Part shown: one piece after another, positions 1 through 64,000 of the stretch
Position numbering within the stretch: position 1 is the first letter of the stretch
How the letters are laid out: every line of letters starts with the position of its first letter
Source of the DNA: Macrostomum lignano
Taxonomy: Eukaryota
Length of the DNA: 64,000 nucleotides
Assembly: GCA_002269645.1 (NCBI GenBank)
Contig: NIVC01000815.1
Coordinates: 124,001-188,000, forward strand
Direction of reading: 5' to 3'
Notes under the pieces: model-generated
What the model was told of the DNA's origin: nothing
Database searches by the model: none
Seen by the model: only the letters and a program-made list of their open reading frames with translations
Translations under genes and position numbers: made by a program

Positions 1-866
1 TTTTTTATTTAAAAAATATAACTATCTTTTTTTCATGTCATCATTTTTTAAAAGGCCTATGAAAAGATGACATACTTTTTATGGCATATTGCAATCACAG
101 CAAGCATGCTTGGATATAACCTTGGGATTCACTTGGCCATTTCTATTGGCAACATACACATGTAAGTTGCTATTGGACAGAATAGTAGTCATGTGACTGC
201 TCTCAGCCAATAGTGATTTACATGTATGTGTTGCCAATAGAAATGGCTGAGTGATTACCAAGGTTGCGCATGTATGACAGCAAGAAGATATGAATGAACT
301 ATAGAAAAAATGAGATATGGCTATGGATATAGATATAAGAAAAAATAGTTTGAATTAAAGTTTGTATATTTTTGTTTATTTTTTAATAAGCAGTTGGCAT
401 TGAGTTTAAAATGTTGTTTTATTAAATTTATAATTTAAAAATGTATTTAAATAAATCATTCAATTTTCTAAATAATTTATACCATAATTCAATAAAAATG
501 ATTTGTTTTTAATCTGAAAGAAAAAAAGAAACTTTTGTAACCAAGCTTGCTTGCTCCTTTTGCATTTTTGCTTTCTTGTCTGTCTTGTTTTTGGTTGTCA
601 ATTTTTTATTTATCAGATAACTATAACCATAAATCCATATGGCCTAATTTTGGAGGGATATGAACTGTTTTTGCAATGAATAATTTATTCTTGATTTTTT
701 TATCAAAATACAACCAACTAAGTTTGGACCCATTGTGAAAAAAATAGCACTGCTATTCTGAGTCATCGCCAACTATGTATTGCATGCCAAACACCTCACT
801 CTAACTGCATCTTACCTGCGTTAGGTTAATTTGAATTAAAAAACAGCAATCCAACAGCAGCCAATC

Positions 867-1814
867 ATGTCCAGCGCCAGCCGCAAGAAGATCCTATTGA
901 AGGTGATCATCCTTGGCGACTCCGGTGTCGGCAAGACCTCCCTAATGAACCAATTCGTGAACAGGAAGTTCAGCAACCAGTACAAGGCCACAATTGGTGC
1001 GGACTTCCTCACCAAGGAGCTCATGGTTGATGACCGGGTGGTCACCCTGCAGCTGTGGGACACGGCGGGCCAGGAGCGGTTCCAGTCGCTGGGCGTCGCC
1101 TTCTACCGCGGCGCCGACGCCTGCATGCTGGGTGAGTGCCGAGCTTTGTGCCTGCTGACAACCAACAGAACCGCCAGCCTCGTACAGTCGTGCTAGACTG
1201 GGCTGTGGGCTATGAAGTACTTCTGGAACTCTCTGATCACCTCCCAGATCCTCCCAGATCCCCTGATCACCTACCAGATCCCCTGATCACCTCCCAGTTC
1301 CCCAGTCACCTCCTAGATCCCCTGGTCACCTCCCAGATCCCCTGATCACCTCCCAGATCCCCAGTCACCTCCCAGATCCCCTGATCACCTCCCGGATCCC
1401 CAGTCACCTCCCAGATCCCCGCCCGCACCCGCAGTGTACGACGTGACGCAGCCGAACTCCTTCAAGACCCTGGACTCGTGGCGGGACGAGTTCCTCATCC
1501 AGGCCAGCCCCCGCGACCCGGACAATTTCCCATTCGTGCTGGTTGGCAACAAGATTGACCTGGAGAACCGCGGCGTCACCAAGAAGCGCGCGGCCCAGTG
1601 GGCGCAGACCAAGTCCAACATGCCCTACTTCGAGTGCAGCGCCAAGGAGGCCGTCAACGTTGAGGCCGCCTTCATGCAGCTGGCCAAGGACGCCCTGGCC
1701 CAGGAGGCCGCATCCGACGATGCCGGCGCCTCGGAGCTGCCGCCGGCCATCCAGCTGCAGGGCGGCGCCGGACAGCAAGGCGGGCAGCAGCAGAGCGGCG
1801 GCTGCTCCTGCTGA
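867..1814 (+). CDS. RAB7: Rab7 small GTPase, 2 exons, 214 aa
   Basis: Exons 867-1131 and 1435-1814. Phase-1 intron G|GTGAGT...CCCGCAG|TG restores ADACMLVYDVT. Motifs [31 protein letters not shown] and ECSAK are present, with a C-terminal CSC prenylation motif. Confidence 0.97.
1233..1420. repeat. Minisatellite, about 20-bp unit CACCTCCCAGATCCCCTGAT, in Rab7 intron
   Basis: About 9 degenerate tandem copies ending about 14 nt before the acceptor. Confidence 0.9.
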
Positions 1815-2320
1815 GCCTGGATTAGGGGGATTTTCCAACTGGGGTCTGACTGACTAACTAGATGGATTGATTGATTGACTGAGGCGATCGCTGCTCATTG
1901 ATTCATTCATTCAAGCTGAACTTGTCTATCTATCTATATAACATAGTGAAATACCGATTTCCAAGGGGCAGAGTTACCGTATGACTTATATACAGACAGA
2001 TTTTAATTGTTGTGCAATCCAAAACTCTTTGACTAAGTATATTATTACATTGTCTACTTACTATTTTTTTTAATTGAAGTCTGAACAAAATTACAAAATT
2101 GACCTAAATCTGTGTCCGTGCTTGTGTCTTATATGAAAATGAAATTACCAGAGTTTCACTTGTTTGCTACTATAAGTAATATATTCGAGCAAATTTTTGT
2201 TTCATTTTCAATGCGCGTTAATTTTTTATGCCCACGCCGATCGTGTCCTGCTAAATGTGCTGCTGTGTCGATCAATAATGCAATGTAGGACGAGGGCGTT
2301 TTATTTTTTTATAAGTACAC

Positions 2321-2326
2321 AATAAA
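2321..2326 (+). promoter_or_regulatory. Candidate polyadenylation signal for Rab7
   Basis: AATAAA about 500 nt after the stop, in an AT-rich UTR. Confidence 0.4.
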
Positions 2327-2452
2327 CATGCTGAGCTCTGAAACCTTGCACTGTGGTTGAGTAGCGGTTTTAAGTTTCCCGTGTTGATCCCAAGTTTTAA
2401 ATCCTAGTTTCCTTTGTTTCCTGCCGTTCAGAATTCTTATCAGCAATTTAGC

Positions 2453-2933
2453 CCCTTCATTTCCCTCCCTGCCCAATCTTTATCGCCTCCCTTCAATCCC
2501 TTCATTTTGCCTCCCTGCCCAATCTTTATCGCCTCCCTTCAATCCCTTCATTTGCCTCCCTGCCCAATCTTTATCGCCTCCCTTCAATACCTTCATTTGC
2601 CTCCCTGCCCAATCTTTATCGCCTCCCTTCAATCCCTTCATTTGCCTCCCTGCCCAATCTTTATCGCCTCCCTTCAATCCCTTCATTTGCCTCCCTGCCC
2701 AATCTTTATCGCCTCCCTTCAATCCCTTCATTTGCCTCCCTGCCCAATCTTTATCGCCTCCCTTCAATCCCTTCATTTGCCTCCCTGCCCAATATTTATC
2801 GCCTCCCTTCAATCCCTTCATTTGCCTCCTTGCCCAATCTTTATCGCCTCCCTTCAATCCCTTCATTTGCCTCCCTGCCCAATCTTTATCGCCTCCCTTC
2901 AATCCCTTCATTTCCCTCCCTGCCCAATCCTTC
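2453..2933. repeat. Minisatellite, 45-bp unit TTTGCCTCCCTGCCCAATCTTTATCGCCTCCCTTCAATCCCTTCA
   Basis: About 10.5 near-identical copies between the convergent Rab7 and kinase genes. Confidence 0.95.
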
Positions 2934-3944
2934 ATATATTAAACTTTCTTCCAGAAGCAATTGCCCCTATTACGTCATCGCAGATTTTGTGAAGCTGTCA
3001 GTCAGCGCTTTATAAAATTAAGCTCGAGTCTGACCATCTTATTCTGGATTTGATACTCAATCGAGTTCGTTGCGCTTAGCTTGTAAAAATATCGAACTAT
3101 TCGTGAAAGCAAGATATGAAATGAAGCCGTTGTGTCAATTGGACAGGCCGGGTTTTATTATTAGTAGTTTTTTTCACTCGCTTACCCCACGGTTGAGGAT
3201 TACTGTTTGACTTGAACAGAATTTTACTTTTTTTCTATCAAACTTCAAACACTCTCACTACTGTCATCATACATGCACTCAATACTAACTGTATTCCGCG
3301 TCCCCATTAGCCTCAACCAAAATATCCTATTTTCTTTATTTATTTCTCAATCTATTTTTTTAATATCCCGACAGAAGTCGCGCGTTATTCTACTTGTAGT
3401 AGCGTGCAGTGTGTTCGGCTCGTCTTGATTTATATTTTCTCCCATTTCAATAATTATATAATGCCTGCACCGTTTTTTGCTTAATGCAACGATGTGATTT
3501 ATGGCAAATGTGATTGGCTCTGCTCCCTTATGACTCTCCCTGCCCTTTGTAATTCTCTCTACATAATTTATATATATTTAAACAGTCAAGACTGTCAGTT
3601 GATATGTTCCCAATTTTGCAGTATAAAAGAGGTGGACCCAATTTTTAAACAGGTATGCAACACAAATCCAAATATATTGTTGTTATTATTAATGCCGCTT
3701 CGTTGAAACTGACAATTTCGCTTGTCGAATTCATCATGCGATTTGCTGAATATTAATGAATTATTGCCTACTTTATCTGTGACAGCTTTTACTTTAATTA
3801 GCTGACAAATTTTCATTTAAACCATTGAGAATAAGCTTAGCAAATTATGTATCTAACAATATCCAGATAGGGAATAGAGTTCAGTGACTGTTACTGTGCC
3901 CTCGCTATCACTGTCCGCTTCAGTGCGATGACTGCTTTCAGTTC

Positions 3945-4535
3945 CCCTGCTATGACTGCTTCAGTTTCCCTGCTATGACTGCTTCAGTGTCCCTGCTATG
4001 ACTGCTTCAGTGTCCCTGCTATGACTACTTCAGTGTCCCTGCTATGACTGCTTCAGTGTCCCTGCTATGACTACTTCAGTGTCCCTGCTATGACTGCTTC
4101 AGTGTCCCTGCTATGACTACTTCAGTATCCCTGCTATGACTGCTTCAGTGTCCCAGCTATGACTACTTCAGTTTCTCCTGCTATGACTGCTTCAATTTCC
4201 CCTGCTATGACTACTTCAGTATCCCTGCTATGACTGCTTCAGTGTCCCAGCTATGACTACTTCAGTTTCTCCTGCTATGACTGCTTCAATTTCCCCTGCT
4301 ATGACTGCTTCAGTTTCCCCTGCTATGACTGCTTCAGTGTCCCTGCTATGACTGCTTTCCCCGCTATGACTGCTTCAGTGTCCCTGCTATGACTGCTTTC
4401 CCCGCTATGACCTGCTTCAGTTTCTCCTGCTATGACTGCTTTTCCTTCGCTATGACTGCTTCCGTGTCCCCTGCTATCCCCTGCTATGACTGCTTTAGTT
4501 TCCCCCGCTATGACTGTCTTATGACTGCTTCAGTG
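3945..4535. repeat. Minisatellite, 22-23-bp unit CTGCTATGACTGCTTCAGTGTCC
   Basis: About 25 copies in the kinase 3' UTR. The terminal unit overlaps the kinase stop codon (4530-4532). Confidence 0.92.
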
Positions 4536-6489
4536 CTCATACTGGGGCTGCTTCTCAACAAAATAGTTCTCAAGCAGGTTCCTCAGCGCAGCAAAGGTGG
4601 GCCTGGCGGCCGGCTCCAGCCGCCAGCAGGCCAGCATGACGCTCTCGTACAGGAACTGGTCGCAGGGCACCCCGCCTGCCGGACAGCTGGGGTTGGCCAT
4701 CCGGTATCCGCCGCACACCAGCCGCAGGATGTCGCAGTTGCTGTACTCCGGGTAGGGCAGGCCGCCTCTCGTCACGACCTCGTACGCTAAAATTCCAAAG
4801 GACCAAACGTCGGATTTGTGCGTGAACGCCTTGGATTTGGCCGCCTCCGGGGCGGTCCATCGGATTGGAAACTTGGTGCCCTCCTTGAAGCAGTAGGCCT
4901 CCTCCTCGATGCAGCGGCTCAGGCCGAAGTCGCCAACTTTGACGGTGTTATTAAGGCCGACTAGAATGTTGGCCGCTCGCAGGTCGCGGTGAATGAAGCG
5001 CTTCTGCTCCAGGTAGCACATGCCGTCAGCCACCTGGAATAGCATGTCAATCATGTGCCCGAAGGTCACTCTACGGCCTTGCTCGTTGTCTCGTCTCAGG
5101 TAGGCCGTTAGGGCGCCATTCGGCATGAACTCCGTGACGATGTAGAACGGCTCTTCGCGGGTGCACACTCCTACCAGTTGCACAATCTTTGGGTGGTGCA
5201 GCTTGTGCATCTTCTCCGCCTCGCTGAGAAAGTCCGCCTTGTTCATAGTGGCCTCCTTCATGCTCTTTACCGCCACCTCCAATAGGCGGCCCAGTCTGGC
5301 TTTCCACACCTGCGCGCATGCGAGGGAGGCAGCAAGCGATGCGAAACTCTTTTTGGTGATCCTCGGGGATGCTTCCCGCTAAAGAGACAACTTTTTGAGT
5401 CCCGATTATGCAATAACAGACAGAATAAATACGAAAATTACAGACTGCTTGATCACCATCCTCAGGTTGGGCAGCCAGAATCCCAGATCCTCAAGCTGAG
5501 CAGCCAGAATCCCAGATCCTCAGGCTGAGCAGCCAGAATTCCAGATCCTCAGACTGAGCAGCCAGAATCCCAGATACTCAGACTGAGCAGCCAGAATCCC
5601 AGATCCTCAGACTGAGCAGCCAGAATCCCAGATCCTCAGACTGAGCAGCCAGAATCCCAAATCCTCAGACTGAGCACTGAGCAGCCAGAATCTCTGATCC
5701 CCAGCTCCAGCCGCTCACCTCGCCGAACGATCCCTGACCCAGTTTTTCAACAAAACTGAGCAGCTGCCTGTTGAGCTCGAAGTCGCGCAGCTGAGGCGGC
5801 GGCACGTACTCCCTCGGGCAGGGCAGCCCCAGCTGGCAGCACATGCCGTCTTGTTGCTGTTGGTAGTGCTCCAGCAGCTCGATCAGGCTCGAAAATCGCC
5901 TATTGGGACTGATGTAGAATCCGCCTTCGTCTGTTGGTCGCACAATGTAGTGCCTCACTAGCACCTTCTGCTGTTGTTGCTGCTGCGCCTCCAAGTCCTC
6001 ATCTGTCCGCACGCTGAGGCTGAACGCGCCGGACTCGGAGCGCTGGCCGCACGGCCGCAGGATGAAGCTGCCATGCGGCACGCCCGGCATGAGGAGGCAG
6101 CGCTCGGCCTCGCGTCTGTCAACGTCAAACCAGGCGGTAAGGGAGGCTGGGCCGCCGTCGTACGGCTGGATGTAGTTGCAGGGCACGTAGCCGCTGTCAC
6201 CTGTGCGCTGGTTGCGCATCAGCCACCAGAACTCGCCGCTGGAATTGTCCACCAAGTCTAGGATGTCGTCCTTTTTAAATGATAAATCGTCGTCTGCCTG
6301 TTTCTCGAAATCGTACAGGGCTCGCATTTGAACAGCCGAGGCTGCGGAGGCGGAGGCGGAGGCCGCCTCGGTCGGCGCCGTTGCTGCGGCTACAACGGAG
6401 GCGATGGTGGCGCAGCTTTCGCCGTCGACAAGCTTCTTCTGCTGAGTGGTGGCGTAGCGACCCCTCCGAGAGAACAGGCAGTTGCCCAT
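4530..6489 (-). CDS. Src-family non-receptor tyrosine kinase (SH4-SH3-SH2-kinase), 2 exons, 516 aa
   Basis: Exons 6489-5719 and 5309-4530, phase-0 intron GAG|GTGAGC...GCGCAG|GTG. MGNC N-terminus (myristoyl Gly2, palmitoyl Cys4), SH3 ALYDF...WW...GYVPCNY, SH2 FILR, GQGSFG loop, HRDLRAAN, DFG, activation-loop Tyr, KFPIRWTAPE and C-terminal regulatory Tyr (QPQYEH). Subfamily not resolved. Confidence 0.96.
5465..5700. repeat. Minisatellite, 29-bp unit GAGCAGCCAGAATCCCAGATCCTCAGACT, in kinase intron
   Basis: About 8 copies, running to within about 15 nt of the donor. Confidence 0.92.
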
Positions 6490-7774
6490 GCGACTGTCCG
6501 GGCGGGCGTTGGCTGTCTGGCAATCTGCTGCGGTCTCTGCTGCAAGTGTCAGCTTTTAGCCTTGTTTATTTGGCTTTTCACACGCCAAGCTAATGGAATA
6601 TCCTTTTTCGCTTTTCATTTGTTGCTTTAGGCGTCTCAAGCAACTCGCCCCTCCCCCTTGGCCTCCCGGCGCGCCTCCGGTTGTGCGTGAACACTTGCTG
6701 GGTTTGGCTACTTTGCTAAGCTTTTAGCATAAGTAAGAGAGTAAGCTAGCATTGCTTAGCCAGACCGCCCGGCTCTAGGGGACCTGCCTCCTGTTGCTGT
6801 CAACACCCGTGGGGTGGGGTCTGCATATGTTGAGCTAGCTTAGTCAGTGCCATTCGAAATGACATAATTGCACTGTTTAGCACTCGTGCCAGCTCGATAC
6901 AATATCGATACCATGTACGAATGGTTCCAGATACGTACAGCTTGAACGATAATACTAAAGTGAAAGCGGTTTTGCCACCGTTTTAATTATGTATAGTTAC
7001 TGAAGTTTGCGCATTAACTGAGGTTTTAGGCAGATTGCGGAGATATGTGTGGATATATATTATGTTGAAATGAATGTGTGTCAAAACCGAGTTGCAGACA
7101 CAGGTGTGTGTGTCAAAACCGAGTTGCAGACACCATGACTAGCTGTTCCAGGTATCCAATGGACAGAAAGTTTCTTTAGCGCTTTTGAAGACCAGGAAAG
7201 TTTGATGAATAGCCTGTGTATTATATAATCTCCAAAATCTTGATGAAGCTGTTTGCCAGTTTTAGTGCAAGCGTCCGCGCAGGCCTAGGTGGATATAGGA
7301 GAGATGTTGTTTCCGATTAGCCCTAGTGTAGACAAGACCAAGCAGTTATTGATTTCTCTAATTAGTCGTTCGCTGAGGCCCGGCAGATTCTTAGTTTGAT
7401 GGAGTGGTCAAACTTAGCCGCCCAATTTTTGTCTGGCATATTCGTTTACTAAAATTGAATTGTGAATTTAGCGGTTTCATAGGAGAATCTTAGCTGCTAT
7501 GAAGATATGATAATCGCCGAGTTCGAATCCAGTCGCATTACTTTGTGCAATTCAAGCCCTGCACTCGCGGCTTTAGAATAACCGGCACTGCAGTTCACCA
7601 GCCAATCTTTCCTACGGCTTATCTAGTGATGAATATAACCGCTGTTTTTGGCATAGACACTGCGCTCGTGATTAGATTTATCAACTAGAGCTGCCAACGA
7701 TTTCTGATAAATAAAGACGGTACATTTTTTATAAACATGTCTTTAAGCTTGTGGGCACATAAGTAGAGTGTTCT

Positions 7775-9230
7775 TGTGAACAGATCGTGGTCTTGTGAAT
7801 ACATTCGTGGTATTCTTTTGAACAGATCTTCAGGTATTCTTGTGAACAGATCTTTAGGTATTTTTGTGAACAGATCTTTAGGTATTCTTGTGAACAGATC
7901 TTTAGGTATTCTTGTGAATAGATTCTCAGGACGTATTTTTGTGAACAGATCATTAGGTAGTCTTGTGAATATATCTTTAGGTATTCTTGTGAATAGATTC
8001 TTAGGTATTCTTGTGACTAGATTCTTAGGTATTCTTGTGAATAGATTATTAGGTATTCTTGTGAATAGATTCTTAGCTATTCTTTTGAATAGATCTTTAG
8101 ATTTTCTTGTAAATAGATTCCTAGGTATTTTTGTGAATAGATCCTTAGGTATTCTTGTGAATAGATTCTTAGGTATTCTGTGAACAAACTCTTAGGTACT
8201 CTTGTGAGATCTTTAGGTATTCTTGTAAACAGATCTTTAGGTATTCTTGTGAACAGATCTTTAGGTATTCTTGTGAACAGATCTTTAGGTATTCTTGTGA
8301 GATTCTCAGGGCGTATTCTTGTGAACAGATCATTAGGTAGTCTTGTGAATAGATTCTTAGCTATTCTTTTGAATATATCTTTAGGTATTCTTGTGAATAG
8401 ATTCTTAGGTATTCTTGTGAATAGATTATTAGGTATTCTTGTGAATAGATTCTTAGGTATTCTTGTGAATAGATTATTAGGTATTCTTGTGAATAGATTC
8501 TTAGGTATTCTTGTGAATAGATTATTAGGTATTCTTGTGAATAGATTCTTAGCTATTCTTTTGAATAGATCTTTAGGTTTTCTTGTAAATAGATTCCTAG
8601 GTATTTTTGTGAATAGATCCTTAGGTATTCTTGTGAATAGATTCTTAGGTATTCTGTGAACAAACTCTTAGGTACTCTTGTGAGATCTTTAGGTATTCTT
8701 GTAAACAGATCTTTAGGTATTCTTGTGAACAGATCTTTAGGTATTCTTGTGAACAGATCATTAGGTAGTCTTGTGAATAGATTCTTAGCTATTCTTTTGA
8801 ATATATCTTTAGGTATTCTTGTGAATAGATTCTTAGGTATTCTTGTGAATAGATTATTAGGTATTCTTGTGAATAGATTCTTAGGTATTCTTGTGAATAG
8901 ATTATTAGGTATTCTTGTGAATAGATTCTTAGGTATTCTTGTGAATAGATTATTAGGTATTCTTGTGACTAGATTCTTAGGTATTCTTGTGAATAGATTA
9001 TTAGGTATTCTTGTGAATAGATTATTAGGTATTCTTGTGAATAGATTATTAGGTATTCTTGTGAATAGATTCTTAGCTATTCTTTTGAATAGATCGTTAG
9101 GTTTTCTTGTAAATAGATTCCTAGGTATTTTTGTGAATAGATCCTTAGGTATTCTTGTGAATAGATTCTTAGGTATTCTGTGAACAGATTCTTATGTATT
9201 CTTGTGAACAGACTCTTAGGTACTCTTGTG
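7775..9230. repeat. Minisatellite, 24-bp unit GTGAATAGATTCTTAGGTATTCTT, with higher-order duplication
   Basis: About 60 copies. The variant block GTGAACAAACTCTTAGGTACTCTTGTGAGATC recurs at 8180 and 8656 (476-bp period). Confidence 0.95.
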
Positions 9231-9617
9231 TACACAAAGCTAGTGTTGAGTATTCTGTGATAAATGTACTGTAGAATGCATTCCAAATGAATGCATGTAC
9301 TTATCAAATATGTTATCATTTACACAAAAGAATGTAATGACAAGTTTAGATTTTAAAGTTTCAATAAAATTGACGCAATTAGCATGATATTGAATAAGCG
9401 CTGCTCAAAAAACGTTTTTATACAAAACCTAAGAAATTCAACCTAATTTAATCTCTTTATCAAGAGGTTCTTTGGTTCTTTTTAGTGCAATTATTTGCTG
9501 GTGTAAATATCGACTATTGTACAGGCACTGAAAACGTATGTAAACCTGTCCATGCACTCAGGTAAACCCGCAGACAGTGCAAATATACACACTCAGTTCC
9601 CAGTTCCATCTCCACTT

Positions 9618-11311
9618 TTAAAACCGGAAATCCTTCTGCAGGCTGCTCTTGATATTCGGTACCATGTAGCAGGTGGAGCCTTTCCCCGGCACGGGGGTCG
9701 AGCCGACCTCGCGACAGACGTGAGTCATCATCTTGAGCAGGTCCATCTTGTCGTAATTCTCCTCGATTACATCGCACAGCTTCTGAATGTACAAGGAGCC
9801 TCTGTATATCGACCTGTAAGACAGGCAATCTTCCCAAGTTGAAAAGCCGAATAAGAAGTCGATGTACTTTGAAATTTTCAACGGCGCCTTCTTGGCGTTG
9901 TCTTCCGGCTCGGGCTTAGACTGAAAGTACTGCATGCCGGTGTCGCCTCGGGTGCGGCAGGCCTGGATGAAGAAGACCTTCGGCTTACCAACCAGGTCTG
10001 GGCAGTGCTCGGCGTCCACCTTGGGGGTTTGGGGTGCATTAATCATAAGCAAACTGATTGCAAGATGTAGAGTGAGGTGGCTTCGAGTGATGTGGCTGCG
10101 AGTGAGGTGGCTTCGAGTGATGTGGCTGCGGGGTGAGGTGGCTGCGGAGTGAGGTGGCTGCGGAGTGAGGTGGCTGCGGAGTGAGGTGGCTGCGGAGTGA
10201 GGTGGCTGCGGAGTGAGGTGGCTGCGAAGTGAGGTGGCTGCGGAGTGAGGTGGCTGCGGAGTGAGGCGGCGGAGTGAGGTGGCTGCGGAGTGAAGTGGCT
10301 GGGGAGTGAGGTGTCTGCGGAGTGAGGCGGCTGCGGAGTGAGGTGGCTGCAGAGTAAGGTAGCTGCTGAGGGCAAGCACTGACGGCAAGCGAGTCACACC
10401 TGCAGGGCTATGTCGCGGAGCTCAACCAGCTTGCCGTCAGTGCCCTGCACCGCGTCGCCGTGGCCGTGTGCCAGGATGAAGCACACAAAATAGTCAATGT
10501 CGGCCAGCACGCCGCTATTAGCAATCTTGCGCATCTCGGCAATCATGCCCTCGCTATCGAGGTCCGGCCTCTCGTGCACCCGAAAATGCAGGTCAGTCTG
10601 GAAGAGCTGGTAGATTCGCTTCACATCCTGCTCGGAGCCGCGTCGAATGTTGTCGAGGTCATTGGATCTGTAAATCTGGTTGATAATGAGGCAGTAGCCG
10701 TTCTTGGGATTCCGCCTCGGGTACACGTCCAGCGAAGGCCGGTAGGGCTCTAGCAGTTCGGACACCGCCCGGTGGCCTAGCAGGTGGCTGATCTCGATGG
10801 CTGACAGGCCGGAGCTGTTCTTCTGTGCCAGCAGCTTAGCATCGGCGCCGACTGCGGGCAGTAGCAGGCGCGTCAGCTCCTCGTTGCTGCGCCTCGCTGC
10901 GTGCATCAGCGCCGTCTCGCCGTCCCGGTCGGCCAGGTCGAGACGCAGCCGACCGGTGCCCAGCAGGCGTCGCGCCGTGGCCACAGCGTCCACGTCGACC
11001 GCCATCATCAGCGGCGTCAGGCCGAGCGTCGTCTCCCGACGATTGACATCGACGCCAGAGTCGATGAGGACGGCGCAGCAGCGGTCGGCGCAGTTCAACG
11101 CCGCATAGTGCAGCGGCGCGGCGCCAGTGGCGTCGAGATCGTCAGCCCCGAGCCCTGCGCCCAGCAGGTACTCCACACAGTCGATGGAGTCGCGCACGAC
11201 CGCCCAGTGGAGCAGCGTTTTGCCGTCGGCTGTGCGCTCGGCCAGCTGGTCGAGTTCCGCTTCGCGAAGGTCCTGGATTCGATTCTGCAGCACCACCAGC
11301 GCGAGGTCCAT
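9618..11311 (-). CDS. Caspase (peptidase C14A) with a 5-ankyrin-repeat prodomain, at least 2 exons, 437 aa
   Basis: Exons 11311-10400 and 10019-9618. Phase-0 intron CAG|GTGTGA...CCCCAAG|GTG joins ELRDIALQ-VDAEHCPDLVGKPKVFFIQACRT. Five ANK repeats, then p20 (GYCLIIN, RRGSEQD, ILAHG, QACRT) and p10 (DFLFGFST, SYR...GSLYIQKLC, P...SSLQKDFRF). Confidence 0.92.
10070..10350. repeat. Minisatellite, 16-bp unit GAGTGAGGTGGCTGCG, in caspase intron
   Basis: About 17 copies between the caspase donor (10399) and acceptor (10020). Confidence 0.92.
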
Positions 11312-11384
11312 GGCTGAGCAGTCGGACTGCTGCAGTGCAATGGGTTTGGTTCGCTGATCAACAAATCAGCTGATTCACAGGTTC

Positions 11385-11615
11385 ACGAGCTCACCGATTC
11401 ACGAATTTTTTATTTAAAAAATTATGGATTTAACAGTTAACAGCTTCACAAATTCACAATTTTACCAATCAACCAATTCACTGATTCACTAATACACAAA
11501 TTCACTACTACACAATTTCACCAATTTACTAATACAGAAATTCACCAATTCACAAATTCACAAATTCACGAATTCACTAACTCACTAATTCACCAATACA
11601 CTAATTCACCAATTC
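11385..11615. repeat. Degenerate 8-bp repeat (TCACCAAT/TCACAAAT/TCACTAAT)
   Basis: Fills the gap between the ankyrin-only ORF and the ANK-caspase and overlaps the last codons of the ORF. Confidence 0.7.
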
Positions 11616-12251
11616 AGCAATCTCCCCAGCAACCTTGTCAGCCGGTAGCGAATGACCCGACCCTGGCATCCTGGGCACCAGCACTTCCAGCACCCGCCTG
11701 CTGCCGCAGCGCTCGGCCACGTTCACCGCCGTCTCGCCATCGTCATTCAACGCCAGCAGGTTGGCCTTCCAGCTGACCAGAAGGTTCGCCACCTCCGCAT
11801 GATCACCGGCAGCGGCCAGGTGCAGCGCCGCGTTCCCGACGCTGTCCCGCAGCTCCAGGCTGACGGCTCCAAATGGATCCTGGCGCAGCAGCAGCTCCAC
11901 GATACTCGAATGGCCGAGCTCGGCCGCCAGCATCAGCGGCGTCTTGGCGGAGGCGTCCAGGGCCATCCGGTTGGCGCCGCACCTAATCAGCAGTTCGGCG
12001 ACGGCCTCAGAGTTGTGCCTTGCGGCCACGTGCAGCGGCGTGGTGCCCTGTGGACTGACCGCGTCAATGCCCAGTCCGTTGTCTAGCAGGAGCTTAGCCG
12101 CATCGAAGCTGTCATTCATCGCCGCGGAGTGCAGCGGTCCAGCCGAGCCGTTGTAGTTGTTGCAGTCTGATGGGTCCTTCATTAAGTCCTTCAGCTCCGG
12201 CGAATTGTTTAACAGAGCGTGCCGCTTCATCACTTTGATGCGTTTCTCCAT
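11601..12251 (-). CDS. Ankyrin-repeat protein (5 ANK), 216 aa if unspliced; possibly a 5' exon of the ANK-caspase
   Basis: First in-frame ATG is 12251 (the track's 12305 start is TTG). Repeats PLHSAA, TPLHVAA, TPLMLAA, ALHLAA, TAVNVA. Confidence 0.85.
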   Translation of the reverse strand: MEKRIKVMKRHALLNNSPELKDLMKDPSDCNNYNGSAGPLHSAAMNDSFDAAKLLLDNGLGIDAVSPQGTTPLHVAARHNSEAVAELLIRCGANRMALDASAKTPLMLAAELGHSSIVELLLRQDPFGAVSLELRDSVGNAALHLAAAGDHAEVANLLVSWKANLLALNDDGETAVNVAERCGSRRVLEVLVPRMPGSGHSLPADKVAGEIAELVN

Positions 12252-12726
12252 TGCGCGTTCTGGCTTGGCTGGTTTAGCTGGCGGGCCTGGAATCGAGTGT
12301 TTCAAGCTCCTGTTGGCTTGTTTCAGACACCGAGATAGTTTATATCAACAGGATGGAAAGGCCCTGCGGCGCGCTTCTCCTCCTTTCTCTCTTATCTCTG
12401 TCTCTCTCCTTTTATCTGTGGCTGTGCGGAGTTGCAATTAGAATGTGCACCCAGATTGAATGTACATTGACCTCTGCGGCGCTCTCCCCCTCCTCCTCTC
12501 TCTCTTTCTGGCTGCGCGGGACCTGCTGGAATCAGAATGAATGTACACCGGGGTTTAAATGTACATTTAAATTGTAGGTAGCCTCAATCCAATGTACATT
12601 TTGCGCGCTGGACTGCGCACTGAAGCTGGGCTGCTTTAATTCTTGCCTTAGTTTTAATTTTACAACAATTGGCTCGCTTGATGGGTGAAATTGAATGAGT
12701 ATAAGCCACAGATACTAGAATAACCC

Positions 12727-13129
12727 AGATAGGCCACTCAGCACATTTGCGTGTAAGCTACTTTCAGTTCAGTAGTAAGTTAAACAGAAGCATTCTAATG
12801 TATTTTTAAATCCAAGGCTCATTTATTGACTTTAATCCCCCCACAGCTTAAACCCTCCAACCGCGCCTTTTCAATTCCCGCTCCGCCCCAATTTTATTGC
12901 CTTCCAGCCTACAGCTGCTATGTACATTTCAGTGGCTAATGTACACTATTGCTGAACCAATTAGCAAGTTGTTTACGGCTTTTACGCCTGCAAGCTTGGG
13001 CTTCAAACTGATCAAAGTTCAGCTGCCTTTTTTATAAAATAGCTTATTATTCTTCTTTGCTACTGAACTGAAAGTACGAGCGTAGAAAGCTGTTTTTACT
13101 AAGTATCCAGACGCCTGAGTGGCCCATCT
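12727..13129. mobile_element. MITE-like non-autonomous DNA element, copy 1
   Basis: Perfect 17-bp inverted repeat TACTTTCAGTTCAGTAG (12759-12775) / CTACTGAACTGAAAGTA (13060-13076). Outer inverted repeat AGATAGGCCACTCAG / CTGAGTGGCCCATCT. No ORF. A homologous copy lies at about 33.1-33.4 kb. Confidence 0.72.
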
Positions 13130-13399
13130 ACGAGGGCTGTCCCAAAAGTTTTCATTTCATTATTCATTACTTTTTTTCATTATACCTCTTATTCTCTGAT
13201 GATCCAAGAAAACATCATTTTGCACAATTTTATAGCGGCAACTCTCTTCTTCCTATTATTAACTTTAAGATCCTTAAAATCATAGAAAGGAAACAAAAGT
13301 TACAAGCTACTCGTAAAATGTAGCAGCAGCTCGATCATAGTCATTGCTAAATAAAGGCGACATTAAGAGATCTAGGGTATTACTATGGATATGGGTTCG

Positions 13400-13790
13400 A
13401 GAATCGAGATTAGGGTTTCGGGTTCGAGATTAGGGTTTCGGGTTCGAGATTAGGGTTTCGGGTTCGAGATTGGGGTTTCGGGTTCGAGATTGGAGTTTCG
13501 GGTTCGAGATTGGGGTTTCGGGTTCGAGATTGGGGTTTCGGGTTCGAGATTGGGGTTTCGGGTTCGAGATTGGGGTTTCGGGTTCGAGATTGGGGTTTCG
13601 GGTTCGAGATTGGGGTTTCGGGTTCGAGATTGGGGTTTCGGGTTCGAGATTGGGGTTTCGGGTTCGAGATTGGGGTTTCGGGTTCGAGATTGGGGTTTCG
13701 GGTTCGAGATTGGGGTTTCGGGTTCGAGATTGGGGTTTCGGGTTCGAGATTAGGGTTTCGGTTTTTAGATTAGGGTTTCAGGTTGGAGGT
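13400..13790. repeat. G-rich minisatellite, 20-bp unit GAGATT(G/A)GGGTTTCGGGTTC
   Basis: About 19 copies. Edge variants contain TTAGGG. Confidence 0.95.
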
Positions 13791-15133
13791 TAAGGTTCAA
13801 ATTAAGGTTTCGGGTTCTCGACTAGGAATTCGAATTCAGGATTAGAGTTTCGGGTTTTAGCAAAAAATCAAATAATAGTTACTAGGGATCGTGGCCGGGG
13901 TGAAGCAGGTGCAATGATAGATTTTGTGCGTACTTTTCGTTTCTACTACGCTATTGTCCGGCTGCCAATATAAAAGTCCATAGCTTTTCCCGTCGTTTTT
14001 CTGCGTTCCAAAGATATTCTTAAGAATATCTTCCTACCAGAAGCAGAAGTCTAAAAAAAGCAAAACGTGTCGTTCTAGCGTTTCTCCCGGGAATTGGGCG
14101 CAAGATCTGCTTGTAGGCGCGCAGATTAATGAAAAAAATGTTCAATCTAAAACATGATTCGTCGTAAGACAAGTAAGAAATCCCATAGCCTTACTTGGTA
14201 GGGAGCTGATCATGCCTCCAACTCAGCAGCTGGGGGGGTAGAGTGGCTGTTGGGTAAAGCAAACCACCCAGCACCAGGGATATTAACAGAGATTGTTCGC
14301 GAGCTGTGAGTATTACATGGGCACAGGAAATGGCCAAACCTGAGAAGGCATTTGGCCGGCAGCAGGCCCGCCACTTAAGAGGAAAAATCATATTAGACAA
14401 TGTAAGCGACGGCCGCCTGGGGGGCTGTAAGTGCTACTGCACTGGAAGCGGCGTGCCAGATTTCCCACTTGAGCCATTAATTGCCTGTGCAATGCTGCTT
14501 GCTCTCTTCCTGCTGGCTGGGGGGGGATTAGCGACGGGGATATTGATGAATTTCGATCAGCTGGAACTGGAGCTGGCCACAGGAAGGAATTAACGAATTA
14601 TATAGCAGAACGCAGTTGCCAAGGCTCCATTCTATCGATTGCTAAAGGCGGGCGGGCAACTTCAAAGAGAAGTTGCTGGGAAAGAAACTATAGAATAGGA
14701 GGCGGAAGGAGAGATCGAGCCGGTTTGACGTGGATTCCTCTATGTCTTGATCCACGCACATCAGAACGGCCACTCGTAGCAATCTTCTAATTAGTTGTGT
14801 ATGCGTGGCACAGTCACAGTTGTTTGGCGAAAATTGGTGCTGATTTGTTATGAAAGCTTAAAGCTATTATTAAACGCCACGTAATGAGCAGCAACAGGCA
14901 CTCTAATGTTGATAATAAATATGCCCGATCACTGTAACTATGCTGTAAAACTGAAATACTGTAACTATGCTACGCATGCACAACTACAACTAATTAAGGA
15001 GTTACTGTACTATACATGGCCGTTCTGTAGTTTTGATAGAGAGGACTCAGATAGAGAGGCACTAGAGGGGAGATGCGAGTGGGGAGACAAGAGAAGGAAA
15101 GACTATAGGTAGAGAGGGGATCAGAGCACTGCA

Positions 15134-15190
15134 GCCGTGAACGCGTCCGACTCTCGCGCCTCGGCCCCTGGTTCGATTCCGTGCGCGGCA
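15134..15190 (+). other. tRNA-like/SINE-like fragment with a B-box but no D-arm
   Basis: GCCGTG pairs with CGCGGC(A). Contains GGTTCGATTCC. No A-box, so not a canonical tRNA. Confidence 0.3.
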
Positions 15191-15774
15191 CGAAAACTAA
15201 GCCGGTGGGTTGTTGTGCGATTCACAGCCATGAGGGCTAACCCCCCCCCCCGCCCCAAGGCACAGAGCTAGAGTGTACATTCCTGACGATTAGACAGTCA
15301 GGGCGCTGTACACCCTGCGTGAGCGCGTGTGTGAGTGCTGTGCCTGCGTACATAGCATTGGCGCGCTTGCATGACGCCAAGGTGCCCAGAAGAGAAATTT
15401 CTTCAGATTCAAAATAAAGATCTACGTCAGAAATTCAAAACTCCTTTGCACACCTCTACCCCCAGTGGACTTTACCTGCTCTTGAAGAAGAAACCTGTGT
15501 CTTACAAAGAAAAGTGAAAGATGTTAATCGTTAGCGTCAGTTCATCGCAATGCCTTGCAATTAGTGTAACGGCAGCTGAACTACACTTGGACTGGTCCTA
15601 GCTGCCTTCCTCTGTGCCAGAAGCAGAAGGAACAACATGCTCTTAGCTCGTAATTAGCCTGTGAGCACCGCGGCATACAGGGGGCATACAGGGGGCAATG
15701 CAACACTCCAGCTGTGCCCAATTAAGCATTTTAAGATCAAGGATATACGAGCGTAGGTCCTGAATCGGCTTAAA

Positions 15775-16300
15775 CTCGTATTTGTCTCTGTATATTTGTA
15801 CAAACTGATTTCATGTCTCAGTGTCATCTGTATATTTGTACAAACTGATTTCATGTCTCAGTGTCATCTGTATATTTGTACAAACTGATTTCATGTCTCA
15901 GTGTCATCTGTATATTTGTACAAACTGATTTCATGTCTCAGTGTCATCTGTATATTTGTACAAACTGATTTCATGTCTCAGTGTCATCTGTATATTTGTA
16001 CAAACTGATTTCATGTCTCAGTGTCATCTGTATATTTGTACAAACTGATTTCATGTCTCAGTGTCATCTGTATATTTGTACAAACTGATTTCATGTCTCA
16101 GTGTCATCTGTATATTTGTACAAACTGATTTCATGTCTCAGTGTCATCTGTATATTTGTACAAACTGATTTCATGTCTCAGTGTCATCTGTATATTTGTA
16201 CAAACTGATTTCATGTCTCAGTGTCTCTGTATATTTGTACAAACTGATTTCATGTCTCAGTGTCATCTGTATATTTGTACAAACTGATTTCATGTCTCAG
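15775..16300. repeat. Minisatellite, 40-bp unit TATATTTGTACAAACTGATTTCATGTCTCAGTGTCATCTG
   Basis: About 13 almost identical copies. Confidence 0.96.
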
Positions 16301-16589
16301 ACTCACGCCCACAGACAAGCCTACACTAATCTGAGTCTGGCTCACGCCACAGCCTAATGGCATCCCCATGCAGCCAACGTATAGCCGCATCCGGTATCCC
16401 ATCATCCCGCTCTAACGGGCAGAAAAGGCATTAAGGTCATTAGCGTGTTATAAGCAGACAGAATATAAGCAGTAGGCCTTGGTTTGCATGGTAAGTCGGA
16501 TTTTAAGCCCTTATTTATTTTTCCGCTTCTAAAAAATATACAAAAAAGTGCGCAAGTAGTTCACCAAGTTAGATTTTTGCATAGGTGCG

Positions 16590-16890
16590 CCAACGACTGT
16601 GTGCGCTTCTTACTGTGCGCGCTTTTTACAGTGGGCGCTTCTTACTGTGCGCGCTTCTTACTGTGCGCGCTTCTTACAGTGTGCGCTTCTTACAGTGCGC
16701 GCTTCTTACAGTGCGCGCTTCTTACAGTGCACGCTTTTTACAGTGCGCGCTTTTTACAGTGCGCGCTTCTTACAGTGCGCGCTTCTTACAGTGTGCGCTT
16801 CTTACAGTGTGCGCTTCTTACAGTGCGCGCTTTATACAGTGCGCGCTTCTTACAGTGCGCGCTTATTACGTTACGCGCTTTCAACTGTGC
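16590..16890. repeat. CpG-rich minisatellite, 16-bp unit CTTCTTACAGTGCGCG
   Basis: About 18 copies. Confidence 0.92.
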
Positions 16891-18254
16891 GTTATTTTAA
16901 CTGCGCACTTCTGCTTATTCAAGCTTTCAGTTCACCCAATGTTTTTGCATAACCGAATCTCCATCGAGTCAGCTTGATGTTCAAGTTAATCTTATTTATA
17001 AATTCAATTGGCCCGTGCAGAAAACTTTTTCCTTGCACCAGAGGTCAGATAAATTCGATCAAAAGTGCCTGGTTGCCTTCAGCGTTTAATAAATTATTTA
17101 TTCTATATTGGGCAACATTTTGGGGGCAGTAGTGCAATCAAATGAATTGGAGCCCTCTGAGCTCAGCTTGATCAACTTGGTGGACTCGACGGACTGCAAA
17201 CCAAGGACTACTACTAATGTTAGCTGGACCGGAAACTATGATTCTTGCAAAATGTTCAAGAAGTCAGGTTTTTGCCGAAAAAATACATTGCGGAGAATGG
17301 AGGTTTTCATTTTTCAGTACAAAATTTGTTATTGCATTTAATGTTAGGCAGACCCAATGCTCATCTTTTGTTCATCTTGTTTTATAGTTAAAAATTAATT
17401 TTCTTTCGAAATCAATAAGCTAAGCATGATAAAAAATATTCATAAAATGCACTACTTACGACTTGAGAAAGGCAAGTCATATCGGAAAGAAAAGCATTGG
17501 GTCTGCCTCCTATCAAAAGCACAAATTTTGTGCTGACAATTAATAAACTTTTTTCTGTAAAACCAGCCTCCTAAACATTTCTTTGAAACGCAGTTTCCCG
17601 TCCGTCTACTTGAGTAGGCCCTCGCTACAAGCTGCAAATGCCAAAAATTCATCATTTAGAAAATCCCTAATCAGAAAATCCCTCTCATTGGAAATTATTC
17701 TCCCATCAGAGCAATACTCATTATAAGAATCCCCCGCTTATTCCTGTCGATACATACTCATATAATGTTTATTCCATTGCGAAAACGGCAACTAAGGAAA
17801 TTCTTCAACCCCAAAAAAAGATCAAAAAAGCTGATTTTGGGCCGATGGAAGTCCGCCGTCCCGGTAACAGTAATTTAGGAATTTCAGGGGCCCAAACCAG
17901 CGACAACTCTCGATGCTGCCTCCCCATTCCCATACAGGATGCAGCCTTAGGGGGTTATTTTGTTGCAATTTCGTCCCATAGCGAGGTGGTTCTGTCCAAC
18001 GCCACTCCTGCACGAGAACGCCCCCCCCCCTGACCCACCGGAACTGAGCAAGGCAGGAGGGGAAGCCGACAGGGTGCTCAGGATAAGCAAGCGATGGGGA
18101 GAATATTTATGGGAGAAAAAGTTGGCGTGGCGCTCTGTGAGCGACAGGGGAGTCCGCACGAGACGGACAGTGGCGCTGGGTTGGGATTAAAAATAATTGG
18201 AAAGCCCAAGAAAGTACAGCGCGATCACACGTGTGACCTCCTGATTCCCTTCAT

Positions 18255-18612
18255 CTCAGCTGACCCTCCCTTCATCTCTTATCTGACCCTCCCTTCATCT
18301 CAGCTGACCCTCCCTTCATCTCTCATCTGACCCTCCCTTTATCTCTCAACTGATCCTGTCTTCATTATCTCTCATCTGACCCTCCCTTCATCTATTATCT
18401 GACCCTCCCTTCATCTATTATCTGACCCTCCCTTCATCTATTATCTGACCCTCCATCTATTATCTGAATCTCCCCTTATCTCTCATCTGACCCTCCCTTC
18501 ATCTCTCATCTGACCCTCCCCTTATCTCTCATCTGACCCCTCCCTTCATCTCTCATCTGACCCTCCCCTTATCTCTCATCTGACCCCTCCCTTCATCGCT
18601 CATCTGACCCCT
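18255..18612. repeat. Pyrimidine-rich minisatellite, about 21-bp unit TCTCATCTGACCCTCCCTTCA
   Basis: About 17 degenerate copies upstream of the GPCR. Confidence 0.88.
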
Positions 18613-18858
18613 CATCAATGGCTCTCCTGGCACCTGTCCCTCCATTTGAATCCACCCAGATTTCACCAAAGCCGCCTAGGTTCCCAAACAAGGCCTCCCA
18701 TATGCACTTTCCTATTGCGGATTTGAAATCCTCACTGACCAATCGCTGCCCGACAGACTCTCATTGGTCCCCCATAGCAGCTTTAAAATCCCTTGACTGT
18801 TTTATCGGATCCATAAAGCTTCGTCACCGGCTCGCTCTCTGTCTCCGACTCCACCGAC

Positions 18859-20670
18859 ATGAACGGCACCGACTTGTTGAACGGCAGCGGCAGCCCGGCT
18901 GGGGAGCCGCCGGACCCGAAGTTCACCCTGCCAGCTGGTGTCGCCATGCTGCTGTGCCTGCTGCTTGGCCTGGCTGGCAATCTGCTCCTGGTGCTGGTGA
19001 TCCTGAGCCGCCGGGATATGCGCACCAATCTTATCAACTTGTTCATAGCCAGCCTGTGCATCAACGACTTGCTGAATCTGCTCACCAACCAGAGCATGGT
19101 TGCCGTGTCCTACCTGGCTCACGGATGGGTTCTTGGCGACCTGCTGTGCGACCTCATGCCGGAGCTGAACATGCTGCTGGTGTGCGTGTCTCTGTGGCAC
19201 CACGCCCTGATTGGCCTGCATCGCTACATTGTGGTGGTGCACCGCAACGCCTACCTGGGGATGCACAAGGGACTGTACTCGGTCTGCATGCTGGTTGGGA
19301 CTCGACTGTTCGCCACCATGCTCAGCCTCACGCATCCGCTATTTAACGGGGGCCGCTGGTTTAACATGACCACTTATCAGGTAGCTGTGCCCTTCACCTG
19401 TGCCCTTCACCTGTGCCCTTCACCTGTGCCCTTCACCTGTGTCCTTCACATGTGCCCTTCACCTGTGCCCTTCACCTGTGCCCTTCACCTGTGCCCTTCA
19501 CCTGTGCCCTTCACCTGTGTCCTTCACATGTGCCCTTCACCTGTGCCCTTCACCTGTGCCCTTCACCTGTGCCCTTCACCTGTGCCCTTCACCTGTGCCC
19601 TTCACCTGTGCCCTTCACCTGTGCCCTTCACCTGTGCCCTTCACCTGTGCCCTTCACCTGTGCCCTTCACCTGTGCCCTTCACCTGTGCCCTTCACCTGT
19701 GCCCTTCACCTGTGCCCTTCACCTGTGCCCTTTACCTGTGCCCTTCACCTGTGCCCTTCACCTGTGCCCTTCACCTGTGCCCTTCACCTGTGCCCTTCAC
19801 CTGTGCCCTTCACCTGTGCCCTTCACCTGTGCCCTTCACCTGTGCCATTCACCTGTGCCCTTCACCTGTGCCCTTCACCAGTCCCTGATAATCTCAGCAT
19901 CAGATCCTCTGATTCTTCCAATGGCTCCCAATCCCCCTCTCGATCCCCTTGCAATTTGATCGGCCTTGCGAGCTGCAGCTGAGGCCAGAATGGCTGCTTA
20001 TCTATCCGCTCAGTCCGTATCTCCACGCCCAGATCTTTTCGAAAAATTTAACGGATTGGCCACCCAAACCTTTTTTGCTCACCAGGCAAAGATGCTTCGC
20101 TGCATCTACACCGCTGAGCACAAGTCCCGCATCGGAATTGTAGTCCTGCTCACCCAGCTGCTCCCCTGCCTCATTGTGTTGATCTGTTTCGCCCTGATCT
20201 TCGTTTTCGTGCACCGCACCGGAGTCCGGTCCACCGTGGCCGACAGGCTGCTGCTGAAACGCGAACTGCAGATCACGAAGATGTTCGGCGCGGTGTTCGC
20301 CATGTTCCTCATGGGCTTCCTGCCCTACGGCTGCCTGCGAATGCTCGACTCGGACAACAAGCTCAGCCCCAATGCCTACGTGGCCGTCACCCTGATGTAC
20401 GCCCTGGCCTCGTGCACCAACCCGCTGATCTTCGGCGCCATGAACACCGACATTCGAGCCGCCTGCCTGAAGATGCTCGGCCGTCAGCGAAGCCGCCCGG
20501 CCGCCACAAGCCGAGGCTGCAGCGGGGTGAGCGGCGTCTTCAGCCAGCAGTGCAACGGGGACGGTGGAGCCGCTGTCGAAGAGGAGTTGCCGAAGCGGAA
20601 GTCAGGCGGCAAGAATTTCTTACTTGTGCCAGCGAAAAGCAAAGTGCCGGCTGTGACTGAAATTGCCTGA
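18859..20670 (+). CDS. Class A (rhodopsin-like) 7TM GPCR, moody/Tre1/melatonin-receptor-related, 2 exons, 368 aa
   Basis: Exons 18859-19380 and 20086-20670, phase-0 intron CAG|GTAGCT...TTTTTTGCTCACCAG|GCA. N-terminal sequons NGT/NGS, GN in TM1, D in TM2 (INDL), Cys at the start of TM3, HRY at the DRY position, ECL2 Cys, ITKM...F...FLPY in TM6 (moody/Tre1-like), and NPLIF at the NPxxY position. Confidence 0.93.
19385..19878. repeat. Minisatellite, 13-bp unit CCTGTGCCCTTCA, in GPCR intron
   Basis: About 38 copies starting 4 nt after the donor GT. Confidence 0.96.
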
Positions 20671-21888
20671 GATCTAGCCTGAGATCTAGCCTGAGATCTA
20701 GCCTGAGATCTAGCCTGAGATCTAGCCTGAGATCTAGCCTGAGATCTAGCCTGAGATCTAGCCTGAGATCTAGCCTGAGATCTAGCCTGAGATCTAGCCT
20801 GAGATCTAGCCTGAGATCTAGCCTGAGATCTAGCCTGAGATCTAGCCTGAGATCTAGCCTGAGATCTAGCCTGAGATCTAGCCTGAGATCTAGCCTGAGA
20901 TCTAGCCTGAGATCTAGCCTGAGATCTAGCCTGAGATCTAGCCTGAGATCTAGCCTGAGATCTAGCCTGAGATCTAGCCTGAGATCTATCCTGAGATCTA
21001 GCCTGAGATCTAGCCTGAGATCTAGCCTGAGATTTACTTTGAGATTTACTTTGAGATCTAAACTTAGATTTAGCTTGAGATCTAGCCTGAGATCTAGCCT
21101 GAGATCTACCTTGAGATCTAGTCTAAGATTTAGTCTCAGATCTACCCTGAGATCTAGCTTGAGATCTAGCCTGAGATCTAGCCTGAGATCTAGCCTGAGA
21201 TTTACTTTGAGATCTAAACTTAGATTTAGCTTGAGATCTAGCCTGAGATCTAGCCTTAGATTTAGCTTGAGATCTAGCCTGAGATCTAGCCTGAGATCTA
21301 CCTTGAGATCTAGTCTAAGATTTAGTCTCAGATCTACCCTGAGATCTAGCTTGAGATCTAGCCTGAGATCTAGCCTGAGATCTAGCCTGAGATTTACTTT
21401 GAGATCTAAACTTAGATTTAGCTTGAGATCTAGCCTGAGATCTAGCCTTAGATTTAGCTTGAGATCTAGCCTGAGATCTAGCCTGAGATCTACCTTGAGA
21501 TCTAGTCTAAGATTTAGTCTCAGATCTACCCTGAGATCTAGCTTGAGATCTAGCCTGAGATCTAGCCTGAGATCTAGCCTGAGATTTACTTTGAGATCTA
21601 AACTTAGATTTAGCTTGAGATCTAGCCTGAGATCTACCTTGAGGTCTAGTCTAAGATTTAGTCTCAGATCTACCTTTAGATCTATCCTGAGATCTATCCT
21701 GAGATCTAGCCTGAGATTTAGCCTGAGATCTAGCCTGAAATCTAACCTTAGATGTAGCTTGAGATCTAGCCTGAGATCTAGCCTGAGATCTAGCCTGAGA
21801 TCTAGCCTGAGATTTACTTTGAGATTTAAACTTAGATTTAGCTTGAGATCTAGCCTGAGATCTAGCCTGAGATCTACCTTGAGATCTT
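20665..21888. repeat. Minisatellite, 12-bp unit GCCTGAGATCTA, with a 192-bp higher-order repeat
   Basis: About 100 copies. The first unit is the GPCR's last codon plus TGA stop. The variant TTTACTTT recurs at 21201, 21393 and 21585 (16-unit period). Confidence 0.96.
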
Positions 21889-22075
21889 AGAGTCTTAGCT
21901 TTTAAAGCAAAACCGTGTCGCTATGTTCCAAACCCATACATGCTTACTCAATTTTCGAATTTAGTTTTATTTTTATCTACAGTTAACTAATTGGGATTCT
22001 TTGAGTGTATTCTTGGCTTTAAACTTTTGTTGTAGTCCTGGTTTCTGTGTCTATTTGTTCCCTTATCTAACGAAT

Positions 22076-22640
22076 ATCTCACTCTGTCCCTCTCTATCTC
22101 ACTCTGTCCCTCTCTATCTCACTCTGTCCCTGTCTATCTCACTCTGCCGCTGTCTATCTCACTTTGTCCCTGTCTATCTCACTCTGCCGCTGTCTATCTC
22201 ACTTTGTCCCTGTCTATCTCACTCTGCCGCTGTCTATCTCACTTTGTTCCTGCCTATCTCACTTTGTCCCTGTCTATCTCACTCTGCCGCTGTCTATCTC
22301 ACTTTGTCTCTGTCTATCTCACTCTGCCGCTGTCTATCTCACTTTGTTCCTACCTATCTCACTTTGTCCCTGTCTATCTCACTCTGCCGCTGTCTATCTT
22401 ACTTTGCCCCTGTCTATCTCACTCTGTACCTGTCTATCTCACTTTGTCCCTGTCTATCTCACTTTGTCCCTGTCTATCTCACTCTGCCGCTGTCTATCTC
22501 ACTTTGTCCCTGTCTATCTCACTCTGCCGCTGTCTATCTTACTTTGCCCCTGTCTATCTCACTCTGCCGCTGTCTATCTCACTTTGTCCCTGTCTATCTC
22601 ACTTTGCCCCTGTCTATCTCACTCTGTACCTGTCTATCTC
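22076..22640. repeat. Minisatellite, 20-bp unit ACT(C/T)TG(CCG/TCC)CTGTCTATCTC
   Basis: About 28 copies with two alternating variants. Confidence 0.94.
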
Positions 22641-22869
22641 ATCTAATTTACCTACGCATCGCAGACTGATGTATATCTTTAATTTTTGTGTTCAAAAACT
22701 CTCACAACAATTTCTTGTAAAATCCGAAAAGCTTTATCGATTTTTTGCTTGCTAAATGTCAATAAACTAGAAAGGCTATGAAGGTTTTCTGAATATTTAA
22801 ATCAGTGTCATGCACATTCTAAGCGAGTGCGCCTTTCTCGATATACGAGATTGCTGGTAAATATTTTTA

Positions 22870-23605
22870 ATTTGGAATCTCAACCATGGATTTGGGATCT
22901 CAATCTGGGATTTGGGATCTCGATCTTGGATTCGGATCTCGATCTCAGATTTGGTATTTCAAGGATCTGGGATCTCAATCGGGCATTTGGGATCTCAATC
23001 GGGCATTTGGGATCTCAATCAGGAATCTGGGATCTCAATCAGGAATCTGGGATCTCAATCAGGAATCTGGGATCTCAATCAGGAATCTGGGATCTCAATC
23101 AGGAATCTGGGATCTTAATCAAGAATTTGGGATCTCAATCTTGATTTGGGATCTCAATCGGGAATTTGGGATCTCAATCGGGCATTTGGGATCTCAATCA
23201 GGAATCTGGGATCTCAATCAGGAATATGGGATCTCAATCAGGAATTTGGGATCTCAATCAGGAATCTGGGATCTCAATCAGGAATCTGGGATCTCAATCA
23301 GGAATCTGGGATCTCAATCAGGAATCTGGGATCTTAATCAAGAATTTGGGATCTCAATCTTGATTTGGGATCTCAATCGGGAATTTGGGATCTCAATCGG
23401 GCATTTGGGATCTCAATCAGGAATCTGGGATCTCAATCAGGAATCTGGGATCTCAATCAGGAATCTGGGATCTTAATCAAGAATTTGGGATCTCAATCTT
23501 GATTTGGGATCTCAATCGGGAATTTGGGATCTCAATCGGGCATTTGGGATCTCAATCTTGGATTTCATGGGATCTCAATCTTGATTTGGGATCTCAATCG
23601 GGCAT
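22870..23605. repeat. Minisatellite, 19-20-bp unit GGGATCTCAATCAGGAATCT
   Basis: About 36 copies. An inverted related array lies at 24401-24530. Confidence 0.93.
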
Positions 23606-24209
23606 ATTGACGATCAATATTGGCGTCTACAAGCGTACATGCGTATGAGCTGCTATTGCTAGGTACAAATGCATTAGCTTTCAGGTTTTTTAATTTTTCA
23701 TGCAGGTTTCGCTGCTCTGATGGCTCTCATTAGACTTTACAAGTAAAAAATAACGGAAACACGATTTCTGGCGCAACTGCAATTTCTCTTGCTCGAGACA
23801 AGAAATTGCCCGTCGTCACCAGACGCCTAGAAGTTGGCAAACAGAAGTCTTGGATAAAAATCTTATCTGCCTGACTGACACCTGCTTAGTTGTCGCTCTG
23901 GCAAATATTTGCTATGGGAATATTTGGTGGGAAGTTGGGACGGAAGCGACCCTCTGAGCATACGGGAAACGCCAAAGAGGAGGAGCGAATGGACAACTGA
24001 AGCAGGGCAATGACAGAGGATAGGCTGGCTGGCAAAGTAGTTGCTGCATTTCTTGCTTATTGAACTGGGGGTTGGGCCCAGCCGGGACTCAAATCCTCCA
24101 GATCTGACTGTTCGAGCTCGCTACCTGAGCCTACGGGATCATTGAATTATTTACAGCAAGTTCGACTGCACTGCACTGCTTGCCAAGACTGAGCTGCGAG
24201 TGTCTTTCT

Positions 24210-24313
<104 letters not shown>

Positions 24314-24974
24314 CTTATTTATTCTTTTTCCCTTCAACTGAGTGCCGGGGTTAAGTGGAGCCCGTTGAGCTTTTTGAAGTATTTATTGAAATCACGCATT
24401 TAGATCTCAAATCCCAGATCAAGATTCCAAAATCCCAGATCAAGATCCCAAATCCCAGATCAAGATCCCAAATCCCAGATTGAGACCTTAAATCCCAAAT
24501 GAAGATCCCAAATCCCAACTCAAAATTCCCTATCAAACTCTCCAACCCCTATTGGGATTTCATATCCTCAGACAGAGATCCCCAAAAGATCGACCAAAAT
24601 CCTGAATCCCCAATAGCAAAAAGCAGTAATTCAGCCAAACCAGAATCCCAGATCCCGTATCCCAGTTCCCAAATGTCCCGCACCAAACGGACTAGAATTC
24701 CAGAATCGAAGTCGCAAGTTAACGACCTTTAAGAAAGCGAATACAAATGGTAGGTCGCATTGGTCTAGAAAGATATTTATGCTTTGCGGTTGGCAGGTCC
24801 ATGGCCAAAGTCCATGGATGCGTTGCTTAACTCGCTCAGTAAATCCTTAAAACTTTTATTTTGGCAGATGGAATGTTTATTCAGTGGCATTTTGCATGAC
24901 TTTCCAGTTTATGCTTCTTTTATAGAACTGCGTGTGTATTTCCAACTTTAGTGCGGGCTTATTCAATCAATGAG

Positions 24975-25232
24975 ATGGATATCAGTGCGCTTATTCCAGT
25001 ATCAATGGGAATCATGCAGTGCCCGCTTATTCCAATATCAATGGGAATCATGCAGTGCCCGCTTATTCCAATATCAATGGGAATCATGCAGTGCCCGCTT
25101 ATTCCAATATCAATGGGAATCATGCAGTGCCCGCTTATTCCAATATCAATGGGAATCATGCAGTGCCCGCTTATTCCAATATCAATGGGAATCATGCAGT
25201 GCCCGCTTATTCCAATATCAATGGGAATCAGT
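24975..25232. repeat. Minisatellite, 36-bp unit GCTTATTCCAATATCAATGGGAATCATGCAGTGCCC
   Basis: About 7 head-to-tail copies with no spacers and an internal ATTCC/GGAAT hairpin. Confidence 0.95.
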
Positions 25233-25779
25233 GCCCACCAGGATCTTCAGTGAGACATTTGTCCAGAATTCCCTTTCCGATGACCCACACGAGCGCGGTG
25301 AAGTGAGGCAAACTTGCATCAGGATCCCAGAGTTTACAAGCTCTCATTTCATCATTTTACCGCCGACTTATTGCTGTCTGGTGCAATAAACTGCTTTTTT
25401 ATAACTGAATAACAGCTGTGCACGTGTGCTTCAATGCCGCCAGGGGTGGGCGCGATTCACTATTTAGAAAGTCTGCGGCTTCTGTGTTGGCCATCTTTGT
25501 CATTTAATAGCCAGCCCGTGTTCACAGAACTCCTGCTAAACTTATACCTGCGTGACTGCGCCAGACAACTTATGAACAAATAGCTGACAGATAGCTCGTA
25601 GAATTAAAGTACAAGTTTCACTTTTCATTTTGAATTTACTTACATCGGTTTTAATTATTCTTGCAACGGGATCGAATCATGACTTGTTGAACATCCTTCA
25701 ACTCTTAATCCCCTCTTCGAAGCTCTCATAGCCCATAGCTGATTTTCACTGATCCTAATCCCCTTTCTCTACAGGATTC

Positions 25780-26925
25780 CTCTGATCCCGTCTCTAAATC
25801 TCTCCGATCCCTTTCCTAGTTTCTCCGATCCCCTCTCCCAATCACTCTGATCCCCTCCCCAATCTCCCTGATCCCCTCTCCAAATCACTCTGATCCCCTC
25901 CCCAATCTCTCCGATCCCCTCTCCCAATCTCTCTGATCCCCTCTCCTAATCTATCTCTGATCCCCTCTCCCAATCTCTCTGATCCTCTTTCCTAATATCT
26001 CGCTGATCCCCTCTCCTAGTCTCTCCGATGCCTTCTCCCAATCTCTCTGATCCCCTCCCCCAATCTCTCTGATCCCCTCCCCCAATCTCTCTGATCCCCT
26101 CTCCTAATCTATCTCTGATCTCCTTCTCCCTATCTTTCGGATCCCTTCTCCTAATCTCTCCGATCCCCTCTCCCAATTTCTCTGATCCCCTCCCCAATCT
26201 CCCTGATCCCCTCTCCAAATCACTCTGATCCCCTCCCCAATCTCCCTGATCCCCTCTCCAAATCACTCTGATCCCCTCCCCAATCTCTCCGATCCCCTCT
26301 CCTAGTCTCTCCGATGCCCTCTCCCAATCTCTCTGATCCCCTCCCCCAATCTCTCTGATCCCCTCTCCTAATCTATCTCTGATCTCCTTCTCTCCATCTT
26401 TTTGATCCCCTCTCCTAGTCTCTCTAATCCCCTTCTCCCAATCTTTCGGATCCCTTCTCCTAATCTCTCCGATCCCCTCTCCCAATTTCTCTGATCCCCT
26501 CTCCTAATCTCCCTGATCCCCTCTCCCAATCTCTTTGATCCCCTCTCCTAATCTCTCCGATCCCCTCTCCCAATTTCTCTGATCCCCTCTCCCAATCTCT
26601 TTGATCCCCTCTCCTAATCTCTCCGATCCCATCTCCTAATCTTTCTGATCCCCTTCTCCCAATCTTTCTGATCCCCTCTCCCAATCTCTTTGATCCCCTC
26701 TCCTAATCTCCCTGATCCCCTCTCCCAATCTCTCTGATCCCCTCTCCTAATCTCCCTGATCCCCTCTCCCAATCTCTCTGATCCCCTCTCCTAATCTCCC
26801 TGATCCCCTCTCCCAATCTCTCTGATCCCCTCTCCCAATCTCTCTGATCCCCTCTCACAATCTCTCTGATCCCCTCTCCCAATCTCTCTGATCCCCTCTC
26901 CTAATCTCCCTGATCCCCTCTCCTA
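25780..26925. repeat. Pyrimidine-rich minisatellite, 22-bp unit CTCTGATCCCCTCTCCCAATCT
   Basis: About 50 copies, more homogeneous toward the right end. Confidence 0.94.
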
Positions 26926-29084
26926 ATCAATTTCTGACCCTTTACTGCAAATCCTCTCTTCAGCCAGATTCTGAATTCAACTCCCAGCAGCTGCATCATT
27001 GTGTCAACCATAAAACGTTCAGTGTCACAGGGTGCGCTATTTTGCATCCGCTGGGATTGCGGCCTGCAAATGCGATCTTGGTCTACCTGCCTGAAAAAGT
27101 AGAACCAACACGTACATAAACAGGTGCGGCAATTAGCAGCTTTACACCCAAACAAGCCAAAGCGAGCCAACACCATATAGTTCGACGCCCACACACACGC
27201 TTATGCTAAAAACAGGCTAACCTGCGGCAACCTACCGCAGCACCCTGTGTCTGCAATTAGCCCGTATTATTGCGACGCTATAATCTGAACGCCGCCAATG
27301 GAACCTGGAGGGCCGGGAGGGGCATTTTTAACCCCCTCGCTAACTGCATAGTCCACCTCAATCCGGAAATACCCGCCCACCCGCTTTGGCGAATTGTGCT
27401 AATCTGTTGTAAAAAAAATATTATTGTTAATAATTTGATTGTATCAAACTATGAGCGAAAAGATATTTGTTTATTGGTTGTTTAATTATTGTTTTTTTAG
27501 ACAAAATGTGCCTGCTTCTAGCTTTATGTTGGCACAAAGTTTTCCGCCGATGTAGACAATTTCGTGTGTGAAAAACAAGTTCATTTCCTCGCGTGATCAA
27601 AACTAATTAATTAGGGAATTAGTTGGACTGGAAAGCGGATAGCTTTGTGAAAACTCGGTATATAGATAAATACGTATTTATAGTTATTACATGTAGTTCT
27701 ATCCGTGGATTATGCGTATTATATCTACATGTAGATAATTATTGAAAAACACTCAAAACAGATAAAGGAGTCATTAGCGAAATTTTAATGCAAATATTTA
27801 ACAGAAAATATACATCTGCACTAATATACATGTAATCTAAAGTTTATTAAAGTCAACAAAAATTGACCTAAAAGCCACTGAATGTAGATGTAGCTCCAGA
27901 ATGCAGATATAGGACTCAGAGATTAACCAATAGTGTTAATTCAATGTTATGATTAGGAAACTAAATGCATTAGATGCCATCAAATTTGAAGTTGAATGCG
28001 AACAAGAAAAACGAATGTATTTTTCTAACTATACAGGGAAGTATTACAGCCAAAAACGTTCGATTACATCTAGAAGATTAAAAGTTTAACAAAAGTCTAA
28101 AGACAATTAAAAGTAGTAGAGCGTTTTCTGAGCTACCTCTTTATCGTTGTAATCCAAATTTTACATCCCAGATCCTTTAAAAACTTGTGTTTTTTCCCAC
28201 GAAATACGCTATTTTGAGTTTTAAAATGATAATTGAAGTTGCAGGTATTATAACAAAGAAGTATTTGATAATTAAATAAAAACTACTTAGCCTAACCAAC
28301 CGCTGAAACAAACAATACTTTTTGTATTGATATTGTGAGAAAACACTGCATTAAACGATTTAAAAGTCTTAACACCAATGGTTATTACCAGAATACAACA
28401 TCGAAACTATGTCAACATTTTTTCATCAGAATGTGTCATGTCAAAGCACCCCGTTGGCCGTTGGGTGTTCATATTTGAAATTTCGAATGTAAATGAAGTA
28501 TTCAAAGAAAAATTCTGTCTTTACGTGTTTCTTATTTGTTTTTATATTTTTTTTGCATAATTTAAAACAGTTTATAAAGATATATTTACAAAAGAGTGCT
28601 AGTTTTCTGAGGCACATCAACATGTATAGAAATCATTTCAAGCAATCGTGTCATAAACAGATAAAATTCATAGAAAATGCTGAATACTTTGCTTTATGTA
28701 TTGCAGAAAATAATTTATTATTTTTTGTTGCAAAGCCTATTTATATTTATGATAAAGATATTCTAAAACTTTATATTTTATTATACATACTATTTCAACA
28801 AACTTAACCAGCATAGCATCTTTTTTATAAAATCATACTTAAATGGACCCCAGCAGTTCAATGTGATTATCAAATGATGAAATCATTGAAGCCTTTAGTT
28901 GTTTTATATTTAAATTTAAATACACTTAGTTCAAACAAACCATTTTTAGCAGATGGATAAGGATAACATCTTTGGCTTATTTTTTATGGACTGATTTAAT
29001 GGTGTCCAAGATTTCTAATTTACAGTGGCTATCAAAGAGCACCAACAAATAATTCATGCTGCTCACCCAACTCAGACTCAGACT

Positions 29085-29216
29085 ATGTACGCGTACAGCC
29101 GGCACACCATTGGCCTTTTCCTCAATTTCCTTCTAGTCTGCATCGTGTTTATTGCTTGGGGCTTCCTTTTATTTGCCTCTCGCACCGTCTCCGAGCGCTA
29201 TTTGGCTGACAAGTGA
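29085..29216 (+). CDS. 43-aa single-pass membrane micropeptide, sarcolipin/phospholamban (regulin)-like
   Basis: MYAYSRHTIGLFLNFLLVCIVFIAWGFLLFASRTVSERYLADK. GC-richer codon island in very AT-rich DNA, ATG with A at -3, upstream acceptor TTTACAG (ends 29025) and downstream AATAAA (29538-29543). It could instead be the end of a longer terminal exon. Confidence 0.6.
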   Translation: MYAYSRHTIGLFLNFLLVCIVFIAWGFLLFASRTVSERYLADK

Positions 29217-29750
29217 TTTTTACTTTTGTATGTAAATGCCTACTGAATATAGAATATAGAAGCATTGCAAATAGTTCTTAGTCATAGTTAAAGAGTTTAT
29301 GCAATTATAAATATATACATTAGCTGCTTTTTAGCCATGTTTAAGCTTAGTAATGTAGCTAAACCGTAAAAGTATTTTTAGAAGAAAGCTGCAACTCATT
29401 CATTCGCTAGCATAGCCTAGTCTGTCCACTTCCCATTACTTGCTTAACTTACTACAAGCTTCGTTATCTAGTGGCCTATTTTGTCTGGCCACCTAAACGC
29501 TGCAATTTTTGTCATGTCAGAGCATATAAGTCGTTTTAATAAATGAGCTCGTGTCTCAATATTATTCGTGTTTGGCCATACCAAATACAAGTCTTTATCT
29601 TTTTAACTTTATCATTTCTTTAGGCCATACCACAGATGAAGTAATAGAATGGGAGCTAATCAAGCTCTTGAATTATGTTCTTAATTCCCGCAGTCTAGAC
29701 AAAATTAATAATCTTCACAGGACTTTCTTCGTCAAAGCTAAGCCAAAATC

Positions 29751-30107
29751 ATGTCGCTTTCAAACTGCACTACTAGTAGTAACGCGTATAGAAACACCTC
29801 GATATTTCTGGCTGAAGTCGAGGAAACCTTCAAGCGCATCCTGTCGCACAAGGGTGTGATCGGCGCCATTATTGTGAGCTACGACGGCATTCCAATCCGG
29901 AGTTCATTCGCCGAGAATGACGTCACCGTGCAGTACTGCGCGCTGATTCAGCAGCTGGCTCAGAAGGCAAAGTCGGCCGTGCGCGACCTTGACCCCGGCA
30001 ACGATTTGACCTTCCTACGAATCCGCTCCAAAAAGAACGAGATCATGGTGGCGCCCTCCCCGGACTACCTGCTGTTGGTTGTTCAGGAGCCCAATGACCA
30101 GCCTTGA
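29751..30107 (+). CDS. DYNLRB: Dynein light chain roadblock-type, single coding exon, 118 aa
   Basis: [16 protein letters not shown]....GIPIRS...QY...[30 protein letters not shown] matches the family. It has a 19-aa extension between Met and AEVEET. Confidence 0.93.
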
Positions 30108-30544
30108 TTATCCTTGGACTCTTTCCAAGAAACGGTTAATTTAATTATTTTAATACGGAATACCACAGTGCCGACCCAAATGTTCAAATAGGTTTTAAAC
30201 TGGAGCCAAAAATATTCGAGTTAAACAAAACTCATGGGCCAGGAATTTCCGAAGGATTTTTTTCACTTTCTGCGACATATATTTTAAAGCTCATAGAGGA
30301 CGGCCAAATTGCAGACAGAATTGCTAAAGTACAAAAAACTTGACGCTAAAATATATACTTTAACATATGCAAATCTCCTTTTTATTGGCGAATTTTGCGT
30401 GCTCCTTGCAATGTAAAATTCGTGGTTCTGCATAATCTGTGCCCTTTGTGTCCAAGTTTTCCTACCTTCTTTCGGTTGTAGACTGGGCTTATTTGATTCT
30501 TATTTACATGTAGATCTATTTTCAGAACTTGTAGATTGTAGGAT

Positions 30545-31110
30545 GGGAGATCTATTCTCATGCATACACATGTAGATTGTATAATGGGAGATCTATTCTC
30601 AGGTATCGATTGTATGATGAGAGATCTATTCTCATGCATAGATTGTATGATGAGAGATCTATTCTCATGCATAGATTGTATGATGACAGATCTATTCTCA
30701 TGCATAGATTGTATGATGAGAGATCTATTCTCATGCATAGATTGTATGATGGGAGATCTATTCTCATGCATAGATTGTATGATGAGAGATCTATTTTCAT
30801 GCATAGATTGTATGATGGGAGATCTATTCTCATGCATAGATTGTATGATGAGAGATCTATTTTCATGCATAGATTGTATGATGAGAGATCTATTCTCATG
30901 CATAGATTGTATGATGGGAGATCTATTCTCATGCATAGATTGTATGATGAGAGATCTATTCTCATGCATAGATTGTATGATGGGAGATCTATTCTCAGGT
31001 ATAGATTGTATGATGAGAGATCTATTCTCATGCATAGATTGTATGATGAGAGATCTATTCTCATGCATAGATTTTATGATGAGAGATCTATTCTCAGGTA
31101 TATGGTTGAT
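30545..31110. repeat. Minisatellite, 33-bp unit GATCTATTCTCATGCATAGATTGTATGATGAGA
   Basis: About 17 copies. Confidence 0.95.
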
Positions 31111-31929
31111 CTATTCTCAGGAGTAAATTGTCAGTATTTTTTTATACTTTTTAAGGCTTGAAATGAAAGCACAGGGCATAGCTGTTTAAGGTTGTCACAA
31201 AAATTGATGTCTGTTATTATTAGAGCATAATAACAATAATTAGTTATATTTAGATATCTGTAAATCTTCCATTCGATCTTGGCTCACAGGAATGCTTAAA
31301 TTTTAGATACGCAGGCGGTTAAGCCGTTAATTGCAGTTGGTTATTGAAATAGTTTTGCACAGCCCTAGCAATTAAGATGGCCTCTCAGCATCCGGAGGGG
31401 GTGGGGGTTCCAGTCACCAGCCAATCAGCGGGGCAGAATAAAATAATCGATTTTTAAATTGACACCTGCACCCGTTGTAAGCCATTCAAGTACCAAGCTG
31501 GTGTTTTCTTATAATAATAATGTTAGTAAATATAATAATTACCGTAATAAAGATTAGCAAGTGCTCGCGAAAAACCCGCAACCGGATATGCAAAAATAAT
31601 TGGATAGTAAAACTCCGTCACCAGAATTAATAATTAATTATTTGATCAGCATGTGCATATAAATTAGGCTTGGTGTTGCTATTTTTATTGTTATTTTTTT
31701 TCTAACTCTTCTTCTTCTTCTTCTAACTACTTAAAGCAAAGCAAGATAATTGGACAAAGGTTAAAAATGAAGCAGCAGTAGTATGTAGCGGAGCAAAATA
31801 TCCAGCGAAACGCAAATAACAAAAAATTTAAAACAGACAACAACAATAACAGCAACAAGATGAAACAGAAGCAGCAAAACAGAACCGAACAATTTCCTGG
31901 AAACGCAGAAGAGAGACAGCAACCAGTAG

Positions 31930-33907
31930 TTATAGAATAATTGGGATGCAATGAGGAAGGACAAGTGTTCTGCCGAGGCTGACTGTCTCTCTTTCACTCT
32001 CAATCTGCTCGAAACTCAATCTGTACACAGTGGAAGACAAAGATTTGAATGCGGGCTGTCCAGTGCCCATGTTTAGCATGTCCGGCTCTGAGACATGATC
32101 TATAGGCGACAAAATTAAAAAAATGCAATAATGTGCTCAAGTAGGGCTGGGGTGAGTAGCATGTAGTGTAAAAGCTGACTAAAACAGAGGCAGCACTAGG
32201 CGAGGGTTGATAACTAACACAGAAACATGAGTTACTGAATGACTGCACTAATAATTTGGAGGGAAAAAACCAAGGATTACTGGTGGCAAATATCTGGCCG
32301 ACAGAAAAACCTTGTAAACACTTTAAAAAGAGGTTTTTAGTCCGGTGCGTTGGCGTCTCATCAAATGAGGTTTTGCCATAGACAATTTCAGGACGAGAAA
32401 AATTCTTTTCCACGGGGTTATAAATCCACATATCGTACCAGTGGTCCTTGGTTTTAAATTAAAGTTAATAGGCATTATTGTAACAGAAGTAAGTTATCAT
32501 TATAAAATAATAATAACAACAGACAAGTTCGCAGGTAATTTTGGTCCGCAAGGTGAATTAGAGGCCTCACAACAAGCCGGTCTCCAATCACGATATGCCT
32601 TAATAACGGCTCGCAAGGTGGCATACAGAGGAATGTTGAAATTAATGCTGATTTAAACCATTAATAATTAATCGGCTTGGTTCTATTAACAAAAGATTTT
32701 AGAAGGTAAATGCGACTAATAAACAAACAGATCTGCAACTAGAAACGTACTACAACAACACTGATAGATAAATAATAGTTCTGTCAGTGTCAGTTTATGC
32801 TTTTCAGTATTGCACACAAAGATCATATATATTATAAGCTTAATACACTCAAAACACTTGATCTGGCCATAGACTACGTAAAAAGCTAATAACTAATTTG
32901 TTAAATTTTTTCCCTCAATCGCAAATTTAAACGGAAAAGTCTAAGCAGATGCTTATAATGAAAGTAGTATAACCAACTGACTGAGTTGGCCAGTGCAGTG
33001 TTTTTAGTATAGCTTTTTTGTCGCGCTATAAGATAGAGAAACGGACAGCCAAAGTTGACAGCCTACTAGCAAACACAGGTTGGCCTGTCTCAGCACAGTT
33101 ACGTGTAAACTACTTTCAGTTCAGTAGTAAATTAAACAGAAGCATTTTAGTGTATTTTTTAAAGCAACGCTCATTTATTGGCTCTTACTCCCTAGCTTAA
33201 ACCCTCCAACCTTCCACACTACCCCCGCCCCGCCTCAGTTTTTATTGCCTTTTTCGGAATTCCAGCCTAAGCTGCCATGTACATTTCAACTAGCCAATTA
33301 GCAAGCTGTTTGCGCCTGGCAGGCTTCTAAACTTAACAAAGTCATTTCAGCTGCTTAAAAATAGCTTACGTATTCTTCTTTGCTACTGAACTGAAAGTAG
33401 AAAGCTGTTTTACTAAGTATATATGGCCCAGAGACAAAACGCAAATCTGCAATTTATGGCCTCAGAGTTTTGTCAGAAACCTGAGAGCCAGCATAATTCA
33501 AGACAGCAACTTTGCACGGATGGACAGCCTTCAGCTGACGGCAGCAGCAACGCAAATTGGCGTTTTGCCTCTGGCCTAACCTGTCTTTAATCCTAGAATG
33601 TCTGCTCTCTAACTGAGCATGCCAAAAGCAATATCTGCGATGACTACTTAGCCATCTTATTAAGCTTAAAACGATGGGGAAAAGGGGGAAAATAAAAGCC
33701 TACATATAGTAAACAATGACTACATGAGTAACTAGGTAATGACAGCAGTCTTAGCAGCTGTACACTGTAGTTCAGCACTTACTGACCCGGTCCTTGGCAC
33801 GAGTAGCAGGTGTGTGCTGGCTGCGGGCACCGGCTGTCCAAGGCTGCACTAGAAAAGGCACTGGCGGTTGCCATGGAGACACACAGTGACCAGTTCAGAA
33901 AATACAT
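31930..33907 (-). CDS. Putative unknown secreted Cys-containing protein, about 4 exons
   Basis: Tentative exons 33907-33783 (signal-like MYFLNWSLCVSMATASA, then CP...CYSC, donor CA|GTAAGT), 32647-about 32521, 32446-32311 (DHWYDMWIYNP...) and 32099-31930. Phases are compatible but two donors are weak. Confidence 0.33.
33081..33430. mobile_element. MITE-like element, copy 2
   Basis: Same 17-bp inverted repeats (33111-33127 and 33383-33399). The internal sequence is collinear with 12.76-13.08 kb (e.g. TTAAACAGAAGCATT, GCTTAAACCCTCCAACC, CCAATTAGCAAG). Confidence 0.72.
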
Positions 33908-34190
33908 GATGAATAATAATGACAGGAAAAAAATGACATTGATAACGGTTGCTAACAGGATGCTATTGGTTGCTATGGCAAAGACAACTAAAAAGGCGTA
34001 AATAAAGGACACACAAACAGCGAGATAAGAAGCAGAAAAAACGTTTATAAAAATTGACAGAAATGGACGAGCTGGCGATTAGCAGAAAAAGCAGAAAAAT
34101 GATGCGCAATTAAAAAAAAACACAAACAGACGAGTTTGGGTGCAGCGACGCTTGAGAGAAAAGACAACGTCAAGAAAAATCGGTACCGTT

Positions 34191-37100
34191 TTAGACGGCC
34201 ATGACCGGCTGGGCCATCATGAGCTCAACGCAGTGCTGCCGAACCTGCTGCCGGTTGCACTCGTTCACCGCGCGCTCCGCCTCGTGGCGCGAGAGAAGCT
34301 GACGAATGCCTCACCAGATGGGAGGCCGTCAGGACCGATGGCGATCTTAATGTCCGGAATGGTTTGCTGCGGGCGTGCGGCAACGGCGTGCAAGCATATA
34401 AATGCGTGCAAATAGGTTGTGCAAATGAATAGATGCGTACAAATAGAGTGCAATTTGATAGATGCGTGCAAATAAAGTGTGCAATTTGATAGATGCGTGC
34501 AAATAAAGTGTGCAATTTGATAGATGGTGCAAATAAAGTGCAAATGGATAGATGCGTGCAGATAGGGTGTGAAGTTTAATAGATGCGTGCAGATGGGTTG
34601 TGCAAATTAAAAGATGCGTGCAAATAGGGTGTGCAATTTGATAGATGCGTGCAAATAGGGTGCAATTTGATAGATGCGTGCAAATAGAGTATGCAGTTTG
34701 ATAGATGCGTGCAAATAGAGTATGCAGTTTGATAGATGCGTGCAAACGCCGCCGGCACTCACGGGATTGGAAGCGAAGATGGACTCGAACAGGCGCAGAA
34801 TCTCGTGAAAGTCGATGTCCTTAGGCAGGCCCTTGGCTATGATGGTGTTCATCGTGTTGAGCATGCCGGGCTGGTACATGAACGAGCCCGGCTGCATCGG
34901 CGGCTGCTGCTGCGGCGACGGCGCGTACGGATAGGCATCAGCGTGTTGGCCAGCAGGCTCGGCGCCGAGATGGGCGACGGCAGGGTCACGTGAGGAAACT
35001 GGATGGCGCCTGGACGCGACACCGGGATTAGCGGCAGCGGCGGCGGCGGTGGCGGCGCCTGCGGACTGTGGAACATCGGCTGCGGGTGGGTGAAGCGGTG
35101 GCCGGATGGTGCGGCTGGCTGACGGGCAGCAGGGTGCCGGCCGACATGGCGGGGCTGAGCAGCGGCCGTGGAACAGCCCGGGCTGGCTAGCCGTCTGCTG
35201 CATCTGCTGTTGCATTGCGGCTGCCGCGGCGGCTGCGGCGGCGGTGGCCGCTGACGGCGGACTGCCGAGAGCGCCGGGGCCAAGGCCGAGATTAGTTGGC
35301 ACCTCGTGCGGCGCGCACTGGCTGACCTCTACCTGGGAGCGCTTGCCGGTTGGCAGGTAGAACAGCTTGCGGTTCTTGCCTCGCAGGCCATGTGTGCGGC
35401 CAGCTCGGAGCTCATCTGGATGATGGCCTCGCCTGCCGGCTGGCCGATGTGATTGTACACAGGTGGACTCCCTGCGGCGGTTGCGTGCGGGGTTATATAA
35501 CATTCTTAAGGACCTTCTTTGATACTTTAGTATCTTTTATATCTAGAACTGTTGGAAATTCGAACCCAGGTTTTCACTTAAATTCACTAACAACGGACTA
35601 ATCGAACCCAGGACCTCGATTGAATTCGAACCAAGACCTCAGTGGAATTCGAACCCAGGATCTTGATGAAATTCAAACTCAGGACCTCAGTGGAATTTGA
35701 ACCCAGGATCTTGATGGAATTCGAACTCAGAATCTTAAATAAATTCGAACCCAGGATCTTGATGAAATTCGAACTCAGGACCTCAAATGAATCGAACCCA
35801 GGACCTTGATGGAATTCGAACTCGACCTCGGTGGAATTCGAACCCAGGATCTTGATGGAATTCGAACTCAGAACCTTAATGGAATTTGAACCCAGGACCT
35901 TGATGGAATTCGAACCCAGGACCTCTATGAAATTTAAAACCAGGATCTCAATGGAATTTAAACTGAGGACCTCAACGGAATTCGAACCCAGGACCTTGAT
36001 AGAATTCGAACTCAGAACCTTAATGGAATTTGAACCCAGAACCTTAATCGAATTCGAACCCAGGACCCAGGACGCGGAGGCCAGATTTGTGCACTCACCT
36101 GGAAGACAATATTCTGCGAATGGCCCTCCAAAAAGTTGAGAATGTCGGCGACGCTGGCGTCGACGGGCATGCCGCGGACGCGGATGAACATCTTGGAGAA
36201 ATTTGGCGGCTGCAGCAGCGACAGCGGAGTGAAGGGCAGCAGGCCGGGCGCGTTGGCCGGATTGTCGTGCCCGTTCTCCGCCTGCTGCGGTTCTTGAAGC
36301 TGCACAGCACCTGGTTAACCTCAGCTGGCGTGGACTTGAACAGCTCGATGTACCTGTTGCCAATGTGCTGCCTGTGATTCTGCAGTGCCGCTCCGCCAGG
36401 ATTTCGTTCTCGAATATCACGAAGGCGTCTCCGGTGGCGCGGCCGTCCTTGTGGTTGACGAACAGCACCCCTTCGGAGTCGAACTGCACAGGGCACTCGC
36501 CTTGCGAAAGAAGTCCAGCTGAAAAACATTGGGAAGGGATGGCGGCGGCGCGACCGCGGTTGAGAATGGAGGATTAATTGAGGATTAGGCCTGGGTCTCC
36601 TGGGACGCCTGTGCACACGGTAGTACAGTAGTATACCTCTCAGCATGTAACAGCTAAATTTTATTGAAGGCAATTTTGCAATATTGCCTTTGTTATCCTA
36701 CTTATGGTCTCGTATAAGTAGCACATCTAGCACATTAGAACTGTGCCCTATCTCAACTGTCCAAGTAGAAAACATAAAGTGTCCGCATCGATAGTGAATG
36801 AATGCGCGTGTGCCTGAAAAGCTGTCACCAGCGCGCCGCTTTGTCATGCAAGCCGAGTCCCAGCAGAGATCACGGTATCCAACAACGAACACTTTAACCC
36901 GCTTTCAAACACAATTGCAACAAAACCGGGGCTAGATGACCTGTTACTTTTGACGCGGCGTCAGAAAAAAAAGAAATTGCAGAAACAACCAAAATGCTAA
37001 ATAAATTTCACACCTGCAGAAAATTATTACTGTTGCTTTTGAAAATGTTTTAAAAACGCTCAGCGAGCGCTGGAGATGCACCAGACGCGGTCACCCCACA

Positions 37101-40100
37101 CGTTCAGCAACCGTAAGGTATTTAAAACACTGTTAGAAGCTTGCAAATTCATTGTCACTTTGTTAGACGCTTGCTCCCATACTTCCCTATTAATCAGATT
37201 TCAAAGGTGCGCGGCTTTTGCAAAATAAACACAAATACTCGGATATAAATGAGAGAAAGACCAGACCGTTGATGACACAAACATGCCGGACTTTTAGGGG
37301 GCCCAACAGACATTGACGGCCGCTGCCACACTTGCACCAACTGTTAGGAATGAGCACCGGTACCGGACGGACTCGCAGCTGCCGACAGCCGCCCTGATCC
37401 CGATCTCACCAGCCGCATGGCAACAGCTTAGCAACATTTAATATAGTGCAGATTTACCCTTAAAATAGTAGGATTTCCCTAGGAAGCGGTGAGGATTTTC
37501 CTTGGATAGAGTGGGGATTTCCCTTAGATAAGGAGGGGATTTTCTTCGATACGGTAGGGATTCCCTTGGATACGACGGGGATTTCCCTTGGATATAACAG
37601 GGATTTCCCTAGGATACGGCGGGGATTTCCTTGGATACGACGGGATTTCCTTTGGATACGGCGGGATTTCCTTGGATACGGTGGGAATTTCCCTTGGATA
37701 CGACGGGGATTTCCCTAGGATACGGCGGGGATTCCCTTGGATACTGCGTCAGCGACATTGTGCGGCTTAGCTTGAATCAACAGACAAGCCAAACCGTTGC
37801 ATACAGTACAGTTTACAGTTTTTGCACTGTTTAGACAGATAAATAAAACTTTCGAATGATGCAAGCAGGATGCTGGAATATTCAACACCAATTTCAGTCT
37901 AAAAAATAGTTTTATAACAGCCAAAACACAAGGACCACCAGATTTTAGACGAGACAACTCGTTTCTAGGGAAAAATTTAAAGGCTTGCATTGCCGAGATC
38001 GGGACTTTCAAATCCATTAAAAAGTTAATATTTTTGCAAATTTTTATTTTTTTAATTTATGATTTCGAATAAAACATCATTTTTTCACCTAAAATCGAAG
38101 TTCCCAACTTTGCCAATGCATTTCTTATAAAACGCGAGCCTTCAAAACCTTTCCTAGAAACAAACAGTCCAGTCTATCCCATTTCTAGTGATCCTTGGCT
38201 AAAACAGCGCCGTTGCCAAGCAGCGGCCAGCGGCCCCTCTTCTGCCTTCAATTGTCGAGCCAGCAACCGAGGATAAAAAAACTGCAGACACCCGAAAAAT
38301 TGATGTTATTTCCCTTAGAGCCAAAAGTTGCACACTGCCACAGTTGGATTAATGAGCTGCATTCCCGGAGGATCTATCAGAAGAGCACTTGTACTTAACA
38401 GAGGCAGTCGGGGCCCTACTCAGATTCCGTGATTGACTCACACTTGATCAACTCTCAGAGTCCACAGTAATTCGATGCTTAATTCGCTTCATCAACGCAG
38501 CTAAAAAATGGTGTTACGAGTGGGCATTTATCATTTCTCCCATGCACAGACAATATTCCTATCCTACTACTGTCATTATTGAGTAGTGAAAATTTGAAAA
38601 GAGGAGAGGGAAAGAAAAAAACGAGCTTAACTCCCCCGCTGTTGCTCCGCACACCCACTCGCTGCGTTCACCAACCAGCCCCACAAAATCTGCTTCGATA
38701 ATCAGCTGGTCGATTTTAGCTTTTATATCGATTTTTCAGCAGGCTAAGACACAGATCACTTATTGAATGAAGGCTGGAAGGACAGCTGGGGGCACGTGTG
38801 TCTTACCCGAACTGGGGGGAGGGGCGGGGGCTGCAGCGCAGTGTGCGGCAGGCAGTGGGAGCACAGCATGTGTCCGCAGTGCAGCCCCCGCAGCTGCACC
38901 AACACAGCCGGCCAGTCGCATAGACGCCGGTCGCAGTTCCTTATCTTCCCCAATAGAACTGTGAGGAGACAAGCTAACCTGGCCTACCCTACGCGCTGCT
39001 CTTCCCCAACTCAAAAACACAACCCGGTAGATAAAGTGAATTTTGCTACACACCTGAAACTTGAAGCATTTGGCTAATTTGGCTATAGAATTGTTTTTGG
39101 TAAAAGCTTCAGACTTGTGCGGAGGAACACGGAAAAAAGACACCAAAAAGAGAATTTTTCTGCTTCTGTAGCGCAATGGGAAAAAACTGTTGCATTTATG
39201 TACGAGTCGCTTCGCAATTGGGTGAAAAATTAGAAGAGTAAATAAAAATTGATTAGGAATGTTATTTATCTACAGGCATATATTCAGCGCAATCTATAAG
39301 AGTAGCTCATATTTTATTAGCAAGGATAATGGCAGGGGGGGGGGTTAAAAAATCTTTTAAAACGACTCATCCGCGCTAACGAAATTAGATTTGAAATTCT
39401 ATATAAAAAGAGATATTCAAGTCTGGTCAGTGAAACACGCTGCGACGCTGTTCACACAGTCGCCGTTTGAGGCACCGCAGAGTGCTTTTGTCTGCATAGA
39501 CTTCAATCGATTATTAATTTATTATTAATGTATGGGGAGGGCACAGAGGTGTATGGGGAAGGCACAGAGGTGTATGGGGAGGGCACAGAGGTGTATGGGG
39601 AGGGCACAGAGGTGTATGGGGAGGGCACAGAGGTGTATGGGGAAGGCACAGAGGTGTATGGGGAGGGCACAGAGGTGTATGGGGAGGGCACAGAGGTGTA
39701 TGGGGAAGGCACAGGGGGGTATGGGGAGGGCACAGAGGTGTATGGGGAAGGCACAGGGGGTATGGGGAGGGCACAGAGGTGTATGGGGAGGCACAGGGGG
39801 GTATGGGGAGGGCACAGAGGTGTATGGGGAAGGCACAGAGGTGTATGGGGAGGGCACAGAGGTGTATGGGGAAGGCACAGGGGGGTATGGGGAGGGCACA
39901 GAGGTGTATGGGGAAGGCACAGGGGGTATGGGGAAGGCACAGAGGTGTATGGGGAGGGCACAGGGGGTATGGGAGGGCACAGAGGTGTATGGGGAAGGCA
40001 CAGGGGGTATGGGGAGGGCACAGATGTGTATGGGGAAGGCACAGGGGGGTATGGGGAGGGCACAGAGGTGTATGGGGAAGGCACAGGGGGTATGGGAAGG

Positions 40101-43100
40101 GCACAAAGGTGCATGGGGAGGGCACAGGGGGTATGGGAAGGCACAGGGGGTATGGGAGGGCCGGGGGTATGGGAGGGCCGGGGGTGGGAGGGCACAGGGG
40201 TATGGGAGGGCACAGGGGTATGGGAGGGCCGGGGGATGGGAGGGCACAGGGGTATGGGAGTGCACAGGGGGTATGGGAGTGCACAGGGGGTATGGGAGGG
40301 CAGGGGGGATGGGAGGGCACAGGGGTATGGGAGGGCACAGGGGTATGGGAGGGCCGGGGGGTGGGAGGGCACAGGGGTATGGGAGTGCACAGGGGGTATG
40401 GGAGGGCCGGGGGATGGGAGGGCACAGGGGTATGGGAGGGCCGGGGGGTGGGAGGGCACAGGGGTATGGGAGGGTCGGGGGTATGGGAGTGCACAGGGAG
40501 TATGGGAGGGCCGGGGGGATGGGAGGGCACAGGGGTATGGGAGGGCCGGGGGTGGGAGGGCACAGGGGTATGGGAGGGCCGGGGGATGGGAGGGCACAGG
40601 GGTATGGGAGGGCCGGGGGTGGGAGGGCACAGGGGTATGGGAGGGCCGGGGGATGGGAGGGCACAGGGGTATGGGAGGGCACAGGGGGGATGGGAGGGCA
40701 CAGGGGGTATGGGAGGGCCGGGGTATGGGAGTGCACAGGGGGTATGGGAGTGCACAGGGGGTATGGGAGTGCACAGGGGGTATGGGAGGGCCGGGGGGTG
40801 GGAGGGCACAGGGGTATGGGAGGGCCGTGGGGGGATGGGAGGACACACGGATTATGGGGAAGGAACAGGGGGCACGTGGGTGGGCATAGGGAGGACAAAG
40901 TTGAAGTACAGGCGATTTAAAAGTGAATGCTTAGTTGAACAATTCGGCCAAATGAAAATTTGGGCCTGCTGATCCCGACCTTCCCCGACCTAACCAAATA
41001 CCCCGATATGGTTAAAAAGACGTCGAAATTGTAAAAAATGGTCAATCGCCCCCGACTTAGTCTCCTCCCGAGAGGCACTTACAATTTCGTCAGCCGAGAC
41101 CGTGTAGGGCAGGCCGCGCATACGCACGAGACTCTGCGTGGGCTCAGTCAGCTTGGCTAGGAAATTCTCGCCCTCTTTTGTATCGGCGCCAGCTACGGCG
41201 ACAAAGTCTCGACCGGTGGCCCTGTAGACCTCGATGTAGCGCTGCTGCATGTGGTGCCGGTGCTTCTTCAGCGCGATGTCGCGGTGCTCCTGGCTGTCGA
41301 ATCTGATCAGAGCCTCGCCGTTGCGCCGGCCGACTTTAGACAGCACCAGGGCGATGCCGCCGGCGCTGATGTTGAGGCCGCGGAAGAACTTGTGAATGTC
41401 GGCGTCTGTCGCCTGCCAGGGCAGGCCGCGGGCGCGGACGACAGACTCGTCATCTACGGTGTCGGTTTTGCGCCTGCGGGATGGGGCGGTCTCGTGATTT
41501 ACGAGGGTCTGTGAGCATACATCCTAATAACCGGTAAGTCGCAAAAACGCCAACCCGAAAGACGTAAAACTAATTAGATGACGAGGCATGTTGCCTTTAT
41601 AATACAGTAAAAACTACTCCCGCCGTTTACCCAAATTACGTTTTAAGTTTATTTTTGCTTTCGTTTAGGGTTTCTTTCATAGGTAAGTCGCATCTTTGGT
41701 CAAAAAGTAAGTCGCACGGTTCTAGTGATAAGGATAATCCGGATTCAGGATAATCCGGTGATCCAGGATAATCTGGTAATCCAGGATATTCTGGTGATCC
41801 AGGATATTCTGGTGATCCAGGATATTCTGGTGATTCAGGATATTCTGGTGATTCAGGATATTCTGGTGATTCAGGATATTCTGGTGATTCAGGATATTCT
41901 GGTGATTCTGGTGATTCAGGATATTCTGGTGATTCAGGCTCTTTTTGATTGATCTCTTGATTCATGATAGAATATCTCTGGTAGATCTCATGACTATGGA
42001 TAGCATAACGTGAGATCCTTCGAGTTAGGCTAGATTTTTCTGGTCCGCCGCCCTGCTATGTGATCCCCTTCCCATTCACCCCAGCACTGTTGCTGACCGA
42101 GCGCACCCAATCCTCTCTTGGGTTGCGGGCGGCACTGCAGCCTCGTGTATCTATTTTGAATATCCCTTTCATTTATAATAATTGTTTACTAGACCCAATT
42201 AGCACTCATAATATCCAGCTACGCATACATAACCCGACTCACTGCAAGGAAGTGTGGGGAAGAACAGGAAGGAACTGAAGGCTTGTTTTGGATTTGATCC
42301 AGCGGGTCTGGGCTCTGAGTCTTTGTGAAAATGTCCCAAGCGTTGTCGACCACAGATCGCTGCCCAGATATAGCCCGGATTCGAAGGCTAGAAGTGGCCG
42401 GGGATGGCCGGAAGGACCGGGGGGTCGATTAGAGCAAACAATCAATTTTTATAAATGCCATTCCGCACGCCTCCGATTCTTCTAATTCTGCCTGTGGGAT
42501 TCAAATCCCCGCGCTTTTGGGGATCCGCGCGGCTGGCCCTTTCCCTTTAATCCGCGATTATGGAAGCCGTCACGGGCTGAGTCGGGGGCGGAAGTCGAGT
42601 CATACAACCAACCCCCGACTCACCCCCACCCCGTATTTTGCGCGTGACGTGGCATAGTAGGTCACTCCCCACACTGCTACAGATGGCACAGATACAGTAA
42701 GGCTGTTACCAAACACTTACACAATGGCAGGATGGTAAAACTGGTTCACTTTCTCCGGTTCCTTGAAGGTGTGACCTGCGTGTTTTGGGGGTAAAGTTGA
42801 ATGAGAAAAACTATACTGTAAATGGGAGCATGAATAACACGAATAACATCTATTGAAATGTACTATTAGAACATAGGACTTTAAGCAGGACTTTCCCATT
42901 GAAATTTTTCGAATGGGATTTTTGTCCTCCATTTAGACAGCGGGTGCACGAGATATGGGATATCTATCCCAAACTAAACCATTGGGGTCTGAGATATGGG
43001 ATTTTTATCCCAAACTAAACCATTGGGATCTGAGATATGGGATTTTTATCCCAAACTACCCATTGGGATCTGAGATATGGGATTTTTATCCCAAACTACC

Positions 43101-46100
43101 CATTGGGATCTGAGATATGGGATTTTTATCCCAAACTACTTATTGGGATCTGAGATATGGGATTTTTATCCCAAACTACCCATTGGGATCTGAGATATGG
43201 GATTTTTATCCCAAACTGCCCATTGGGATCTGAGATATGGGATTTTTATCCCAAACTGCCCATTGGGATCTGAGATATGGGATTTTTATCCCAAACTGCC
43301 CATTGGGATCTGAGATCGCAAGCATAGCACAGCACTCACCATCGTTCAACAATCTGCTGATGACGCGGGACATGGCGATGCACTGTCGGGTGCCAAAGTC
43401 CGGCGAATTGTCGAACTGCATTTCCAGCGCTAATTGATTGGCCGCCCAGTTTGGGCAAGTCGAGTTAAGAAAGGAACAACAAGGTCAAACGCTATTCAAA
43501 TCCCACCCACCCACCCAGTTCCCAACTCCGGCTCCCCTTGCCACCCAGAAGACCAACAATTGCAACATTCCTTTTACAGTCTTGTCTTGACCCACTCTTG
43601 CGAGTTGTATAGTATAGTATAAGTGGAGTTGAGACACAGCTTGAGAAGATTTTGAACTGGCTATAAAATTATTATTTTTATTTTTCTTGAGCCAGCCCCC
43701 CCCCCCCAAGGCCAGGCAACAGCTGCAAGCGTGGGGGGGGGGTGGAAGGAGGGAAAATTTCCAAGATCCAGAATAAATCCCACTGTGCTTCCCTTAGCTG
43801 GCCCGGGGTTCTTCGGGGGGGGGGTGGGGGAATAATGAGGATTAAACTCGGGAGCTCAAGGCAGCAGCTGCTGTTGAGCACCTTTCTACACCGCGCACTG
43901 AGCATGAAAGCCATTCTCAAATGGTGAGTTATTAAGACTCAAACGACCGGCTAAAACAATGTACGCTTGTACACTTCTCCTGTGCGTGCTCGCCCGCGTG
44001 CAACACGGATTCTGCTTTCGAAGCAAAAATCGATCTGGTTCCGCTCTGACTCTCCGCCTGACTCCCAAAAATCGATCGATAATTCACTTCTCAGGAGGGA
44101 AATTAAAACTGGCTGTTGTTGTTTGTGTGCACAGTTGCGCTACTCTCCCCCTTACTCCCCTCTAACCTCTGCTGATCGTCTCTCCCGGACCTGAGCTCTC
44201 CCGCGGCTTCGGTGGGTTGGACAAACATTTTTTATTACCTATAGTTCTCAAATATAAGAATCATAAGATCCGACCGCTGGGAATTTTCCCAAAAAATCCT
44301 ACTTTGTTACGAATAGACACTGGCTGACGCAATCCAGCGCTGAAGTCAAATACGGCGGTAATGAGATCGAGACTCCCATAAGATCGACACTCGGCACTGA
44401 CTTATCTCTCTCTAATTTCACGAATTGAGGCATTCCGCGATGAGGCGTCAATATTGAGTCGAGAAGTTAGTGGCTTATACAGCACCGGGAAGAGAGGGGA
44501 TCCCGAGTTTGAAGGCAATTGCAGCTGCTCAAGAGGCCTATATGGCGCTTGAGCATGAAGAGACAATAGAGGTAGGGGTTGCGCAGCTGCGGTCACTGCC
44601 GCTTCCAAAACTCCCAGTTTATGGAAATCCCCCGGCCCCGGTAAACAAAGGGAGACATACTTATGCACACAGAGGAAGCCGGGATAGCCAGAGAGAGTCG
44701 CATGCTGTTGCAGAAACAGCTGTTGCCTTGCCTATGGGGCAAAGAATTTAGGGGGGCCTAGTTAAAGCTAGGCATTTTGCTCAGGCTAGAAATTTAATAT
44801 CGCTCGCTGTCTCTTGCTCAGCGAGAGCGCATGCCGACTCAAATTAGAATAAGAGTAGTAATTAAGGCTTACTTCATTCACCTATCAGGGCGCCTTGTCA
44901 GGGGCTATTGGAAGGGTCAATTTTCGAACGTTTGCTGCGATTTGAAGGCCGAATTTTAATACAATCTGACACCCTGTGCGCGGCCTGCAGAGACTAAGAA
45001 ATCTTTGGCAAACTTGGGTCAGAGTTTTTGCTTTGGAAAATTGCACGATCTGAATAATGCCCTCTGCTGCCCCTCCAGTGCTACCTCAGATCCTCCAGTG
45101 CTATCCCCTTGTCCTCCAGTGCTATCCCCTTGTCCTCCAGTGCTATCCCCTTGTCCTCCAGTGCTACCCCAGGTCCTCCAGTGCTATCCCCTTGTCCTCC
45201 AGTGCTACCCCCTTGTCCTCCAGTGCTACCCCAGGTCCTCCAGTGCTATCCCCTTGTCCTCCAGTGCTACCCCCTTGTCCTCCAGTGCTACCCCAGGTCC
45301 TCCAGTGCTATCCCCTTGTCCTCCAGTGCTACCCCCTTGTCCTCCAGTGCTACCCCAGGTCCTCCAGTGCTATCCCCTTGTCCTCCAGTGCTACCCCCTT
45401 GTCCTCCAGTGCTACCCCAGGTCCTCCAGTGCTATCCCCTTGTCCTCCAGTGCTACCCCCTTGTCCTCCAGTGCTACCCCAGGTCCTCCAGTGCTACCTC
45501 AGGTCCTCCAGTGCTACCTCAGGTCCTCCAATGCTACCTCAGGTCCTCCAGTGCTACCTCAGGTCCTCCAGTGCTACTTCAGGTCCTCCAGTGCTACCTC
45601 AGGTCCTCCAGTGCTACCCCCTTGTCCTCCAGTGCTACCCCAGGTCCTCCAGTGCTACCCCAGGTCCTCCAGTGCTACCCCAGGTCCTCCAGTGCTATCC
45701 CCTTGTCCTCCAGTGCTACCCCCTTGTCCTCCAGTGCTACCCCAGGTCCTCCAGTGCTATCCCCTTGTCATCCAGTGCTATCCCCTTGTCCTCCAGTGCT
45801 ACCTCAGGTCCTCCAGTGCTACCTCAGGTCCTCCAGTGCTACCTCAGGTCCTCCAGTGCTACCTCAGGTCCTCCAGTGCTACCTCAGGTCCTCCAGTGCT
45901 ACCTCAGGTCCTCCAGTGCTACCTCAGGTCCTCCAGTGCTACCTCAGGTCCTCCAGTGCTACCTCAGGTCCTCCAGTGCTACCTCAGGTCCTCCAGTGCT
46001 ACCTCAGGTCCTCCAGTGCTACCTCAGGTCCTCCAGTGCTACCTCAGGTCCTCCAGTGCTACCTCAGGTCCTCCAGTCCCCAGTTCTTGCACTCGAAAGG

Positions 46101-47924
46101 ATACAGTCCAGCATGTCCTTGAGCGACACAATGGTGTCAGGTTCGGAATTGCGGCCCTTGAGAAACTCTTTGCGCAGATCGAAGAACGAATAGAAATACG
46201 GAAACTGCTCTAGCGAGATCTTCTTCGAGCAGGTCTCCGGGTGGAACACCAGCCGCATGGGATGCTGGCCCTCCAGCACCAGGGTGAATGTCTTGCCACC
46301 CGACTCCGGGTGGATGCCTTTGTTTCGCAGGAACTTGTCCATCTGCAATGCGCATGACGACCGGTGAGGTTTTCTTGTCTCTATTAAGTGAACACGTCAC
46401 TGAACACTACTGTCTAGGAAATTCAGTTTTTACAAGAAACGAATCTAAAATTATATAATATCAGTCTATGGCTTCAGGACCGCTGACGCCATTGAAGTCA
46501 AGAGACTATGAGTTACTGCTGAGAGTCGAATAGAAGTCAAGGGGGTCAGCTGCCCTCGCCCCTTCATCAATCACGTGAAGATGCGTGGTGGTCGCGATTC
46601 TTGAAAAAATATCGTCTTACTAAAACATTACGGTTAACGGGTCGTTTCACAAACCCGAAATTTCACAAATGTCGAAAGACCCTGTCGAAATTTCGGGTTT
46701 GTGAAATCTCCTATCCATCCAGTGTATTTTGACATTGTGAAATTTCTAATTATAAGAGCCAACCATGACTTACTCACTACTGAGTTTTTGGCAGCTGACA
46801 AAAACTTTACAACCTTAAACTCTAACTTAGGACTCAATCATAAGCGCAGTGCTCTAAAAAAATTATAACAAACTTTTTAAATCTTTATAAAACTGACAAT
46901 AAATGCGCACCTCTTCGAGCACAGACTCGAGGTAGCTCGCCGAATGGAACGAGTCGGCGCTAAGTCCCGTCTCCGACCGGCACTCCTCAGATATAGTTGC
47001 CAAGCCGTCCTCCTCGGAGCTGTCCGAACCAGTCTGGCCAGGGTTCACCTGCGGCTTCACCAGGTGCTGCTCGACCGCGATGATCTGGCATCGTTTATAT
47101 TAAGGTGTACATTGTAATGCGCCTATAAAACACTATAGTGACCTAATTAAAGGCTCCTACTCACCGGTAACCTTGGATTTCAGCGGGCCAGTGGGAAGGG
47201 GGTCGCTTGAACGTGCCCCCCATGTTCTGCCCTCAGTGTGCCCCCCCCCCCTATGTTCTGCCCTCAGTGTGCCCCCCCCCCCTATGTTCTGCCCTCAGTG
47301 TGCCCCCCATGTTCTGCCCTCAGTGTGGCGCCCCCCATGTTCTGCCCTCAGTGTGCCCCCCCCCCCCTATGTTCTGCCCTCAAGTGTGGCGCCCCCCATG
47401 TTCTGCCCTCAGTGTGGCGCCCCCCATGTTCTGCCCTCAGTGTGGCGGCCCCCCATGTTCTGCCCTCAGTGTGGCGGCCCCCCATGTTCTGCCCTCAGTG
47501 TGGCGCCCCCCATGTTCTGCCCTCAGTGTGGCGCCCCCCATGTTCTGCCCTCAGTGTGGCGGCCCCCCATGTTCTGCCCTCAGTGTGGCGGCCCCCATGT
47601 TCTGCCCTCAGTGTGGCGGCCCCCCATGTTCTGCCCTCAGTGTGGCGCCCCCCCATGTTCTGCCCTCAGTGTGGCGGCCCCCCATGTTCTGCCCTCAGTG
47701 TGGCGGCCCCCCATGTTCTGCCCCCAGTGTGGCGCCCCCCATGTTCTGCCCTCAGTGTGGCGCCGCTACCGAAACAAGCGCCAAGATCTCCTCACCTTGT
47801 TATGCCGCACATCGTGAATGAGGTAGGCTATCAGGCAGATTGGCGCCTCGTCTGTGCCAATCTCTTCGCCCTGCTTGCCGCAGGTGGTCAGGTGCAAAGC
47901 CACTAAGTAGTCGGGCTGAGGCAT
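34191..47924 (-). CDS. ESRP: Epithelial splicing regulatory protein / fusilli: DnaQ-like N-terminal domain plus 4 RRM-type domains, 9 exons, frameshifted in exons 7-9 as assembled
   Basis: GT-AG, phase-compatible exons 47924-47796, 47084-46911, 46342-46105, 43429-43340, 42775-42721, 41473-41083, 36518-36099, 35471-34763, 34366-34191. Diagnostic peptides [36 protein letters not shown]...[35 protein letters not shown]. At least 6 single-base deletions break the frame in the last three exons. Confidence 0.92.
34395..34746. repeat. Minisatellite, about 30-32-bp unit TAGATGCGTGCAAATAGGGTGTGCAATTTGA, in last ESRP intron
   Basis: About 11 degenerate copies filling the intron almost end to end. Confidence 0.9.
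35600..36068. repeat. Minisatellite, 24-bp unit GAATTCGAACCCAGGA(T/C)CTTGATG, in ESRP intron
   Basis: About 19 copies. The reverse complement resembles a tRNA variable loop/T-arm. Confidence 0.92.
37470..37745. repeat. Minisatellite, about 22-bp unit GGATACG(A/G)CGGGGATTTCCCTT
   Basis: About 12 degenerate copies in the ESRP intron. Confidence 0.85.
39529..40850. repeat. G-rich compound minisatellite (21-22-bp TATGGGGAGGGCACAGAGGTG grading into 19-20-bp GGGTATGGGAGGGCACAG/CCGG)
   Basis: 1.3 kb in the ESRP intron with a unit-type gradient along the array. It accounts for six spurious long ORFs in the track. Confidence 0.95.
41735..41940. repeat. Minisatellite, 18-bp unit GATATTCTGGTGAT(T/C)CAG
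   Basis: About 11 copies, intronic in ESRP. Confidence 0.92.
42950..43318. repeat. Minisatellite, 40-bp unit CATTGGGATCTGAGATATGGGATTTTTATCCCAAACTACC
   Basis: About 9 copies with an internal GGGAT...ATCCC hairpin. Begins about 20 nt from the exon-4 donor. Confidence 0.95.
45070..46078. repeat. Minisatellite, 20-21-bp units CCTCCAGTGCTA(T/C)CCCCTTGT and CCTCCAGTGCTACCTCAGGT
   Basis: About 49 copies. A 62-bp trimeric higher-order unit occupies the left part, and a homogeneous 20-mer lies next to the exon-3 donor. Confidence 0.95.
47215..47765. repeat. Minisatellite, about 28-bp unit CCCCCCATGTTCTGCCCTCAGTGTGGCG
   Basis: About 19 copies with a variable C-run, in ESRP intron 1. Confidence 0.93.
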
Positions 47925-49356
47925 GATGCTCGAATTAGAATTTCCTGGATTCGGTTGTTTTCCAACAACAGCAGCAGCGGCAGCGGCGGTGGTGGTGGGC
48001 CTGTCAGGCGGCGGCGAAGAGCCAGATATCGCAACTCCGAGTTCGCCCACTGGCGCTGCTGCAGCCGCAGCTGCTTTAGTAGTAGCGGAGGAGGCCAAGC
48101 GGCGGTTGGTTGCTCTCGCTGCCTGGCCTGGCGGGGGGAGGTTTGGTTGGTTAACTCCTTACTCAGCTTGAGCAGGCTAGGGGGACTGACGGAGCCAATA
48201 CGGCCGCTGGGGCTCCAGCCAGCCACCCCCGCCCGCCAAACCTTCTCTGCCCCCCCTTGAGTCCTCGTGTTTGAGCAGTTCTAATCTCCCTCGTTCCTCG
48301 ACTGTTCAAATCGGAGGTACGAGTATTGTGTTGCAATCGCATAGCATATCCGTTCTCAGCCTAAGCTAGCTGTGCTCAAATTAAACTGTATGAAATCAAA
48401 CTCGAGCTTGATAAAAAAACTTAATAAAAACTACGACTACGACTATAAATCCCCCGAGTTCGTCTACGCACGCAAACAGAAACAAATAATATTTGGGAAG
48501 AAACTTTCATTTCCTGTGGTGGTGAAAGGGAATCGAAAAAACTCAGTTTTTGCACTGTCAATTAAGGCTAAGAACTGGCCTTTCAGTTTTAGCTAACCTT
48601 TCCCTGTCTTCTACTGCAGTGTCCTTACACACACACTACATACTCCGATTGTTGCTTTGCAGGTGTAATGCGAGCGATCCAATCCTTCCCAATGGGTGAG
48701 CCAGGTCCATGTGACTACAGGCACCTATAGATGAAATCCTGTTTATTAAATATCAATCAATCACGAGTCAATCCATATGGGTTTCTATTGAGCAACTAGT
48801 TTTAGTCTTTTATACTCAGCTGCCCCCAGACAAGAGTTCATCAACAGGTTGTTGTCATACAGGGCCAAGGGGCGCCAGCACAGCGAACGGCGAGTGGTTT
48901 AGCTGTTGTGAAGTTATAACTCCCAATGGGTCGCATACAACACAAACCTGCAATTCATAGATTCTTACCCATGCTACATTTGTAGAGCCTCATTCTGGTT
49001 TTAGCTTCGACAATTGAGCTCAGCAGATTAAAAGTTCAATTAAAATATAATGCTAAAAAACTCGCAAGTATAAAGAAATGACGAGTCGGTTTTTCACCTG
49101 TCAATAAATAATTTATTGACGAGTTGATTTTTTATGCAAATATTCTGATTATAATTAATCAGAGTCAAGTAAACTGCAAACGGTCGAACGGAGGTGGTAT
49201 GAGGGGCTGTCGTTGTCAATCTCTCCTCCATTGGCATTGTCATCGTGCACAAGGCAAGATAGACATGTACAGCAGTATTTTATTTCAAAAATGTCAACAT
49301 ATCAGGGTCAGAAATTTCACTAATTAGTATAGGGGGGGGGGCAAAAACAAACTCAC

Positions 49357-51223
49357 CGTTCTCGCAGGTGAAGCGAAGCAGGGCGCACGGCTCGTCACTA
49401 ATTAGGGTGCGCGCGAATATGTCGTCGCAGATGCACTTGGACGGGCAGGTGGTGAAGGCCGCCATCTGGTGCAGGTGGAAGGCAAAGTGGAAACTTGAAT
49501 TGCACAGGTTGAAACTTAGAGGGAGGGGGCGGCCTCTATGGCTTGGCTTTTCAACTGGCGGAGGGGATAGGGGTGGTGGCGTGGCTTGCGTATGTACATT
49601 GACACTGTACATTGATAGAGCAACCTCTGTTCTCCAAGCCAAGTAGCGGGTACCGCCGGGCAGACAGGATCGATATTTATTTAGTATTATTATTACTATT
49701 ACTATGGCTCCCTGTTAATTAGAGGTGCAACTTAGAGGCCATGATGCAAATGTTTACGAACTTGACGGCGGCGGCGGCAAAGATAAAAGGAAGGTGAATA
49801 AGGCGAGCATGTTGTTATTGGGGTCTCTCCCTGTTTATCTGAGCTCTGTCGTCAGCCCTGCTTGTGTCTCTTGAACATTCAATTTAAGATTTCGCTTTTG
49901 CCCAGAACTTTTACTATTCTGTGAGTTTTTGAATGTTGACTTGAACCTGTAGTGTAGGAAATGCTATAAACGAATTGTAAACAATTCTTTCTTTTCTTCT
50001 GCGCAAAATTTATGCAAAATTTTACAAGTGAAACTATAAATTTAATTAAAATCAGATTTATACATTCACGCCAAAATTACTAGTGCCATTTAAAATATGC
50101 ATATAAAAATATATTGTTTACTGATGTTAAAGTTTGCTATATTACTTTTAGTAGGCCAAGCTCAACCAGAAAAATAGGCTTTATTATTTTAAAAGTAGAT
50201 AAAAGACAAAACTAAAAAACAACTTCATCTCTCACGGAAAGTCCTTAGAATCTTTAAACAGATTCACAGGATCAGAATAAGTGCACAGTCCCTAAACACC
50301 CATAGTCCCTAGATCAGACAGAAACCCACAGTCCAGAGATCAGAACCCACAGTCCCTGGATCAGAACCCACACTCCCTGGATCAGAACCCACACTCCCTG
50401 GATCAGAACCCACACTCCCTGGATCAGAACCCACAGTCCCTGGATCAGAACTCACACTCCCTGGATCAGAACCCACAGTCCCTGGATCAGAACTCACTCC
50501 CTGGATCAGAACCCACAGTCCCTGGATCAGAACCGACAGTCTCTGGATCAGAACAGAACAGAAGCACAGTCGGGGTAGCGGAAGTTCTTCATTCCAGGAA
50601 TCCGCAGTGCAAATGCATGATGAGATGACAGATAACGCGGCAAGCGACAGAGCGCAGCAGTTTTAACTTTGAACTGATGGATGATGGGTTTATGCAAAAC
50701 AGCTAGAAAAATCGAACTATAAGTAAAAAACGAGGGACCTCCTCCTTGGTCCCATATCTTTCCTATATGGTGCAAGGTCATCGCTTTGGAAATATTCCTT
50801 CGATATTGGAGCCGCAGGGTGACGCTGTGTATTTCCGTCAGGCAGCTGTCACCTGCGGATCGCAACTGTCTAGCATCGCACAGGGCGGTGGCGGCAAGGC
50901 AGATGGATACTGCTGCCTGACCCCTAGAACTTCCCAAATCCTATTTGTATTCCCATATCTTAGCCATGGCATCAGCTGCAGTCTTTTTAAAATGCACACA
51001 CAGCGAAATGCAACTTTACTGAAACATTCTTGTACAGCAGCAGCAGTCATCAGCCATCAGCCATCGGGATACCGCGGTGCGGAGGGGTGTGTGCAATTCC
51101 CTGATTTTTTTCTCAACCCTGAATGCACTGCATGCATGCATGGCTTTTCAATGACTTACATATTGCGGTAAATGCATGTACTACGAGCTATAATTAAAAT
51201 TTTGATCGACGAAAAAATTCTAT

Positions 51224-51276
<53 letters not shown>

Positions 51277-51720
51277 AAGAGAGAGAGAGAGAGAGCGCGA
51301 ACAGTCGTCATTTAAGCGACGGAGATTTCTTGCAGAGAATGCATGCAGCAGCTGTCTTTGTCCGCTATGGAATCGAGCATCTCTGCATTACTGGCTGAAA
51401 CTTTCACACCGGTCCTGCGCTGAATCTCCTATCATCTCCCACGTTGCCCAGGAGGTTACTTATACATCGCTATATTGGAAGTTTTTAACGCAATTCTATC
51501 TAGGAGAAATGGCGCGATCCCATTTAGGGGGGGGGGGGTCGGGGATAAACAATTTACATGTGGCGGTTGGCGGTTGTAGTTGCACTTTTTAGAAGGCTGT
51601 TTTGCACAGCCTCGAATTACACAGTACGAATGTGCACTTACTGTATACATTTAGTGCATGCATGTCCCAAACATATTGTTCCCTCCAATATAGAAGAAGA
51701 TCTGTCATTTCCACAGAGCC
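49357..51720 (-). CDS. Putative unknown multi-exon gene, partial model
   Basis: Exon 51720-51642 (CTGCAG|GSVEMTDLLLYWREQYVWDMHALNVY, donor A|GTAAGT) joins in phase 1 to an exon starting at 50852 (CCGCAG|GT, DSCLTEIHSVTLRLQY...). Another exon ends at about 49357 with G|GTGAGT (...CPSKCICDDIFARTLISDEPCALLRFTCEN). No recognisable domain. Confidence 0.3.
50310..50552. repeat. Minisatellite, 21-bp unit CCTGGATCAGAACCCACA(C/G)TC
   Basis: About 11 copies. Confidence 0.92.
51229..51297. repeat. (AG)n microsatellite
   Basis: Near-perfect dinucleotide run. Confidence 0.95.
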
Positions 51721-52009
51721 CTGCAGCTTTCACTGATGCACCACCGTCCTCCGACTGAAGCAATACGCAGTGTAGGTGAACAGCGACAGAACGACCGTGC
51801 AATCGTTTCATGCAGACATTGCCAAATTGCAACTTTGTGCCATTTAAAGCTTTGATGATGAATAAAACACGTCTGGCTTGCTGGCTTTTGCTTTTTCTTC
51901 AGCTGCACTATTGAATTAGATTGTGACCGTTTGTCTTTTCACCTGCGCATTTTATCAGAACCAAAAATGGTAGATACTGCAGATGCAGTTAAACAGTGAA
52001 CACTGCCCT

Positions 52010-53045
52010 GAGACAGGAGATTGGCAGTCCAATAAAGAGACAGGAAAGTGACAGCCCAATTCAGAGACAGGAGAGTAACAGTCCAATTCAGAGACAGGAG
52101 AGTAACAGTCCAATTCAGAGACAGGAGAGTAACAGTCCAATAAAGAGACAGGAGAGTAACAGTCCAATAAAGAGACAGGAGAGTGACAGTCCAATACAGA
52201 GACAGGAGAGTGACAGTCCAATAAAGAGACAGGAAAGTGACAGCCCAATTCAGAGACAGGAGAGTAACAGTCCAATAAAGAGACAGGAAAGTGACAGCCC
52301 AATACAGAGACAGGAGAGTAACAGTCCAATAAAGAGACAGGAGAGTGACAGTCCAATAAAGAGACAGGAGAGTAACAGTCCAATTCAGAGACAGGAGAGT
52401 AACAGTCCAATAAAGAGACAGGAGAGTGACAGTCCAATACAGAGACAGGAGAGTGACAGTCCAATAAAGAGACAGGAGAGTAACAGTCCAATAAAGAGAC
52501 AGGAGAGTAACAGTCCAATAAAGAGACAGGAGAGTAACAGTCCAATACAGAGACAGGAGAGTGACAGTCCAATACAGAGACAGGAGAGTAACAGTCCAAT
52601 AAAGAGACAGGAGAGTAACAGTCCAATACAGAGACAGGAGAGTGACAGTCCAATACAGAGACAGGAGAGTAACAGTCCAATAAAGAGACAGGAGAGTGAC
52701 AGTCCAATAAAGAGACAGGAGAGTAACAGTCCAATTCAGAGACAGGAGAGTAACAGTCCAATAAAGAGACAGGAGAGTGACAGTCCAATACAGAGACAGG
52801 AGAGTGACAGTCCAATAAAGAGACAGGAAAGTGACAGCCCAATTCAGAGACAGGAGAGTAACAGTCCAATAAAGAGACAGGAAAGTGACAGCCCAATACA
52901 GAGACAGGAGAGTAACAGTCCAATAAAGAGACAGGAAAGTGACAGCCCAATTCAGAGACAGGAGAGTAACAGTACAATAAAGAGACAGGAAAGTGACAGT
53001 CCCAGAGAGACAGGAGAGTGACAGTCCCAGAGAGACAGGAGAGTC
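52010..53045. repeat. Purine-rich minisatellite, 27-bp unit GAGACAGGAGAGT(A/G)ACAGTCCAATAAA
   Basis: About 38 copies. Confidence 0.95.
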
Positions 53046-53134
53046 GTGAGACAGATGTTGACAACACAGATGGTCAATGCTGGCGGGAGGTCCTGTCCCA
53101 CTCGCAAAAACTCACCCTATAGTCCTCGTGCTAC

Positions 53135-53140
53135 TTTATT
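53135..53140 (-). promoter_or_regulatory. Candidate polyadenylation signal of the NATAP-repeat gene
   Basis: AATAAA on the minus strand about 20 nt after TGA (53159-53161). Confidence 0.5.
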
Positions 53141-53158
53141 GGTGCAAAGGCTGCGGAA

Positions 53159-55174
53159 TCAGTGAGTGCAGAAGCGGTCGAGCCCGAGCTGCCACAGGCA
53201 CATCCAGGCCGCGGACTTCATGACGCCTGCATCGATGGCCTGTGCCGCGGACGGCTGTATCTCTGCTTCTGCCTTACTCTTTTCGCCGAATTTAAAAAGG
53301 CCGCAGGTAAAAATCGTTTTGCAGTTTAGTGAAATCACCTGTTGGGAGAAAAAATTTCTAAGCTATTTCAAGATTCAGTCCCATGACGATGTTGAATTGA
53401 TTGGAGAATTCTGTGCAGTCCTTTCCAGCATCCTTCTGAAGGAGCATTTTTTCTTGCTTATTCTAGCGTTGCTAGGCGGTGGGAGTTGGAGGCAAGCTTT
53501 TTTTAAGAGGTTGGGCCGCCACTTTTTGATCCAACTGTCGAGCCTCTCGCAAAAAATATTGTCCCGAAAAGTCGCGGCAGCCCAGGTAGCTCGTAGCATG
53601 AGAGAGAGGGGGGACAGATCATTGGGGATCAGCATTGGTGCTGTTTGGTCGAATAGGGACCTGGCCAGGGCTATCGAGCCGCCACCGCCAGTTCCCCTCC
53701 CCCCTCCATCTTGCATGCAGTGGCGCTGTTGCCGACTGCTTGATGACGCTGCCGCATTTTTTTCCTATACTGCTGGTTGGCAAGCCGCGCAAACTTCTGC
53801 GATCTTTCGATTTTATAAATGCAGCTATTAGCATGCGCGGGTTCCCACACTCGGGGGCCCAGTCAGGATTCTTCATTGGGGGGGGGGTTGGATCTTTCGG
53901 TCCCGACATTCCATTTGAGTGGGCTGTAGCACCAAAGTCTGTAGCACCAGAGTCTGTAGCACCAGGGGCTGTAGCACCAGAGGCTGTAGGGGCTGTAGCA
54001 TTAGGGGCTGTAGCATTAGGGGCTGTAGCATTAGGGGCTGTAGCATTAGGGGCTGTAGCATTAGGGGCTGTAGCATTAGGGGCTGTAGCATTAGGGGCTG
54101 TAGCATTAGGGGCTGTAGCATTAGGGGCTGTAGCATTAGGGGCTGTAGCATTAGGGGCTGTAGCACCAGAGTCTGTAGCACCAGAGGCTGTAGGGGCTGT
54201 AGCATTAGGGGCTGTAGCATTAGGGGCTGTAGCATTAGGGGCTGTAGCATTAGGGGCTGTAGCATTAGGGGCTGTAGCATTAGGGGCTGTAGCATTAGGG
54301 GCTGTAGCATTAGGGGCTGTAGCATTAGGGGCTGTAGCATTAGAGGCTGTAGCATTAGTGGCTGTAGCATTAGAGGCTGTAGCATTAGAGGCTGTAGCAT
54401 TAGAAGCTGTAGCATTAGAGGCTGTAGCATTAGAGGCTGTAGCATTAGAAGCTGTAGCATTAGGGGCTGTAGCATTAGGGGCTGTAGCATTAGGGGCTGT
54501 AGCATTAGGGGCTGTAGCATTAGGGGCTGTAGCATTAGGGGCTGTAGCATTAGGGGCTGTAGCATTAGAGGCTGTAGCATTAGGGGCTGTAGCATTAGGG
54601 GCTGTAGCATTAGGGGCTGTAGCATTAGGGGCTGTAGCATTAGAGGCTGTAGCATTAGGGGCTGTAGCATTAGAGGCTGTAGCATTAGGGGCTGTAGCAT
54701 TAGGGGCTGTAGCATTAGGGGCTGTAGCATTAGGGGCTGTAGCATTAGGGGCTGTAGCATTAGGGGCTGTAGCATTAGGGCTGTAGCATTAGGGGCTGTA
54801 GCATTAGGGGCTGTAGCATTAGGGGCTGTAGCATTGGGGCTGTAGCATTGGGGCTGTAGCATTAGGGGCTGTAGCACTAGGGCTGTAGCACTAGAGGCTG
54901 TAAGGCTGTAGCGCCAGTCTGTAGCACCAGGAGGGGCTGCCGGGGCGCCAGTACCCGGGGCGCCAGCACATGGGGCGTCAAAGCTGTTGCAAGGGTTACC
55001 CCATGTACTTTTGCCAGCGGATGGGGGCGCCACGACCCCCCCCCCCTTGCCCCCTAGCTTGCCCCTCCCCGAGCAGATTTTGATAGTCGCCTGGCTGCAC
55101 GATGAAGTGAAGATCTGCACGATGAACAAAACACAAAGCACAAAGAAAACACACGGCAGGATTGCCGCCATCAT
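53159..55174 (-). CDS. Putative secreted mucin-like glycoprotein with an (NATAP)n array and a Cys-containing C-terminal region; internal structure uncertain
   Basis: Acceptor CTCCTTCTAG 3 nt before ATG 55174, and signal peptide MMAAILPCVFFVLCVLFIVQIFTSSCSQA. The NATAP frame is open from about 54777 to 53622. Terminal exon 53338-53159 has a strong acceptor TTTTTTCTCCCAACAG, a stop and AATAAA. Frame continuity needs splicing or correction of indels. Confidence 0.55.
53925..54925. repeat. 15-bp tandem repeat TTAGGGGCTGTAGCA (minus strand AAT GCT ACA GCC CCT)
   Basis: About 60 units. Internal variants keep a multiple of 3, and 14-bp units occur only at the 54.78-54.9 kb edge. Confidence 0.96.
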
Positions 55175-55529
55175 CGCCTAGAAGGAGCAGCTTAGTCTCT
55201 GCGCGTGCTATCCTGCCAGATCCGTTCCTGCTGGTGCCCCCGCAGCCCTTCTTGACGCGCGACAGTTGGCCCACTTGATCTCTCTTGTACTGTCAGCCCG
55301 GGTGCAGCGCTTTCGAATCTTAATGAATTCTTTGGGAAAAGTCAAGTCTATTTGCCTGCAATTCTCGATCAAAAACCATCTCTATCTATCGCGTGCACTG
55401 CGTCTTGTGCGTGGCATTTCATTTGTCTGCATGCCCATCAGTGGGGTATTGCGGTAAGACTAAAACAACTCAGACAAATGCCAATGGTGTACAAGACACT
55501 CTATTGAGCTGTACAAGATACGATTACTT

Positions 55530-56710
55530 TATTTAGCTGTGTACAATAATCTATGGTGATCAATGCCGAGCTGTGTACAATAATCTATTGTGAACGCCGA
55601 GCTGTGTACAATAATCTATGGTGAACGCCGAGCTGTGTACAATAATCTATGGTGAACGCCGAGCTGTGTACAATAATCTATGGTGAACGCCGAGCTGTGT
55701 ACAATAATCTATGGTGAACGCCGAGCTGTGTACAATAATCTATGGTGAATGCCGAGCTGTGTACAATAATCTATGGTGAACGCCGAGCTGTGTACAATAA
55801 TCTATGGTGAACGCCGAGCTGTGTACAATAATCTATGGTGAACGCCGAGCTGTGTACAATAATCTATGGTGAACGCCGAGCTGTGTACAATAATCTATGG
55901 TGAACGCCGAGCTGTGTACAATAATCTATGGTGAACGCCGAGCTGTGTACAATAATCTATGGTGAACGCTGAGCTGTGTACAATAATCTATGGTGAACGC
56001 CGAGCTGTGTACAATAATCTATGGTGAACGCCGAGCTGTGTACAATAATCTATGGTGAACGCCGAGCTGTGTACAATAATCTATGGTGAATGCCGAGCTG
56101 TGTACAATAATCTATGGTGAACGCCGAGCTGTGTACAATAATCTATGGTGAACGCCGAGCTGTGTACAATAATCTATGGTGAACGCCGAGCTGTGTACAA
56201 TAATCTATGGTGAACGCTGAGCTGTGTACAATAATCTATGGTGAACGCCGAGCTGTGTACAATAATCTATGGTGAACGCCGAGCTGTGTACAATAATCTA
56301 TGGTGATCAATGCCGAGCTGTGTACAATAGTCTATGGTGAACGCCGAGCTGTGTACAATAATCTATGGTGAACGCCGAGCTGTGTACAATAATCTATGGT
56401 GAACGCCGAGCTGTGTACAATAATCTATGGTGAATGCCGAGCTGTGTACAATAATCTATGGTGAACGCCGAGCTGTGTACAATAATCTATGGTGAACGCC
56501 GAGCTGTGTACAATAATCTATGGTGAACGCCGAGCTGTGTACAATAATCTATGGTGAATGCCGAGCTGTGTACAATAATCTATGGTGAATGCCGAGCTGT
56601 GTACAATAATCTATGGTGATCAACGCCGAGCTGTGTACAATAATCTATGGTGATCAACGCCGAGCTGTGTACAATAATCTATGGTGATCAACGCCGAGCT
56701 GTGTACAAGA
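55530..56710. repeat. Minisatellite, 31-bp unit GAGCTGTGTACAATAATCTATGGTGAACGCC
   Basis: About 37 highly similar copies, with occasional 34-bp ATC-insertion variants. Confidence 0.97.
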
Positions 56711-57523
56711 AATCTAAGCATATTTAATCAGACAAATAAGCAGCATTTTTAGTTTATCTTCTATTCAAACAACAGACAAGATGCAACACTGCGATTTAAT
56801 AAAGTTATATTTATATGATAAAAAAGATTCGTTGGCTACAAAATGAGTTTATTGCTGCATACATGTAGTAATTGTACGCTCAAACAAGACAGAAACAATG
56901 ACAACAAAGAAGCGAGCAGAATAAACAAAACACACGCGGGAAAAAGCACAAACAAAAGACAACAACACACAACTAGCTAAGCTAAATTGCGCGAGAAAAG
57001 AAAATCTCTAAAAATTTACGCGCTTTGAAGAAAATGATAAAAAAAGAAACGGTTTTGATAAACATTGCTATAGGGGTGCTGTGCAAGTCTATAGTAACAT
57101 AATATTACTAAGCATAGCTATCTGCATACTCGTATTCCTGCTGAAAATTGCCAAAACTTCTAGAGAAAAGAGGAAACTGTTGTCAATAAAGTTAGCTGGG
57201 ACCACGCCAGGCCAGCATCACATGAGGGGGGATAGCAGTCGCATTTGGGAAGAAAATTTTCTAAATAGTTGATCCCAGATCATAGACGCGGGCCCTTGCT
57301 GGTCTCGAAGATCCAAACACAAAATGCTGAACAGCCTATGGTAAGTGAAAACAGAATCTGCACATTGTAAACACAGTTCGCCGTGGAGATCCGGTGGTAC
57401 AGAAGGGAACGGGGAGGTGAGCTTTCAGCACTGCTGCCGGCTTCTTCAAGTCACTGATGGGGCTGGCTCGGATGCTGTGTTGCAAGCTGCGCCGCTGCGA
57501 ATATTCACCACTGCAAGAGGCAT

Positions 57524-58013
57524 TGACTGACTGACTGACTGACTGACTGACTGACTGACTGACTGACTGACTGACTGACTGACTGACTGACTGACTGACT
57601 GACTGACTGACTGACTGACTGACTGACTGACTGACTGACTGACTGACTGACTGACTGACTGACTGACTGACTGACTGACTGACTGACTGACTGACTGACT
57701 GACTGACTGACTGACTGACTGACTGACTGACTGACTGACTGACTGACTGACTGACTGACTGACTGACTGACTGACTGACTGACTGACTGACTGACTGACT
57801 GACTGACTGACTGACTGACTGACTGACTGACTGACTGACTGACTGACTGACTGACTGACTGACTGACTGACTGACTGACTGACTGACTGACTGACTGACT
57901 GACTGACTGACTGACTGACTGACTGACTGACTGACTGACTGACTGACTGACTGACTGACTGACTGACTGACTGACTGACTGACTGACTGACTGACTGACT
58001 GACTGACTGACTC
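57524..58013. repeat. (GACT)n tetranucleotide microsatellite
   Basis: About 122 perfect units, bracketed on the minus strand by donor GTGAGT (58023) and acceptor CCTCTTGCAG (57511). Confidence 0.98.
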
Positions 58014-58030
58014 ATTTACTCACCATGCGT

Positions 58031-59882
58031 CTAAACAGCTTCCGCCTCTGCACTGGGCTCCGCAGCGACCTCCCTGACGGTCTTGCCATTGTCATCGGTT
58101 CCATCGTCCTCCGCCGCGGACTCGGCAGCCCGCAGCAGGGCAGCCAGGTGCCGCTCGGTGTACAGGTGCTCGCTAGCCGGCAAATCAGCGGGCAGCTCGC
58201 CAGCGCACAGGCGGCACCGACCGCCAGGAAGGCCCAGCCAGCTGGCCGCAGGACTTGGCGCCCGCTGAGTGGACGAGCCGCGGCCACGGCCACCGCCGCC
58301 GGCGTCGCCGCTGCTGACATTGTTGCTGAGCCAGGCGCGGATGAGACGGCCGGGGAGGCCGAGAGCGGCGGCCACAGATTCAACCTGCGGCTCGGACGGG
58401 GCGCCGCCGTCGATGCGCAACAGCTGCTGTTGCTGCTCGAAAAGCAGCCGCAGAGCCACCGCCTGCTGGGGACTCGGCAAGCCGGCCGCGGCAGGCGTCT
58501 GCGGTTGCTGCCGCTGTTGCTGCTGCTGCCCAGCAGTGCTGAGATCGAGCGGAGCGTCCAGCTCCGGGTTCTCTTCCTCCTCCTCGGCGGCAACAGCAGT
58601 CCGACAGCCGAGCAGCCAGCTGCTGTCCGAAGGAATCTGCGACGCAGGCGTCGGCTGCCGCCGTTCAATGCGCGCCCGCTTGCGCCCGCTGGCAGCTTCG
58701 GCAGCTTCAACGGCTGCTGGAGCAGCGGCAGCAGTGGACACCTCGTCGCCGGCGGCGGCCGCGGAAGTAGCGGACGGCCGCGGACGCTTTCGCCTCGCGG
58801 CGCCGAGCGCCTGAGTGTGCAGCTGAACGCGCACGTGCTGCTCAATCTCCTCGGGCCGGGCGGGGAGCACCTCCACCTTGCCGGTCTTCTCGTACTCCTC
58901 CAGGTTGAGCTGCGTAGCCGGCGGGATGCTGAAGTTATATGGCGAGTCTTTGCAGCGCTGCCGCTCCTTGAACAGCGTGTTGCGGAACCAGTGCTTGATG
59001 ACCTTCACAGGCAGGCCGGTGTCGCCCGACATCTGGGCGATCAGCTGATCGTTTGGCGAGCTGTTCAGATTGAAATTGGCCTTCAGCACGCGTAGCTGGT
59101 CCTCCGTGATGCGGGTCCGCGCCCGCTTGCCGTTCTGCTGGCCGCCGCCACCGCCCGCGTCGCTACCGCCGTCTCCACTGCAGCCGCCAGCGCTGCCGGC
59201 GCCGCCGCCGCCACTGCTACCGCCGCTGGCAGCCGCGGACGAGCTGCTGTTGGTGCCAACCGACGAAGTAATTACGGATGTCGCAGCAGCGGCACTCGTT
59301 GCCATCGTGATGGACGCAGCCGGAGTGACCGCTGCTGACTGTGCCGGCTTCGCCGACGGGGCCGTGCCGTTAGCGGCCTGAGCTGCCGCGGCGGCTACAG
59401 CGGCTGCTGCGGCGGCCACCGATGTTACTGGCGGCCCGGGCGGCGGCTTCGTAAGCGGCGACGGAATCAGCGGAGGCAGGAAGTGGCAGAGCAGCGGCGG
59501 CGGGTGGGTGGGCGGAGATCCGGCCGACGAGGCAGCGATGGAATGCGGCGGCAGCGGCGGCGGCGGAACAGCCAGCGAGGCCGCAGACATGGACGATGGC
59601 GTCGGATGCGGCGGGTGCAGCGGGAACGGCAACAGCAGCGGCGGCAGGAAGAGCGGCAGCTGATGAGACTTGGCGTGCGACCTCAGGTGCTCCGGGCCGG
59701 CGCAGGCGAGGCCGCAGAGCGGGCAGCGGCAGCTGGCCAGCCGCTTGTGCGTGTTGGAGCGCATGTGGGCCGCCAGCTGGATCTGGGCGCCGAAGCCCAC
59801 CTGGCACTGCTCGCAGCGGTAGACCTCGCCGCCCCCGCCAGTTGGCGAAGATTCCGGCAGAACGGCCGAGACGGAAGCGGAG

Positions 59883-59913
<31 letters not shown>

Positions 59914-62900
59914 ATGGTGTCAAGTGAAGAGTCTCGTAGTGGAGGCGGAGCTCCACCGAGCTGCCCAGCCGCTGGTGGCAAAGCAGGCAGGCGAGCCGAC
60001 TGGCCGCGTGCTGCCGTCGGTGCCGCTCCAGCTGGCGGCCATCCCTGAAGGCCAGGCGGCAGGCGGCGCAGGCGTGGGGGAATCTGGCGGAGGAAGCCGC
60101 AGCTACCGCCGAACCGCTGGACGGCAGCTCGGCGTCGCCGCCGGCAGAGCGGGTTGTCTTGGCGTGGATTTCGCTGCGGGATTTATAAGCATAATATTTT
60201 TACGTTACTACTGGCAGTAGGGTGGCTTGCTTATCACTGTATTCTTGAACTATGCTGGCTCTGAGCCTTTGTAACAAAACTGTGCAGCCAAAAAATGCAA
60301 ATTTGCGAGCCCCTCTGCTGAGAATGTCTATGGCCAAAAGCCTATTGGTTTAGCAGTGCAAAGCCAGCGCTAGCTGAGACACTCACTGTCTATGGCAAAT
60401 CCTCACTTGTCTAATTAAAAGGAAGCAAAGCAAAGCGGTCTTGAATACTGAGACAAAAGATCGAATTTATAAATGTCTAATGAAATTTTTACGAGCCCTA
60501 CTGCAAGTAGACAGTTTGGGTTACTATAGAAAAAGTCTAAAACAGCTTAGAAGAGGGAGAGGAGACCTGAACCAACAAGAATTATTTGGCCTGCAAAAAA
60601 ACACAGAGAAAATATTAAACCAGTAAAAACCGGAAGTAGGGAGGAAGAGTGGAAAAAATGATGGAGCCAATAAGGAACCAGACGAGGATAAATGGATGGA
60701 TGGGAAAGAATATCCCGTCGGCCTGGATTGCATCGGGAACGGAACTGGAATAAAAAAGGCCTGGGACAATAAAGAGAAAAGAATGATGAAGCGGGGAGAC
60801 TGGATTGCCAGACTCTTCAAGACTCTTCTATTGCTTAAAAACTCTACGCTGAGATCATTTCTGGTTAAAGTTTTTCAGCACCAAATTTCCTGTCTCAAAT
60901 CCAAAGCAATTTCTGTGTTTTTATACTCTGCTATCTTTGCTGCTATAACTCTTCAAGCTAGATGGGAGAGTTGAAACAAGCCAAGAGTCATCTGCGAGTT
61001 AGCGTCGGAATAGAGTGGGAACTGGGACTCAAAACTTAAAATTTGTGTTTATGATAGACTGCCAGTCACGTGTCTCTAAGAGCTAGATTAACAATCCATT
61101 CTATTCTCTAATCAGTATTGACTAGATTAGCAATCCATTCTATTCTCTAATTAGTATTGACTAGATTAACAATCCATTCTATTCTCTAACTAGTATTGAC
61201 TAGATTAGCAATCCATCATTCTATTCTCTAATCAGTATTGACTAGATTAGCAATCCATTCTATTCTCTAATCAGTATTGACTAGATTAGCAATCCATCAT
61301 TCTATTCTCTAATCAGTATTGACTAGATGACTAGATTAGCAATCCATCATTCTATTCTCTAATCAGTATTGACTAGATTAGCAATCCATTCTATTCTCTA
61401 ATCAGTATTGACTAGATTAGCAATCCATTCTATTCTCTAATCAGTATTGACTAGATTAGCAATCCATCATTCTATTCTCTAATCAGTATTGACTAGATTA
61501 GCGATCCATTCTATTCTCTAATCAGTATTGACTAGATTAGCGATCCATTCTATTCTCTAATTAGTATTGACTAGATTAACAATCCATTCTATTCTCTAAT
61601 CAGTATTGACTAGATTAGCAATCCATTCTATTCTCTAATCAGTATTGACTAGATTAGCAATCCATTCTATTCTCTAATCAGTATTGACTAGATTAGCAAT
61701 CCATCATTCTATTCTCTAATCAGTATTGACTAGATTAGCGATCCATTCTATTCTCTAATTAGTATTGACTAGATTAACAATCCATTCTATTCTCTAATCA
61801 GTATTGACTAGATTAGCAATCCATTCTATTCTCTAATCAGTATTGACTAGATTAGCAATCCATCATTCTATTCTCTAATCAGTATTGACTAGATTAGCAA
61901 TCCATCATTCTATTCTCTAATCAGTATTGACTAGATTAGCGATCCATTCTATTCTCTAATTAGTATTGACTAGATTAACAATCCATTCTATTCTCTAATC
62001 AGTATTGACTAGATTAGCAATCCATTCTATTCTCTAATCAGTATTGACTAGATTAGCAATCCATCATTCTATTCTCTAATCAGTATTGACTAGATTAGCA
62101 ATCCATCATTCTATTCTCTAATCAGTATTGACTAGATTAGCGATCCATTCTATTCTCTAATTAGTATTGACTAGATTAACAATCCATTCTATTCTCTAAT
62201 CAGTATTGACTAGATTAGCAATCCATTCTATTCTCTAATCAGTATTGACTAGATTAGCAATCCATCATTCTATTCTCTAATCAGTATTGACTAGATTAGC
62301 GATCCATTCTATTCTCTAATTAGTATTGACTAGATTAACAATCCATTCTATTCTCTAATCAGTATTGACTAGATTAGCAATCCATTCTATTCTCTAATCA
62401 GTATTGACTAGATTAGCGATCCATTCTATTCTCTAATTAGTATTGACTAGATTAGCAATCCATTCTATTCTCTAATCAGTATTGACTAGATTAGCAATCC
62501 ATTCTATTCTCTAATCAGTATTGACTAGATTAACAATCCATTCTATTCTCTAATCAGTATTGACTAGATTAACAATCCATTCTATTCTCTAACTAGTATT
62601 GACTAGATTAGCAATCCATTCTATTCTCTAATCAGTATTGGCTAGATTAGCAATCCATTCTATTCTCTAATCCGCATTGGCTAGATTAGCAATCCATTCT
62701 ATTCTCTAATCCGCATTGGCTAGATTAGCAATCCATTCTATTCTAATACTTTATCCTTAATAGGCCCCGCCCGCCAGGTCACAGGAAGTAGTAGTCACAG
62801 GTAATAAAAAATGAATGCACTCACGTGAAGTGCATCTGCAAGGTGTCCAGATCCGGGAAGTACTGGTTGCAGCCCTTGCGCCAGCACAGGTAACTAGGAG

Positions 62901-63975
62901 CCGCCTGGCCCTGCCTGTCCACCAGCAGCCTGTGGTGGCCGGCCTCTCGCTGATGGCGGAGCAGCTCCTCGAGGCTGGCGGCCGTTACGTGGCAGGCCTG
63001 ACAGCGGAACTGCTGCTGCTCCTCGCCTGGCGACTCCGCAGTCGGCGGCAGCAGCAGGACGTCGGCTTCCGCTGCAATAAATACGAGCGTAGCAAATCAT
63101 GATCGATCAGCTTTACCCGCGAAATCCGGGATTCGAACCCGGGACCTTTGTTACGATGGACCTAATGTTTCTTTTTCATTGGTGTCAGGGGGCTGCGTGC
63201 ACTCTGGCGCACGACATTGTCACACAACCGGCGAGAGGTATTACTGTGATGCTCATTCCGCCGACTCCCCTGAGCAGGCACACACACAGGAGTGTACAGC
63301 GGCCCTAACTTTATTTATATTTATGGCATGTACACTTCACTGCGCCTTGGGGGCTGGTCATCAAGGCCGTTAATTGCACGAGCAGACCCTAGCTGAGATT
63401 CCAATTTAGCCCCAGATTAATGTGACTGCACTTGGAATCGAGCCTGGGCCGCTGGCACACCGGAGCACGCCCTAAATGACGCACCTATATTTTTTTGGTC
63501 AAAAATGCCTGGCACTGGCACTCACCGCAGCTGGGGTCGCACGTGATCACAAAATCGGTTTCGTCAGCAGCGGCCTCTTCATCAGCTTCAGCCGATGATG
63601 CCAGGGGCAGCTCCGGCTGCTCCTCTTCGACTGGACCCGTCACGTCAACGATGTCCTCGTCGACCTCGGTGCCCTCCGCCTGCTCATCCTCCTTGCTGGC
63701 AGCCGGAGGCGTCGCCCGCTGCTGCCGCTGCCGCCGCCGGCCGCCGGCCTCCTCCACGGCCGTGTCGGCCATTTCGATGAATCTCTCCAGCTGCTCATCG
63801 GAGACAGAGTGGGCGCTGCGCAGGTGGCTACGAAGGGCGTTGAACTTGGTGCTGGAGTCGCCTTCGGCCGAGCAGCCGCAGCGGCAGCACGGGCACAGGT
63901 ACACCAGCTTGGACCTGGCAGCTGAGTAACGCATTGTTGAGCTGGGATCAGCGGCGCCGCTGCTGCTACTGCTGT
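58031..63975 (-). CDS. ZFHX: Zinc-finger homeobox protein ZFHX3/4 / zfh2-like, 3' part (5' exons lie outside the window)
   Basis: Phase-compatible exons 63975-63526, 63071-62825 and 60173-58031. C2H2 fingers including [12 protein letters not shown]...LQMHFTEIH. Homeodomain [19 protein letters not shown]...[16 protein letters not shown] followed by KDSPYNF, a ZFHX signature. Confidence 0.93.
61080..62745. repeat. Minisatellite, 39/42-bp unit GACTAGATTAGCAATC(CAT)CATTCTATTCTCTAATCAGTATT, in ZFHX intron
   Basis: About 41 copies with recurring variant order and an internal GATTAG/CTAATC inverted pair. Confidence 0.96.
63126..63146 (-). other. Isolated perfect tRNA T-arm/B-box, probably a SINE remnant
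   Basis: Minus strand GGTC-CCGGG-TTCGAAT-CCCGG gives a 5-bp stem and 7-nt T-loop. The rest of a cloverleaf is not evident. Confidence 0.45.
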
Positions 63976-64000
63976 CTGCAATACAGGGGGGGGGGTTCGA

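Follow-up and report, generated by a model that had tools for sequence, protein, structure and literature searches.

Whether a 43-codon open reading frame in the AT-rich DNA of a free-living flatworm encodes a protein at all and, if it does, to which family of membrane micropeptides that protein belongs are the two questions raised by the locus described here. The frame lies in a 64,000-nucleotide stretch (hereafter the window), which is identical to contig NIVC01000815.1 of the Macrostomum lignano assembly GCA_002269645.1 (locus L003). In the first-pass annotation it had been taken for an unannotated invertebrate regulin, controlling the SERCA pump in muscle. The reading to which our analysis leads, and which we regard as likely though by no means assured, is a different one: a real, independently translated 43-residue single-pass membrane micropeptide gene, most likely a member of the SMIM27 family, with a putative role in cilia and a putative place in an operon with the roadblock gene that follows it.

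The reading frame, its copies and its paralogue

The micropeptide CDS occupies positions 29085..29216 of the forward strand, with its ATG at 29085 and its TGA at 29214-29216 (43 codons plus the stop; NIVC01000815.1:153085-153216 in the public contig). Its product, MYAYSRHTIGLFLNFLLVCIVFIAWGFLLFASRTVSERYLADK, is 43 aa long and has a single hydrophobic stretch at approximately residues 9-32, where the 19-residue Kyte-Doolittle mean reaches a maximum of 2.68. The hydropathy profile, AlphaFold2 and the alignments presented below place a transmembrane helix at codons 9-32 (29109..29180, forward strand), and AlphaFold2, given the single sequence, models the peptide as one helix from residue 2 to residue 42 with a mean pLDDT of 86. 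This helix contains Asn14-Phe15 and Trp25, all of which are kept in the paralogue. The charge distribution makes the membrane topology ambiguous, and for this reason the short cytosolic N-terminus that had been attributed to the peptide is not established. Its tryptic fragments are few, HTIGLFLNFLLVCIVFIAWGFLLFASR being an example.

The ORF has a GC content of 0.50 (0.67 at third codon positions), as against 0.28 and 0.33 in its two 500-bp flanks, and there is an A at -3 of its ATG. At 29020-29025, 60 nt 5' of the ATG on the same strand, a TTACAG that fits the consensus [T/C]TNCAG is a candidate 3' splice site or spliced-leader trans-splice acceptor. An AATAAA on the forward strand at 29538-29543, 322 nt past the micropeptide stop, is the sole canonical poly(A) signal in the interval that separates this stop from the roadblock CDS. 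Thus the individual features from which the first-pass annotation had built its case (the 43-aa ORF, the hydrophobic helix, the GC contrast, the ATG context, the upstream acceptor and the AATAAA) are each confirmed by the sequence. The ORF is also unannotated, as had been claimed: the NCBI annotation of NIVC01000815.1 calls no gene there, and the peptide is absent from a collection of 15 billion proteins.

Short ORFs are abundant (the window has 213 ATG-ORFs of 30-100 aa), which lends some credit to the idea that this one is either a chance ORF in non-coding DNA or a uORF whose only function would be to regulate translation of the roadblock gene. A 19-residue hydrophobicity mean of at least 2.5 is found in just two of the 213, the micropeptide having the highest. 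The genome contains two more copies of the region, L001 (99.6% identical) and L002 (about 97%), in agreement with the hidden polyploidy of Macrostomum lignano that is described in PMC10468722. The three copies do not differ anywhere in the 132-nt ORF or in the coding core of roadblock. The non-coding DNA around the ORF in L002 differs at about 2% of sites, a rate at which some three changes would be expected in the ORF; the absence of any, taken alone, gives weak support for coding.

That the ORF is a genuine coding gene under purifying selection is strongly supported by comparison with a paralogue, since the substitutions between the two are concentrated at third codon positions. The paralogue is a 47-codon ORF in loci L006/L007, with the 47-aa product MYSYSRHAIGYLLNFLLLAIILISWIFLFYVSRTISERYLEESSSTA; it lies about 1.4 kb 5' of a second roadblock gene, on the same strand, whose product is 76% identical to the roadblock protein of the window. 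With tblastn the micropeptide matches it at E 1.7e-15, the alignment starting from Met1 with 26 of 42 residues identical (62%). At the nucleotide level, 27/42 first, 35/42 second and only 12/42 third codon positions are identical, giving a pN of 0.25 and a (saturated) pS of 0.95, which is the signature of purifying selection that the first-pass annotation had proposed as a check. In tblastx comparisons of the window with the paralogue loci only the micropeptide ORF and the roadblock CDS are conserved, the flanking DNA being unalignable. A third-position bias and 62% amino acid identity that survive a duplication by which flanking similarity has been erased argue against a chance ORF; as for a uORF, the roadblock gene has its own trans-splice acceptor, so the mature roadblock mRNA would exclude the micropeptide ORF. 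We consider both of these possibilities extremely improbable. Macrostomum lignano has two roadblock loci beyond that of the window, L006/L007 and L004/L005, and in the latter the micropeptide was not found. The micropeptide exists, then, as two old paralogues, each located 5' of a same-strand roadblock gene.

The ORF could also be the final coding exon of a gene for a larger protein, with the splice junction at 29025/29026, an outcome that the first-pass annotation itself had named as fatal to its proposal. The TTACAG is a good acceptor, and the micropeptide frame is open from 29019, the nearest upstream stop being at 29016. However, the similarity to the paralogue, and to SMIM27 as well, begins exactly at Met1, and in the paralogue the frame is closed by a stop four codons 5' of its own ATG. 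Moreover, the nearest upstream acceptors of the two loci would enter the frame in different phases and the stretches between acceptor and ATG are dissimilar. Even among the near-identical copies of the window region the in-frame upstream stretch varies and the ORF stays constant, several changes having accumulated in the 35 nt that precede the ATG, among them in-frame replacements of His by Ser and of Ile by Thr. Finally, the protein collection has no protein containing the micropeptide sequence, and over the 9 kb upstream the annotation shows no gene. There is hardly any likelihood left to the tail of a larger protein, and the first-pass proposal holds in so far as the gene encodes an invertebrate single-pass membrane micropeptide and stands by itself, with a Met1 start of its own and a conserved paralogue. 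A possible splice donor where the ORF ends, which would join it to roadblock, was considered and rejected: the phases mismatch, and the paralogue has no donor at that point.

Regulins and SMIM27 as candidate relatives

The regulin interpretation would make the micropeptide a homologue or a functional analogue of sarcolipin, phospholamban and sarcolamban, in which Asn14 contacts M6 in the M2/M6/M9 groove of SERCA, with the effect that the muscle pump binds Ca2+ with a lower affinity. The sarcolipin and phospholamban sequences on which it was based are confirmed by PDB entries 1JDM, 3W5A and 1ZLL. The identities to human sarcolipin that had been listed are correct too, the best ungapped register having 10 of them (P about 0.002-0.008 against shuffles). 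The LFLNF of the window peptide is identical to residues 8-12 of human sarcolipin, and BLASTP aligns the two peptides over 17 residues (17.3 bits, E 0.001). In regulins, which are small and tail-anchored, the key role falls to an Asn close to the cytosolic end of the helix (PMC8396278). The essential residue is Asn34 in phospholamban and Asn11 in sarcolipin, and the Asn14-Phe15 pair of the flatworm peptide is kept in its paralogue.

Nevertheless, the shuffle P values are inflated by selection, because the ORF was chosen for the LFLNF motif itself. The paralogue has YLLNF instead, so that the Asn-Phe of the L-x-x-N-F pattern is found in both flatworm peptides while the Leu at -3 is a Tyr in one of them; and L-x-x-N-F alone is a short and unspecific motif. 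Against sarcolipin the paralogue scores within the range of its shuffles (P 0.04-0.17 for the human and 0.23-0.63 for the rabbit sequence) and BLASTP gives no alignment at E <= 100. At E <= 10 the Pfam models PF05366 (Sarcolipin) and PF04272 (Phospholamban) miss both flatworm peptides, and as a control each of the two models matches not only its own protein but also that of the other (E 0.0073 and 0.034). A phmmer search of the PDB likewise gave nothing at E <= 10. With hhalign, the comparison of the flatworm pair with a sarcolipin/phospholamban alignment reaches a probability of 20.6% over 14 columns. An HMM built from the two flatworm peptides gives sarcolipin 8-9 bits and phospholamban -2, as compared with 31-34 for SMIM27. 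Nor are the further features reproduced that publications on regulins emphasise besides the Asn: the spacing from Asn to Trp is 11 rather than the 12 of sarcolipin; the Trp23-Leu-Leu register common to sarcolipin and the sarcolambans is absent, the Trp being followed by GFL or IFL; and in place of the luminal RSYQY tail of sarcolipin there is SRT(V/I)SERYL. Consequently, the regulin identity claimed in the first-pass annotation is not supported, and we regard it as very improbable. An LFLNF identity inside a transmembrane helix turns out to be a poor guide to family, and it was the paralogue and the profile tests that overturned it.

Blind homology searches were of little help in placing the peptide. 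The protein collection was queried, by exact match and through its word index, with the 43-aa peptide, with the extended frame of 63 aa and with an alignment of the two paralogues, in each case without a hit. Against 1.84 billion representative proteins, phmmer with the window peptide returned only two long, repetitive proteins, at E 9e-5 (12 matched stretches) and E 8e-4 (6), and we judged both spurious. In Pfam at E <= 10, the paralogue had only weak matches to PspB and DUF6097, below the cut-offs of those families. A sequence search of the PDB and two scans of the JGI metagenomes revealed no homologue of the micropeptide, nor did Rfam find anything in the whole window. A tRNA-like stretch in the L007 intergenic region was not called a tRNA by ARAGORN. 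Beside the roadblock genes of Fasciola hepatica, Spirometra, Schistosoma mattheei, Lamellibrachia and Ostrea edulis the peptide was not found.

Human SMIM27 is encoded by TOPORS-AS1, formerly regarded as a lncRNA. It became a candidate on inspection of the paralogue rather than through any blind search, and the sequence used is exactly that of NP_001336047.1, the 55-aa human 'small integral membrane protein 27'. BLASTP scores the two flatworm peptides against it at 33.1 bits (E 2e-9) and 32.3 bits (E 6e-9), these being E-values for a single comparison, both alignments being ungapped over residues 1-43 with 16 identities. Not one of 4000 shuffles reaches the score, which corresponds to a z of 12 when the whole peptide is shuffled and still of 9-10 when the N-terminal flank, the helix and the C-terminal flank are shuffled apart. 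The SMIM27 score of 31-34 bits with the two-peptide HMM can be set beside a maximum of 9 bits for the best unrelated sequence in a set of 8,343 ORFs, drawn from all six frames of the window and of the fetched loci. An hhalign comparison with seven SMIM27 sequences, all of them from primates (the whole of our comparison set), yields a probability of 95.9% and E 6.5e-9 over columns 1-42. The paralogues agree at 26 positions, and SMIM27 has the identical residue at 11 of these; the residues common to all (M1, S5, R6, L16, L17, I20, I23, W25, S32, R38 and L40) include some outside the membrane.

All this could conceivably be the convergence of short hydrophobic peptides, in which case the flatworm gene would encode a lineage-restricted transmembrane micropeptide unrelated to SMIM27, binding some other membrane partner via its conserved Asn14 and Trp25. 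When rescaled to the library of 1.84 billion proteins, the SMIM27 match has an E of 0.9-6.8 for a single sequence, which explains why SMIM27 was not listed in the blind phmmer search (E <= 0.001); at the same scale the two-sequence profile has an E of about 0.002-0.02. The failure to find any homologue in the representatives, the word-indexed collection, Pfam, the PDB or the JGI metagenomes is compatible with convergence, as is the difference between the C-terminal tails of the flatworm peptides and that of SMIM27. In addition, no sequences bridging the flatworm peptides and SMIM27 were found in the JGI metagenomes or the fetched roadblock loci, and SMIM27 itself has neither a Pfam family nor a solved structure in the PDB. 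Convergence of hydrophobic segments would not, however, readily account for an ungapped full-length alignment that starts from Met1 and takes in the non-membrane residues Ser5, Arg6, Ser32, Arg38 and Leu40, for z values that remain high (9-12 overall) when the segments are preserved in shuffling, or for the hhalign result. Both paralogues, furthermore, match SMIM27 equally well and, where they differ, SMIM27 often sides with one of them. The micropeptide resembles SMIM27 much more than it does sarcolipin or phospholamban and, to judge from these alignments, homology with vertebrate SMIM27 is quite probable, convergence being an unlikely but serious alternative.

The roadblock neighbour and a possible ciliary module

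The neighbouring gene, 535 nt 3' of the micropeptide on the same strand, is a roadblock/LC7 dynein light chain ORF at 29751..30107 (Pfam Robl_LC7, E 9e-24) with a conserved core at 29811-30104. Its closest relatives are Macrostomum lignano proteins, among which P0001 matches over 98 aa. The first 20 codons counted from the ATG at 29751 are not conserved in a sister copy. Directly before the core there is a TTTCAG in L002 and a TTCCAG in L007, neither of these loci having a genomic in-frame ATG, whereas the hexamer that abuts the core in the window copy is TTTCTG (29805..29810, forward strand) and has thus lost the AG of the acceptor. A genomic ATG is carried by the roadblock locus that is without the micropeptide (L004/L005).

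The AUG of a flatworm spliced leader can reportedly act as an initiator (Cheng et al., J Biol Chem 2006). In Macrostomum lignano the leader is CGGTCTCTTACTGCGAAGACTCAATTTATTGCATG, which ends in ATG, the trans-splice acceptor motif is [T/C]TNCAG, and there is a class of operons consisting of same-strand pairs less than 1 kb apart in which the second gene is trans-spliced (PMC8629364). In L007 and L002 the spliced-leader AUG may therefore supply the Met1 of roadblock, giving a protein that begins MAEVEETF..., and the roadblock genes would then illustrate a swap of start codon, from spliced-leader AUG to genomic AUG or the reverse, among recent gene copies. In the window the micropeptide stop, the single AATAAA and the roadblock acceptor site all fall within about 600 nt. 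This layout suggests a two-gene spliced-leader operon in which the micropeptide would be the first gene and roadblock the second. An ATGCAG is also found 4 nt before the ATG of the paralogue.

The window copy differs from its sisters at the micropeptide end of the pair as well. At 29053-29058 it has TTCATG, where both sister copies have TTTCAG, a second candidate acceptor, and the change creates an out-of-frame ATG 29 nt 5' of the micropeptide start. The resulting upstream ORF of 26 aa (29056..29136, forward strand), which overlaps the micropeptide start, is present in the window copy only. Given this ATG and the lost AG of the roadblock acceptor, the window copy may be less well expressed than the two others.

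Roadblock proteins serve as light chains in cytoplasmic, intraflagellar-transport and axonemal dyneins. The pairing of such a gene with the micropeptide is thematically coherent with a role in cilia, though we count this as a weak argument. In Table 1 of the review PMC13143143, SMIM27 appears as a 55-aa protein of the ciliary transition zone that has the MKS complex as its partner and acts in ciliogenesis and cilium assembly, an entry that the review credits to Sun et al., Dev Cell 2025. By analogy, the flatworm peptide could reside in the ciliary transition-zone membrane, belonging to the MKS module as a small subunit or else being one of its partners, and might help to build or to gate the epidermal, protonephridial and sensory cilia of the animal. 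It would bind its partners through the helix (the polar residue 14 and Trp25) and through the juxtamembrane residues Ser5-Arg6, Ser32, Arg38 and Leu40. Both the transition-zone location and the MKS association have been reported for SMIM27 and not for the flatworm peptide. A search for an RFX X-box in the 2 kb upstream of the two paralogues gave only a chance-level match.

Whatever its family, the gene adds a conserved micropeptide to a flatworm genome annotation from which it was missing. A broader proposal would be that SMIM27 is an ancient bilaterian transition-zone micropeptide, overlooked in invertebrates, which in Macrostomum has been duplicated and is co-transcribed with roadblock; we put this forward tentatively, as something rather less probable than its contrary. 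If the link to SMIM27 is true, a transition-zone microprotein that has been recognised only recently would date to the bilaterian ancestor, and Macrostomum lignano, which is genetically tractable, transgenic and heavily ciliated, would be a model in which to study it. The micropeptide and roadblock would, if the broader proposal is right, constitute a compact ciliary gene module.

Comparison with known systems

Like the regulins, the flatworm micropeptides are small and single-pass; an Asn-Phe pair lies close to the point where the helix begins, and a Trp follows in its C-terminal half. The window peptide also has the LFLNF of human sarcolipin. The two groups show no similarity at the level of profiles, however, the Trp is displaced by one residue relative to the Asn, and the paralogue keeps just a part of the motif. 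The flatworm helix extends some 3 residues further beyond the Asn than does that of the regulins, and nothing in either peptide corresponds to the phospholamban-type cytosolic domain.

With respect to the known operons of Macrostomum lignano, the micropeptide-roadblock pair has the expected same-strand arrangement, a gap of 0.6 kb from stop to acceptor and, in the sister copies, a downstream acceptor of the [T/C]TNCAG type. It is unlike the annotated operons in that the corresponding site of the window copy is TTTCTG and in that the pair is not annotated as an operon, the reason being that its first gene is itself unannotated.

SMIM27 is longer than the flatworm peptides, having at residues 41-55 of the human protein a basic tail, RKKYPDKIFGTNENL, that is absent from them; furthermore, the flatworm peptides exist as two paralogues, both linked to roadblock genes. 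On the other hand, all three proteins have a single transmembrane helix in the same register, beginning near residue 10, their overall lengths being similar (43 and 47 as opposed to 55 aa). Position 14 is polar in each, with Asn-Phe in the flatworm and Ser-Val in SMIM27. And the human and flatworm genes have one further point in common, both loci having been treated as non-coding or left unannotated.

Source of the roadblock start codon

The gene downstream of the micropeptide encodes a roadblock/LC7 dynein light chain, and the source of its start codon is variable between recent gene copies (window 29751-29811; immediately upstream of position 10001 in L002 and L007; L004 9980-10001). In both L002, a sister copy of the window region, and L007, from the paralogous micropeptide-roadblock locus, a trans-splice acceptor abuts codon 2 (TTTCAG followed by GCT and TTCCAG followed by GCG, respectively) and a genomic ATG is absent. 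Judging from this arrangement, the start codon of these two copies must therefore be supplied by the terminal ATG of the spliced leader. The window copy and the other sister, L001, have TTTCTG at the acceptor site and, instead, an in-frame ATG 60 nt upstream; a 2-nt insertion in L002 puts this ATG out of frame. Finally, in L004, from the third roadblock locus, which lacks the micropeptide, the start codon is a genomic ATG in the canonical position. The 7 nt ending in this start codon, TTGCATG (L004 9988-10000), match the spliced leader's 3' end exactly; this match could be either chance or the vestige of a cDNA origin with the spliced leader attached.

An upstream ATG before the micropeptide

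Window 29053-29058 reads TTCATG, and both sister copies have TTTCAG, a second candidate acceptor, at the same site. The change creates a new upstream ATG in the window copy, out of frame with the micropeptide, and the resulting ORF of 26 aa (29056-29136) runs across the micropeptide start.

Minisatellites and neighboring genes

Minisatellite arrays (period 12-48 bp, TRF score of at least 200) make up ~19.8 kb of the 64 kb window (31%), for example at 7791-9230, 20665-21887, 25780-26928, 30573-31096, 39529-40872 and 61083-62744, and they account for the majority of the long spurious ORFs seen in the six reading frames. A 33-bp array starts 466 nt past the roadblock stop. A rhodopsin-family GPCR (18859-20670, +) is split in two, one ORF covering 7tm_1 profile positions 1-159 and the other 138-260. 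Between these ORFs lie 38 copies of a 13-bp tandem repeat (19385-19879), presumably either intronic or within the third loop.

The minus strand carries an ankyrin-repeat caspase (9618-12305), an hnRNP F/H-like RRM_11 protein (34607-36489 and beyond; called as an 872-aa product at the sister loci), a zinc-finger homeobox protein (58031-59956) and a Src-type SH3-SH2-tyrosine kinase (4530-6489). A tyrosine-kinase gene is likewise present at the paralogous micropeptide-roadblock locus, where it lies upstream in the opposite orientation (L006 1-1227 and L007 541-1237, both -). Since such a gene lies upstream at both loci, they may be the remnants of a larger old duplication, segmental or whole-genome.
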